Assembly (NCBI GenBank): GCA_048013815.1 | Contig: CM106585.1 | Span: 8,494,001 to 8,558,000 of the forward strand | DNA from: Setoptus koraiensis | Taxonomy: Eukaryota; Animalia; Arthropoda | DNA: 64,000 bases | Reading direction: 5' to 3' | Part shown: piece by piece, positions 1-64,000 of the stretch | Layout of the letters: the number at the start of each line of letters is the position of its first letter | Numbering within the stretch: position 1 is the stretch's first letter | The notes under the pieces: generated by a model | The model's input: the letters and a program-made list of their open reading frames with translations, nothing else | The model's database searches: none | What the model was told of the DNA's origin: nothing | Made by a program: the position numbers and the translations under genes

Positions 1-138
1 GCCATGTCTGAATCAATTCAAAATGTATAGGTAAATAGTCTAAGTATTTACAACCTTTATTCAGCTATTGATTCTGATGAAAAACTGAGAAGATCAACTT
101 GTAATAGATCAATAGCATGGAGTATGTTCAATCGTTTA

Positions 139-2076
139 TCATAAAACAGAATTTAATTGTATCCACACAGGGTACAATAAAGGACCAACAATAAACCCCC
201 AGTTTCCAAACAGGAAGTACTCTTCCACTAAATTTGTTATAGATTCACTTACTTGGAATGTAGAGTGCTTAATATTCTCTACTAGTTGGCGTTCTGGGAA
301 ATTGACGTAATTGAAAATTGTGACGCTCAACCACCCCAAGACTAAGGGATGAATCAACAGTAGAACTATCTTGTTAAGATTTCTAAGAAAGGGGTTTTTC
401 CGCGGCGATACCAAAATAGCGATCGGTACAATTGATAATGATAAAAATAGTGCTAGTGATATGTTGATAAGGGAAAGAATAGTCAATACAAGAGCCAGAT
501 TGAGTAATGCCGCCAGCAATCTGGGCGATGGAAGATCCGGATCTGATTGAGGTTGGCTCTTGTACAGTTGAGGAATTAGGAATGAAGTCATGATCAACGC
601 AGCAGATATCACCTCTCCTAACGTGAATTCATGTCCTAATTGAATGATGTCGGCACAAGATATTATCAATGAGGGCAACATATATAGTAGGCAGGCAAGT
701 ACCTGGGCCTTCGCGCAAGAAATCGCACCATCCCATAAATTAAACTCTGAACATGCGCTCCCATCTTTTGATTGATTTTCATTCAATCTGATGCCGTCTT
801 GGTAAATTCTCAGACTCTTTAAAACGAGGGGTATAGTCATAAGACCGAATACTATCATGTAGTAGCCTATAGATACAAATCTTCTTAGACTTGGCAATAG
901 GTAGAAATAGTAAGATCGATTGAAGCGTTCTATCAGATTGTTCAGACTCCTAAATATGCCCTCCAACAGCCGGCCAACGTTAAGAGTAGACGCGAGCAAG
1001 ACACTGTTTTTACTAGATCTCCTGAATTGTAAGCCCTCCAATGTCAATGACTGTATCGAATATTTCTGAAACAGTGCATGAGCACCATTGATTGTCATAG
1101 AGGCCTGCGTCTTCATCATGGACAAAACGCTCCGCAAGTGGCGATAATATAGTTCCTGTGTAGATAATGCAAATGGATGAGAATATCCATGGAATATCGG
1201 TGTGATTGATTCTCGCGCTGTCATTTCAACTACGAGGTTAAACAAGTCTAGATTTGGCAATTGACCGTTAAGTCCCTCAATTTTGATATTCAAGTGCTCT
1301 ATTTGTTTTCCATGCAACTCGAGATTGATTGCTGCTAGTATGGGTCCACTTCTATAATCCAACTGATCATATTGGATAGATGGAAATTTGTTGGTTGTTG
1401 TGTTGGTGTCATAGTTGACATTGTGATATGCATCAAGCCACGCCGATGTGCCATAGTTGTTGTGCTCAGTAAATAGGATTATTACATCCTTCGACCAATA
1501 GTTTCTGCTGACAAAATATTTTGCCAATGCCAGTATCAATGAGATGCCAGGTAGATTAGAGTATTGTGTGTCATGGTCGTATGTTGCACATAGTACTACA
1601 GCTTCCGATGTCTGGGCTCTTTCGGCCCTTATTATGGAATATAGATTTTGACCTCGTAACGCGAGAGGCTCGTCATTGAGTTTAGTTTTAAATTTTTGCC
1701 GATAAGTAAAATGTTGCTTGTAGGAGGCCAATCCAAAACTATTGAGCCTCTTGCTTAAATATTGAAATAGTAGCGGTGCAGTAGAGGATTTGTCTTTTTG
1801 TTGTCGGACAATTGAGTTAAGTTCCTCCAGGTAAATTTGAGCTTCATGATCGAATGAAAATTCCCTCTGAACTAATCCAGGCAACAATGAATTGTCAGAG
1901 AAATAGGTGTTCATACACATGAATTCTGATATTAGAACAAAGAATGCTCCCAATCCAATGAGGTATATTAGCAGGTATGTCATTGTGCTGATAATACTAC
2001 TGTTGCTTATGTTTGGCTTGTCACATTCTTCAGCCTTAGTGGAGTCAGGTGAACATGACCGGGAGGATGATGACAT
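139..2076 (-). CDS. GPAA1: GPI-anchor transamidase subunit GAA1, intronless, 645 aa
   Basis: Single ORF with an N-terminal TM helix and a luminal domain carrying GAA1 motifs IKIEGLNGQLPNLDLFN and LLEGIFRSLNNLIERFNRSYYFYLL, followed by a multi-TM C-terminus. Confidence 0.93.
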   Translation of the reverse strand: MSSSSRSCSPDSTKAEECDKPNISNSSIISTMTYLLIYLIGLGAFFVLISEFMCMNTYFSDNSLLPGLVQREFSFDHEAQIYLEELNSIVRQQKDKSSTAPLLFQYLSKRLNSFGLASYKQHFTYRQKFKTKLNDEPLALRGQNLYSIIRAERAQTSEAVVLCATYDHDTQYSNLPGISLILALAKYFVSRNYWSKDVIILFTEHNNYGTSAWLDAYHNVNYDTNTTTNKFPSIQYDQLDYRSGPILAAINLELHGKQIEHLNIKIEGLNGQLPNLDLFNLVVEMTARESITPIFHGYSHPFALSTQELYYRHLRSVLSMMKTQASMTINGAHALFQKYSIQSLTLEGLQFRRSSKNSVLLASTLNVGRLLEGIFRSLNNLIERFNRSYYFYLLPSLRRFVSIGYYMIVFGLMTIPLVLKSLRIYQDGIRLNENQSKDGSACSEFNLWDGAISCAKAQVLACLLYMLPSLIISCADIIQLGHEFTLGEVISAALIMTSFLIPQLYKSQPQSDPDLPSPRLLAALLNLALVLTILSLINISLALFLSLSIVPIAILVSPRKNPFLRNLNKIVLLLIHPLVLGWLSVTIFNYVNFPERQLVENIKHSTFQVSESITNLVEEYFLFGNWGFIVGPLLYPVWIQLNSVL

Positions 2077-3187
2077 GGTGTGACCGGGTGTTTGGCTATG
2101 TCGATTCTGAATAACTTGTAAAAGAAGGTTAATTTTTGACTTATCCCACTTTGTTTGTACGATCTACAGGTTCGGCGAGTTGAGTATGGCGAGCATTTCA
2201 ACCTTCAAGAGGAAAGAATAAATAACACCAGTGGAAGTAATAATTAATAAATAACAAATAATAAAGACTTTTAGCGTTTCACCTCATCTTGTAGATATTC
2301 GATGGAATTCAGTGCTGTCGCCGGGCACAATGCCGAAATTTTCCTCCCCTCAATGCTTGCGCATCGACACGGGCAATTATGCAACATGGTGGGGGAAACA
2401 TCAGTCGCATAGCAATACATGCATGTTACGTGTCCTCACATCGAATAGAGCAATCAGCTGACCACAAAGAATCTCTCTTGTTGAATGTCTCCGGTGTGAC
2501 ATAATCATCGACGCCGTCGCTGCAACCTATTTTGCCATTCTAACATTTCAAGAGGAAATATATTTAATGATGGCATGGAAATGCCGACACCTGTGAATAT
2601 CTGATGATGGGTGCATGTAAGGCCTTTGATCGGTCGTATCATCACACGTGATTGTTCTGCTATAGAAACTTTGTCGATATATATGCTGTACCTAAAATGC
2701 ATCCAACACAATTAAAGGTTGCTCAGCCTACTAGTCGAATGGTAACTTTTCCAGTTTCCAACTCTAATTGAATGGTTCACATAGATCTAAATAATGATCG
2801 ACAGATTGATGCAGCAATCAGCGATTCGCTACGAAATAACGCTGGTGTTTTCATTGGCGTTTTGGCCTGCAATCAAGTGGCTCATATTATTTACAAACTC
2901 ATGGCGAGATGCCACTGATCCAGTAGAGATGGAAAAGAAACGTCTATGGATGGAGCGTGGGCAAAAGAATGATAAGCAAGAATCAAAGGTATTACGCTTA
3001 CGATCATTGAATCTAGTTAGTTGACTGAATCGAATGATCGAGTGCTAAGATTTTATTCTATTGTTACTAGATAATAAAAATTCAATCGTGGGTGCAATCA
3101 GAATATTCTCCTCGTCCGGTCATCCAGGTGATGCCTAGTTTCTCGAGCTCATGTTCGCTCAGATGACAGATATTCTTGACTGTCATT

Positions 3188-5086
3188 CTAACTTTCGGCA
3201 TTGTCAACCTGTTTTGCCCCACCAAATTGGTTAGTAACTGCAGCCAAATCAGTTCGTCTATCGGGCTCTTCGCTATCTACACTATCCCTTAGTTCACAAC
3301 CTTTAGTTTCTTTCACATACACTGATGTCAAAATGGCCGCTGACAACGCTGGAAAACTAAATATGAGCAACAGTCTATCCAGTCCGATGATGTCCTCTGA
3401 CATAGCCCAAACAAATGGCGCTAATAGTGCTCCTAATTTGCCTAAAGTATCACATAAACCGCCCCCTGTCTGCCTTATTTCCGTTGGGAATGTCTCAAAT
3501 GCCACTAGGCATGTTATCGTTGATACAGTTGATTGAGCAAACTTTGCCACTGCCAGTAGCCAGACAGATGAGTTAGAATCGACATGAGTTAGTGAGAGAG
3601 CAAAACACAATCCTGATATTAATAACCAGAATGTTACCATAGAATATTTTCTCGGGGCAAATGTCAACAAGATGCAGGCGGCAAATGCAGCGGATATTTC
3701 CATTAGACCACCTAGTATAAAATTGAGAATAACATCCTCGCCAACCTCGAGATTAATATGTATAAATGATGCATACAACAGCTCTGAATTAAATATTGTC
3801 CACGAGAGGGTCAATGTAACTGGTAACATTGGGCCCGAACTTAGTTGCCGCAACTTTGTGATGCAATGAAACTTTGATGTCATTCCAACACAATCTTGTA
3901 GTCTATTTTCATCATCGAAATTAATCTTGTAATATCTTTTGCCGGTTGTATTCTCTAATGGCATATTCTGTGGCTCCACTGATATGATATTTGATTGTCC
4001 GTTAATTTGTGTCAATGCCACGTCTCCGATCAGGCTACCGTGTTCATCTTGTCCGGAAGAGAGGTCCCTAGAGTCGTACTGACTAGTTAACATGTCGAAG
4101 CGCTCATCGAAAGATTTTGTGTTCATTTTGATTGGTCGCACTGTCCATTTTCTAATTCTTCGAATTTCCACCCGTGCCTCATGAAATTTTTTGTTAGCCA
4201 ATAGCCATCTCAGCGATTCTTTGCTAAAAATAAGCCAAGGTATAGTGATTACATGGCAAATGACTGTGATCATCATAACTAATTGAAAATCCTCAAAGTA
4301 GGCTACAATCCAGGGCATGACCATAACTCCCATTGCCCAGCCAACATTAACTATAACCACTGAGATACCGCGATAGCGTGATCCTATTGTCTCTACCATT
4401 GTGGTTGACAGAGACATGGCAATCCCCAAGTCACTGAATGTACTTATCGATCTAGATAGTACAAATATCCAATAATTTGGGGAAAACGAGGCTATAGTAC
4501 CAAACACAAGTGACAACGATATGCACAACTTTTGCGCGTGATACCTTCCGTACTGGTCTGAGAAGGTTCCCCAAAAAATATGAGCTAAAACAATTCCGGC
4601 AAAAACCAACGTTTGATATAACGATCTCAACCAATCACGTGAACAAACTAAATCATATACGCTGGTCATAGTTCGTCCTTGATCAACAGCTTCGTCATAT
4701 GTCCAGTTAGAGCATTGATATGTGCTACTATTATTGATAAATGAATATGATGATGAAGCTTTAGTCAGTGTCAATAGATTATCTGATGATATTTTCTTTG
4801 GGTCATAAGTTATTTGGCATGCATCATTCAAAACATTTGATATCGCCAGAGATCTCTGGCTATCCTCTTTGATTTGTGTAAGATTGGGCAAAATTGTGTA
4901 CAATAATGGTTTTGGGACCTCACACCAAAATTGTACTTCAGGTGCTATGAGGGGGCCGACGTTGCTCATCATAGCCACCAGAATATAGCGAATAAATGTG
5001 ATCAATATTAACGAAAGCTGGTATATTCCCATTTCACCAATAAAATCCGTTACTTGGATTTTCCTATCCTTTTTTGAGTTCTCCAT
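3188..5086 (-). CDS. MFS solute carrier, SLC22/organic cation transporter (Orct-like) family, intronless, 632 aa
   Basis: Cys-containing large first extracellular loop ending in YDLVCSRDWL; MFS motif A-like GTFSDQYGR; C-terminal FETFPTEIRQTGGG; about 12 hydrophobic segments. Confidence 0.9.
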   Translation of the reverse strand: MENSKKDRKIQVTDFIGEMGIYQLSLILITFIRYILVAMMSNVGPLIAPEVQFWCEVPKPLLYTILPNLTQIKEDSQRSLAISNVLNDACQITYDPKKISSDNLLTLTKASSSYSFINNSSTYQCSNWTYDEAVDQGRTMTSVYDLVCSRDWLRSLYQTLVFAGIVLAHIFWGTFSDQYGRYHAQKLCISLSLVFGTIASFSPNYWIFVLSRSISTFSDLGIAMSLSTTMVETIGSRYRGISVVIVNVGWAMGVMVMPWIVAYFEDFQLVMMITVICHVITIPWLIFSKESLRWLLANKKFHEARVEIRRIRKWTVRPIKMNTKSFDERFDMLTSQYDSRDLSSGQDEHGSLIGDVALTQINGQSNIISVEPQNMPLENTTGKRYYKINFDDENRLQDCVGMTSKFHCITKLRQLSSGPMLPVTLTLSWTIFNSELLYASFIHINLEVGEDVILNFILGGLMEISAAFAACILLTFAPRKYSMVTFWLLISGLCFALSLTHVDSNSSVWLLAVAKFAQSTVSTITCLVAFETFPTEIRQTGGGLCDTLGKLGALLAPFVWAMSEDIIGLDRLLLIFSFPALSAAILTSVYVKETKGCELRDSVDSEEPDRRTDLAAVTNQFGGAKQVDNAES

Positions 5087-6613
5087 TTTCGTTTTGGAAT
5101 CCTATTATTGGCCTTCGTTAGAGTTGTTTTCCACGCTTTTCCCGTTAATGGTTCGAAAAATCATTTACGGACTTTTCATTGGATTTTCGGTTGCGTCAGA
5201 AAATACATGATTGAATTGTATGCCTTGATTTACAGTTGATGATCTAATTGCATAACAACAATTGATATTAAATGTTCACTATTTATGATAGCAATACAAT
5301 TTGAATGAATATGTGGACACAAAACATTGTGAGATTACAGATCACACTTTGAACATCCTCTTTATTTGATTAGTCGACAAGTTATGTTATCACTGCGATT
5401 ATCACTTTGTCTTCTCAGAGATGTATCAATTCTCCCGCTCCAGAACTACACCAGTCACCCTATGCTATCTTGATCGAAATCAATTTCTCAACGGAGAGTA
5501 CCGACTATGAGGATTGGAACATTTTGATCAATCCTTAGACCTCATGATCAGATCAAAGAAAAAAAAACAAAGCACCAGCAATTTCTATCCCCACATTGTT
5601 CATCTTCGCAAACAACATTGGTAACACATTCATCTATTGTACTAATATCCTTGTCAGAATAATCAAGTTTTTTATCATCAATAATCGTGACGAGTTGAAT
5701 GCCTTGCAAGATAATATCAGTTCATAGAGTAGAATAGACGAATGAATGGACAGTTTACTTGATTCTAGATTTCAATATCAATTGATCTCATAATTTCATC
5801 AAACATATTCATGGACAAATGCACACATTATTCATCTTTGTTCTCCTTGCAGTTTGTGAATAATACATAGTTAGTGCGGATCAATCATTTGTGAAAAGTC
5901 TCTGTTCCCATAATCACTAACAAGCACAAAGTTGTATCTCCGTGATCATTTCACTGATCAATTTCCCCATTTGTTTACTATTGACGGATAGATGATGTAT
6001 CAGGAGTCTAGATATCTTATCTATGACTAGCAATAAAGTTGAATGCGATTGTTATCTGGAGTTGCAATGAATGCTCGTAGTAGTTTTGTGTCTAATAATT
6101 ACTGTCTAGGGTATATGGTAATGTTGGAAAAACTTATCCATTGTGTCCACTAAAACTAAGTGTATCACTAATGAGTGGGAGAATAATCAAGACACTCATA
6201 CAGTCCATTACAGGGCTCTATTTTCAGAAGAGAAGCATTCAAGTTTGCCACCAGGTCGAAGTAGCATATGATGCTTTTTCGGCATCTAAGTGAACGAGGC
6301 ATATAAAGTTGGTTGTCGACTATCTAACCTGATAGCTATCAGCTATCTGCATTTCGTCATTCAAAATAAAAAGACTCATCTAGCATGATAGGACGCCATT
6401 TAGAATGATCTGTCAAGAGTTGTCTTTTTTGTTTTAAGTTTCGCACGTTTCTACTTGAAGAACGACATTACTATCGAATATGTCCCTATACTAAATCGAC
6501 AAATGTCGCCGAGACTGTGAATCCAATGAGAAGACGAGTACTAATTACACTAAAAAAACTTCAGAGGAATGGAACAGTTATGAGAGTTCTTTTGTGCTGA
6601 TGTGATAGTATAA

Positions 6614-7768
6614 TCAATTTGTTTTTTTAGTATTATGCTTGGGCTTAACGTCTACATAAGCATCAGGATTGCGCATTATCTTATGTGACAACTTGACAAA
6701 GTCAACATAGGCGAAACTTTTGGGTCCCTTATAAACTCGAGACATTGTTGGATCGCTGAGCTTGCTGCACTTTTGCTCGATGTGATTATTAAATAAAAAC
6801 ACGAATCTATTAATGATATTCGATTTGGCTTCCGACCTGACAGCAAACACAATGTCAGTGCGATATTTGTCTGAATCAAACCATTTGCAACGCTCATAAT
6901 CAGGTATTTTCGCAGGCCAAGTAAATGCCTCCATTTTATTATACCAATAAGGCGCTAACCACAGTAATTTTTTAATCTCTGAATCGCCTAGCATATCCTT
7001 GGCTTGCTTATATACTATTATGTTGCCTATATTTTCAGAGATCAAATTAAACGTATCTATATGATTTGTTTTGTCCTTCTTAGATACGCTTCTCAATGTT
7101 GTAGCTTTATCTATTATAGCAAGAATCTCAGGATATAATTTTTTATCTAGATTTTGGATTGTCGTCTTCAGCTGAAACAAATTTTGCATCATTGCATACA
7201 AGTTAACAGCCGTCAATAAGGCGGGTTTCTTCAGTAGTTTACACACTTCACCGACAGTCTTGACAGCTTTCTGAGCTTTTTCTATTGTGAGAGCCTGATT
7301 GAGAGCACCATCGCTGGCCTCCAATAAATTACATTTATAAATGGAAGTAGAAAACTTGTCGTTGCTACCGAATAACTCTTTAGCAACTTGCCTAAGTCTG
7401 TTGGCCTTGTCCACCATGCAAATACATTCGGGATGACCCGACATGGACTTATCAGAATCTGTGTGGATGTAGTTTGTTTTGCTTGATGGTAGTAGTAGTT
7501 TGTTTATGCGAATTTTGTAATCCATCAATAAGTGTGATCTGACACATTGGTCCCTGCACCAATTCTCAAGACTGTCTCTAGTTTTCATAGCAATAATCTC
7601 TTGAATTGAAGGAATAAAGGAGTACGCTAATGACTTGATGGCCGACACTTGAGTTGACTTTGTCAATAACACAATGCTGCAAACAAACATCGTGGCCACT
7701 GTTACATAATATGATTTAAATCTAAACACGGGACAGAATTTCCTATTTTTCCTGTTTGACTTTGTCAT
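6614..7768 (-). CDS. Uncharacterised protein (384 aa from first ATG 7768; 358 aa from ATG 7690), possibly secreted
   Basis: Uninterrupted 1.2-kb ORF in AT-rich DNA. The hydrophobic segment MFVCSIVLLTKSTQVSA resembles a signal peptide. Several Cys; no recognisable family motif. Confidence 0.6.
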   Translation of the reverse strand: MTKSNRKNRKFCPVFRFKSYYVTVATMFVCSIVLLTKSTQVSAIKSLAYSFIPSIQEIIAMKTRDSLENWCRDQCVRSHLLMDYKIRINKLLLPSSKTNYIHTDSDKSMSGHPECICMVDKANRLRQVAKELFGSNDKFSTSIYKCNLLEASDGALNQALTIEKAQKAVKTVGEVCKLLKKPALLTAVNLYAMMQNLFQLKTTIQNLDKKLYPEILAIIDKATTLRSVSKKDKTNHIDTFNLISENIGNIIVYKQAKDMLGDSEIKKLLWLAPYWYNKMEAFTWPAKIPDYERCKWFDSDKYRTDIVFAVRSEAKSNIINRFVFLFNNHIEQKCSKLSDPTMSRVYKGPKSFAYVDFVKLSHKIMRNPDAYVDVKPKHNTKKTN

Positions 7769-8718
7769 GGTGCTGACCTGATTGGCTTGGCAGACAATCG
7801 AATTAATCAGTAATAGTTTTCTCAAACGAAAGAGATGTTATTCGAGCAGGCAAAACACATGCCGAATAGTTAGATTTACTCTTTTCTGGCAATAGTGAGC
7901 AATTAACAATAAAGAGGGATCTCATCTTCTTGTTATTTTCATATAGTGTTAGGCTTAACACGCAATAGCTACTCACCTGACACCATTCTATTACTTTTGT
8001 ACCCTAACATGAGGCAAAGGTTTGGATGGAATATTTTTAGATCTAATAGAAAATGGATGTATGTACTCAAAGGTTTAGCCACAATTGTATCGAAAGTTGT
8101 TGTTTTATCTCATAAGAATTTGGAGAACAGAAGAAAGCGGGAGAACGCGACAGTACGAGCTGATTGGGAGTCGCATCCCTATTATCATTTTGGGACCACT
8201 GTTCCATAGTCATCGATCTTACTGGATTTTTATCGAAACACTATATCATACTCAAGAGTCAAGCTAGTTATGGAGGTTAGTTCACTCACTGGCATGCACA
8301 ATAGAAACTATTTATATTCTGGCTTATAACCGTAATCGTACCAATTCATGTGTGACGTCCCAATCAATGATCAATACTATGAGCAGCAACAATAGTGTGA
8401 ATGAAAATAGAATAGATGATTCAAGTGTTAAATCTGAACTTCGTTCAATCTTCACCTATGGAAAATTTTAATCAACTTCTAGATGAGCAAACAATCAAAT
8501 ATAATATTATTATTACTTTCTACACAAGCGATTAATGATTCACGAAAGTATTGACCTTAATTGATTGATTGAGTGAATAACTTATTTGAACCAATGTTGA
8601 TATAACTATCTTCCGATTGACCATTTCCAATAATCGATGAATTCTATCACATCACTACTTATGATTATCATTTCTGACTGAATGGTTGAAGATTGTGATA
8701 TATCGTAAATGTCATACA

Positions 8719-10161
<1,443 letters not shown>

Positions 10162-10731
10162 TTAAACGAATAATTGTATCATAGGAGGTTCGCCAAGAAT
10201 CCAAATGGAATCGGAGCACAAATCTAAATGATTATATCAATTAATATATAATAATAGCTACTTGAAGATATTTATATCGATGTATTGATAGTAAGTGATA
10301 ATAATGATTGAAGAAAGGGATTCTATTCATACAATAACAACAATTGAGAGATTCAGCTAAACGAATTGTTGTCGATAGCAATTGTCTACACTATTAGTAT
10401 GTATTAGTACGGAAATTTGTGATGATGAAGTAGCTGATTTGTACAGGGAGATGATGATGTCTGGGATGGATATAGACACAGGTCTTTGAATCAAATTAAT
10501 GCCATTGTAATAAATGATTATACGGATACCCACGGCCACGGTACAGGATCATTTTTTTTATTATTTTCGCATTTGGATGACTATTTTTCGCGAATACTTT
10601 GTGAATATTGTGTGTGTGTGGGTTCATAGGGTGTTCTTCTGTTAGGCAAGCGAGATGCAGAACAATCCATATTCCGAGTGAATCTTGTGCCGTCTGTTAT
10701 TTTCAGTGCAATTCCTCTGTGGAGATGCGTT

Positions 10732-11174
10732 TGTCATGCCCGTCTACCAATACCCGACCGCACACGCCCATTCTCACTCATACCCAGTATCCGCATGATA
10801 TGAGTACGTGCGGTACTTACATCGATTTCATGTAAGGATGCAATCTATTGATGTCGAAAACATTGCTACATCATCCCATGCTTAAGTGGACACAAAATGT
10901 CCGATTGGTTCATGAGAATTACGTACGCAAAAACACCTTAGTGATATTCGATACATTACACATCTAGCTCTCGATCGATACGCACTTAAAAATAAATCTA
11001 CATTGAAATTAATCAATCACGTAAAATAGAAAATTATTATATTGCAAATTACCTTAATTAATAGCTGCTAAACATATTTGTCCAATCAGATCATAAAATT
11101 CTAAGTCCCACTACCCACACGCGGTACCTTTTTATTCACGTCGTACCCGAACTTCTCTGCTGTTCGGCACGACA
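10732..11174 (+). repeat. 5' LTR (443 bp)
   Basis: Starts TGTCATG and ends CACGACA (imperfect terminal inverted repeat). Direct repeat of 19579-20021 differing at 10778, 11075, 11087, 11107, 11118 and 11132. Confidence 0.97.
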
Positions 11175-11176
11175 TT

Positions 11177-11194
11177 TGGTAGCAGAGCGTGGTT
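11177..11194 (+). promoter_or_regulatory. Primer-binding site, tRNA-iMet type
   Basis: TGGTAGCAGAGCGTGGTT starts 2 nt after the 5' LTR. TGGTAGCAGAG is complementary to the conserved 3' end (CUCUGCUACCA) of animal initiator tRNA-Met. The full 18-nt match depends on this species' tRNA-iMet, which is not in the window. Confidence 0.8.
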
Positions 11195-11261
11195 AGCTAC
11201 ACGGTCCGAATAAAATAACCAGAAATACCTCAAAAAGAAGATAAATATCATCAAGCTCATC

Positions 11262-12383
11262 ATGTCCAACGACACCTTTGTAAATCTCTCCGAAACCGCT
11301 ATCAATGATTTGGCCTCGGCCTTCAACCAGAATCAGACACTTCTATTGTCCAACTTGCCTCGTTTTGGCGGTTACAAAGACGAGAACGCCACCGAATTCC
11401 TGAGAGAATATAAGAATAAATTGATAACAGCGACCGATAAGATGCGATGTCTTGGATTCCGAGTTGCACTGACAGGCCCAGCATTGGTCTGGTCAAAAAC
11501 TCATCTAAAGAACGATATTGCGAATAGCGATTGGACAACAGTGAAGAAGAAGTTTAATCAACGATTTTGCGCTGATCAAACTGAATATAAATACCAGAAT
11601 AAGCTAGATTCAATGAACTACAATCCAGAAGGAAAACTGTCAATTACTTCGTTCGTTGAAGAGTTTATCGATGCGTATAAAAAAGTGAATCCTTCTACGG
11701 TCTGCAATGAAGAGTACGAGAAGCGCATAATACGAGCTGCGTATAATCGACTTCCTGATACCGTCAAAGGTCAGTTGAATTCAATTTCAAAGCTAACCGA
11801 TCTTAGATCGACCAGCGACTTCATCAAAGAAATTCAACACTATGAGAATGAAGTCGAGAGATACATTAAACAAGACAGCAAACCGGACCCCAAGTCCATG
11901 CTCGAGATAATCTCAGCGATGCAAGAACACAACACAAAAGCTCTAAAACAGGATATCCAAGACTTAAAGAAAGCCATCGCCTCACCAGCAGTATACGGAG
12001 CCGCTGGTCGTCAGGATTATCCCAGACCGAACTATCCTAAGATGCGTGACGGAAACTCCGACAGAAAATATAAGAAACCGTATCGACATTTCGACAGGAA
12101 TGTCCGTGGCAGATACGAAAACAATCAGCACCGCTACAACCGATATGAGCAACAACCTTTTCAATGTAGACAAATCGATCAAGCCCCGGCGCAGCTGGCA
12201 TTAAAATCAGAGGTACATAAAGTCACATCTCCCGAGACAGACAAGAACAGTCCTGCCATAATCGAGTATGAACGTATTCATGGCAAAGTTCCTGCACCTT
12301 GCAAATACTGTGAACAACATCACTTCAACCGACACTGCCCGTATAATCCAGAGAATTTAAAAGAACAGGGGTGCTCGAAATAA
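11262..12383 (+). CDS. gag: Retrotransposon Gag, 373 aa
   Basis: First ORF after the PBS; retrotransposon capsid-like region (LPRFGG...ATEFLREY...ALTGPALVW); basic/Gln-rich region; zinc knuckle CKYCEQHHFNRHC (CX2CX3HX4C). Confidence 0.9.
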   Translation: MSNDTFVNLSETAINDLASAFNQNQTLLLSNLPRFGGYKDENATEFLREYKNKLITATDKMRCLGFRVALTGPALVWSKTHLKNDIANSDWTTVKKKFNQRFCADQTEYKYQNKLDSMNYNPEGKLSITSFVEEFIDAYKKVNPSTVCNEEYEKRIIRAAYNRLPDTVKGQLNSISKLTDLRSTSDFIKEIQHYENEVERYIKQDSKPDPKSMLEIISAMQEHNTKALKQDIQDLKKAIASPAVYGAAGRQDYPRPNYPKMRDGNSDRKYKKPYRHFDRNVRGRYENNQHRYNRYEQQPFQCRQIDQAPAQLALKSEVHKVTSPETDKNSPAIIEYERIHGKVPAPCKYCEQHHFNRHCPYNPENLKEQGCSK

Positions 12384-12400
12384 GAGACGATTCAGCACCC
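12356..12400 (+). promoter_or_regulatory. -1 programmed ribosomal frameshift signal (slippery heptamer + stem-loop)
   Basis: T TTA AAA at 12356-12362 in the gag frame. After a 6-nt spacer, GGGTGCT (12369-12375) pairs with AGCACCC (12394-12400). The pol frame is -1 relative to gag and is open only from 12347. Confidence 0.85.
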
Positions 12401-15400
12401 ATCTATAAGATTTCAAGTCTCAACTCCAACACGAAACTTGTTATTGTGAGACTTATGGTTGGACAATTAGAAATATCCGCAGTAGTCGATACTGGGGCTA
12501 CAATATCCTTTATCCCAGCGAAAGGTTTAATCGTTTCCCTATGTAGACCAAGATTGGATAAAGAGAGAGCCAGAGTACAAGCAGTTGATAATACGTGGTT
12601 CGAAGTGGGACACACCGCAGATATACCTATTAGACCCTCAGCACTGAAAATGGATCCAATTATGTCTAAGGTACTCGTGGTGGACGATAGATCTGATGTC
12701 ATTGGACATGATATGATTCTGGGGTTGCCAGACATAAAAGCCTTCGATTTCGTAATGATGAATGTAGACGGTTTGATAACGGTTTTCAAAAATAAACAAG
12801 TCATCGGTCGAGAAGAAGTGCAGCAAAGTCAACCCGACGCTTTGGGAGCCTCTTCTAAAAATCTCGACTTGGCTTTTGACCCATACATTGATGAACGTCG
12901 TAAAGTGCTTAATATAGTCTACAATTTCGAAGAGGTGTTCGTCGAATCAATCGCGACACATATATCCTGCGAACCTATGAAGATAAGTCTCAACAGTAGC
13001 TGGCGCCCTAAACAAAAGTTGAGAAGACACAGTCCAGAGGATATAAGTGAGATGCGAAAGCAAGTTGATCGCCTCCTTGCAGCTGGTATAGTTGAACCCT
13101 CATTCTCAGACTTCTCTTCCAACGCCAGACTGGTGCCGAAAAAGAACGGTCAAAAAAGAATGGTCGTCAACTTTATACCTCTCAATCGAATAACAATTCA
13201 GGACAATTACCCTCTTCCTAGGGTCGAAGACCTATTTTTGTGCCTAAAAGACGCTAAATTCTTCAGTGCTATGGATTGCACTGAAGGATTCTTTCAGATA
13301 CCTCTAAACCGAGATGACTATCATAAGACCGCGTTTCTCACACCTTTCGGCCTATTTCACTATACAAGGTGCCCCTTTGGCCTAACCAATTCGCCTGCAG
13401 TGTTCCAACGTGTGATGAATAATATATTCGAGAAAGAGATCTATAAATCTTGCGTTATATACGTCGACGACATTCTCGTATTCGGATCAACAATTGAGGA
13501 GCACAACGAACGACTAACATCAGTCTTGAGAAAATGCAAGCAGTATAACCTGAAATTGAAATTATCTAAATGCAAATTCCTTCAGCAACAAATTGAGTTC
13601 TTGGGCCACATTATCACGGAGAATCATATTGCACCAGTAAAGGGGAAAACAGACCCAATCTATTCATTGAAACCTTCTAATAAGACAGATATTCAAACAA
13701 TCCTTGGAACCGTCAATTACTATGCCCGATTTATTCCTTCCTATCCAGAAGTAACCGCTCCATTAAGAGAATTAATCAAAGACAATGTACCTTTCATCTG
13801 GTCAGAACAACACATTGATACTCTAATGAATATAAGGAAGTGTCTGGAAAATGCCGAGCCACAAGTCATACCGTCATCAACGGAGCCTAAAATAGTTGAG
13901 CTACTAACAAATGAACGTACCATCGAAGTATCGTGCTATAACAAAGGTTATCAATTAATATCACGTGCTGGTCAGGTCTTAACAACTTCGCAAGTTAATT
14001 ACACGAGCATTGAGAAAACTCTACTGTCTATGATCTTGGCTCACAAAAAGTTTGGTATATTTTTACCTCCGGACAATACCACCTACATTAGTTCATGCAA
14101 AGACATCAACAAAATCCTCGATTTAAACGAGTTACCACCTCGTATAGAGAGACTGATCATTCGTCTCCCACCGAATTTAACTTTAAAGTTTACATTGAGA
14201 GAACCTGACTCGGTATCTTACATCTCAACAAAGTCTGAAGTACCGCCTGAAGAAATTTTCAATACAGATGGGGCCTGCTGCGGTAATGGCACCAAAATGT
14301 GCAAAGCCTCCTGGTCCGTCTGCCCCACATTTAATAAATCTCTCACTAAATCCGGTATTGTCGAAGACCCTAAACCATCTAACCAAGTTGCCGAATTGAG
14401 AGCAGCCATTGAAGCTGTCAGAATAGCTAAGGCCAATAACCTCAAGAATATTGCCATCCGTTCTGACAGTAAGTATGTTGTCAATTCTATCAACAAATGG
14501 ATACCCAACTGGGAAATTAATGGATACAAAGACAGTAAGAATAAGGAAGTCGTCAATGCCAAACTCTTGAGAGAGTTGGCCCACTTATTGAAGGAAATCA
14601 ATGTAAAGTGTTACCATATAAAGGGTCATTCAGGCGATGAGGGAAATGAGTCAGCCGACATACTAGCCAAAGAAACATTAGAAGAACATCTACATAAGTT
14701 ATGCCTCGCTGCACCTATTACGATCAATTCTCTGGACTATGATGAAGAGTATGAGAAACTTAAGGATATTGCCCAGAAAGATCCGGATTCGAATTACAGA
14801 CTCATCAACAACACTCTATACTTCCGCGATGTTCGAGCCAAAGAACCGGATCAGCTAAGATTGTTCTTGCCTACATCCAAAAGAGTGCAAGCTCTGTATA
14901 CTGCACATGATGATATGTTATATGGAGGGCATACAGGTGTAAAAAAGACTCGAGACAAACTTAGGGATGTCTATTGGCCTGGCATGTCAACTGATATTGA
15001 AAGATACATTAAAACATGTGACACATGCCAGCGATACAAAAATCCAAAGACTCTGCCGTATGGATTACTCCAGCCTATTCCTTCATCGGAAATTGGACAA
15101 AGGGTCCATATTGACATAGTCGGCCCACTCACACAGACACAAAATGGCAATCTCTACATTCTGACCGGAGTAGACGCCTTTTCAAGGTTTGGTTTTGCAC
15201 GCGCCGTCTCTAGGATAAGATCAATCGAGATCGAGGACTTCATCAATGAAGAAATAGTTGCAAAACACGGCCCACCTGCTGCCATAGCATCGGATAATGG
15301 AAAACAACTTGTTTCAAAACAGATTCTGGACTACATGGAAAAGTATAAAATTGAAGCTTTTCATACGTGCCCGTATTGGCCTCAAGCCAACGGCATGGAT

Positions 15401-17047
15401 GAACGTTTTAACGGAACTCTTGTCAAAATACTACGCACATACGTAGACGCTCACCAACTCAATTGGGACAAGATGTTAATTTATGCTCTTTTCAATTATA
15501 ACACTACTACTAATCAATCTACCAAGTATAGTCCTTATATTTTAATGTACGGTTTTGAACCGAGACATCCTCTAAAAGAACCAGCGACCATCAATACAGA
15601 GGAAATCGTACCTCTACTCACAGAGAGCCGGGATTGGGTCCGACGGAATGCTAAAGACAACATTGAAAGTGCCCAAATGATCCACAAATATTACTACGAC
15701 CGTAAGCACCAAGAACAGGACTTCAAGATCGGCGATCTTGTCCTACTAAAAACTCATGCAGTGCCCAGTAACTTATGCAAAAAGTTAGCGCACCGATGGT
15801 CTGGTCCGTATGTAGTTGTGAAATTCATCATTAAAGATGGTCAAAAGAGAGCCTTGTTGATTGGTGATCTCACCAATTTTACGATGAAAAGAGCCCCCTT
15901 TGGGGAAGTAAAACATTATCATGTTCGTAGAGATGAGAATGAAACTGATGAAGATTTAGCAGTTTACTACAATAACCTGCATAGAGAATCCTCGCCTATG
16001 CCGGTACTTCAGGTATCGAGTTCTGATCCTGGCCAGATTGGAAACGTACCAGAGGGTAGAGCAGACGGTCAGGTCATTCCTATGCAGACGTTACATAACA
16101 CAACGGTCAGTCCACCTGATGCAGTTGTTCATAATACACATGAACGATCTCTAACACCTGCAGGGTTAGAGTCCATGATACTAAATGATGGCCGAACTCA
16201 TGATCGGTGGCAGGTCTTCACAGACACTGTCCCCATGCAGTTAAATACAACCGGCCAGTCACTCGTTGACAATACGTTAAGCCATGATAATCGATGTCAC
16301 CTACCCAGTGACTCCATGCGATTACATGATAATCGATGTCACCTACCCAGTGACTCCATGCAATCACATGATAATCGATGTCACCCACTTAGTGACTCCA
16401 TGCAACCACATGATAATCGATGTCACCTACTCAATGACTCCATGCAAGCTCATGATAATCGATGTCATCTGAGCAGTGACTCCATGCAATCTCATAATAA
16501 TCAGTCACTCGCTGACAATACCCGAGCTCATGATCGATGTCATCTGATCAATGACTCCATGCAGCCTCATAATAACCAGTCACTCGCTGACAATACCCAA
16601 GCTCATGATCGATGTCATCTGATCAATGACTCCATGCAGCAGAATATTGGACAGTCACCTGTCAATAATATTCCTAACTATAATAATCAATCTCTCCTTC
16701 CGATTGACCCCACTCAACAGAATAATGAGAAAAGTCTGGACAACCGGATAGAACCTGCCGAGTCTACATTGAATTCAGCTCTAGAAAATGATAACGGTAT
16801 CGAAAACATCGTCCCCGACGTAATCAATGATAACGCTAACGAACTGTCCAACAGATTAGAAATTCAAACTGTGGCCGATCCCACAGAAATGAGTATTGTA
16901 ACAGGTAGTCAAGACAATCTTTCCTTACATAATAGTACGCCTACAAGCATACGCTCACCGCGAGCATCGTCGACACCACAACCAACGCGTTATAATTTGA
17001 GAAAAGCAGGCCAGATAAGACTACCCAGAAGATTTAATAATGACTGA
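12356..17047 (+). CDS. pol: Retrotransposon Pol (PR-RT-degenerate RH-second RNase H-IN-C-terminal repeat tail), likely expressed as Gag-Pol by -1 frameshift
   Basis: Protease VDTGA (12488); RT YVDD (13460); intact RNase H D/E/D/H/D at 14267/14393/14465/14627/14657; integrase HHCC from 14906 and D-D(35)-E at 15113/15293/15401; GPY motif about 15800; no internal stops. Confidence 0.95.
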   Translation, partial: FKRTGVLEIRDDSAPIYKISSLNSNTKLVIVRLMVGQLEISAVVDTGATISFIPAKGLIVSLCRPRLDKERARVQAVDNTWFEVGHTADIPIRPSALKMDPIMSKVLVVDDRSDVIGHDMILGLPDIKAFDFVMMNVDGLITVFKNKQVIGREEVQQSQPDALGASSKNLDLAFDPYIDERRKVLNIVYNFEEVFVESIATHISCEPMKISLNSSWRPKQKLRRHSPEDISEMRKQVDRLLAAGIVEPSFSDFSSNARLVPKKNGQKRMVVNFIPLNRITIQDNYPLPRVEDLFLCLKDAKFFSAMDCTEGFFQIPLNRDDYHKTAFLTPFGLFHYTRCPFGLTNSPAVFQRVMNNIFEKEIYKSCVIYVDDILVFGSTIEEHNERLTSVLRKCKQYNLKLKLSKCKFLQQQIEFLGHIITENHIAPVKGKTDPIYSLKPSNKTDIQTILGTVNYYARFIPSYPEVTAPLRELIKDNVPFIWSEQHIDTLMNIRKCLENAEPQVIPSSTEPKIVELLTNERTIEVSCYNKGYQLISRAGQVLTTSQVNYTSIEKTLLSMILAHKKFGIFLPPDNTTYISSCKDINKILDLNELPPRIERLIIRLPPNLTLKFTLREPDSVSYISTKSEVPPEEIFNTDGACCGNGTKMCKASWSVCPTFNKSLTKSGIVEDPKPSNQVAELRAAIEAVRIAKANNLKNIAIRSDSKYVVNSINKWIPNWEINGYKDSKNKEVVNAKLLRELAHLLKEINVKCYHIKGHSGDEGNESADILAKETLEEHLHKLCLAAPITINSLDYDEEYEKLKDIAQKDPDSNYRLINNTLYFRDVRAKEPDQLRLFLPTSKRVQALYTAHDDMLYGGHTGVKKTRDKLRDVYWPGMSTDIERYIKTCDTCQRYKNPKTLPYGLLQPIPSSEIGQRVHIDIVGPLTQTQNGNLYILTGVDAFSRFGFARAVSRIRSIEIEDFINEEIVAKHGPPAAIASDNGKQLVSKQILDYMEKYKIEAFHTCPYWPQANGMDERFNGTLVKILRTYVDAHQLNWDKMLIYALFNYNTTTNQSTKYSPYILMYGFEPRHPLKEPATINTEEIVPLLTESRDWVRRNAKDNIESAQMIHKYYYDRKHQEQDFKIGDLVLLKTHAVPSNLCKKLAHRWSGPYVVVKFIIKDGQKRALLIGDLTNFTMKRAPFGEVKHYHVRRDENETDEDLAVYYNNLHRESSPMPVLQVSSSDPGQIGNVPEGRADGQVIPMQTLHNTTVSPPDAVVHNTHERSLTPAGLESMILNDGRTHDRWQVFTDTVPMQLNTTGQSLVDNTLSHDNRCHLPSDSMRLHDNRCHLPSDSMQSHDNRCHPLSDSMQPHDNRCHLLNDSMQAHDNRCHLSSDSMQSHNNQSLADNTRAHDRCHLINDSMQPHNNQSLADNTQAHDRCHLINDSMQQNIGQSPVNNIPNYNNQSLLPIDPTQQNNEKSLDNRIEPAESTLNSALENDNGIENIVPDVINDNANELSNRLEIQTVADPTEMSIVTGSQDNLSLHNSTPTSIRSPRASSTPQPTRYNLRKAGQIRLPRRFNND
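16283..16642 (+). repeat. In-frame coding minisatellite in the pol tail: 5 x 42 bp, then 2 x 75 bp higher-order units
   Basis: Unit CATGATAATCGATGTCACCTACCCAGTGACTCCATGCAATCA encodes HDNRCHLxSDSMQx. It is followed by two alternating 36+39-bp units (HNNQSLADNTxA / HDRCHLINDSMQx). Confidence 0.92.
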
Positions 17048-17133
17048 CCATCCTATCATCTATCTACTCAATATGCCATTAATACTTACATTGAAAGAGA
17101 CTAATAATGCATAATTCTTCGATGAAACTCTAT

Positions 17134-17139
17134 TTTATT
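17134..17139 (-). promoter_or_regulatory. Candidate polyadenylation signal (AATAAA) for the antisense ORF
   Basis: TTTATT on the + strand, 22 nt past the stop of the 710-aa minus-strand ORF, in the AT-rich 114-bp spacer between the two convergent stops. Confidence 0.45.
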
Positions 17140-17161
17140 TAATGCTTAAGAACGATTTAAC

Positions 17162-19294
17162 TCAATTGTCCACGAGGACATCTTCTTCTCCCTCTATTTC
17201 GGTTTCACTACCACTCTCATTAGTGACATATCGAACCTTCACAACCTTTCTCGCATCACCTCGGTGCCCCATTCTGATGTGTCTATAAACCGAGCACAAT
17301 GAACTCGAATTGGGAGGTGCCTTGAATCGCTTCGGACAAAACGGACACTGGTCCAAGGCAATCACATAGTGATCAATTGTCGGCACGTTTAATACTGGCA
17401 AGGCATATTGGGACTGGCTGAACCCAGAAGCATTCAACATGCTGTTTGCCTTAGCCCGAGCCAGTATCAAATAGTGGACCATAAAGCTGAGTAAGGCTGA
17501 AGGATAAATTAATTTCTCCGGCAACCTTGGGCACCTGTCCATATAATCCAAAATCGTTGTCAAGGAGACGAACAAGTGCACGACGTCAGGAGCATAGGTT
17601 GAATTGATTATGCTACATTGGAGGTGATGAAATTCAACTGATTCGGGCAAACATTTGGCCAAGGACGCTTCGATGTAATTTCTGACAACATCGTGCTTTT
17701 TCAGCAGGTTGTCCTGGCACAAGCTCAAATATTCCTGATTGGCTCTGTCCAATATTATTTCTACCGGGACACCTTCAAAGTCCTCTTCTTTAATTACAAT
17801 AATTAGTAGAATGAATCTCTCCTTAGGCACCATATCGGTTAAATCAATGTAAGAATCGCGGCCATTAACGTCATCCAATGGAAGGAAACCCAAGTCCAGA
17901 TCAAGTCTCTCGTGGAATGCTCTTTTATAGGATTCAAAGAACGAGTCAACGTCTTGAGGAGAAATCTCTAACTCAACACCGTCATTGGATGGCTTTAACT
18001 CGATGGCTGGAAAGGAGTAGTACTTCGAATATTTATAGTTCTTGATGAGATTGTTCATCAACATTGAATAATCCGTGTTACTTTGAATTGAACTTCCTTG
18101 GGATAACGAAGTAAAGGATAACGTCCGTTCTTGAAACGGGTCCGAGTAATTTTCTCCAGGCATAGGAAATGATGGCGCTGGGGTGGTGTCATCCAGTAAC
18201 TCATCGGTCGGTTCAGGTTGGGTTAAAGGACAACCTAAACTCCTCATTCGAACCGACGAAGACATGCTTTTCTGAGAAGAAGATGTTGAGCACTGAGTGG
18301 AAAAACCTTCCATTAGGTCCATTGCTTCGTTGTCTTTTCGAACTCCTGTAGTCAATGGATCATCGTCAGATTTCACTGAGAGGATATCGGCCGGTTCAAA
18401 TCTTAATACCGTCGCAGGAGCTAATTCGTACATTAGCATCGCTATATAGCCGATATCGTTTTCGCCACAATGTTCAACGGTACCATTATAACGTGAGACG
18501 CTGGCTGTATCTATCTTAAAATCAAGGCAACACTCGAAGTCGAATTTAATATTATGGAAGTCACTTTCATATTCAAAGAAACGCTCATGACCAACCAGAA
18601 GATTCAAGTGGACATGTTTTCCAATGGTTATTACACCGTAAAACCAATGTTGCTGATAATTTAAGATGATGCCACTCTTTAAATTCTGCTTGAAGACAAT
18701 TTTTGGTAATTTCCCTTGGATAATATCGTCAGCGTTGACAAAATGACGCTTATCATGAAGTAATAATAATGGAAATCGACCACCACATGGAATACCAATG
18801 AACGGATCTCCGGTTCCGATTACCATTGAGGATTCTCCATCGAGGCGTATTGATATTGTACCTACATACTTTTTGAACAATTCGTCTACGGTTGTTCGAG
18901 TCAGGAACTCTAATAATATACCATGGTCGTAACAAAAATTTTGTCCACCGATAATATTGATTATTCCTAATTTGTTCCAGTTGCGAGGCTGACCAATCTG
19001 CTTGGAGATATGGAATAACTCCGGCGACAAAATATACCTGGCATCTTCTCCCATGTAAATAATGAATAATCCTTCGAGACGGTTGGCCTTCTTATCCTTC
19101 ACCATGACGACAGCATATGGTCTTTTGTGGACTCCTCGTCGGCCAAAATAACTTAGTATATCTCCCGACTCTTCAAGCAAATATGACGTCGATGTAGAAA
19201 TTCGAGTCTTCAGTACTCTAAAATTATACAGTCCACGACCTGCCAGGCGGGCTCTCAACATTTTTGTTATTAATACTCGTTTTGCTAGCTCCAT
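17162..19294 (-). CDS. Retrotransposon-borne antisense ORF of unknown function, 710 aa, with C-terminal C2H2-like zinc finger
   Basis: Uninterrupted 2,133-bp ATG-initiated ORF between pol and the 3' LTR, not overlapping pol. Contains CPFC-x18-H-x4-H and an acidic tail. No signal peptide or clear TM anchor seen. Confidence 0.85.
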   Translation of the reverse strand: MELAKRVLITKMLRARLAGRGLYNFRVLKTRISTSTSYLLEESGDILSYFGRRGVHKRPYAVVMVKDKKANRLEGLFIIYMGEDARYILSPELFHISKQIGQPRNWNKLGIINIIGGQNFCYDHGILLEFLTRTTVDELFKKYVGTISIRLDGESSMVIGTGDPFIGIPCGGRFPLLLLHDKRHFVNADDIIQGKLPKIVFKQNLKSGIILNYQQHWFYGVITIGKHVHLNLLVGHERFFEYESDFHNIKFDFECCLDFKIDTASVSRYNGTVEHCGENDIGYIAMLMYELAPATVLRFEPADILSVKSDDDPLTTGVRKDNEAMDLMEGFSTQCSTSSSQKSMSSSVRMRSLGCPLTQPEPTDELLDDTTPAPSFPMPGENYSDPFQERTLSFTSLSQGSSIQSNTDYSMLMNNLIKNYKYSKYYSFPAIELKPSNDGVELEISPQDVDSFFESYKRAFHERLDLDLGFLPLDDVNGRDSYIDLTDMVPKERFILLIIVIKEEDFEGVPVEIILDRANQEYLSLCQDNLLKKHDVVRNYIEASLAKCLPESVEFHHLQCSIINSTYAPDVVHLFVSLTTILDYMDRCPRLPEKLIYPSALLSFMVHYLILARAKANSMLNASGFSQSQYALPVLNVPTIDHYVIALDQCPFCPKRFKAPPNSSSLCSVYRHIRMGHRGDARKVVKVRYVTNESGSETEIEGEEDVLVDN

Positions 19295-19569
19295 TTATAA
19301 TTAATATTGGATAGACTCTCTTGGAATGGATTGATATGGATGAACGAATGATTTAAATCACGAAAATCGGATATGCGTTGTGAATTTAATGTAGCAAAAG
19401 ACTGAATGTCCACAGACGCCAGAAAACCGTTATTAACCACTGCACCACGTGGTTAAGATGCCGTACAAGGTTTCCCCAAATTTCTCAAAATAGAGTTTTG
19501 TTGGGGTTTTAGCCCAGTTAAACGGCCATTTCAGGGTATTATCTCGACTCAAAATCGTCGTAGATAATT

Positions 19570-19578
19570 GGGGTGGAA
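19570..19578 (+). promoter_or_regulatory. Polypurine tract (short)
   Basis: GGGGTGGAA immediately before the TG of the 3' LTR. Confidence 0.6.
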
Positions 19579-20021
19579 TGTCATGCCCGTCTACCAATAC
19601 CCGACCGCACACGCCCATTCTCACCCATACCCAGTATCCGCATGATATGAGTACGTGCGGTACTTACATCGATTTCATGTAAGGATGCAATCTATTGATG
19701 TCGAAAACATTGCTACATCATCCCATGCTTAAGTGGACACAAAATGTCCGATTGGTTCATGAGAATTACGTACGCAAAAACACCTTAGTGATATTCGATA
19801 CATTACACATCTAGCTCTCGATCGATACGCACTTAAAAATAAATCTACATTGAAATTAATCAATCACGTAAAATAGAAAATTATTATATTGCAAATTACC
19901 TTAATTAATAGCTGCTAAACACATTTGTCCAATAAGATCATAAAATTCTAAGTACCACTACCCATACGCGGTACCTTTCTATTCACGTCGTACCCGAACT
20001 TCTCTGCTGTTCGGCACGACA
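19579..20021 (+). repeat. 3' LTR (443 bp)
   Basis: Direct repeat of 10732-11174 (437/443 identical), followed by TSD CGTT. Confidence 0.97.
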
Positions 20022-20296
20022 CGTTCACCTAGGACGGCACAGTGAGCATCTATTCATGAATATCGTGATTCGCATACTATATTCACCATCACACATCAAA
20101 ACATATGCGCTCAGAGTGAACAAAATCACGGATTGTCGACGCGCTCACTCCATATGAAATGCACTGCAGTTTATTAGCGAGTATAGCTTGCTCGTCCTTC
20201 AGCAGAAGCCACTCGATCTCTTTATATATCACCAATTCATTTTCATCATTGTCTTTTGATTGATATTATATAATCGGTTTACTATATTTGACGTGA

Positions 20297-21899
<1,603 letters not shown>

Positions 21900-22091
21900 T
21901 CATGTTGATGTGAATAGAATAAATTCTAAATACAAGGTTGTTTCGCTTGCGATCAACATAACCATTGTGGCTTTTATTCAGTTTGGTTCGGTTGGAATAA
22001 AACTAGAAACTACTTTATTATTAATATCTAATCCAAAATGTCGTCTTTGAGTTGAAATAAAACTGTAATCTGATGCAGTAAGAGCATCTAA

Positions 22092-22164
22092 GTTTCCGTA
22101 GTGTAGTGGTTATCACGTGCGCTTCACACGCGCAAGGTCCCCGGTTCGAACCCGGGCGGAAACA
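22092..22164 (+). tRNA. tRNA-Val(CAC)
   Basis: GTTTCCGTAGTGTAGTGGTTATCACGTGCGCTTCACACGCGCAAGGTCCCCGGTTCGAACCCGGGCGGAAACA; cloverleaf with anticodon stem TGCGC/GCGCA around TT-CAC-AC; A and B boxes. Confidence 0.97.
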
Positions 22165-22174
22165 TTTTTTTTTT
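22165..22174 (+). terminator. Pol III oligo-T terminator of tRNA-Val
   Basis: T10 directly after the discriminator base. Confidence 0.85.
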
Positions 22175-22675
22175 GCGCCTGTCTCAAGCTAGTGTTACGC
22201 AACAGCAAAAGAATACAACCTGGAAAAACCCTTATAATCCTAGCATAAATTTCAAATTTGTGCACATGAATTTATAAATATTAACAAATTGTATTGAAAA
22301 GGCAATCGAAGCTAGCTAGACTTTTTTCCTCATTTTACATAGTATGATCACCAATAATTATAGGGTTCTCTATAGACTATTTGAACAATTCACCAACAAA
22401 ATCCGCGATTAATATTGATACACTTGCAGTATCCACAGAGATATAGAATTTTCAATAAAAAAAGTTGGATTCTAAGTATAGGTGAATGCAGTGAGATTGA
22501 AGAGCTCCAAAACTTTCTAACGTCATGCTATTTTTAGAACAACTTCTGCTTGGAGATTAAAGTTTCAATTTGGGATGAAGAAACCGAATCAAGCGATTGA
22601 TTGAATCAAGGGACTTTAGGGAAAATTACTTTGAACTCGAGCACTAAAAATTAAAAAATAAGGTCCAAAAAAGTT

Positions 22676-22747
22676 TGCGTTAGCCGGGAATCGAACCCGG
22701 GTCCCGTGCGTGGCAGGCACGGATCTTAACCACTGGACCACCAACGC
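22676..22747 (-). tRNA. tRNA-Gly(GCC)
   Basis: Reverse complement GCGTTGGTGGTCCAGTGGTTAAGATCCGTGCCTGCCACGCACGGGACCCGGGTTCGATTCCCGGCTAACGCA; anticodon stem CGTGC/GCACG around CT-GCC-AC; T6 terminator at 22667-22672. Confidence 0.95.
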
Positions 22748-22894
22748 AAGACGATAAGAAAGAGTGGATGTCAGGACATTACATTGTCTAAGGCAGAGAC
22801 AGGACAAATGAGCAATATTGTGATATATCTCATGTATTTTTATATTTGAAATTATTTATTTAAACGACATCCGATTCTTAGTAATTCGAATTCG

Positions 22895-23563
22895 ATGTAT
22901 CCAGAGATGCAAAACTTTCAATGGAATTCTCAATTAAGAGACCTCCTCAAAGAAACTAGGGATTTAAATAAAGAGCTTCATGCAAAAAAAGAGGAATGTG
23001 ATTCTGTTTTGCAATCTATCGCCTCAACTATCCAACCAAATCTGCAGCATGTGACCAAGCACAATGAATATCCCCCCAGATTTTATGAGTATATCATCGA
23101 GATCAGAAAGATTATAGATGATACAAGGGGCAAACTCATAAAAAGTTCAGTGTCTCATGAATGCTTCTTTGACAGCTCAAGCATTTGCGTACCCGATCTA
23201 ATATTTCCGGATAGCGGCATTAGTCAATGTATAGTACAACTGTGCGAGCTCATTTCATTAATTCTTATAGACATTGAAGAAAACGGAGATCAAACAGAGG
23301 AGATGAGGAAGCTCAACGCAGACAAAACAGTTGTCATGGTGTTGCAATATTACATTCTCGTCGGTCCTATCGTGTTCAAGGAGGCAACAGAAAATTTCCC
23401 TGACGATCAAGGAACCAGATACAGCAATGATTATATGTTCTTGAAACACTTCATAAAAAATCTACAGTCATCCAGTAGGAGTACCGAAATGAAAAGAGAA
23501 CTTGGCAACATACTAGCCGCTATGACTTTGCAAGAGCGTGAAAGGTTGGAATATGTAAATTAA
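22895..23563 (+). CDS. Uncharacterised helical protein, 222 aa
   Basis: ATG-initiated 669-bp ORF with a coiled-coil-like N-terminus (LRDLLKETRDLNKELHAKKEE); AATAAA near 23590; no family recognised. Confidence 0.55.
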   Translation: MYPEMQNFQWNSQLRDLLKETRDLNKELHAKKEECDSVLQSIASTIQPNLQHVTKHNEYPPRFYEYIIEIRKIIDDTRGKLIKSSVSHECFFDSSSICVPDLIFPDSGISQCIVQLCELISLILIDIEENGDQTEEMRKLNADKTVVMVLQYYILVGPIVFKEATENFPDDQGTRYSNDYMFLKHFIKNLQSSSRSTEMKRELGNILAAMTLQERERLEYVN

Positions 23564-23700
23564 ATTACAAGATGATTAAAATTTAATCAAATAAATCTGT
23601 TTGTCGTTAGTTTGGAGCATTTCTTAACATGATTCTTCAAGAGTTGTCCAACACAATGTTTCCGAGCGATCCACTTGTGGTTAAACTTTCTCTCGTCTGA

Positions 23701-26541
23701 CTAATTCAAGTATTTCTGACAATTCGGCGCGCGACAATTACATCGAATCTTCTCTTCTATGGGCAGATCTTCACGAGGAAATTTGTAGTCATAGGTGATT
23801 TCCTCCTCTTCCTCAATGGTTTTACTTGCATATATTACGATGGCGTTTCCTTGCCCATTATCGTGCCGAATAACCTTGGCTATACAGTTAGGATTGCAAC
23901 TGTGATTTATGAATCTGGCCTTGTTACCCTTGAGTGTAGCATCTATAACTTGGTCGTCAACTCTGAAGAAATATGAACTTCCGTCGTGTGTCTTCAAGCC
24001 AGCATAAACCTTCTCGCGGTGATCAGCTAAAGATGGTCGAATTTTTTCGCCCACATACTCTATCACAGCTGCACCATTCGCAATCTTCTCACATGCGAAC
24101 AATCCCCATTTGTGTATCTTACTAAGAGAGAACCTCAGGTTCTTTGAGCGAATTTGCAAACTACTGAACATAAATCTCATCATCGCTGACCCGAGTGTTT
24201 CAGCATGAGCCACGGCGAACCTGCGCTGTTCACCTCGAAGGTCACTCCTTGATGAGCTCTTTACTTGTGCCCTCGATTTTATGGGAGCCTTAGAGAGATC
24301 TTCATCAACCTTATCGCCCTTCCAAACTTTCGATCCATCTTTCTCCCTCGGGAATCCATCACATCTTGAGCATCCTTTCCACCATGTTGGCGAATCACTT
24401 TCGTCATCTTTTTTATCTTTACCTTTTTTCTTCTTATTGACTTGAGGCTTGACTACTGGCTTAAATGGCAGATGAGCTCTATTAACGTCTTCTGATCCCT
24501 TTGAAGATCCTTCCAACATGCCACTGTAAACAGGATTCTCGCACATCTTGTCGTAGGCTTCCATGAGGAACTTGAAAGCTTCTTCATCGATGCCAATAAT
24601 ATCATCGATGATTCTGCTCTGCTCTTCTTCACTTCTTACATCAAAAGAAAACTCTGGAATATCACGTAATTTGTCTAAATCACCGGAGTCGTGCTTGATT
24701 CGTTTGTATTGTCGTTTAGTGGGTGGAAAGTGCTCCTCAAGAACTTTCCTCTTATTATTCGTTTTCACAATAACATCTTCATCTTCCGAGTATTCCATCA
24801 TCTCATCTATGACGCCGTCTTCTTTCTTGATTGATACCGTATTCTCGGTAGAAACGGTAGAACCAAGAGTTGCCAAGATTTGAGCCACCTCGCCTTCTTC
24901 TTCAGATCTTAGTCGCGTCTCTCTTGGGGTGGGGCGAATTTCGGAAGGTGCTTCAGGAACAAAAGGCACAGCCGATATACGAGGACTTAAATTATCCAAT
25001 TTCTTCTGTGAGGTCGTTAAGCCAGACGATGAAGAACTATCGTAGGATGATTGATCAGAGGAATCATCTGAATCTGAGTCAGATTCCGACTCGGATGACG
25101 AGGAGTCTGATGATGAGGATGATAGCGAAGTCGTATCTCTGAAATTTGTTGCTGAGCCTGCTCTAGAAGTTTGCTTTGGTTGCTCGGATGACCATGCAGC
25201 TGACCTATTCACTCTCCTGATTATATTCTCATCTGTTGTGTTTCTTTTGCCAATTGAAACTGTGTTAGAAGTTCGCCTATTGATGAAAGCATGTGGTAGA
25301 CTGCGCCGGTCAGGCACTGTGTTTGTATAGTTTGATCCCAAAACGTTTTGAATCAATTTATGATTAACTGGTTTTATATCCTCACTTTTCTTTCTCTCTA
25401 AAGAAGTTTTTTCATACTTGGCTTTTTCTGCGTCAATAAGAGGATAACCAACTTGCTCAAGAATACATTTGTGAAAGTGTTTCAAGAGAGCCTCTCTACA
25501 GGTATTTTCAAATATCTTATACAGCTCATACAGTTCTTTCTGAATCTGGGATCTAGTTAGATCTTTTGGTAATTCCCTCTGAGCGACACTCTTTTCTTCG
25601 TGATTATCGAAGGCATTCTGTTTCCTGGGTGGCGTGTTTGGTCTTTTGCGGTGATTGTGGTGATTATCCTCTTTACCACTATAGTCACGATGATTGTTCC
25701 AATCATTATGACTATTGCGTTGATTACGTTGATTGTAAGCATCTTTTCTGATTTCATTGTTGAATGATGGAAGTACATTTTCGATAGGAGATGGTGTCCG
25801 ATTGTGATAAGTCAGTTTGTTGTATTCTGGAGGGAAGATTTGATTCTTTTCATTGTGGTTGGGCATTAAACATTGCGCTAGACCCGAATTGTTATGAAGA
25901 AGAAAATTAATTCTTTCATCTAATGAACGAAATTGTGGTTCTTTACAAGTGACACCATTAGTTGGTTGCATGATCGATGGGAATTGAAGATTCGGCAGAA
26001 CTGTTGGTGGTATCAACGCCTGATGAGCAGGTGTTGTTTGTTGATTTGTTGGTGGGTGGATTATATTCTCTCTGATGGCGTTGATTTTAGTAAATCTTGG
26101 GTCGAGAAAGACAGATAGTTTCTTACCCATAAAACTCTTTTCATGGAATTTGAGTACACACTCTTTGGCATCTATAACCTTCTCAAATTGTACTTTTGCT
26201 ATACCCAAATGTGTATTATCAATTGGATGATGCAAAACATCACAATGTGAAACCTTTCCGAATTTTGATAGTTCTTTCTTGAGGAAATTATTATCAATGT
26301 TATCATTGAGATTATTAATAGATACTTGCACATCTGGCGGAACTCCAACGTAATTATCGTCAATCATAAATTTAGGTTTCACCAGATCAATATCTTTGGA
26401 GAATTTTGTCCGAGAGGAGCCTCTATATTTGATACTAGTTTCACGGGGATCAATAGTACTATCATGTTCGGAAATATTCTCTAGGGGTATGACCCTTGCG
26501 AGAGGTTTAGATTGCTGCCGTTGTTGTGGTGTAACGCTCAT
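23701..26541 (-). CDS. Set1: Histone H3K4 methyltransferase Set1/SETD1, intronless, 946 aa
   Basis: N-terminal RRM; Ser/Asp-rich region; n-SET with WIN-like GCSRCDG and RxxxRR (RGEQRR); SET domain (IEYVGE, RFINHSCNPNC, EITYDYKF); post-SET CNCxxxxC; C-terminal YLN. Confidence 0.95.
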   Translation of the reverse strand: MSVTPQQRQQSKPLARVIPLENISEHDSTIDPRETSIKYRGSSRTKFSKDIDLVKPKFMIDDNYVGVPPDVQVSINNLNDNIDNNFLKKELSKFGKVSHCDVLHHPIDNTHLGIAKVQFEKVIDAKECVLKFHEKSFMGKKLSVFLDPRFTKINAIRENIIHPPTNQQTTPAHQALIPPTVLPNLQFPSIMQPTNGVTCKEPQFRSLDERINFLLHNNSGLAQCLMPNHNEKNQIFPPEYNKLTYHNRTPSPIENVLPSFNNEIRKDAYNQRNQRNSHNDWNNHRDYSGKEDNHHNHRKRPNTPPRKQNAFDNHEEKSVAQRELPKDLTRSQIQKELYELYKIFENTCREALLKHFHKCILEQVGYPLIDAEKAKYEKTSLERKKSEDIKPVNHKLIQNVLGSNYTNTVPDRRSLPHAFINRRTSNTVSIGKRNTTDENIIRRVNRSAAWSSEQPKQTSRAGSATNFRDTTSLSSSSSDSSSSESESDSDSDDSSDQSSYDSSSSSGLTTSQKKLDNLSPRISAVPFVPEAPSEIRPTPRETRLRSEEEGEVAQILATLGSTVSTENTVSIKKEDGVIDEMMEYSEDEDVIVKTNNKRKVLEEHFPPTKRQYKRIKHDSGDLDKLRDIPEFSFDVRSEEEQSRIIDDIIGIDEEAFKFLMEAYDKMCENPVYSGMLEGSSKGSEDVNRAHLPFKPVVKPQVNKKKKGKDKKDDESDSPTWWKGCSRCDGFPREKDGSKVWKGDKVDEDLSKAPIKSRAQVKSSSRSDLRGEQRRFAVAHAETLGSAMMRFMFSSLQIRSKNLRFSLSKIHKWGLFACEKIANGAAVIEYVGEKIRPSLADHREKVYAGLKTHDGSSYFFRVDDQVIDATLKGNKARFINHSCNPNCIAKVIRHDNGQGNAIVIYASKTIEEEEEITYDYKFPREDLPIEEKIRCNCRAPNCQKYLN

Positions 26542-29072
26542 GGTGAGTTGCTTTGTAATTGGATAATATTATAGCTAGAATATACAATTTATATAATATA
26601 ATAATGTGATACTAATATTATAGTAATATTAATATTAATAATAGTGTAGATGGTGAAAATATTGATTACGGCAATGACAACAATATAAATGGTCGTTGCA
26701 TTAAAAAATTTGTCTAGTATATAGAGAAATAGCACTATCAGTAGTGGCAGTGTAGTAGAAAATATATACAACACTCCAAATCATCTTGTACCACTCGGAT
26801 TTGAGCTGCGAGCAGGAGGCTCACAGCAACCATTCCAGGCCCAGGCAAGGTAGTCTTGTGCGCGTTGGGCACGCCGTAGTAGGGCACTCTCTGATACTGT
26901 GCCCTACAGGCGCCCTTTAGAGAGCCACCAATTGAGAGCCGCAGGTGCAATCATCATCTTGCCACGATGAACAATAATTGTAAATGTGACAGATATTAAT
27001 TAGTTTGTTAATTAATATCATCATTTTTGCCTTTAATGTCGGTCACATGTCGCGGCCGCGCACATTTGCGGGTACTACAGGGTATACCCGTAAGCGTGTG
27101 TCTCTACTACCTGTAGTGGTTGGTGTCTATGTTTAGTTGTTGCCCTGTGTTTATGTGCTTGTGCTTGCACATATGACAATCCAATAGTTTTGTTCCGTTC
27201 CATTCTAGTGCGCTTAATACAGCTCATAGTGGCCTGAAAGTGAAAATCTACGTTCAAACGCACGCACAAGCTAGTCGCAGTACAGGGTGTAAATCTACGA
27301 ATGAAACGCGCGGTGCAAAATCATATCGCTTCCACTGTGCCAAGCGAAAGTAAATTATTCACACACCGTGTAGGGTGTCTCTCTCTCTCTCTCTCTAATA
27401 TAGTGTGTCACACAAATCATAAGACCGCTGCCGCCGCTGAATACAACATGTTTGATTACAAGTGTTTGATTAGACAACGATTGAATGCGCACTTTGTCAC
27501 TGATCGCCAAATGTTTGCTGCTCCACACATTATCAGACGCTCTGTATCACTCTTTTATCCACATATCCACATACTATATCTACGGCTTCAAATGAATGAA
27601 TGCAAGGTGATTTGCAGGTCGTCTTAAATTATTAATTAGCGATTGGATAACCTGGCAAGATTGTTTGAATTTCTCATCTATGGGTGTGTGTGTGTGTGTC
27701 TGCGTGGTGTGCTCATGTGTGCCCATCGAAACACCTAGACAGCAGATAGTCAAGGCGCTTGTTTACTGAAAATAATCAAATTAAATAATTTATCCACCAT
27801 GATCTATATTTGTTAGCTTGCTAGCCAACAGTGGCAGCTAACTGTGTGTATGTCTGATTGTGTGTCTGTGTGTTCGTGTGTATGTGCGTCTCTCCTTAGA
27901 ATGTCCGTTGCGAAGCTTAGCTCGTTAGCGCCTAGCAACGGTTCTATTATGATAGCGACGAACCACCACTCTCAACTGACTGGGCGCCAGGTTGACCAAG
28001 TGGTCGTCATCATCATTTGTGTGAAGTGTTGAAGCCTAAATTCATAAGGCTACACAACGAGAACATGAGACAAGACAGCTCCCGGGGACCCAAATATAAC
28101 AAGAGAGGCGAATAAGGCGACGATAAGGACGACGATAACAACGGCGACGTGTTTGCATAGGATTTCCGTCGCCAGTGGGTAGCTCTTGTTGTTGCTAGTT
28201 GCCTATTTAGAGGGTGGCTCATATTGTTATTAATACATACGCGATGTACATTGCAAATATGTGATGATCTGAAGGTTTTCAACGTCTGCCAGTCACCCGT
28301 TTGTCTGTCTACCCGTCTATCTGCCGTATGCTTGTCTATTTTTACTACATTTTATTATTGTTCATGTATTTTCTACAAGTATACGAATTTAAACCTAAAT
28401 ATTATGTTATTATTATTATACATGATTGTTTTCTTTCTATTAATTCCAGACAATATAGTAGACCTCATATATCGTATATGCCTCTAATATCTAGGATATT
28501 TGGAGGTGTGTCTATATTTTGTTTTATTTATGTAATAGATTTTATGCGGTTGCTTCTGTTTAGCGTGCGTTGCAGGGCGTAAGTCGTCATTTATTCTGTT
28601 TAGGCCACTGGGTGCAATCGCACTCTAATATTCTCTGTGCCAGTTCTTTGTAAACACAAAGCTGAGAATCGTGTTCGTGCGTATTTCGATAAGTCTTGTG
28701 CGAATCGTCTGCGTGTGTTGTGCCAAAAGCATAAACATCCATACAGGCTCAAAGTGATGATTCAGTCTCATGTGCTGTATCTTGTGCTTATCTGTACAGG
28801 TCACGCACACGTGAGTTTGTGTGCGTGCGCACAGACGATCGTAAAGTAACAAGATTTCATAGAGCACCGAATTCATGTTAACGCGCCCATTCTATCAACA
28901 GCTATGCGCAATTTAGCTATCGAAGCGCAACTTTTAAATAAATTCAAAATCTCTGTCATCACGGATACTTCTACCACATTCCCGTTTTCTGTCTTCCGCC
29001 TGTCAAGAGGTTTCCTTTGCTCCCCATCTATCGCCACCACCCGTGGACCCTCGTGCCATTTAGAGCAAGCAC

Positions 29073-31286
29073 ATGGATAAATTCAGGAATGGTGTCATTG
29101 TTGAAACAAGTAATAAGAGGAAAGTTCTTGAAGAGATCTCTCCCACTAAACGACAATTCAAACGATTCAAGCATGACACGGATGATTCAGGCAAATTACC
29201 GGAGTTTTCTTTTGATGTAAGAAGTGAAGAAGAGCAGAGCAGAATCATCGATGATATTATTGGCATCGATGAAGAAGCTTTCAAGTTCCTCATGGAAGCC
29301 TACGACAAGATGAGCAAAAATCTTAGGTACAGTGTCTTCTTAAATGGGTCATATAGAGGATCAGATGACGTTAATAGGGCTCATTTGCCATTCCAGTCAA
29401 TAGCTGAGCCTCAAGTCAATGAGAAGAAAAAGAGCAAGGATAACAAAGATGACGAAAGTGGTTCGCCAGCATGGTGGAAAGGATGCTCAAGATGTGATGG
29501 ATTCCCCAGAGAGAAAGATGGATCGATAGTTTGGAAGGGCGATAAGGTTGATGAAGATCTCTCTAAGGCTCCCATAAAATCGAGGGCACAAGTAAAGAGC
29601 TCATCAAAGAGTGATCTTAGAGGCGAACATCGCAGGTTTGCCGTGGCTCATGCCGAAACACTCGGGTCAGCAATGATGAGATTTATGTTCAGTAGTTTGC
29701 AAATTCGCTCAAAGAATCTGAGGTTCTCTCATAGTAAGATACACAAATGGGGATTGTTCGCATGTGAGAAGATTGCGAATGGTGCAGCTGTGATAGAGTA
29801 TGTGGGCGAAAAAATTCGACCATCTTTAGCTGATCACCGCGAGAAGGTTTATGCTGGCTTGAAGACACACGACGGAAGTTCATATTTCTTCAGAGTTGAC
29901 GACCAAGTTATAGATGCTACACTCAAGGGTAACAAGGCCAGATTTATCAATCACAGTTGCAATCCTAACTGTATAGCCAAGGTTATTCGGCACGATAATG
30001 GGCAAGGAAATGCCATCGTAATATATGCAAGTAAAACCATTGAGGAAGGGGAGGAAATCACCTATGACTACAAATTTCCTCGTGAAGATCTGCCCATAGA
30101 AGAGAAGATTCGATGTAATTGTCGCGCGCCGAATTGTCAGAAATCGAAAGTACGGAAGGACGATAAGGTTGATGAAGAGGATAAAGAGAATCTCTCTGAG
30201 GCTAAGAGGAAAGTTCTTGGGGAGCACCTTCCCCCCACTAAACGACAATGCAAACGAATCAAGCAAAACTCGGGCGATTCAGACAAATCTTGTGATATTC
30301 CGGAGTTTTCTTTTGATGTAAGAAGTGAAGAAGAGCAGAGCAGAATCATCGATGATATTATTGGCATCGATGAGGAAGCTTTCAAGTTCCTCATGGAAGC
30401 CTACGACAAGATGCGCATAAATCGTAGGTACAAGCTCATCTTAGAGAGGTCATATAAAGGATCAGAAGACGTTAATAGGGCTCATCTGCCATTTAAGCCA
30501 GTAGTCAAGCCTCAAGTCAATAAGAAGAAAAAAGTTAAAGATAAAAAAGATGACGAAAGTGATTCGCCAACATGGTGGAAAGGATGCTCAAGATGTGATG
30601 GATTCTCGAGAGAAAAAGATAAATCGAAAGTTTGGAAGGGCTATAAGGTTGATGAAGAGCATGAAGAAGACGAACAGGATGAAGAGGATGAAGAGGATCT
30701 CTCTGAGGCTCAGAATAAATCAAGTACTCAAAAGAAAATTTCATGGAGATGTCATCTCAGAGGCGAACCGCGAAGGTTCGAGGAAACTCTAGGCAGTGCA
30801 ATAATGAAATCCATGTCTGGCAGTCTAAAGAGTCGCTCAAAATTTTTAGAATTTTCTCAGAGTAAAATACACAAATGGGGATTGTATGCTTGTGAGACGA
30901 TCCACATTGGTGCACCTGTGATAGAGTATGTGGGCGAAAAAATCAGACTTAGTTTAGCTGACCACCGAGAGAAGGTTTATGCTGAATCCAAGACACATGA
31001 CGGAAGTTCATATTTCTTCAGAGTGGACGACCAAGTTATCGATGCTACACTCAAGGGTAACAAGGCCAGATTTATCAATCACAGTTGCAATCCTAACTGT
31101 ATAGCCAAGGTTATTCGGCACGATAATGCCCAAGGAAATGCTCTTTTATTATTATATGCATGCAGAATCATTGAAAAAGGTGAGGAGATCACTTATGACT
31201 ACAAATTTCCTCGTGAACATGTGCCTAGGTCCGAGAAGATTCGATGTAACTGTCGCGCTGACAATTGTAAGAAATATTTGAATTAG
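29073..31286 (+). CDS. Set1-derived protein with two tandem n-SET/SET/post-SET modules and no RRM, 737 aa
   Basis: Intact ATG-initiated ORF (in-frame TAG at 29061). Unit 1 is about 29094-30142 and unit 2 about 30203-31286. Each is homologous to the Set1 C-terminal third and has RFINHSCNPNC, EITYDY and post-SET cysteines. Confidence 0.88.
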   Translation: MDKFRNGVIVETSNKRKVLEEISPTKRQFKRFKHDTDDSGKLPEFSFDVRSEEEQSRIIDDIIGIDEEAFKFLMEAYDKMSKNLRYSVFLNGSYRGSDDVNRAHLPFQSIAEPQVNEKKKSKDNKDDESGSPAWWKGCSRCDGFPREKDGSIVWKGDKVDEDLSKAPIKSRAQVKSSSKSDLRGEHRRFAVAHAETLGSAMMRFMFSSLQIRSKNLRFSHSKIHKWGLFACEKIANGAAVIEYVGEKIRPSLADHREKVYAGLKTHDGSSYFFRVDDQVIDATLKGNKARFINHSCNPNCIAKVIRHDNGQGNAIVIYASKTIEEGEEITYDYKFPREDLPIEEKIRCNCRAPNCQKSKVRKDDKVDEEDKENLSEAKRKVLGEHLPPTKRQCKRIKQNSGDSDKSCDIPEFSFDVRSEEEQSRIIDDIIGIDEEAFKFLMEAYDKMRINRRYKLILERSYKGSEDVNRAHLPFKPVVKPQVNKKKKVKDKKDDESDSPTWWKGCSRCDGFSREKDKSKVWKGYKVDEEHEEDEQDEEDEEDLSEAQNKSSTQKKISWRCHLRGEPRRFEETLGSAIMKSMSGSLKSRSKFLEFSQSKIHKWGLYACETIHIGAPVIEYVGEKIRLSLADHREKVYAESKTHDGSSYFFRVDDQVIDATLKGNKARFINHSCNPNCIAKVIRHDNAQGNALLLLYACRIIEKGEEITYDYKFPREHVPRSEKIRCNCRADNCKKYLN

Positions 31287-32711
31287 TTAAACGACTTAAA
31301 GTGAGAGAAACAATGTGTCGAACTACTTTGTGTGAAGAAATGCTTCAAACTACACTTTATTTTAATAAATTTTAATTAGCTGATAATGCTGTGATAGAAT
31401 AGTGATAATGCTAGTTCGTCGCGAGATGCAAGATCTAGCGTGAAAAGAAAACATTATGGAAATCATTAAATCGATTCAGCTCACTTAATTGATTGATCAA
31501 TTCGCGCTTCGATTTAGTAAACAATTCCCGATAACGTTCCTTGTTGAAAGACATTGAGTAATGTTGAGATGCATTGCATTATTGTTCGGCTAACAATCAA
31601 ATTTGCTCTATCGTGGATAATTCAAATATTTAAATAATAACTCTCTCATTGATCTAAATATCTGCAAATATTATTGGCCATGATTCACACAAGCTTGACC
31701 GATTGCGAACGAATCAATATTGATATTGTTGTATTTATATGTTGTATCATAGAATATTGCTTATTCTATACACGTATGCGTATGGTGTAATAGTGTAGAT
31801 AATGGTGTGTCGAGAAATGAAGAAAAGTTGGTCAGCGTCTCAAATGAGGTCCGCGTTTTCTTCGCGAATTACAAATTTAAACTTGTTGTTGTTGATGTTT
31901 GGTTTTGTTGAATAATCAAATTAATTACTATTTCACTAATCAAATTTATCTTTGCCCACTCGACTCTGATCACTCCGAATGGAAGCATTCGCAACAACAT
32001 CAAAAACAACAATTTGCCACTAAATTGTAGATTGTTGGCTTGATCCTCGATACGAGTCGTCTGACCAACGATTTGGATACTTGATAGTTATTGCACGCTA
32101 TCGGCCTTATATTTTACCTAGTGTATAAAAAATGCAAGTGTTAGTCTTTGTTCTTCGTTGCGTTAATTTCCGTTATTCTCAACAGGCAAATGGCTAGTGT
32201 TTTGAAGGGTGCCACGAATGTAGATTGTTTCACCAGTCTGACCATTCTGACCAATCTGATTGGTTGATTGATCGATTGAGAAAAATACCAGTGGCGCAGC
32301 GATAGTACATGTGTAGAGGCAATTGTATTTTCACGAATATATCTAATGGTGTCGCCAGTAATGAGGTGTGCGGGTATATCAAACAATAGACCTCGGATGC
32401 TAGTGCGATTGTTTGTTGGCCGACATAAACTTGGCGGTGGTGGTATGATTCGATAACAGTTTTAGACAGATAATACGTGTGTCTTAAATAAATGAAAAAT
32501 AAAAACTGGCCTAAACTACTAGCAAGATGACTGTAAATTGCTGTAATCAACTGAATTACATAGATAAAAGTGAGAAAAGTAGTCCTATATGCACATATAT
32601 TGTTGTCACTTTGATGTAGGTGTCACTACTGATCAATTGTCATTGCTTCACTAACTCATTGATCGGCTGTCTATTGGTGATAAATCAATTGTCAATTGTT
32701 GATTGATTTGT

Positions 32712-47437
<14,726 letters not shown>

Positions 47438-48717
47438 GGTACTTGTTTGAGAGTTTGCTGTTAGTGTCTTTAAGTGAGAGTTGTTGAGTGTTGGGTGTTG
47501 GGCAACAGTGAGTAACTACAGTAATAAATTCCACTGAATAGTTGCAATTAGTTTGTGTTAATTAAGAGTTTCAGTATTATGTTGCTGGTGCGCAAATGAA
47601 AAACGTGAATATATCAACAATATTTGTATATTTGAATATATATGTGATGTGTATAGTATTATTAGTTACAGTTGTAGCTGTAGTGGTAACGATATTCGAT
47701 CAAATAAGCTGATAACAACAAATTAAACAAGAGTAGCTATATTTGATTGATAACAAATAACAGTAACAACAAATTGCTTGACTAAATTGCTACTAATTCA
47801 TCGATTTAATTCTTTTGATCTTCTATTTCAAGAATAAACAAATCGCTATTGAAAACTTTTGTCTTTCACTGAGCAAACATTTACATTTGACAATATCGGA
47901 CAACAACAAGACAGTGAAGCACCATGCAGAGCATGAACACTATATGGTATAAGTCTCGTCTATAAGTCAGTAGTACGAAGCGACAAACATGGATAAACTA
48001 AACTGTGTTCTCAATGTAAAACAAGTGCGCAACCAAACAGTTACAATACACAGCGCTGATTATATAGAGCAACGACCCTATGCGCAAGCGCGCCCCATAT
48101 GTGCTGGTTACAATTTGTCCTGGGCTACAAACAAACCCGAGGTGTCCGCAATCTGTCTCAACTCATATGCTGTCCAATTTTGAAGGACGATATATCTAGT
48201 GGAGCGTTTAGTGATAAATCATTGTCTACTGTATATATTAGCGATCTCACAGCAACAATGGAAAGCAACTAGAGCAGAGAAGACGCTCTCTGGCGACCTT
48301 GATGCACTCCTTTCATCGAGCTTAACATGCAATGTGCGCTCCTTCTTTTTCTATTGATATTCTCATTATTTTCTGTCTCGCCAACTAAGCTCTAAGACTT
48401 TTAATATCATTATCAACGAATACAGTCATTAGTGTGGTCCTTCATTAAAGCCATTCTGTCTAATAAAAAATCTCATTTCTGCTGAAGGCTACAAAGATGC
48501 GGAAAAAATTTGCACGTTTGAAAAACGCGCGCTAACTACCGCGTGTTTTCTTTTCTCGGTTGGCGAACAGCTGTGCGAGACATTATCCACACGTTTCTCG
48601 ATCTGTTGGATAATTATCTCGATTAGTTTATTTCCATTGCTCACATGGTTCGGCTGCCAGATCGTATCTATTCTAATTCAATTTATACTGCACGCAATAC
48701 TCCACTAAAGTTCCACG

Positions 48718-49204
48718 ATGCCAGAAGAAAAAAACCGAGACAGCAACGAGGAGGAATACGACGAGCAAGACGAGAATAAACCCAAGGAAAAGAAACAGGC
48801 CAAACACGATTCGGGCTTGGCAGACCTAGAAAAAGTCACCGACTACGCCGAGGAGACAGAAATTGGCTCCGTCAACGATCTATCTGCCGTAAGTTTTTCA
48901 TATCTTATCATCAGCTGTCTTTTCATCACTACTGCTGTTTGTCGATAACATCCATATATCTAATTAACGGTTCTATCATCATATTGTTATCTTACACTAG
49001 GCCATTCACCTTATTGGAGAACAAAGAAGTAAAGAGGACACTGAAAGACTAGCGAGAGAAAAAGAATTGGCAAAGATAGTTGTTACTAAGGAAGATATTG
49101 AATTGTTAATGAACGAATTAGATATAAACAGGCAACAAGCTGAGTTGTCTCTTAGACAGAATCAAGGCGATGTTGTCAAGGCACTGATCGCTCTCACTGA
49201 CTAG
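48718..49204 (+). CDS. HYPK: Huntingtin-interacting protein K (NatA-associated chaperone), 124 aa, 2 exons
   Basis: Exons 48718-48888 and 49001-49204. Motifs HDSGLADLEKVTDYAEE and UBA-like EKELAKIVVTKEDIELLMNELDI...AELSLRQNQGDVVKALIALT. Confidence 0.93.
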
Positions 49205-49301
49205 ATCCACGAAGCAATGATGAACTCGATTGGCGTTGTAAATAATTTTCTCTATATTTGTATACATGAAACATTATGATAATAATTATTTAGTTATTAC
49301 A

Positions 49302-50311
49302 TTAGTCTACTAACGATTGCATCTTCTCAACAAAATTAATATCCCTCAACAATTCAAATGTGGCAAAACTAACACCAGAAGATATTGGCCCCTTGATCCA
49401 ATTCAAACTCAAACCCTTGAACCATCTATTCTTGAAACCACTCTTGTCGAGGCGGATCTTTTGGATTGTCTCTCGCATAGACATTTTATGAGGACTGGTC
49501 TGCATGCGACGCCTTATGATATCTAATGGGTATGATGCAGACTGGCCAACTAAACCGGCTAATCCACCAAAAGCGAGTCTCATCGATCCGTGAGGCTCAT
49601 TTTTGCCAGTAATTTCATAGTGATACCGCTTAGCGGTCTCATAAGTTAAGAATGTAAAACCGGCATAGGGGACAATTCCCATCATTGAGGGTAGACAGCC
49701 CCTATATAGGGCTGCCCAGCCATCGTTTTTGACAATCATTTTAAAAACATCAGTTAATCTAATCTTATCACTAACAGAAACTGCCATCCTGGCGCGGGCT
49801 AGATCTAACGGATAAACACATATGGAAGAGAATAAACCCGCTAATGATCCAGCACAGAAGCTTCGTTTAAGGTGCTTTCTCCTAAGATGAAAGTTGATTG
49901 TTATATACATTATATATAAATATAGGATGAAAGCGGTTAGAAAGAGACATATGTATATATAGAGAGATTGAAAGGAAGAGAGTGTGCGAAGATAACAGTG
50001 TATGTGAGCTTGTGAACGGGCACTTACTTTTTTTCATTTGTGTCAACATTGAGGAGTTTTTTAAACTGCTCATGACTTGAATATTGAATACCGGCATAGG
50101 GAAATATTCGACACATGGTGGCGGAGTTTCCTCGCCACAAGGCAGTGAATCCATGATTCTTGTAGGTGTCTGTAAGATATTTCAGAGCTTCCCTGAAGGA
50201 AAATTGAGCATCTCTGATTTGAAAGTTAATCTTTGTTCTGTCCAATGGAGCAATAACGGTCTTGGCCGCGCCGCCTGCCAGGCCGCCAGATAGCAAATCG
50301 TTGATAATCAT
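49302..50311 (-). CDS. SLC25A42: Mitochondrial carrier, CoA transporter SLC25A42-like, 287 aa, 2 exons
   Basis: Exons 50028-50311 and 49302-49881 (phase-2 GT-AG intron). Three carrier signatures PLDRTK, PLDLAR, PLDIIR; LWRGNSATMCRIFPYA; FKGLSLNWIKGP. Confidence 0.85.
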
Positions 50312-53300
50312 GATGAAATATTGAGCTTGTTATAATTGAATAGTTTATTGTGTCTACAAAACAGTAACCTGGCCTAATAGTATTGGTTGGGTGGTGGCAA
50401 TCGGGTTGCGGAACGTGGATCATAATTGGTATTTCATTACAAAACTGTATTTGTATCGGACTGAATCTGTGTATTAGATTGGTGGCCACAAGACAAGCTG
50501 CACAATGCTGTGTTTTCCGTTGTTTACGTAAATGAAACGCTAGATGTGTTAGAAATAGATTAAATATGCAATAGTAGTCATTTGTGATTGCCAATAGGAT
50601 AATGCTGCTATTCTCGAGTTAGTTAATAGTAATGATAATATTTATTCGTTATAAATCCGCACTATTCAGGCACAATGCTGGCGATGAATGATGAATGTGG
50701 GTGATAAATTATTTTGTTTGTCACCTGAGACATGGGTTGCGTATGATCCTAAATCTAAAGGGCGATTGTGAGCTAATGGTGCGGCGCGGAGATAGTTTTG
50801 TTATTGTTATGGTTGCTGTGATTGTCGTTGTGGAATTGGCGAAGGTCTACAGGGGTTCACAAGAACAAATGGATCTTGTCGCAATGTCATTTCAATAACG
50901 ATAGGATGATCTAATTATAACACATTCGTTGATAAACAAACAACACATTTGTTTGATCATCATTGTGCGATTGTGCGAGGCTAAATTTTAAAATCAACGA
51001 CACTGTCGTTGCTGCTTATCCTGATACATACCGAAACTAACACACAAATAAATAGACAAAAAGACGGCAGCCACAACAACAACAACAGCAACACGATATG
51101 GCTGCCTAGGTGCGTTGTTGGCGTCAAGGTTAACTACTTTCGTTTGTGTGGATGGCATGCTTCACGCACATTCACGAGTGAATGTTCGTGCATGAACATA
51201 ACAGCCTAGATTGGCCCAATTAATGCAGTACCTCATTAAAAACGAAGATGAACTCTGACTTGTCAAATTCATCATGGATATCTGGCCAGTGTTTGCATCA
51301 TGTTTACATTTCGTGCACTTTCTCTCCAAAATGATTACACGCCTTCACACCAAATCCGCTAGGGCCACGCTTCATGGCGAGCCTCGTGTGACAGCCGCCC
51401 TGGCGGATTTTCATCGAACTACGCAGCAACAATAACAACTTGCGACAGCAAAACATTTTCTTGTTGTTGTTGTTGTTGTTGTTGTTGTTTTTATTTTACT
51501 AATAATAATAATATATTATTAATTAAAGTTTGCCAAAATTAATTTATCACTGATAACGATAATAGCGATTTAATGATATTATATTGTAGAGTTATTGTTT
51601 CCGACGGCAACATCGCACATGAGCCATGACACGTCAGAGGAAAAGGAACAGGAGAAGGAGGTTTATCTGCACGTCATAGGAGCCCGTCACTGCTGATGAA
51701 CATGACGAGCAAACAAAGGGTTATAGAGAATCTCTGACGAGATAGTGATTGAGTACAGATAGCAATTTAGATCATCGACTTGTTGTTGGAATGCCTGATG
51801 ACCTAACAACGGTTTTTAAAAACATTCAATAACAACTCTTCTGCAATTGAGACACACATTGTATCACAACATACACAGAGGTAGACAGTGGCAATTGGAC
51901 AGATCTATATTATTATGCTTCTAAATTAATAGATTCACTGACATTGCTGCCAACTCAATGGCATTCATTTCTATGTAGAGTGCTAATGGAATCAGGTAGC
52001 CTCGAACAACTGTAGAATCATCTATCATCTAGAACCTTAATATTGTTGCGAACTGCACGATAGTCAATTTGTGGTCTCGTTTATGTCTCCAACTCCACAC
52101 TTCGGGTATTATCTTTGAAGAGATGCACGGCCTGATTGATCATAATCAAATTAAACATCTATCCATAACCATTCATAACATACTATACTGGCCCTATGAT
52201 TAACCATATTGATTACCACTACTTCACATAGCCTGTATCATGAGTAGTCGATACAGTTTTATCAAACTGAAGATATACTCCTAGAAGGACTTTTAGAGAG
52301 ATAATGGCTTTAATCAATCAGTATATACTGATACAACAACATTAACTCAAAATTAATTAAGTCTATTATGGGCATGAATGAGTACGAAAACAGAATTGCC
52401 ATGATGTTTGACGAAGATACTCTCTATATCTCCATCATTGTTGGTTGATTATAATGAATTCCAACCCTTTTTAGATCGCAACTTTTACTGCAGAACCGTC
52501 AATATTGGTCACATTGGTGTACACTGATACATTGATTCGTTTCAACCTGCCTTATCAACGCGTATCATCTTTCAATATAAATATATATCAATATAAAGAG
52601 AGCGAGATATATACAGAAAATATATACAGAAATGAAATGCTCACTACCACATTGCAACAATGATAAATATACACACTTATTTATATCTACATTTGATAGA
52701 GACTAACAAGTCTAACAAACAGAGTGCATTTAATTTTGGTCCCGATAAAAAAGTTGAAGTTGCTCATTGAATGGCAAGACCAACGCATGACATGTTTATC
52801 AAGATGTCCAATATATACACGTTGGCATATCACGTTGAGTTTGGCATTAATAGTGATCTAACAACAATGGGCTCTCGTTAAATATCTATTTTGAATTAAT
52901 ACAACTTTTTTTTTGCAGCGATCTCATTTGCCTAGGGTCTCTACCTACAATAGAGCGCCAATGACGCAAGCAACCTGTTGGTGGAGGCCACTACCATTGA
53001 ATGCAGTCTATAGACATTACTCGGCTTTCTTTTTTGTTTATTTATTTTCTATTGTCAATCTATTATGCATTTCTTCAAAAGTTTGTTAGGCCATATTTAC
53101 TCTGGTCGCATTCGACTTCATCTTTGGCGAGATTGGAATCCAATATCACAATGTTGTCAATATTTACAAATTATCTTTCAGGTTGATGACCAACAAGCAA
53201 CTGAATGATCGTATTGGTTGTATTTCATCAAAGAGACGACAAAAACTAAACAGGAACCCCGGACGGACAGCATGCTGTCTCTTCTTGGTATTACTTGCAG

Positions 53301-54348
53301 ATTTACAGGTGCAGATCTGAGGAGAGGCAAAAAGGCAGAGAAAGGAAGAGTTGAGATTTCTTGCGAGCTGTGAGGAATAGAATTATTGAGCCTAATGGAA
53401 ACGATTTGCCCTTTGTTAAGCAGGCAGTTTTTGTTACTTTTGTTCGGTAGAGTTGAAAAGTTGTTGCCGATTATGTAATATTTGTATAGTCTACCACAAG
53501 TTGAGCTTATGCGTGTGAGTGCATGCGAGCTTTACTATTACTATTACTATTATTTTATTGTGTGTGGGGTTATCTTATCTGTAAATTATATGAGGAGATT
53601 ATTGCTAGAGTGTGATTTAGCCTAAATATACGAGCGACAATGTGACAACGATTTTAGTTTTGTCTCTGTATTTTTGTATCTAGATCTTTCGCAGCATTTC
53701 CAGAATGAGCCAGGTCCTTCACATGTAACTGAGGTATTTTATTTTGTCGCTGTGTGCCAGCTATCCGATCTTCAGAGATCTTTGTGAATGGACACGAGAC
53801 TCCTAATTAACAGTTGTAATGTGAAAAGATGCATAATTCAGTGATGGTAAATGAGTCAGACAGGTATTGTCGTTGCAAGCCGAATTCATGAATTAGAACA
53901 TAGATTTCGTCGCAACCAGTAGACTCGCTTGGCATCGAATAACATTTGATTGTGCAACGCCCATGTGAGCTCGATGTCCGGCCGCCCTAGCAGATGAACA
54001 TATTCTGGTGCAGACGATGGTCCGATTAGTTGTGGTTTCAGCGTGATCATTGGGCGCCGAATCAGTAAACTTAATTAGACAGGACCAGAGCGGCTATTGT
54101 TTGTCATTAGACGTCACTATGGATGAATAACTAGAGAGAGAGAGAGAGTTATTTTTGCTATGTCTTTGTTATTGATTGAGTATAACAACAACTAGTGACT
54201 GTGAGGATGGGAGTAAGTAGCATGGCAAGATAGAGTAGTTTGCAATGTGGCAATGTTTGTTAACTAGTTAGTTTTGTTGTTGATACTCTCGTCTATCTTT
54301 TTGTCTATCTGTCGGCTGATTTATAGCTAGCATAAGTTAGATATTGTA

Positions 54349-54352
<4 letters not shown>

Positions 54353-54403
<51 letters not shown>

Positions 54404-54407
54404 ATAT
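54353..54407. repeat. (AT)n microsatellite
   Basis: (AT)20 followed by an interrupted TA run. Confidence 0.9.
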
Positions 54408-55348
54408 TAGTACATATGATATAATATATATATATATAAATATATTGTAGTCATACTAGTTGCCACCATCAATAATAAAATCACAGCAGCAGCAACAATA
54501 AAATAATAAAAGCAGCTTCTGCACGTACTTATACTCTATGTTTCCCCTATGAATGATAAAATTATAAACACCTCCAGGGGAAACGTTAGGTGAAAACACG
54601 AGTCGTAAGGGGAAGATATGGAGATCGTTAGCTTATTTGTAGCAACAAACTCAATCGAGAAGGATCTGTGTGTCTCTCGCTAGCATTGTATATGGTTAAT
54701 AATAAACAATAACTATTGACTTGATAGGACGGCGACGATGATTTCATATTTTGCCAAAAATGAGCCCTATCTATCTTTGAGCTCTTTGTTTCACTCTCCA
54801 ATTGGTCGCATAGGCGGATATTCTTTTATTGGTTGTTGTTGAAATGTGCCAATAATTGTTAATAATTGTTGGATGGATCATGCTCTCCTAGATGAATACA
54901 TATATAATCTTTAGAGGCTTACATGTTGCGACTCACACTCGAACACGCACTTGAATGATGAGAATAGAGACCAAGACCAGAAATAATATAATAATATCAA
55001 TAATAATAATAGTAGCAAAAGAATAATATCATTAATCTCTGCTGCCTCACTATATATAGGAGCGGTCCTCGAATAATAAATAGTCAAATAGAGATTTGCA
55101 TTTGAGCAGCATAGAATTGGCGCCTCCTCGCTTAATACAAATAAACAGTTTAGCGAATATAAACAATTTGTAATAATTCGTAGTAATAACTTATAAGCAC
55201 GTAGTAAGTTTATTGAATAATTGAATTGAGTAAATTACGTTACATAACAGCCAAGTTATATAGTAGTTATTAGTCATCAGCCTATACTAACAGTCATTAT
55301 TTGGATATAGATAGATAGAGAGAGAGAGAGAGAGAGTATATAGGAGCA

Positions 55349-57320
55349 ATGTCGTCGTCGCCTCTATCAAATAATAACAAAAAATCGGAAATAACACCAT
55401 CAATGCAACAACAACAACTAGAGCAACCCCATCCTCACATAATGATAGACGACGCATTACCTAATTGCAACGATGGTGATAATTGCAGCAGTGATAAAAC
55501 GACAACAACAATATCTAATGGTCTAAGCGCTATTCTAGCTGACAAATCAATTGGTCGTGGCCCTAGTAGTGCGAGCAGTACTAGTGGATACGATGATAGC
55601 AGTGATGGAGAGGATAACCATCTTATTAACCATACCCACCAACACCACAGCCATAGCCGTCATCATCATCACGATGCATTCAATAGACAACAACAATTAG
55701 CATCGACAAAAGTTAATGTAGCTGATAATATTGATAGTATTCGCAACAACAGCAGTAATAACAATATCAATAAATGTAGTATCAGTAATTTAGTTAGAGA
55801 TATGCATCTCGATGAAGTAGTAGGGATATGCGAGCGCGACCCTCACGAACTCATCATACAGACTCAACCAAAAGCCAATTTAGTTTGTAACAGTCGACAG
55901 TTAAATAATTGCAACAATGACAATTATTTGCCAACAGCGCAACAACATCAACAACTTGTTGATGATGTTGTTAATCAAGTATTGCGACGATGCCAGCAGG
56001 ACAATCAATTAGTGGCGCAGCGTGTACAAGTTGGACCAATTGGATTATCTACCTTTCCCATTGATGATTTTGATTGTTTTGACGAATCATACAAATACAG
56101 CGATGGCGAGAAACAATTGCGAATTAAAATGTGCGCCGTATACAGACTCATAGAGATCTACGGCTGGTCCATGGGCATCTACAATCACGTAACAGTAAGT
56201 TTATTGGACAATTTGTCATGATAATTATCTTGCTAGCGTATATACATCACACACAAACTAATCCATGGCGACTCGCATTTCCGTTGTTCAATTTAATCGC
56301 ATTCATATTTTATTAATCATAGGCCAAGGTGGAGGGCGATCATGAGCACTTGCTCATCCATCCGTTTGGCTTGCATTACAACGAAATAACCGCCTCATCT
56401 ATGCTCAAGATCGACTTGGCGGGCAACATTGTCGACAACGGATCCACCAATTTTGAGCTCAATAGGTAAGCCTGCTAATCGACCACAACAAACCTCGTGC
56501 GCTACCGATACATCTAATTGACAATCAAATCTAAGTAACTATGAATCTAAAATTCGTTCGTTCATCAATCAAGGCCGGGCTATCTCGTCCATTCGGCCAT
56601 TCACATGACAAGACCGGACATTGGTGCTGTCATTCATTTGCATTATCCACCGGTTGCCGCGGCATCGGCATTCAAGTATGGCCTATTGCCCATTTGTCAG
56701 GAGCAGGCTCTATTAGGTGAGGTGCGTTACTTGGATTACACTGGCATCCTCACTGACGAAGACGAACGCGAGGCCGTGGCCTCAGGATTAGGCGACACTT
56801 GCAAGGTGATGATATTGCGCAATCATGGTTTAATAGTGTGTGGCGCAACCATTGAGGAGGCCTTTTATTTGTTGAGCAATCTGATGAAGGCTTGCGAAAC
56901 TCAAGCTCGCCTAATGGCATTGGGTGGCATGGAAAATCTTGTATTTATGTCACCTGAGGCGGCACAGCAAGCATACGAACTTGTTCAGAGTTCCCGATAT
57001 CCAGGTAAGAACGAATGGAGCATTTGAGTGTCGGAGTTGGAATAATTTTCATTTCAGGCTATTATACCAATCCATTATCGATTATTTTGATATTTATGCT
57101 AATCACATTATGTGAATTTTGTGTTTTTGTTATCACATATATAGTCAAGGTGCAAAAAAGTGATAAGAAACATGCCCAGATAGTTGGACATATCAACATG
57201 TTTGAATTAGATTTTGAGGCTCAAATGAGATCTTTGGATCACGCTGGCCACCGCACCGGCTACCATTATAAGAGACCATTGGTACGCAAGACGAGGCCGC
57301 TAAACAACAAAAGATGGTAG
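55349..57320 (+). CDS. hts: Adducin (hts-like): class II aldolase-like head plus start of neck, 531 aa predicted, 4 exons
   Basis: Exons 55349-56194, 56323-56465, 56574-57004, 57145-57320. Motifs LRIKMCAVYRLIEIYGWSMGIYNHVT, HPFGLHYNEITASS, HSAIH, ILRNHG, FEAQMRSLDHAGHRTGY. The 3' end is uncertain. Confidence 0.85.
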
Positions 57321-58211
57321 GTTCATTCAATTGAGGTCCCAAAAGATGACGCAATCAATTTATTGATAGTAATTAATTGATGAAAGTAGCCTGTGATCTA
57401 AACAATAACACTGAGATGACCATAATTCATCATCATCATGATATCATCAAACAAACAAACAACTCAAACATATACGTCGCTATCAGCAATCTTATAGTCA
57501 GTTTATATTATAGCCACAGTATCTACATAATACTGGTAGTAATAATGCCGAAAATGAGCAAAACAATTCTCTAACCTGTATTTGTTATCTTCTCACAATA
57601 ACTAACTAAACTTATCAATGTTTCGTAATGTAACTTATAGGATAAATTAAACATAAATAAACTGATCTAAATTAATCTATGCCGGGTGAATAATTAATCC
57701 GTCTGGGCTATTCAATCATAGTCGAGCAGGTCAGATTTTCGCTGATTTTCGCGAGCCAGATCACATCTCATTAGTTGATTAGTAGGGTCAACCAATGATG
57801 CAACATAAATACCATAGAAGAGTTCTTGAATTTATTGGGAAATGAAGCTCCAAAATGCATGATTGACATCTAGTTGAAACGAGATACCGGAGAATCCACA
57901 AAACATGCCCTATCTATTTATGTTTATGACGAAAATGTACAAAATTACTACAGTTTTCGATCCCAGTTTTTCCATCATGAACTTAAACTGTACATTGAGC
58001 TATCAATTGACCGTGACGAGCACACTGTTTTGATCTATAAATAAATAGTTTCGATTTGGATAGAAGCTCGGTCGAAGGTAGATTTAAGCAGCCTTTTGAA
58101 CGGACATTCGTATATTTCATTATTTTGAATTCATTCGAGAGCTCTCTAAAACACAAAACAAACTATTAAAATTTTGAATAAAATTCAAAGTGATTAATTG
58201 GTGCTTCGAGA

Positions 58212-58706
58212 ATGGCTACTCACTGGATATTTCCGCTGGCTATGTGTGTTATCATTTTTCAAGGATTGGTCGATGCGGAGCCATACAAATTTGATGAGCT
58301 GGTAGAAAAAGGCTTGGTCAATGTTCTTTCGCATGACGATGTCCCTTCGCACCAGTCAGAATATGCAAAAGATGATAGACTTAAATATGACTATGATTTC
58401 GGTCTGTCGCCTGACGACAAAATTGAATTGGATGATGATATCACTAATAAATTTATTAAAAGCGTAATTTCTTGCTACAGAAAGAGAATCAGAGATGTAA
58501 GAATGCGGCAAAGAGAAGCATTTATGGAGCTAGCGGATGAAAAGAAAAAGAAAAATCTGAAAGCACATGTCGAATTGCGGCTGGAGATTGAGAAAGGGGA
58601 CCTTTTGATCGCCTCGTATTATCACAAGTGTGAATCAGTGAAAAACGGCGGTGGTTACGATACGTTTATGAGGGAAGATGGTGGTGAGACGAAAATATAT
58701 CATTAA
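58212..58706 (+). CDS. Small uncharacterised secreted-type protein, 164 aa
   Basis: Signal-peptide-like N-terminus MATHWIFPLAMCVIIFQGLVDA, an acidic middle and a basic helix with two Cys; intronless; no family recognised. Confidence 0.65.
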   Translation: MATHWIFPLAMCVIIFQGLVDAEPYKFDELVEKGLVNVLSHDDVPSHQSEYAKDDRLKYDYDFGLSPDDKIELDDDITNKFIKSVISCYRKRIRDVRMRQREAFMELADEKKKKNLKAHVELRLEIEKGDLLIASYYHKCESVKNGGGYDTFMREDGGETKIYH

Positions 58707-61700
58707 GAGCAAGTGAAGTGGACTCGTCTTACCTGTTTCATGCTATAATGTTAATGTTTGCAATGACTCAAATAACCAGTCTGATTGTCAATCAGTTAGA
58801 TTAATGGCGAGCAACCAATAAAATTAATTAATTGAAATTGGTTAGCGCAACTTATTAGTGGCGCATCAGTAGCGAATAGTGAGCACCAACAGGATTAACA
58901 AGTAGACTCTCTCGGGTATCACCCTGGGAAAAAAATTGATTGTACGAGAAAACTGTTCCAACAAAAGTGTCCAATTTTGATATTACAGCTAACAGAATAC
59001 AACTCTACAATTATACATCGCAAGGGAGATTGTTTTCACTTCCTGTTCGAGATCACCAATTCATTTCGTGCACGTTATTCGTTGCTATCGGAATGTTGGT
59101 CTAGACGATGCTCGAGGCGAAATGTTCGAGTTATATGGTGTGCAATCTGGCATGCTCCATGTCTCTATTGTGGACGATCTTGGACGATTCTGGGCTGGAT
59201 TAAATGGGCTAAATGTCGCGCCATCACGAGTGGACCTCAAACTGCCAGAAAAACTCACAAGCAAACAACATTATCTTTACTGGCCTCATTAGCATGACAT
59301 TGTGAACCCAATTTTAATGATAAACCAATTTCGGTTGCCGCGATAGCCCAAATATTGAGAATAAACTGGAATGAACAAATTCACTGAGCAACTTACGATT
59401 ATCAGTATCATATTATCAGTGTGACTTGGACTGGGCAATTCAAGTGAAATTTGCGATTAATTTGCATCTCATGTCATGACATTACGTAACATATGCATAC
59501 ATGGGCTCTGTTTGGGGGAATATTTTCGGTCATTGCAATCGGACACAAGCTTGTGTGCTGGCACTGACCTTGTGTCCGATTGGATCTGTCGCCAATATGG
59601 CACCGTTATATCAATATAAAGAGAGAGAGCTCATTATAAATGCACCCGCCTCTAATAACCGGTCAATTAGTATGTTCGTAGAGGGGCCCCTCAGTCTAAT
59701 TTGATAGGAGCTCAATCTATTTTTGTTTTTGTCTCATGGGGTCGCATGGGGGGGGGGGGGCAACTCACCTGTGTCTAAGTCTATAGTTGCCAATATAGTT
59801 TGCGAGGATGTGCAAGTGTCCTAAGACGGGCATCGCCATTGATAGGGACGTTGGCGCACGCAGTGCACATTGGTGGCGCATGTGCAATACATGGGGCCCG
59901 CGTTACTGAGGCCCGTGGTACCTAGCGCCACTTTTTCGCTGGCTGGGCGCTTTTTGTGCGAGTCAGTCGCAAACTGTGCACTGGCCAGAAGGTTGTAGCC
60001 ACGAATTACTATTGCACGAATTCATTCATTTTTTGCCTGTTCGTTTGCTAGCAGTAACAGTGAGCCAAATGATGGTAAACACAAATTAATTAACAACCAA
60101 CCCAAAAGATAAAAATAAAAGTTTAGAGCAGCCTCAAACAACAACTAGTCGCCCATTGTAGTCACCACAAGTCACCTGTTCGCTTGAGTTGAGGCCAACT
60201 TGCGAGCTTCGAACCGGCAGTGATGGTCGCTCAAAACTCTACAATATATCGCTGCAACATTTATTAATAAATCACCATTTATTAATCATTAATTTATCAC
60301 CATCCATTATCCATTGGCACTAACAATGGCTCTAATTATGTGAACGATGAGTGTGAACCGTGATGGTATTTGCATCATTTCAAGTCAAGTGGGTACAATA
60401 GTCAACTCGTGACAATATCTCGTCAAGAGCGCAATTTGGCCAACCGGCAGAATAACGAATAAGACCGAATAAGAAGTAGATTTGCGCAAACATATATGGC
60501 AATTTATGACAAGAACACAAATACAATACACAATTATAAATATATAAATAGATATAAACATAGTTATCGCCCACTGAACAAAATGAACATTACCAGCAAA
60601 ATAGCGCAGCGTCTTTTGATAATTATCAGGTAAGTCGTGTATGCGACCAGCATTGCCGAGAATTAATTAATCGCCAGCTTCATTAGCGACAAGCTAACAT
60701 GAATAAAATAGAAATATATAGACGCTTTGATTAAGTTGCCAGAGTAGCAATTGATCGTGGTGGCCCCGTGCGAACGAGCCATTATATACGAGCTCGAATT
60801 AATGGCAACACTCACCAGTCTAGCGCCCAGTTCAATGGAAACGCAATGGGCCCAAGTCGGCAAGCAACCACTTAAATCTTGTTCGCCAGCATTGTGAACA
60901 AATGTGGCGCTCGATCTGTTTGGGGCCCCAACTTTGGGCTGTTGGGTCCATTTTTTTTTTTTTGCTGGCATGTTGATATAACCGCATCGCTCGACATGGC
61001 GCGCACATAAACTCAAACATCGACGAGACTCGAACACCACAGACGAGACGAGATAATTCGAGATAGGCGGCGGTTTGTTTATGCGAACAACAGCGCACAC
61101 ATAGTTGGCACAAAGAATGCTTGAGGATAAAAAATCGATTACGTAATCGGCACATGATGATATATCATCTAGGTCTAGATTTTAGGATGGGCCCCATTGC
61201 AGCGCCACACACACAAGGGCAGGCGAGCAGTCTAGCGACAGTCTGGCTCGAGTCTCAACAGTCTGTTACGAGTCTCAGCAGTCTGCCACGAGTCTCAGCA
61301 GTCTGACGCAAGCCTCAACAGTGTGTGGCAACAGATAAACAGAAAATGTATGGATAATTGCTGAGGATTATGCTAAGTGTGCGTGCCCGCATCCGCACAA
61401 AATTGTTGTCGGCTGGCTGCGATAGAGCGAGTGAGCGCCACGCCAGACAGAACTGTGTCGACACTGGCCCAATTGCGAGGCCCCGAAAAGAGGTTTGCGC
61501 AAAGGGGCTCCCGCAAGCGCACAGTTGGGCGAATTCTTTTGAGCAAATTGTTGTCGGTGGTGGCTGTGTGAGGGGCCCCAACAGGACTTGACAATTGGGC
61601 GGGCTGGCCGCCCGTCGGTGTGTCGTGTCGTGCACTGGCGACAATCGACCATCGACCATCGAGAGCCGTGTCACATTTATACAACATTGGGGCCGAGCGG

Positions 61701-63840
61701 CAATACAATTTATATGTTATATATAAAACAAAATATATGTTTTGCGGTGATAACTGCAGTGTCTTGGCGTTGTATTTTCCAACTTTTTTGTAGGCCGCTC
61801 TCGCTCCTCCCACTGTGATTTTGCGACCAGTAATGGGAGGCAAGTTTGCCTCCCATGGGCTCGGGCGACACGGCACGAGAGAGGCTCAATTGTTAAATCA
61901 AGTGCGCACAATTGAGATGGAGCCGTCTCTTGCTATTAGCGGCAGTCGCTTGTAAATAGGCTTGCCGACCATCTGTCAGACGTTGCGAGCGACGACGGAC
62001 GACAAGAGGGCGCCCCAAGCCGGCCATATAACACACACACACACACACACATATATACATAACAAATAGAGCAAGTGACACACAGATAAAAAACTAAACT
62101 GCCCGTCCGACGAGCCCATTGAAATAAAGTGATATCCGCATGCCGCACGTATATGCAGCACGCCAGACAACAGCGACTCGTTATGTAATCGGTCGTTGTC
62201 GGGCGGCGTCTTGCAGGGTTCACGTTGCCACTGGCTGGCACCATTTGGGGTCCGCCAGCGCGCTCGTCAGCGTCGCGCCGGGAGCCCCAAACGGCGCGAC
62301 GCGAAACAGCGGCAAGCACTGGGCAAACGGCGAGCGCTTGGCAAACAGCGATAGACGGCAAAGGAAGGGCCAGACGCTGGTTATATCTATCATCTGGCTA
62401 GCAGATATTAGCGAGCTAGGGCAAATGTCGCGCGTTGAGATGTTTCAACTGGGGCGCCACTAAACTGGCCGCTGCAAGCGCTGAAAGCCGGCCGCTGCAA
62501 GCTGGCCGCTGCAAGCTGGCGGGGGCGCCATTGAGGCCCCGCTGACAAATCGAAAGTGAGCTCACTTTCGAGCCCGCCGCCAGTGGGGCCGGCCCGTCGG
62601 GCGGCCCACGACAAGCGGACGAAAATGAATTGTGATTTGGTGCTGGCCGGCTCAAGACACTGGCCAGCGCGCCGACCGCCAAGTGGCGGCGGCCCGGGCC
62701 AGCCAGCAGCGGGCCGGGCGAGACAAGTGGCGGCCCGAGCAGCGGACGGATATTTGCAGAAATTGCCAGTTCCGCTTGGGTGCCGTTTGGCGCCCCCGTT
62801 GTGGCCGGCGGCGCGCCAGCAAGCAGCGCCGGCTAGCTGCGGCCAGTGTCGCCAATGTCGCTAGGTCCTTTTTAGCGGCGTGGCTGTGATTACTGGTTAC
62901 TGTTGTTGCCAATTGTGTGTCGCTGGCACGACGACGGCCACGACGACCACCGTGACACGGCATAAACTGGCGCACCACACATAAACGCAGCCATGACGTA
63001 ATTGCATTCATGGTGTCATCCATACGCCACTGTGTGACGCAATATATGGATCATATCAAGACGACAGCGCACAATTGCCATGACCATTGTGCCACCACAC
63101 AAGCTGTGATATATGCCGCGATATATGCCGCGATATACGCCGTGATGTACGCCGTGATGTACGCCGTGATGTATGCTGGACAGTGGGGCCAGTGGGGCCG
63201 GCGGACGCATATATCACGATGCTGCCGCCAGCATGATGATGTGATGATATGTGTGAGCGGCAATTTACTCTCATTACAGCCGCTCGCTGGCCGCCGAGTG
63301 ACCCGCGCGGCCCGCTCCGGCCGCACCGCTGGCTCGCTGGGGCCCCGGCACGCAGCCGCACACAGCCCGTGCGAGGCGATAAATAGCTTGAAAACTAAAT
63401 TGAAATAGAACAGAATGGAACAACAAAATAAAATAAATCACCGCGCCGGCCGATTTATCCGACCACATTTATCTCTTTCAGTGACTCGGCCATGGGCTTA
63501 CGCTTCACCTCTCATGTCTAAATCGCTAAATCTCATTCAATTGGCCCTCTCTCCCTCTCTCTCTCTGCCCCCAACGCAACGCCATTGCAACTGACCAAAA
63601 CTGACCAAAACTCACCAATGAATTATGTCACAACGCACACGCCCGACTGTCGGATATCGCGTGCAAATCTCGCTCGTGCGCCGCTCAATCGCTCACCAGC
63701 TACTGGTCACTCCTATTGGCCTTGCTGGCCCTGCTTCGTGAGCCCCTTATTTCGTCCTTGGCCGGCCCGCCGACGTCGGTGCGGTCGCCGGCGTCGTTGT
63801 GGTCGCCGGCGTCGTTGTGGTCCTGGCTCGCCAACAGCGA

Positions 63841-63905
63841 CACAACAACAACAGCAGCAGCACAACAACAACAGCAACAACAACAGCAACAACAACAGCA
63901 ACATC
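63841..63905. repeat. (CAA/CAG)n trinucleotide repeat
   Basis: About 20 CAA/CAG triplets in GC-rich non-coding DNA. Confidence 0.85.
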
Positions 63906-64000
63906 AGCACCCAAATGGTCAGCGCTGCTGCTTTGTTGCCTACGCCCTACAGCTGACCAGCAGCTCTACCGGCCCCACCGGCCTCGTGGGCCCCATTGGG

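Follow-up and report, generated by a model that had tools for sequence, protein, structure and literature searches.

A Ty3/gypsy retrotransposon family with a decayed native RNase H and an added RNase H1-type domain, probably captured independently of retroviruses

Elements carrying two RNase H (RH) domains are on record in retroviruses and lokiretroviruses (PMC7947760), in Odin elements (PMC9040795), and in Tat, Chronos, and Archon (PMC10508981, PMC5348765, PMC4408406). PMC10508981, published in 2023, lists only these groups in its available sections and describes the added RH of Tat, Chronos, and Archon as archaeal-type. A tether, the remnant of a native RH, followed by a new RNase H is a hallmark step of retroviral origin. 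A search of the open literature, with subscription journals, Repbase, Dfam, and GyDB outside its range, returned no mite or arthropod dual-RH case of the type described below, and the available portion of PMC6562904 contains none. The dual-RH family described below is apparently undescribed.

The window, which is the whole 64,000-nucleotide stretch of DNA analyzed here, contains an intact Ty3/gypsy-type LTR element at 10732-20021. The LTRs, target-site duplication (TSD), primer-binding site (PBS), and polypurine tract (PPT) of a Ty3/gypsy LTR retrotransposon (Metaviridae) are present, as is the Pol order protease (PR), reverse transcriptase (RT), RH, and integrase (IN). The features are as follows.

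10728..10731 (+): 5' TSD, CGTT; the empty-site joint is 10727>20022, and the four letters fit either side
10732..11174 (+): 5' LTR, 443 bp, TG..CA, 6 mismatches to the 3' LTR
11177..11194 (+): predicted primer-binding site, PBS-like TGGTAGCAGAG
11214..12383 (+): gag ORF, Retrotrans_gag E 1.3e-5
12300-12338 (+): CCHC-like knuckle, C-terminal in gag
12347-17047 (+): pol ORF, a single open frame in the order PR-RT-RH-RH-IN
12356..12362 (+): predicted -1 frameshift site T_TTA_AAA in the gag/pol overlap; a hairpin follows 6 nt later
12434..12748 (+): aspartic protease; the D of its DTGA motif is at 12488
13010..13846 (+): RT with its thumb; the YVDD motif is at 13460
about 13859..14215 (+): tether or connection, a native Ty3/gypsy RNase H fold that lacks its catalytic residues
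about 14252..14698 (+): acquired RNase H1 domain of the His type, with an intact D-E-D-H-D
14840..15580 (+): integrase with its HHCC and core, followed by a GPY motif near 15800
16241..16679 (+): 42-nt and 75-nt tandem repeats in a low-complexity Pol tail
17162..19294 (-): antisense ORF3, 710 aa, C-terminal C2H2-like finger
19567..19578 (+): predicted PPT, a purine-rich tract 5' of the 3' LTR
19579..20021 (+): 3' LTR, with CGTT then at 20022-20025

The PBS TGGTAGCAGAG is presumably that of the initiator tRNA-Met, and its 11-mer is also found in nine of the 20 family loci, a set of which many are partial. The frameshift heptamer TTTAAA[AC] is present in the window and in all seven related loci inspected; the hairpin 3' of it has a fold z of -1.84. 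Tandem repeats after the integrase are seen in the Pol tails of L014, L017, L019, L020, and L031 as well, with units that are unrelated between members. No env was found in the window element, whose sole extra ORF is the antisense ORF3. This ORF matches nothing in Pfam, NCBIfam, or the PDB and lacks a hydrophobic or membrane segment (maximum 1.45); five of its seven listed variants are synonymous. A homologue lies at L025:5465-7552 (-) in a matching position and orientation (27% over 198 aa), and none was found in the remaining family loci examined.

The second RH is a clear match to Pfam RNase_H (E 1.5e-30). Its active-site residues are D 14267, E 14393, D 14465, H 14627, and D 14657, so that the complete D-E-D-H-D domain proposed in the first-pass annotation is located residue by residue. 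The best match in the PDB is human RNase H1 (83 bits), ahead of bacterial (57) and foamy virus (30) RH, and the second RH of the homologue P0071 gives 107 versus 63 bits in favor of human RNase H1. The earlier assignment to eukaryotic RNase H1 rather than to the archaeal type agrees with these scores and with a histidine that is present in 42 of 42 family members. Searches with P0071, aimed first at long relatives that bear an RH and then at cellular RNase H1, returned 4 and 3 matches, none of them a named eukaryotic RNase H1.

The region between the thumb and this domain is derived from an RH. It matches two Pfam families, RT_RNaseH_2 at E 2.5e-4 and RT_RNaseH at E 2.5e-3, in neither case reaching the curated cut-off. 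The region is collinear with the RH of Ty3 (4ol8), and the predicted fold agrees with the alignment, as the annotation had recognized from the letters alone. The loss of all three acidic sites claimed there was likewise borne out: the positions of Ty3 D358, E401, and D426 (numbering from PMC5371799) hold N or L, T, and S. The fourth acidic site, Ty3 D469, is also missing together with its helix. All motifs quoted in the annotation fall within the one pol frame. The interval first given for the two domains was 13883..14680, and the remnant begins about 25 nt upstream of that start.

An AlphaFold model built on a 58-row alignment has a pLDDT of 93.4 and contains two consecutive RNase H folds; it was used instead of a fold from the single sequence, for which the pLDDT was only 33.9. 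Residues 1-418 of the model superpose on the RT-RH of CaMV (Z 35.0, rmsd 2.5, 410 aligned) and of Ty3 (Z 34.2, rmsd 2.7, 356 aligned). The whole model is in register with foamy virus, MLV, and HIV-1 RT, with the last domain positioned differently (rmsd 17-21). The arginines of the Ty3 dimer interface are unconserved even in single-RH controls (8/75 and 14/75), and any inference from them about a monomer or a dimer is therefore uninformative.

The two domains occur together in a family of 42 Pol proteins, the window included, after removal of 4 same-cluster duplicates. The family consists of a close subgroup (n=34, including the window) and a distant subgroup (n=8). In the second domain D, E, D, and H are present in 42/42 and the last D in 41/42, and the 5-residue spacing typical of cellular RNase H1 is seen in 38/42. 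The native domain has fared differently. Its D, E, and D are kept in 1/34, 3/34, and 2/34 members of the close subgroup and in 0/8, 7/8, and 0/8 of the distant one, where the first site is E in 6/8; single-RH controls keep all three in 20/20. The pattern of the fourth site is found in 0/42 dual-RH proteins versus 18/20 controls. Because the native glutamate is kept in seven of eight distant members versus three of 34 close ones, the distant subgroup looks less decayed. As judged from these residues, erosion of the native domain is partial in the distant subgroup and almost complete in the close one. The residue counts thus extend the earlier note: dual RH is a trait of a large family in which the native domain has decayed by degrees.

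That the element is an arthropod one was an inference of the annotation, and the sole named dual-RH member among those looked up, RWS01320.1 of the distant subgroup, is from the mite Dinothrombium tinctorium. The Pols of P0168 and P0078, also of the distant subgroup, have terminal C2H2 zinc fingers, echoing the finger of ORF3. For the homologue P0019 the top architecture-feature match was a chordate RT+RH+RNase_H cluster (0.94), a match of architecture only and not evidence of kinship.

The RT trees comprised 4 foamy viral, 4-5 orthoretroviral, 1-2 badnaviral-like, and 36-74 single-RH rows. Odin, lokiretroviruses, cellular eukaryotic RNase H1, and the named GyDB lineages are outside all trees, with foamy viruses and orthoretroviruses as proxies; a motif scan of viral contigs for Odin and lokiretroviruses gave no match. 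In the careful RT tree (65 rows out of 295 RT stretches, C20) retroviruses are split from all others (99/94) and the family lies within a Ty3/gypsy polytomy. Three further RT trees give the same split. The branch that encloses the family among Ty3/gypsy elements has a support of 83/86. Of the two origins left open by the first-pass annotation, independent capture is favored by the best RT, RT+IN, and RH trees. We consider it probable that a Ty3/gypsy lineage independently captured an animal-type RNase H1, its native RH being stripped of acidic residues. The capture likely happened once, in the ancestor of this probably mite-associated family, and independently of retroviruses.

The other origin, a retrovirus-proximal relative, is disfavored by the trees, although AU testing does not reject it. 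The family would then be a protostome lineage that is sister to Odin, lokiretroviruses, and retroviruses; its tether would go back to the event that gave rise to theirs, and its second RH would later have been replaced by a host RNase H1. We regard this as unlikely. AU tests gave p 0.346 for the close subgroup with retroviruses, and 0.16 in another test whose RT tree has support labels one node off on the rerooted path; p was 0.35 and 0.47 for close, distant, and foamy together. For close and foamy on RT+tether+IN the value is borderline, 0.0499. One RT+tether tree weakly joins foamy viruses to the family (SH-aLRT 71), the foamy connection aligns well with the tether by eye, and retroviruses are reported to have replaced their RH repeatedly (PMC7947760, available sections). 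The RCPFG motif is common to the close subgroup (24/37) and several lokiretroviruses. Against this placement stand the four RT trees, the RT scores (195 bits to Ty3 versus 112 to foamy), and a hand count over 118 RT positions, of which 51 are identical to Ty3 and 39 to Odin-Aeq3. RCPFG excepted, the RT, RH, and IN signatures of Odin and lokiretroviruses are absent from the family by eye against the alignments in the available part of PMC9040795. The distant subgroup lacks RCPFG (0/8) and retains the native glutamate. Profiles of the tether score ordinary gypsy RH at medians of 35 and 59 bits (n=20) versus 9 and 6.5 for the foamy connection (n=16), but these scores are biased because the gypsy controls are the top matches of the query. 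We hold it doubtful that the retrovirus stem has its first protostome lineage in this family, env-less and still mobile, with a distant subgroup whose native RNase H is half decayed. Such a placement, if true, would fill a gap unexpected in protostomes by the Odin paper (PMC9040795, available sections).

A single capture also has to be weighed against the possibility that the close and distant subgroups each captured a similar RNase H1, or that recombination carried the domain from one subgroup to the other. Neither the careful RT tree nor the IN tree joins the subgroups, and with the close-group profile the RT and IN of distant members reach scores no higher than those of single-RH gypsy elements. 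The protein P0169 carries a related RNase H1 domain at another position, upstream of a protease-like domain in a different ORF, and this domain groups with the second RH of the family. The subgroups are joined in the FastTree RT tree (93) and one further RT tree, in the RT+tether+IN tree (99.7), where foamy viruses lie elsewhere, and in the RH tree, where close, distant, and P0169 fall on one side of a branch (SH-aLRT 97). The second RH occupies an identical position in Pol in both. Separate captures or a transfer thus seem quite improbable, and we retain the single capture. P0169 is possibly a further position variant, as in Tat.

The donor of the second RH is judged by similarity only, since cellular eukaryotic RNase H1 is absent from all trees. 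A non-LTR RH as the donor is conceivable, given that a link between retroviral and non-LTR RH has been reported (PMC7947760, available sections) and that donors are thinly sampled, with one non-LTR row (P0017). Human RNase H1 is clearly the best solved match, and the family clade in the RH tree lies apart from that row, from 24 viral RNase H1 rows, and from foamy, lentiviral, and bacterial RH. We therefore hold a non-LTR donor to be highly unlikely.

The element was found in three of the four public runs compared; in X7 none was placed. All three runs that carry it also contain a contig of the empty site (10727>20022), and the insertion is thus polymorphic. The window element has likely inserted recently. 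One of the runs X1 and X2 may be the source of the window itself. The junction between tether and second RH is crossed by single contigs in X1, X2, and X4, which rules out an assembly join as the cause of the dual RH. A chance ORF was ruled out by the same contigs and by the family-wide residue counts. All seven tether variants between copies in the public runs are synonymous, where about 0.22-0.23 is expected at random. For the second RH the figure is 5/8, and for PR, RT, and thumb 23/26 of the variants listed, with about 0.22 expected at random in each case. The dead domain is therefore retained, and the variants show purifying selection on this catalytically dead native domain. Across 13 relatives, identity to the window is 30-55% for the tether, which in most exceeds the protease (19-55%).

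Genes are dense in the window, and its eukaryotic ORFs are long and uninterrupted, a character similar to that of an eriophyoid mite genome (PMC7738191, available sections); a mite is the likely host. Related elements in other loci are also surrounded by similar genes. The insertion is just upstream of a dihydrolipoamide dehydrogenase-like gene and about 2 kb from a tRNA-Val at 22092-22164 (+) and a tRNA-Gly at 22675-22748 (-). SET-domain genes at 23701-26568 (-) and 29064-31286 (+) have a common 946-nt inverted repeat (94% identity), and the latter gene has an internal duplication with two SET matches. The gene-dense part has a GC content of about 39%; 34000-46000 and 60000-64000 are at 47-58%, with microsatellites and no long ORFs.

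The retained tether likely serves as a connection domain. In the mechanism we propose, it would bind the hybrid and space the nuclease from the polymerase, and once reverse transcription had been primed by a tRNA and completed, the RNA strand and primers would be removed by the second domain, which would also generate the PPT primer. We infer that all RNA removal is performed by the second domain. Cleavage would probably occur in cis, as in XMRV/MLV RT, instead of with an RNase H borrowed from a second subunit, as in Ty3 RT (PMC5371799). The capture may have been followed by loss of the equivalents of D426 and D469, and then, in the subgroup of the window, of E401. Candidate benefits of the swap are cleavage in cis, a monomeric RT, and faster strand transfer; more strand transfer as a benefit of dual RH is a speculation found in PMC4408406. 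Since the family has dozens of members with intact frames, shows the decay at two stages, and includes a recent copy, the benefit becomes directly addressable. If the capture was independent, the retroviral event was repeated with the same kind of domain, His-type and animal-like, in an animal host.

Among known systems, as described in the available sections of the papers cited, Odin of sea anemones (PMC9040795) is similarly an env-less LTR element with gag and pol, and with a tether followed by a fungi/metazoa-type RH. Its RT is sister to lokiretroviruses. In the Odin RH an insertion separates the His motif from the last helix, and NQxAE is lacking, whereas the family has the 5-residue spacing (38/42); the RT and IN signatures also differ by eye. 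Tat of plants and Chronos and Archon of oomycetes share with the family a Ty3/gypsy background and a degraded native RH, after which an intact RH has been added at the same place. Their added RH is archaeal-type with an arginine, and the histidine in 42/42 family members therefore excludes them. Retroviruses and lokiretroviruses have the same RT-connection-RNase H layout, and the model aligns at full length with foamy virus, MLV, and HIV-1 RT. The family differs in the absence of env, in an RT nearer to Ty3, and in second RH domains whose clade is separate from the RH of foamy viruses and lentiviruses. Insect errantiviruses (PMC13524379) are arthropod Ty3/gypsy elements in which RT and integrase are likewise separated by two RNase H-like folds. 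In these an env is present, and the degenerate, topologically altered copy is the C-terminal one; their order, with the first RH active and the second degenerate, is reversed in the window element. Human RNase H1 (2qk9, 8swb) shares its catalytic motifs and spacing with the second RH, which differs in lacking the N-terminal hybrid-binding domain and in being embedded in Pol.

Follow-up and report, generated by a model that had tools for sequence, protein, structure and literature searches.

An intact antisense gene for a 710-aa protein was found in a Ty3/gypsy LTR retrotransposon of the mite Setoptus koraiensis. The analysis covered a stretch of 64,000 nucleotides, here called the window, in which the gene occupied positions 17162–19294 of the minus strand, with an ATG start. 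Based on its open reading frame (ORF), a shuffle test and relatives in other elements, it is a real gene that belongs to this lineage of elements and is under long-term coding constraint. The favoured reading, held with a probability of roughly 60% and drawing on structural models, is that it represents the third gene of a distinct animal Ty3/gypsy lineage, and that its product would be a soluble protein that acts on ubiquitin-like modifications or binds to them.

Carrier element and antisense reading frame

The carrier was an apparently intact Ty3/gypsy LTR retrotransposon of 9.3 kb at positions 10732–20021. Its LTRs of 443 bp, with TG...CA ends, were located on the plus strand at 10732–11174 (5′ LTR) and 19579–20021 (3′ LTR) and were identical at 437 of 443 positions. 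The same 4 bases stood beside both LTRs as a target-site duplication (10728–10731 and 20022–20025). A primer-binding site beginning with TGG was read directly two bases past the 5′ LTR (11177–11192, plus strand), and a polypurine tract formed the last plus-strand bases of the spacer before the 3′ LTR. The gag gene (11262–12383, plus strand; 373 aa) was identified by a match to Pfam Retrotrans_gag with an E-value of 1.2e-05, and a variant zinc knuckle near its C-terminus was read from the sequence. The pol gene (12371–17047, plus strand; 1558 aa as listed) was in the −1 frame relative to gag. A slippery heptamer within the gag/pol overlap (12356–12362, plus strand) is a candidate site for a programmed −1 frameshift.

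Pfam matches and a retropepsin motif defined the content of pol, which comprised the protease, reverse transcriptase (RT), a gypsy-type RNase H, a second RNase H of the cellular type, integrase and a long tail with tandem repeats of 42- and 75-nt periods, seen in the sequence at 16241–16640 (plus strand). The second RNase H was closest to human cellular RNase H1 (E 1.9e-22). The D-T-G-A motif of the retropepsin was invariant in four diverged elements and its partner motif was likewise kept. [quoted passage not shown]

The genes flanking the element were uninterrupted long ORFs, coding for the GPI transamidase Gaa1, an MFS transporter, an AGC kinase, a pyridine-nucleotide disulphide oxidoreductase and Set1- and Set2-like proteins. 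The best named relatives of the Gaa1 ORF originated from the acariform mites Dinothrombium, Halotydeus, Oppia and Panonychus, with 38–42% identity. The DNA of the window was intron-poor and gene-dense, fitting a streamlined mite genome as described before (PMC7738191). Contig L007 of run SRR33593474 was collinear with window positions 3–10227 at 78–94% nucleotide identity, and the run therefore derived from an organism closely related to the host. This contig ended before the insertion point of the element.

An earlier note, made from the letters of the window, had reported a stop-free antisense ORF of 2.1 kb and 710 aa in the place where env would be expected, and this ORF was reproduced at 17162–19294. 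It contained no internal stop, whereas each of the remaining five frames had 34–50 stops over this stretch. In 2000 shuffles of the region between pol and the LTR, the longest stop-free run had a mean of 97 codons and did not exceed 212. The ORF converged on pol, which ended at 17047, leaving 114 bp from stop to stop. Its ATG was 284 bp away from the 3′ LTR, and an AATAAA (17134–17139, minus strand) was read from the sequence 22 nt past its stop, within the convergent gap. All of these distances agreed with those first reported. The spacer of 284 bp upstream of the ATG (19295–19578, minus strand) is a candidate for promoter and leader. A scan of the window for bacterial-type promoters and terminators stayed at chance level and has no relevance to a eukaryote.

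The view that the protein is not env-like was upheld. Hydropathy analysis revealed neither a signal-like start nor a membrane anchor in the antisense protein, the highest 19-residue mean being 1.45, and the gene was on the opposite strand to that expected for retroviral or errantiviral env. A second copy of the antisense gene was not present within the window.

Relatives in diverged elements

The earlier note had proposed a search for homologues in other elements or viruses. Ten related proteins emerged from an exhaustive HMMER search of 1.84 billion representatives. Five of them were full-length, with 637–720 aa and 20–33% identity to the window protein. Each of the five was encoded on an independent public contig and all were convergent with a pol-like gene. 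Word-index protein searches, either with the single protein or with the alignment of six members, gave no matches, and no relatives of the antisense protein were detected in JGI metagenome contigs and IMG/VR viral contigs. The relatives that were looked up were single-member clusters from raw-read assemblies and none was named in public protein sets, which is why routine annotation misses the family.

The long contigs L001, L002 and L004 held the same set of pol domains as the window, the extra RNase H included, and on the short contigs L003 and L006 the convergent gene was represented by its cut end only. No terminal repeats were found inside the contigs of the relatives. For L001, L004 and L002, respectively, identity to the window was 50%, 39% and 34% in pol, 31%, 20% and 23% in the antisense protein and 46% (a fragment), 25% and 23% in gag. 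The antisense gene has therefore diverged together with the element, at a pace close to that of gag. At the nucleotide level, similarity to the relatives was lost outside RT and none was left in the antisense region. Synonymous sites were saturated, since all relatives were at most 40% identical. In the alignment of six proteins, the start methionine and 24 further columns were invariant. Nine copies of the antisense gene were seen altogether, six of them intact. One damaged relative was broken into three ORF pieces with two frame changes, another had lost its start and was split once, and the remaining copy was located on a contig too short to judge. The description of the ORF as a genuine, intact accessory gene of the retrotransposon was thus borne out by its maintenance in five other diverged elements.

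Predicted domains of the antisense protein

The earlier note had also called for structure prediction domain by domain. A full-length AlphaFold2 model was calculated from an alignment of 11 sequences, and the alignments behind all models comprised 8–11 sequences. Confidence was high for residues 1–150, 205–310 and 440–625 and low for residues 153–202, 321–404 and 631–710. A separate model of residues 1–320 showed a pLDDT of 73 and a pTM of 0.74. The domain layout first read from the sequence was broadly retained. The exception was the N-terminal part of about 300 aa, which had been described as beta-rich and which was modelled by AlphaFold2 as a mixed alpha/beta domain of 310 residues.

This N-terminal domain (residues 1–310; 18365–19294, minus strand) was predicted to adopt a clan CE (Ulp1/SENP-like) fold with a disordered insert at residues 153–202, a relationship that had escaped the first reading. 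In Foldseek searches of the PDB with both models, clan CE cysteine proteases of several families formed the sole coherent group of matches. They comprised XopD, SENP2, SENP5, SENP8, the two YopJ-family members PopP2 and AvrA, SseL, pS273R of African swine fever virus (ASFV) and poxvirus I7L. Probabilities ranged from 0.85 to 1.0, with target TM scores of 0.41–0.47 for the best matches and weak E-values of about 1e-2, and sequence identity to the best structural matches was 10–15%. Remaining matches had low probability and very large rmsd. A search of a viral library with Foldseek led to Ulp1/SUMO-protease entries of large DNA viruses. The two AlphaFold2 models and three Foldseek searches agreed, with modest statistics, and residues 1–310 are assigned with moderate confidence to the predicted cysteine-protease fold of clan CE, as in Ulp1/SENP, XopD, YopJ and poxvirus I7L.

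Sequence comparison alone did not reveal this affiliation. Pfam searches of the whole protein, of six family members and of the N-terminal halves identified no family even at an E-value of 10, the finger remaining below threshold. There was no sequence match to a curated clan CE model such as Peptidase_C48. Searching the PDB by sequence, the single protein gave no match and the family profile found the finger only.

In clan CE proteases, the catalytic His, a third residue and the Cys are located on a strand, a strand and a helix. Three residues of the antisense protein, His216, His236 and Cys276, were invariant in all eight sequences that covered the N-terminal half. In the model, His216 starts a strand, His236 is positioned just past the following strand and Cys276 lies three residues ahead of a helix. 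They appear to occupy the triad positions of clan CE in the predicted structure, with His in place of the acidic residue. The six-protein alignment held no acidic residue or Asn at the third triad position, where the invariant His236 was found instead, and no conserved Gln before Cys276 that could serve the oxyanion hole. Classical protease activity is doubtful for these two reasons.

A linker rich in Ser, Thr, Pro and acidic residues followed (residues 311–439; 17978–18364, minus strand). It was modelled mostly with low confidence, the pLDDT being below 50 for residues 321–404. Across members, its length varied from 86 to 148 residues, and approximately 45–50% of the residues were Ser, Thr, Pro, Asp or Glu in each. 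AlphaFold2 and the alignment then delimited a second conserved alpha/beta domain at residues 440–625 (17420–17977, minus strand), with Arg493, Asp516, His573 and Pro592 as invariant residues. An internal duplication or repeated protease-like modules were considered and dropped, as the three folded parts did not resemble one another in a profile–profile comparison.

The zinc finger reported by the earlier note, with an acidic tail behind it, was confirmed by the alignment as a single C2H2 finger with the spacing C-x2-C-x18-H-x4-H at residues 650–677 (17264–17347, minus strand). Its ligands Cys650, Cys653, His672 and His677 were invariant in six proteins. It was the best conserved part of the protein, with a mean pairwise identity of 41% compared to about 20% elsewhere. 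Resemblance to classical C2H2 fingers was weak, and the sequence matches were below threshold (Pfam E 0.11; a solved ZFY-type finger E 0.034).

Function and comparison with known systems

According to the favoured reading, the antisense gene would have its promoter either in the 284-bp spacer or in the neighbouring LTR, and the transcript would end at its own AATAAA between the convergent stops. The product would be a soluble protein of 710 aa consisting of a clan CE fold with an invariant His-His-Cys, a disordered linker, the second domain and the C2H2 finger. It may recognise, and possibly remove, SUMO, ubiquitin or NEDD8 on proteins of the host or of the element, and the finger and second domain may tether it to a partner or to nucleic acid. 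The element could profit by relief from modifier-dependent silencing or by help with nuclear steps. The antisense message would be fully complementary to the genomic RNA, which is likely a cost, so that its persistence in the element would point to a genuine advantage.

It is conceivable, on the basis of the same models, that the protein is an antisense protease of ubiquitin-like modifiers whose His-His-Cys centre undoes the control by host SUMO or ubiquitin, and that the element, with its captured RNase H1, forms an undescribed clade. This proposal is tentative and rather unlikely; if true, the antisense gene would be a dedicated counter-silencing gene. A somewhat better candidate, possible without being the expected outcome, is a pseudo-enzyme that uses the clan CE fold as a binding module, perhaps holds a metal with His-His-Cys and works as an adaptor or regulator by means of the finger and the second domain. 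The invariant His in place of the acidic triad residue, the missing conservation of a Gln near the Cys and the finger as the most conserved part all agree with it, but the invariance of the His and the Cys at the nucleophile positions across 20% identity is typical of a working centre. Clan CE proteases are the maturation proteases of adenoviruses, poxviruses and asfarviruses and have been proposed in this role for non-LTR elements of the NeSL type too. It is unlikely that the antisense protein is the maturation protease of the element, because the retropepsin motif was kept in the four elements compared. Even as a replacement or supplement of the element's own protease its involvement is very improbable. 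Such a role is suggested by poxvirus I7L and ASFV pS273R among the fold matches and by the Ulp1-like domain of NeSL and Utopia elements (PMC4640811), but pol retains both retropepsin motifs and the antisense protein would be made from a message of its own, outside Gag-Pol.

The antisense transcript itself might matter, by pairing with the genomic RNA or as a source of small RNAs, with the ORF being incidental. The 3′ part of the sense RNA has its full complement in any minus-strand message, and antisense RNAs of retroelements are known (PMC7264820). However, six intact ORFs of 637–720 codons with 20–33% protein identity kept their invariant residues while nucleotide similarity was lost, and selection on the RNA alone is insufficient to explain this, which renders the explanation still less probable than a maturation protease. 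Least probable, and close to negligible, are the readings that a host gene was captured recently, that a foreign transposon is nested in the element, or that the ORF arose by chance or is env-like. The position where env would lie is the single point in their favour. The same gene was present in the same place in diverged elements, by which chance, a single capture event and the nesting of a foreign insertion were excluded; the window held no second copy, the signal peptide and membrane segment of an env protein were missing and the shuffle test ruled out chance. The earlier note had named capture in this copy only as one of the cases that would overturn its interpretation, and the five other diverged elements with the gene ruled this out. 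The roles that it offered, such as transcriptional regulator or anti-silencing factor, are conjectural. Its suggestion of a captured viral or host gene gained no donor from the PDB by sequence, the word-index searches or the JGI and IMG/VR contigs.

The favoured reading, a third gene directed at ubiquitin-like modifications, is of interest in the context of retroelement evolution. Accessory genes distinguish complex retroviruses from simple retroelements. To our knowledge, conserved antisense genes of LTR retrotransposons have been documented mainly in plants, together with brtn in fungi, and none has an assigned function. The lineage described here is an animal one that retains such a gene, and the predicted fold provides a checkable lead, the recognition or removal of ubiquitin-like modifiers.

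Antisense ORFs between pol and the 3′ LTR are a hallmark of the plant Ty3/gypsy elements Tat, Retand and Grande, with unknown function (PMC7264820, PMC11963269, PMC4408406). Plant Retand/Tat elements also possess a second RNase H and tandem repeats near the 3′ end of pol (PMC4408406, PMC7264820, PMC11963269). A fungal counterpart in the same position and orientation is brtn of Boty elements (PMC7264820). The mite element resembled Retand and Grande in position and orientation of the ORF, in its conservation within a lineage, in the second RNase H and in the repeats at the end of pol, and the likeness in position drawn by the earlier note was correct. In contrast to the plant ORFs, which code for Transposase_28 or a plant mobile domain, neither domain was detected by Pfam in six members of the mite family at E-values up to 1. 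The host is an animal instead of a plant, and the extra RNase H belongs to the metazoan RNase H1 type. The likeness is therefore convergent and not inherited. Transfer of a Tat-like element from plant to mite was rejected on account of the metazoan type of the extra RNase H. A survey of metazoan gypsy elements that carry env did not mention antisense genes (PMC13524379).

The parallel with HBZ, the antisense bZIP protein of deltaretroviruses, held for position only. Both are accessory proteins whose genes lie on the minus strand of a reverse-transcribing element, close to its 3′ LTR, but Pfam found no basic leucine zipper or any other family in the mite protein, and the two share no domain. 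With the cellular SENP/Ulp1 proteases, XopD and the YopJ family, the mite protein would share the predicted fold and the order of His, third residue and Cys on strand, strand and helix. It differs in the His as third residue, the lack of a conserved Gln, the disordered insert of 50 residues and the addition of a second domain and a finger.

Ulp1/SENP-like domains are known from the non-LTR retrotransposons NeSL and Utopia and from DNA transposons of the Ginger1 and Mutator types (PMC4640811, PMC2836005). As in these elements, a ubiquitin-like-protease fold would be encoded by the mite element itself. The domains of NeSL, Utopia, Ginger1 and Mutator are recognisable by sequence as Peptidase_C48 and fused in sense to the main protein, whereas the mite protein is the product of an antisense gene of its own, escapes detection by sequence profiles and carries a His for the acidic triad residue. 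In searches of the literature, no antisense clan CE-like gene turned up in any LTR retrotransposon. Antisense accessory ORFs and Ulp1-like domains of mobile elements are thus each of a known kind, and the searches yielded no description of their combination for LTR retrotransposons. Ubiquitin-like-protease domains have been gained repeatedly by unrelated mobile elements, and another independent case would strengthen the idea of a general conflict between element and host over this pathway.

Sequence flanking the element

The Ty3/gypsy element lies among host genes. At positions 139-10149 and 20667-31286 of the window, the host genes were single unbroken ORFs of 400-950 codons. They encode the GPI transamidase Gaa1, an MFS transporter, an AGC kinase, a disulphide oxidoreductase and Set1-like and Set2-like proteins. 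Such intron poverty is unusual among arthropods. The left flank was also recovered on a public contig, L007 of run SRR33593474, which was collinear with positions 3-10227 at 78-94% nucleotide identity and carried the matching genes for Gaa1, the MFS transporter, an unknown ORF and the kinase. Because of this collinearity and identity, SRR33593474 is assigned to an organism closely related to the host. That run also yielded the antisense gene's nearest relative (contig L001) and a broken relative (L005). Contig L007 stops short of the element insertion site.

Downstream of the element, at a distance of about 2 kb and with an intervening protein gene, were two tRNA genes: tRNA-Val(CAC) on the forward strand (22092-22164) and tRNA-Gly(GCC) on the reverse strand (22675-22748). 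At this distance, which is too large, tRNA-targeted integration of the element is not suggested.

A block at about 34000-46000 had 52-54% G+C, compared with about 40% elsewhere in the window, and G+C rose to 58% at the right end (62000-64000). Within the block, the longest ORF did not exceed 175 codons and eight ORFs searched against Pfam gave no matches. It contained an (AC)n run (36596-36698) and a 44-nt repeat (40060-40163).

The gag terminus and the pol tail

The forward-strand segment 12300-12362 contains the variant zinc knuckle (C-x2-C-x3-H-x4-C) in which gag terminates and a slippery heptamer in the gag/pol overlap. The heptamer is a candidate programmed -1 frameshift site. C-terminal to the integrase, pol continues with a tail of about 360 residues containing in-frame tandem repeats with 42-nt and 75-nt periods (16241-16640, forward strand). 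The only similarity between this tail and the related elements was a weak match, 54 residues long, to the end of pol on contig L003.

A second RNase H domain in pol

Downstream of the gypsy-type RNase H, Pfam identified a second RNase H domain at pol residues 629-769 (14255-14677, forward strand). Its top match among solved structures was human cellular RNase H1 (E 1.9e-22), and the same Pfam domain was present in the related elements of contigs L001, L002 and L004. This dual RNase H layout resembles that of plant Tat elements and retroviruses and was apparently gained independently within an arthropod lineage.

Follow-up and report, generated by a model that had tools for sequence, protein, structure and literature searches.

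Set1 is a histone H3K4 methyltransferase. Binding to WDR5 is ascribed to a WIN motif with the consensus small residue-Ala-Arg-Ala/Ser/Thr. Gene conversion can cause young partial duplicates of a gene to evolve in concert with the parent copy. The minimal fragment that assembles the COMPASS catalytic core is yeast Set1(762-1080), comprising N-SET, SET and post-SET, which is the construct seen in 6VEN (6VEN, 6BX3; PMC7039682). In PMC7195483 Set1 is described as linked to Swd2/Wdr82 and the Pol II CTD through its N-terminal region. Chains with more than one SET annotation have been described for Chlamydomonas SUVH class IV-C (PMC5725981) and for cases of ATXR2, ASHR3 and ATXR3 (PMC12628639). These algal and plant proteins belong to other SET classes or kingdoms, are annotations from domain surveys, and none of them is a duplicated Set1 N-SET/SET/post-SET module. 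The closest described relatives of the locus presented here are the mite Set1/SETD1 proteins, namely its own 946-aa neighbour, Fragariocoptes setiger P0001 and Logan P0002-P0010. The two modules of the locus are homologous to these proteins over the whole C-terminal ~355 residues and have the same lineage-specific WIN-like WW-x-GCSRC, RxxxRR, SET and post-SET motifs, whereas the RRM and the central region are missing and two modules are present instead of one.

Setoptus koraiensis is a tiny plant-feeding mite with a genome of the eriophyoid type. The following features were annotated in the window, that is, the whole 64,000-nt stretch of its DNA that was analyzed:

23565..23700, minus strand: Set1 3' UTR, in which ATTAAA at 23587-23582 is the probable poly(A) signal; source of the copy that follows M2
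23701..26541, minus strand: parent gene Set1, intronless, 946 aa (ORF list and Pfam: RRM_1 aa 74-142, SET aa 812-920, post-SET)
26542..29072, no strand: 2.5-kb spacer between the divergent start codons, with microsatellites and length polymorphisms between runs
29073..31286, plus strand: two-module ORF, 737 aa, with two Set1 C-terminal modules
29093..30144, plus strand: module M1, Set1 aa 590-943, ending 3 codons before the Set1 stop
30141..30212, plus strand: joint, ~65 nt copied from mid-M2 and placed between the M1 end and the M2 start
30203..31286, plus strand: module M2, the older copy, Set1 aa 597-946 plus stop
31287..31388, plus strand: copied Set1 3' UTR behind M2, with AATAAA at 31364-31369

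The preliminary description of this DNA had reported an intact 737-aa ORF 2.5 kb from Set1 and head-to-head with it, consisting of two copies of the Set1 C-terminal third, and all of this was borne out: the two genes are divergent with 2531 nt between their start codons, residues 8-357 of the ORF align with Set1 590-943 at 89% amino acid and 92.1% nucleotide identity, and residues 378-737 align with Set1 597-946 at 77% and 80.1%, respectively (blastp/blastn). M1 and M2 are 79.3% identical at the nucleotide level. Each module is a copy of the last ~355 Set1 residues and both lie in one frame. The ATG at 29073 is located in non-Set1 sequence, 20 nt upstream of the start of homology, and is the first possible start because an in-frame TAG occupies 29061-29063. 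Behind M2, Set1 homology stops a few bases past the AATAAA. The closest relatives of the parent protein are the Set1 proteins of eriophyoid-type mites, such as F. setiger. No further Set1 pieces were found in the 64-kb window by tblastn, the spacer is free of Pfam and Rfam features, and scanning of spacer and flanks with both collections revealed nothing beyond two tRNAs and the neighbouring genes.

The motifs listed in the preliminary description (GCSRCDG, RxxxRR, YVGE, RFINHSCNPNC, EITYDY and the post-SET cysteines) were each found twice. GCSRCDG is present at aa 137-143 and 504-510. The RxxxRR motif reads RGEHRR in M1 (aa 183-188) and RGEPRR in M2 (aa 563-568), with all three arginines kept in each and with His and Pro, respectively, in place of the glutamine that is invariant in mite Set1. 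YVGE, GSSYFFR, RFINHSCNPNC and EITYDY occur twice each, and the SAM-binding and catalytic SET motifs (H-x-W-G-L, YxG, GSSY, NHSC, E-x-T-Y-D-Y) are present in both modules. The post-SET cysteines (C-x-C-x4-C and the Cys of NHSC) are found in CNCRAPNC of M1 (aa 348-355) and CNCRADNC of M2 (aa 725-732), the M1 post-SET being without only its last three residues, YLN. In the WIN-like motif of both modules the arginine of GCSRCDG is kept and is preceded by Ser, not Ala, a variant common to the parent Set1 and all ten of ten mite orthologues. Pfam recognizes two SET stretches in the ORF and finds an RRM only in the parent, as had been stated before; since homology begins at Set1 aa 590 and there is no RRM, the ORF is a derived paralogue and not a canonical Set1. 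N-SET scores below the Pfam threshold in both the ORF and the parent; single phmmer stretches cover residues ~8-366 of the Set1 module in canonical SETD1 proteins that bear a Pfam N-SET.

A comparison of M2 with yeast Set1 in the COMPASS-nucleosome structure 6VEN gave E=2e-40, the RxxxRR helix included, and the yeast Set1 and human KMT2A SET structures were matched with E values of 1e-40 to 1e-33. Several of the M2 changes are residues that yeast Set1 has too. With E values of 1e-40 to solved Set1, a Set1-type fold is already certain from the sequence. Each module appears to span the same functional region as the yeast minimal fragment, which is a laboratory truncation, whereas the mite truncation is a natural gene and is doubled. 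Judged by homology, the 737-aa gene is a lineage-specific new variant of the known Set1 enzyme family.

An assembly artefact, against which the preliminary description had cautioned, would mean that a collapsed or mis-joined repeat yields a false double ORF; short-read contigs of public runs do break at every stretch common to the copies, and the whole ORF is not covered by any single contig. Against this stands a 215-nt contig (30115-30329), which was recovered with zero differences in runs X1 and X2 from different studies and leads from sequence shared by Set1 and M1 through the linker into M2, having 30 nt on the M1 side, one below the 31-nt bridging threshold. In a third study, the joint is spanned by a 755-nt contig of run X7 (29571-30325) that is well anchored on either side. 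Contigs 27410-29228 and 31099-32800 tie both flanks to the ORF, and copy-specific contigs are covered about as deeply as the flanks, as for single-copy DNA. The M1/M2 arrangement is real DNA whose joint is crossed by short-read contigs of three studies, and an artefact is hardly conceivable. At 19 of the 20 listed differences, runs X1, X2, X7 and X10 carry the Set1 letter, the lone exception being the synonymous M2 site 30836. These differences therefore represent Set1 contigs assigned to the wrong copy or converted alleles, and the run variants were rejected as population data.

Alignment of the three copies yielded 195 variable sites, 187 of them informative and 8 with all three copies different. 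The sites cluster in zones in which Set1 equals M1, Set1 equals M2 or M1 equals M2, and as few runs were obtained in none of 20000 permutations. This mosaic pattern shows that Set1, M1 and M2 have exchanged sequence by gene conversion. Changes private to M1 mark its 5' third, along with deletions of 3 and 9 nt that keep the frame, and from about 29600 onward the module is nearly identical to Set1, its catalytic half differing at 5 positions in about 590 nt (dS 0.035). A short M2 tract is likewise Set1-like. In a 590-nt zone of M2 divergence is about 19% and recent conversion is not seen. The locus thereby resembles known young duplicates evolving in concert, with which it shares inverted copies lying close together, mosaic tracts of identity and strain differences at copy-distinguishing sites, but differs in that the mid and SET tract of M2 has gone unconverted for long enough that a selective regime of its own is visible. 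The preliminary description had taken the open frame as an argument against a pseudogene. For M1 this does not hold, because recent conversion has made its catalytic half nearly identical to Set1 and the integrity of this half is uninformative.

For M2 the argument stands. The rate test was based on a block of 169 unconverted codons with L001 as outgroup. A dS of 0.89 between Set1 and M2 over this block indicates that unconverted M2 is old, and dN was 0.129 on the M2 branch versus 0.012 on the Set1 branch. Because synonymous sites are saturated (pS 0.75-0.89), L001 could not be used to root them; rooting was limited to dN, and dS was halved between the branches. On the assumption that synonymous divergence is shared about evenly by both branches, omega of M2 is about 0.29 (bootstrap 0.17-0.45; a value of 1 was reached in none of 1000 replicates), away from the dN/dS near 1 that had been named, together with disruption in other strains, as evidence to the contrary; omega is about 0.03 for Set1, and the M2 protein changes at about ten times the Set1 rate. 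Among columns that are invariant in ten mite Set1 orthologues M2 changed 13 of 115, compared to 27 of 80 variable columns, a threefold depletion (22 M2 residues differ from the outgroup at invariant columns, and 9 of these are common with Set1, hence the 13 counted). The replacements at mite-invariant positions include Q to P in RxxxRR, R to E before SET, and IVIY to LLLLY, which is one residue longer.

All indels of M2 are in frame (a 39-nt insertion, a 12-nt deletion and a 3-nt insertion), and across the 737-codon frame five of five internal indels (3, 9, 39, 12 and 3 nt) are multiples of three. Stops or frameshifts were not found in this frame, which is open throughout. The probability of encountering no stop is 0.04-0.008 after 80-120 random substitutions and about 0.0005 after neutral decay over a dS of about 0.4, roughly 200 substitutions per module. 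Because omega is below neutrality, invariant sites are avoided and indels are in frame, M2 has most likely been translated. These rates and patterns show that unconverted M2 has evolved for a long time under relaxed but real purifying selection, and an omega of 0.3, being an average, leaves room for a recent neutral phase. Continuity of the ORF alone is no sign of a selected double enzyme because an in-frame internal duplication gives it anyway.

The anatomy of the locus suggests how it might have arisen. The 3' third of the intronless Set1, including its 3' UTR and poly(A) signal, would have been duplicated in inverted orientation 2.5 kb upstream, and the copy would have gained a new ATG. A tandem in-frame duplication of the module may have followed, leaving ~65 nt of templated sequence at the joint. 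The templates of the joint are M2 30621-30667 and 30678-30719 (87-88% identity); it encodes a 20-aa linker (aa 358-377) and would be of the complex type produced by replication template switching. Since then, conversion has turned the catalytic half of M1, together with a short M2 tract, Set1-like, and the remainder of M2 has diverged for long under relaxed purifying selection, keeping the frame and the catalytic, SAM-binding and zinc-binding motifs. A processed retrocopy was rejected as the main model of origin: the 3' UTR was copied past the poly(A) signal, but no A-tract follows it, and the copy is inverted and only 2.5 kb from its parent. The absence of introns is uninformative here because the parent is intronless as well.

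Similar genes were sought in protein collections. Out of 1.84 billion cluster representatives, a double protein whose second module reached about 80 bits or more should have ranked within the 150 best-scoring. No protein with two Set1 modules occurs there, and the rule of a single terminal SET domain in Set1 enzymes met with no exception in this set. In 150 of 150 the best-matching stretch ends at the C-terminus or at most about 20 residues from it, and the eight matches with two stretches have one SET domain each. The 737-aa product is not on record in an exact-protein look-up. In a word-based search with the whole ORF no match covers more than 48% of it, and the same search with the mid and SET part of M2 gave no M2-type relative, the best fragment (71% identity) being an ordinary mite Set1 piece. 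The search for relatives in other species, which had been proposed earlier, was thus answered in part: a related mite has a broken copy of the Set1 C-terminus, and protein and cluster-representative searches found no intact orthologue of the double ORF. Among the public runs listed as containing the stretch there is no recorded RNA run; a run guessed to be RNA contained a single 150-nt M1-type piece at a depth of about 3.

The reading that we favour, and to which we give about an even chance, is that the locus is a real, lineage-specific Set1-derived gene that is or recently was translated into an RRM-less protein. It is favoured by the selective signature of M2, the doubled set of catalytic motifs and the Set1 poly(A) signal that was copied along with M2, whereas the replacements at mite-invariant positions and the lack of an intact orthologue in the collections searched count against it. 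The median intergenic distance in Aculops lycopersici is 538 bp and eriophyoid genomes are streamlined (PMC7738191), so that 2.2 kb of dead DNA would hardly be expected to persist for long. A non-functional partial duplicate, kept open by conversion repair from the essential parent and with M2 released from constraint only recently, is less probable but has to be taken seriously. Such a duplicate agrees with the mosaic ancestry, the low dS between Set1 and the SET half of M1, public runs that differ at the sites that tell M1 from Set1, the conserved-looking yet broken copy of the related mite, the missing RNA records and the prior chance of about one in three that a joint is in frame. It is difficult to reconcile with the unconverted M2 zone, in which the low omega, the depletion at invariant columns and three in-frame indels coincide with an absence of stops that neutral decay would rarely leave.

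Compared to these two, it is unlikely that the locus is functional with only one module of importance or with two single-SET products. An internal start or promoter might give an M2-only protein, for which in-frame Met codons downstream of the M2 start are available, or M1 might be a passenger kept Set1-like by conversion; selection is demonstrable only for M2, and the M1 catalytic half is without an independent signal. However, there is no ATG at the M2 start, the first Met lies about 70 residues into M2, both private deletions of M1 are in frame, and no stop separates M1 from M2. A role at the RNA level is more improbable still. The inverted arms 23712-24657 and 29199-30144 (946 nt each, 94% complementary) could be a source of hairpin RNA whose small RNAs regulate Set1, as at hairpin loci that arose from inverted duplication of their targets. 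This would need one transcript of more than 6.4 kb, antisense through all of Set1, as the sense mRNAs of the divergent genes are not complementary, and it leaves the protein-level constraint on M2, the in-frame indels and the open frame unexplained.

If the locus is the translated Set1 derivative that we favour, its RRM-less product may bind a core of the WDR5/RbBP5/Ash2/Dpy30 type through the WIN-like and N-SET/SET surfaces. It would then methylate H3K4 while bypassing the Pol II-coupled recruitment that Set1 owes to its N-terminus, or else it would sequester core subunits at the expense of Set1. A 737-aa chain with both SET modules active and each with its own WDR5/RbBP5/Ash2/Dpy30 core, a natural 'double COMPASS', is a doubtful extension of this idea; if true, it would methylate the two H3 tails of one nucleosome, or adjacent nucleosomes, with no need of Pol II-coupled recruitment. 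If expressed, the gene would be a natural experiment on the minimal catalytic fragment of Set1, present in two copies and without the RRM and the N-terminus that couples to Pol II, and could show how an untethered COMPASS core acts in an animal and whether two active sites per chain alter the placement of H3K4 marks. Whatever its function, it represents a clear small case of the birth of a chromatin-enzyme paralogue, its internal duplication and its concerted evolution in an animal genome that ranks among the most streamlined. It also warns that conversion from an essential parent can give a duplicate a conserved look. The Set1 C-terminal copy of the related mite looks well conserved at the protein level and yet has a frameshift and a TGA, has lost the WIN arginine and is devoid of a post-SET.

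The double ORF, which the preliminary description put forward as a double-catalytic Set1 derivative, is made of two C-terminal modules (M1 and M2) of the neighbouring H3K4 methyltransferase gene Set1.

23701-26541, minus strand: Set1, intronless, 946 aa; RRM and C-terminal SET domain recognised by Pfam
29073-31286, plus strand: double ORF, 737 aa, two successive copies of the last ~355 Set1 residues
29093-30144, plus strand: M1, matching Set1 residues 590-943 (92.1% nucleotide and 89% amino-acid identity)
30203-31286, plus strand: M2, matching Set1 residues 597-946 (80.1% nucleotide and 77% amino-acid identity)

The two modules are 79.3% identical to each other. Pfam recognises two SET domains and no RRM in the double ORF, and each motif listed in the preliminary description is indeed present twice. 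The start codons of Set1 and the double ORF face each other, 2531 nt apart, and the latter lies in non-Set1 sequence, 20 nt ahead of the homology and shortly after an in-frame TAG. M1 lacks the last three Set1 codons and the stop codon; it is joined to M2 by a ~65-nt copy of the M2 middle (87-88% identity) coding for a 20-residue linker, and every distance between matching points of the modules is a multiple of three. In M2 the homology does not stop with the coding sequence but takes in part of the Set1 3' UTR, ending just past the poly(A) signal (ATTAAA in Set1, AATAAA at 31364-31369 behind M2). Besides parent and double ORF, no further Set1 pieces were found within the window. From this anatomy we infer that part of Set1 was first duplicated in inverted orientation and that the copy then underwent an internal tandem duplication in frame, with a templated insertion where the modules meet; events of this type are produced by template switching during replication. 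An origin as a 5'-truncated retrocopy is less probable, given the missing A-tract and the inverted position of the copy beside its parent.

The assembly was checked against short-read contigs from four public sequencing runs (X1, X2, X7 and X10), in which breaks occur at stretches common to the copies. A 215-nt contig (30115-30329), found in X1 and X2 from different studies, runs with zero differences from sequence shared by Set1 and M1 through the linker into M2; its 30 letters on the M1 side are one below the 31-letter bridging rule. A 755-nt contig of X7 (29571-30325) spans the joint with ample sequence on each side. Both flanks are joined to the double ORF by contigs, and copy-specific contigs have single-copy depth. 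An assembly artefact, which the preliminary description named as one outcome that would refute it, is thus extremely improbable.

Alignment of Set1, M1 and M2 revealed 195 variable sites, 187 of them phylogenetically informative and 8 with all three copies different. The sites fall into zones in which M1 and M2 agree against Set1 (alignment nt 240-300), Set1 and M2 against M1 (nt 300-420, 18 M1-private sites) or Set1 and M1 against M2 (nt 540-1130, about 110 M2-private sites), a clustering matched in 0 of 20000 permutations. Set1 and M1 are separated by a dS of just 0.035 in the last zone, so the catalytic half of M1 has recently been overwritten by Set1, or Set1 by M1. X1, X2 and X7 differ from the window and among themselves at the few positions that still tell M1 and Set1 apart (29507-30049); of the 20 differences listed across the public runs, 19 carry the Set1 letter. 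This suggests ongoing homogenisation by strain-specific, possibly two-way conversion, though contigs may instead switch between the copies within shared stretches.

Selection on M2 could be estimated over a block of 169 codons without recent conversion, which begins at the N-SET end and takes in the SET domain, with L001, a 976-nt Logan contig from a related mite (run SRR18067424), as protein-level outgroup. Here dS between Set1 and M2 is 0.89, and dN amounts to 0.129 for the M2 branch versus 0.012 for that of Set1. With dS split evenly between the branches, omega is 0.03 for Set1 and 0.29 for M2 (bootstrap 0.17-0.45, no replicate at 1); an M2 value of 1 requires that at most 15% of the synonymous divergence lie on its branch. 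Per-module dN/dS, as proposed earlier, is therefore below 1 for M2 and uninformative for the catalytic half of M1, where conversion is too recent. Ten mite Set1 orthologues served to polarise amino-acid differences between Set1 and M2: of those that could be polarised, 31 arose in M2 and 2 in Set1; M2 has changed at 13 of 115 invariant versus 27 of 80 variable columns. All five internal indels are in frame (3 and 9 nt in M1; 39, 12 and 3 nt in M2), and under simulated random substitution the frame stays open in only 4% to 0.8% of cases for 80-120 changes, the scale actually seen. Aligned to the yeast Set1 of 6VEN, a COMPASS-nucleosome structure, M2 reaches E=2e-40 with the RxxxRR helix included, and several of its specific states recur in yeast Set1, such as the Tyr of W-G-L-Y-A and the strand length ahead of the catalytic Tyr motif. 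Speaking against constraint, M2 also replaces mite-invariant positions, among them a Pro within RxxxRR, a charge reversal directly ahead of SET, and LLLLY for IVIY. On balance, M2 most likely evolved as translated sequence under relaxed constraint, and that constraint may have been lost recently.

Among the listed matches of a single Set1 module to 1.84 billion cluster representatives, no two-module Set1 protein was found. The best-matching stretch always ends at or near the C-terminus, and the eight that align over two stretches contain a single SET domain apiece, so that the rule of one terminal SET domain in this family, invoked earlier, held there. Word-based searches with the whole double ORF and with M2 returned neither a double-module protein nor one of M2 type. 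A few algal and plant proteins of other classes are credited with two SET domains in domain surveys (PMC5725981; PMC12628639). L001, whose mite shares lineage-specific Set1 residues with the mite of the window, copies the C-terminal part of Set1 but has a frameshift near nt 60-68 and a TGA at 545-547 replacing a Gly codon; its WIN Arg has become Pro, RR has become RG and the post-SET is absent. Since synonymous sites of L001 have reached saturation relative to the window whereas its protein otherwise stays near that of Set1, it is a recently disabled copy; partial Set1 copies thus arise in this lineage and can die. The proportion of synonymous differences between the Set1 module and L001 over the 169 codons is 0.89, versus 0.75 expected at saturation, which suggests that codon usage has shifted directionally between the two mites.

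Belief and doubt are evenly balanced for the reading of the double ORF as a real, lineage-specific Set1 paralogue, now or recently translated. Each module corresponds to yeast Set1 762-1080, the 6VEN construct and minimal fragment forming the COMPASS catalytic core (PMC7039682). Missing is the N-terminal part through which yeast Set1 is coupled with Swd2 and the CTD of Pol II (PMC7195483). The predicted protein might methylate H3K4 as an untethered enzyme or compete for COMPASS core subunits. A functionless duplicate, its copies refreshed by gene conversion and M2 only recently freed from constraint, is possible but rather doubtful: recent overwriting accounts for the intact M1 motifs, which are thereby uninformative on selection for M1, and the related mite's copy is disabled, but the low omega of the unconverted M2 block and its fewer changes at invariant columns speak against it. 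The preliminary description's observation of two modules with their motifs twice stands, and its argument from the open frame against a pseudogene holds for M2 only. Its boldest claim, one chain carrying two active COMPASS modules, is unlikely, as it draws on frame continuity, which an in-frame internal duplication yields by itself. A single-module product is likewise unlikely, and a source of hairpin RNA is very improbable. As to expression, none of the runs listed as containing the stretch is on record as RNA. X10, guessed to be RNA, contains a 150-nt piece (29097-29246, 4 differences, no gaps) that must be M1-type because Set1 and M2 differ there by 14-16 sites plus indels; Set1-type pieces occur at similarly low depth and the flanks are empty. 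This is a hint of transcription, not evidence of it.

The parent has its best relatives among the Set1 proteins of mites of eriophyoid type, e.g. Fragariocoptes setiger (58%), an affinity in keeping with an intronless gene in a tiny genome (PMC7738191). Rfam recognises two tRNA genes, at 22092-22164 (plus strand, 65 bits) and 22676-22747 (minus strand, 57 bits), just past a small convergent gene at 22895-23563 whose ZW10_C-like match does not reach the Pfam threshold. In the spacer between Set1 and the double ORF, contigs of X1 and X2 omit 153-156 nt (27703-27860) and one X2 contig omits 696 nt (27704-28401); these skips resemble length polymorphisms in a stretch rich in microsatellites. Downstream of the double ORF, X2 and X7 carry 27 extra nt of TCTGACC-like heptamers at 32236 that the window lacks, marking a length-polymorphic minisatellite. 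Convergent with the double ORF lies a pyridoxal-dependent decarboxylase gene (34066-35731, minus strand; Pfam PF00282 in two separate ORFs), clearly intron-bearing unlike Set1. G+C climbs from about 0.40 to 0.52-0.58 at 36000-46000 and 62000-64000, and a long (CA)n microsatellite is found near 36.6 kb.
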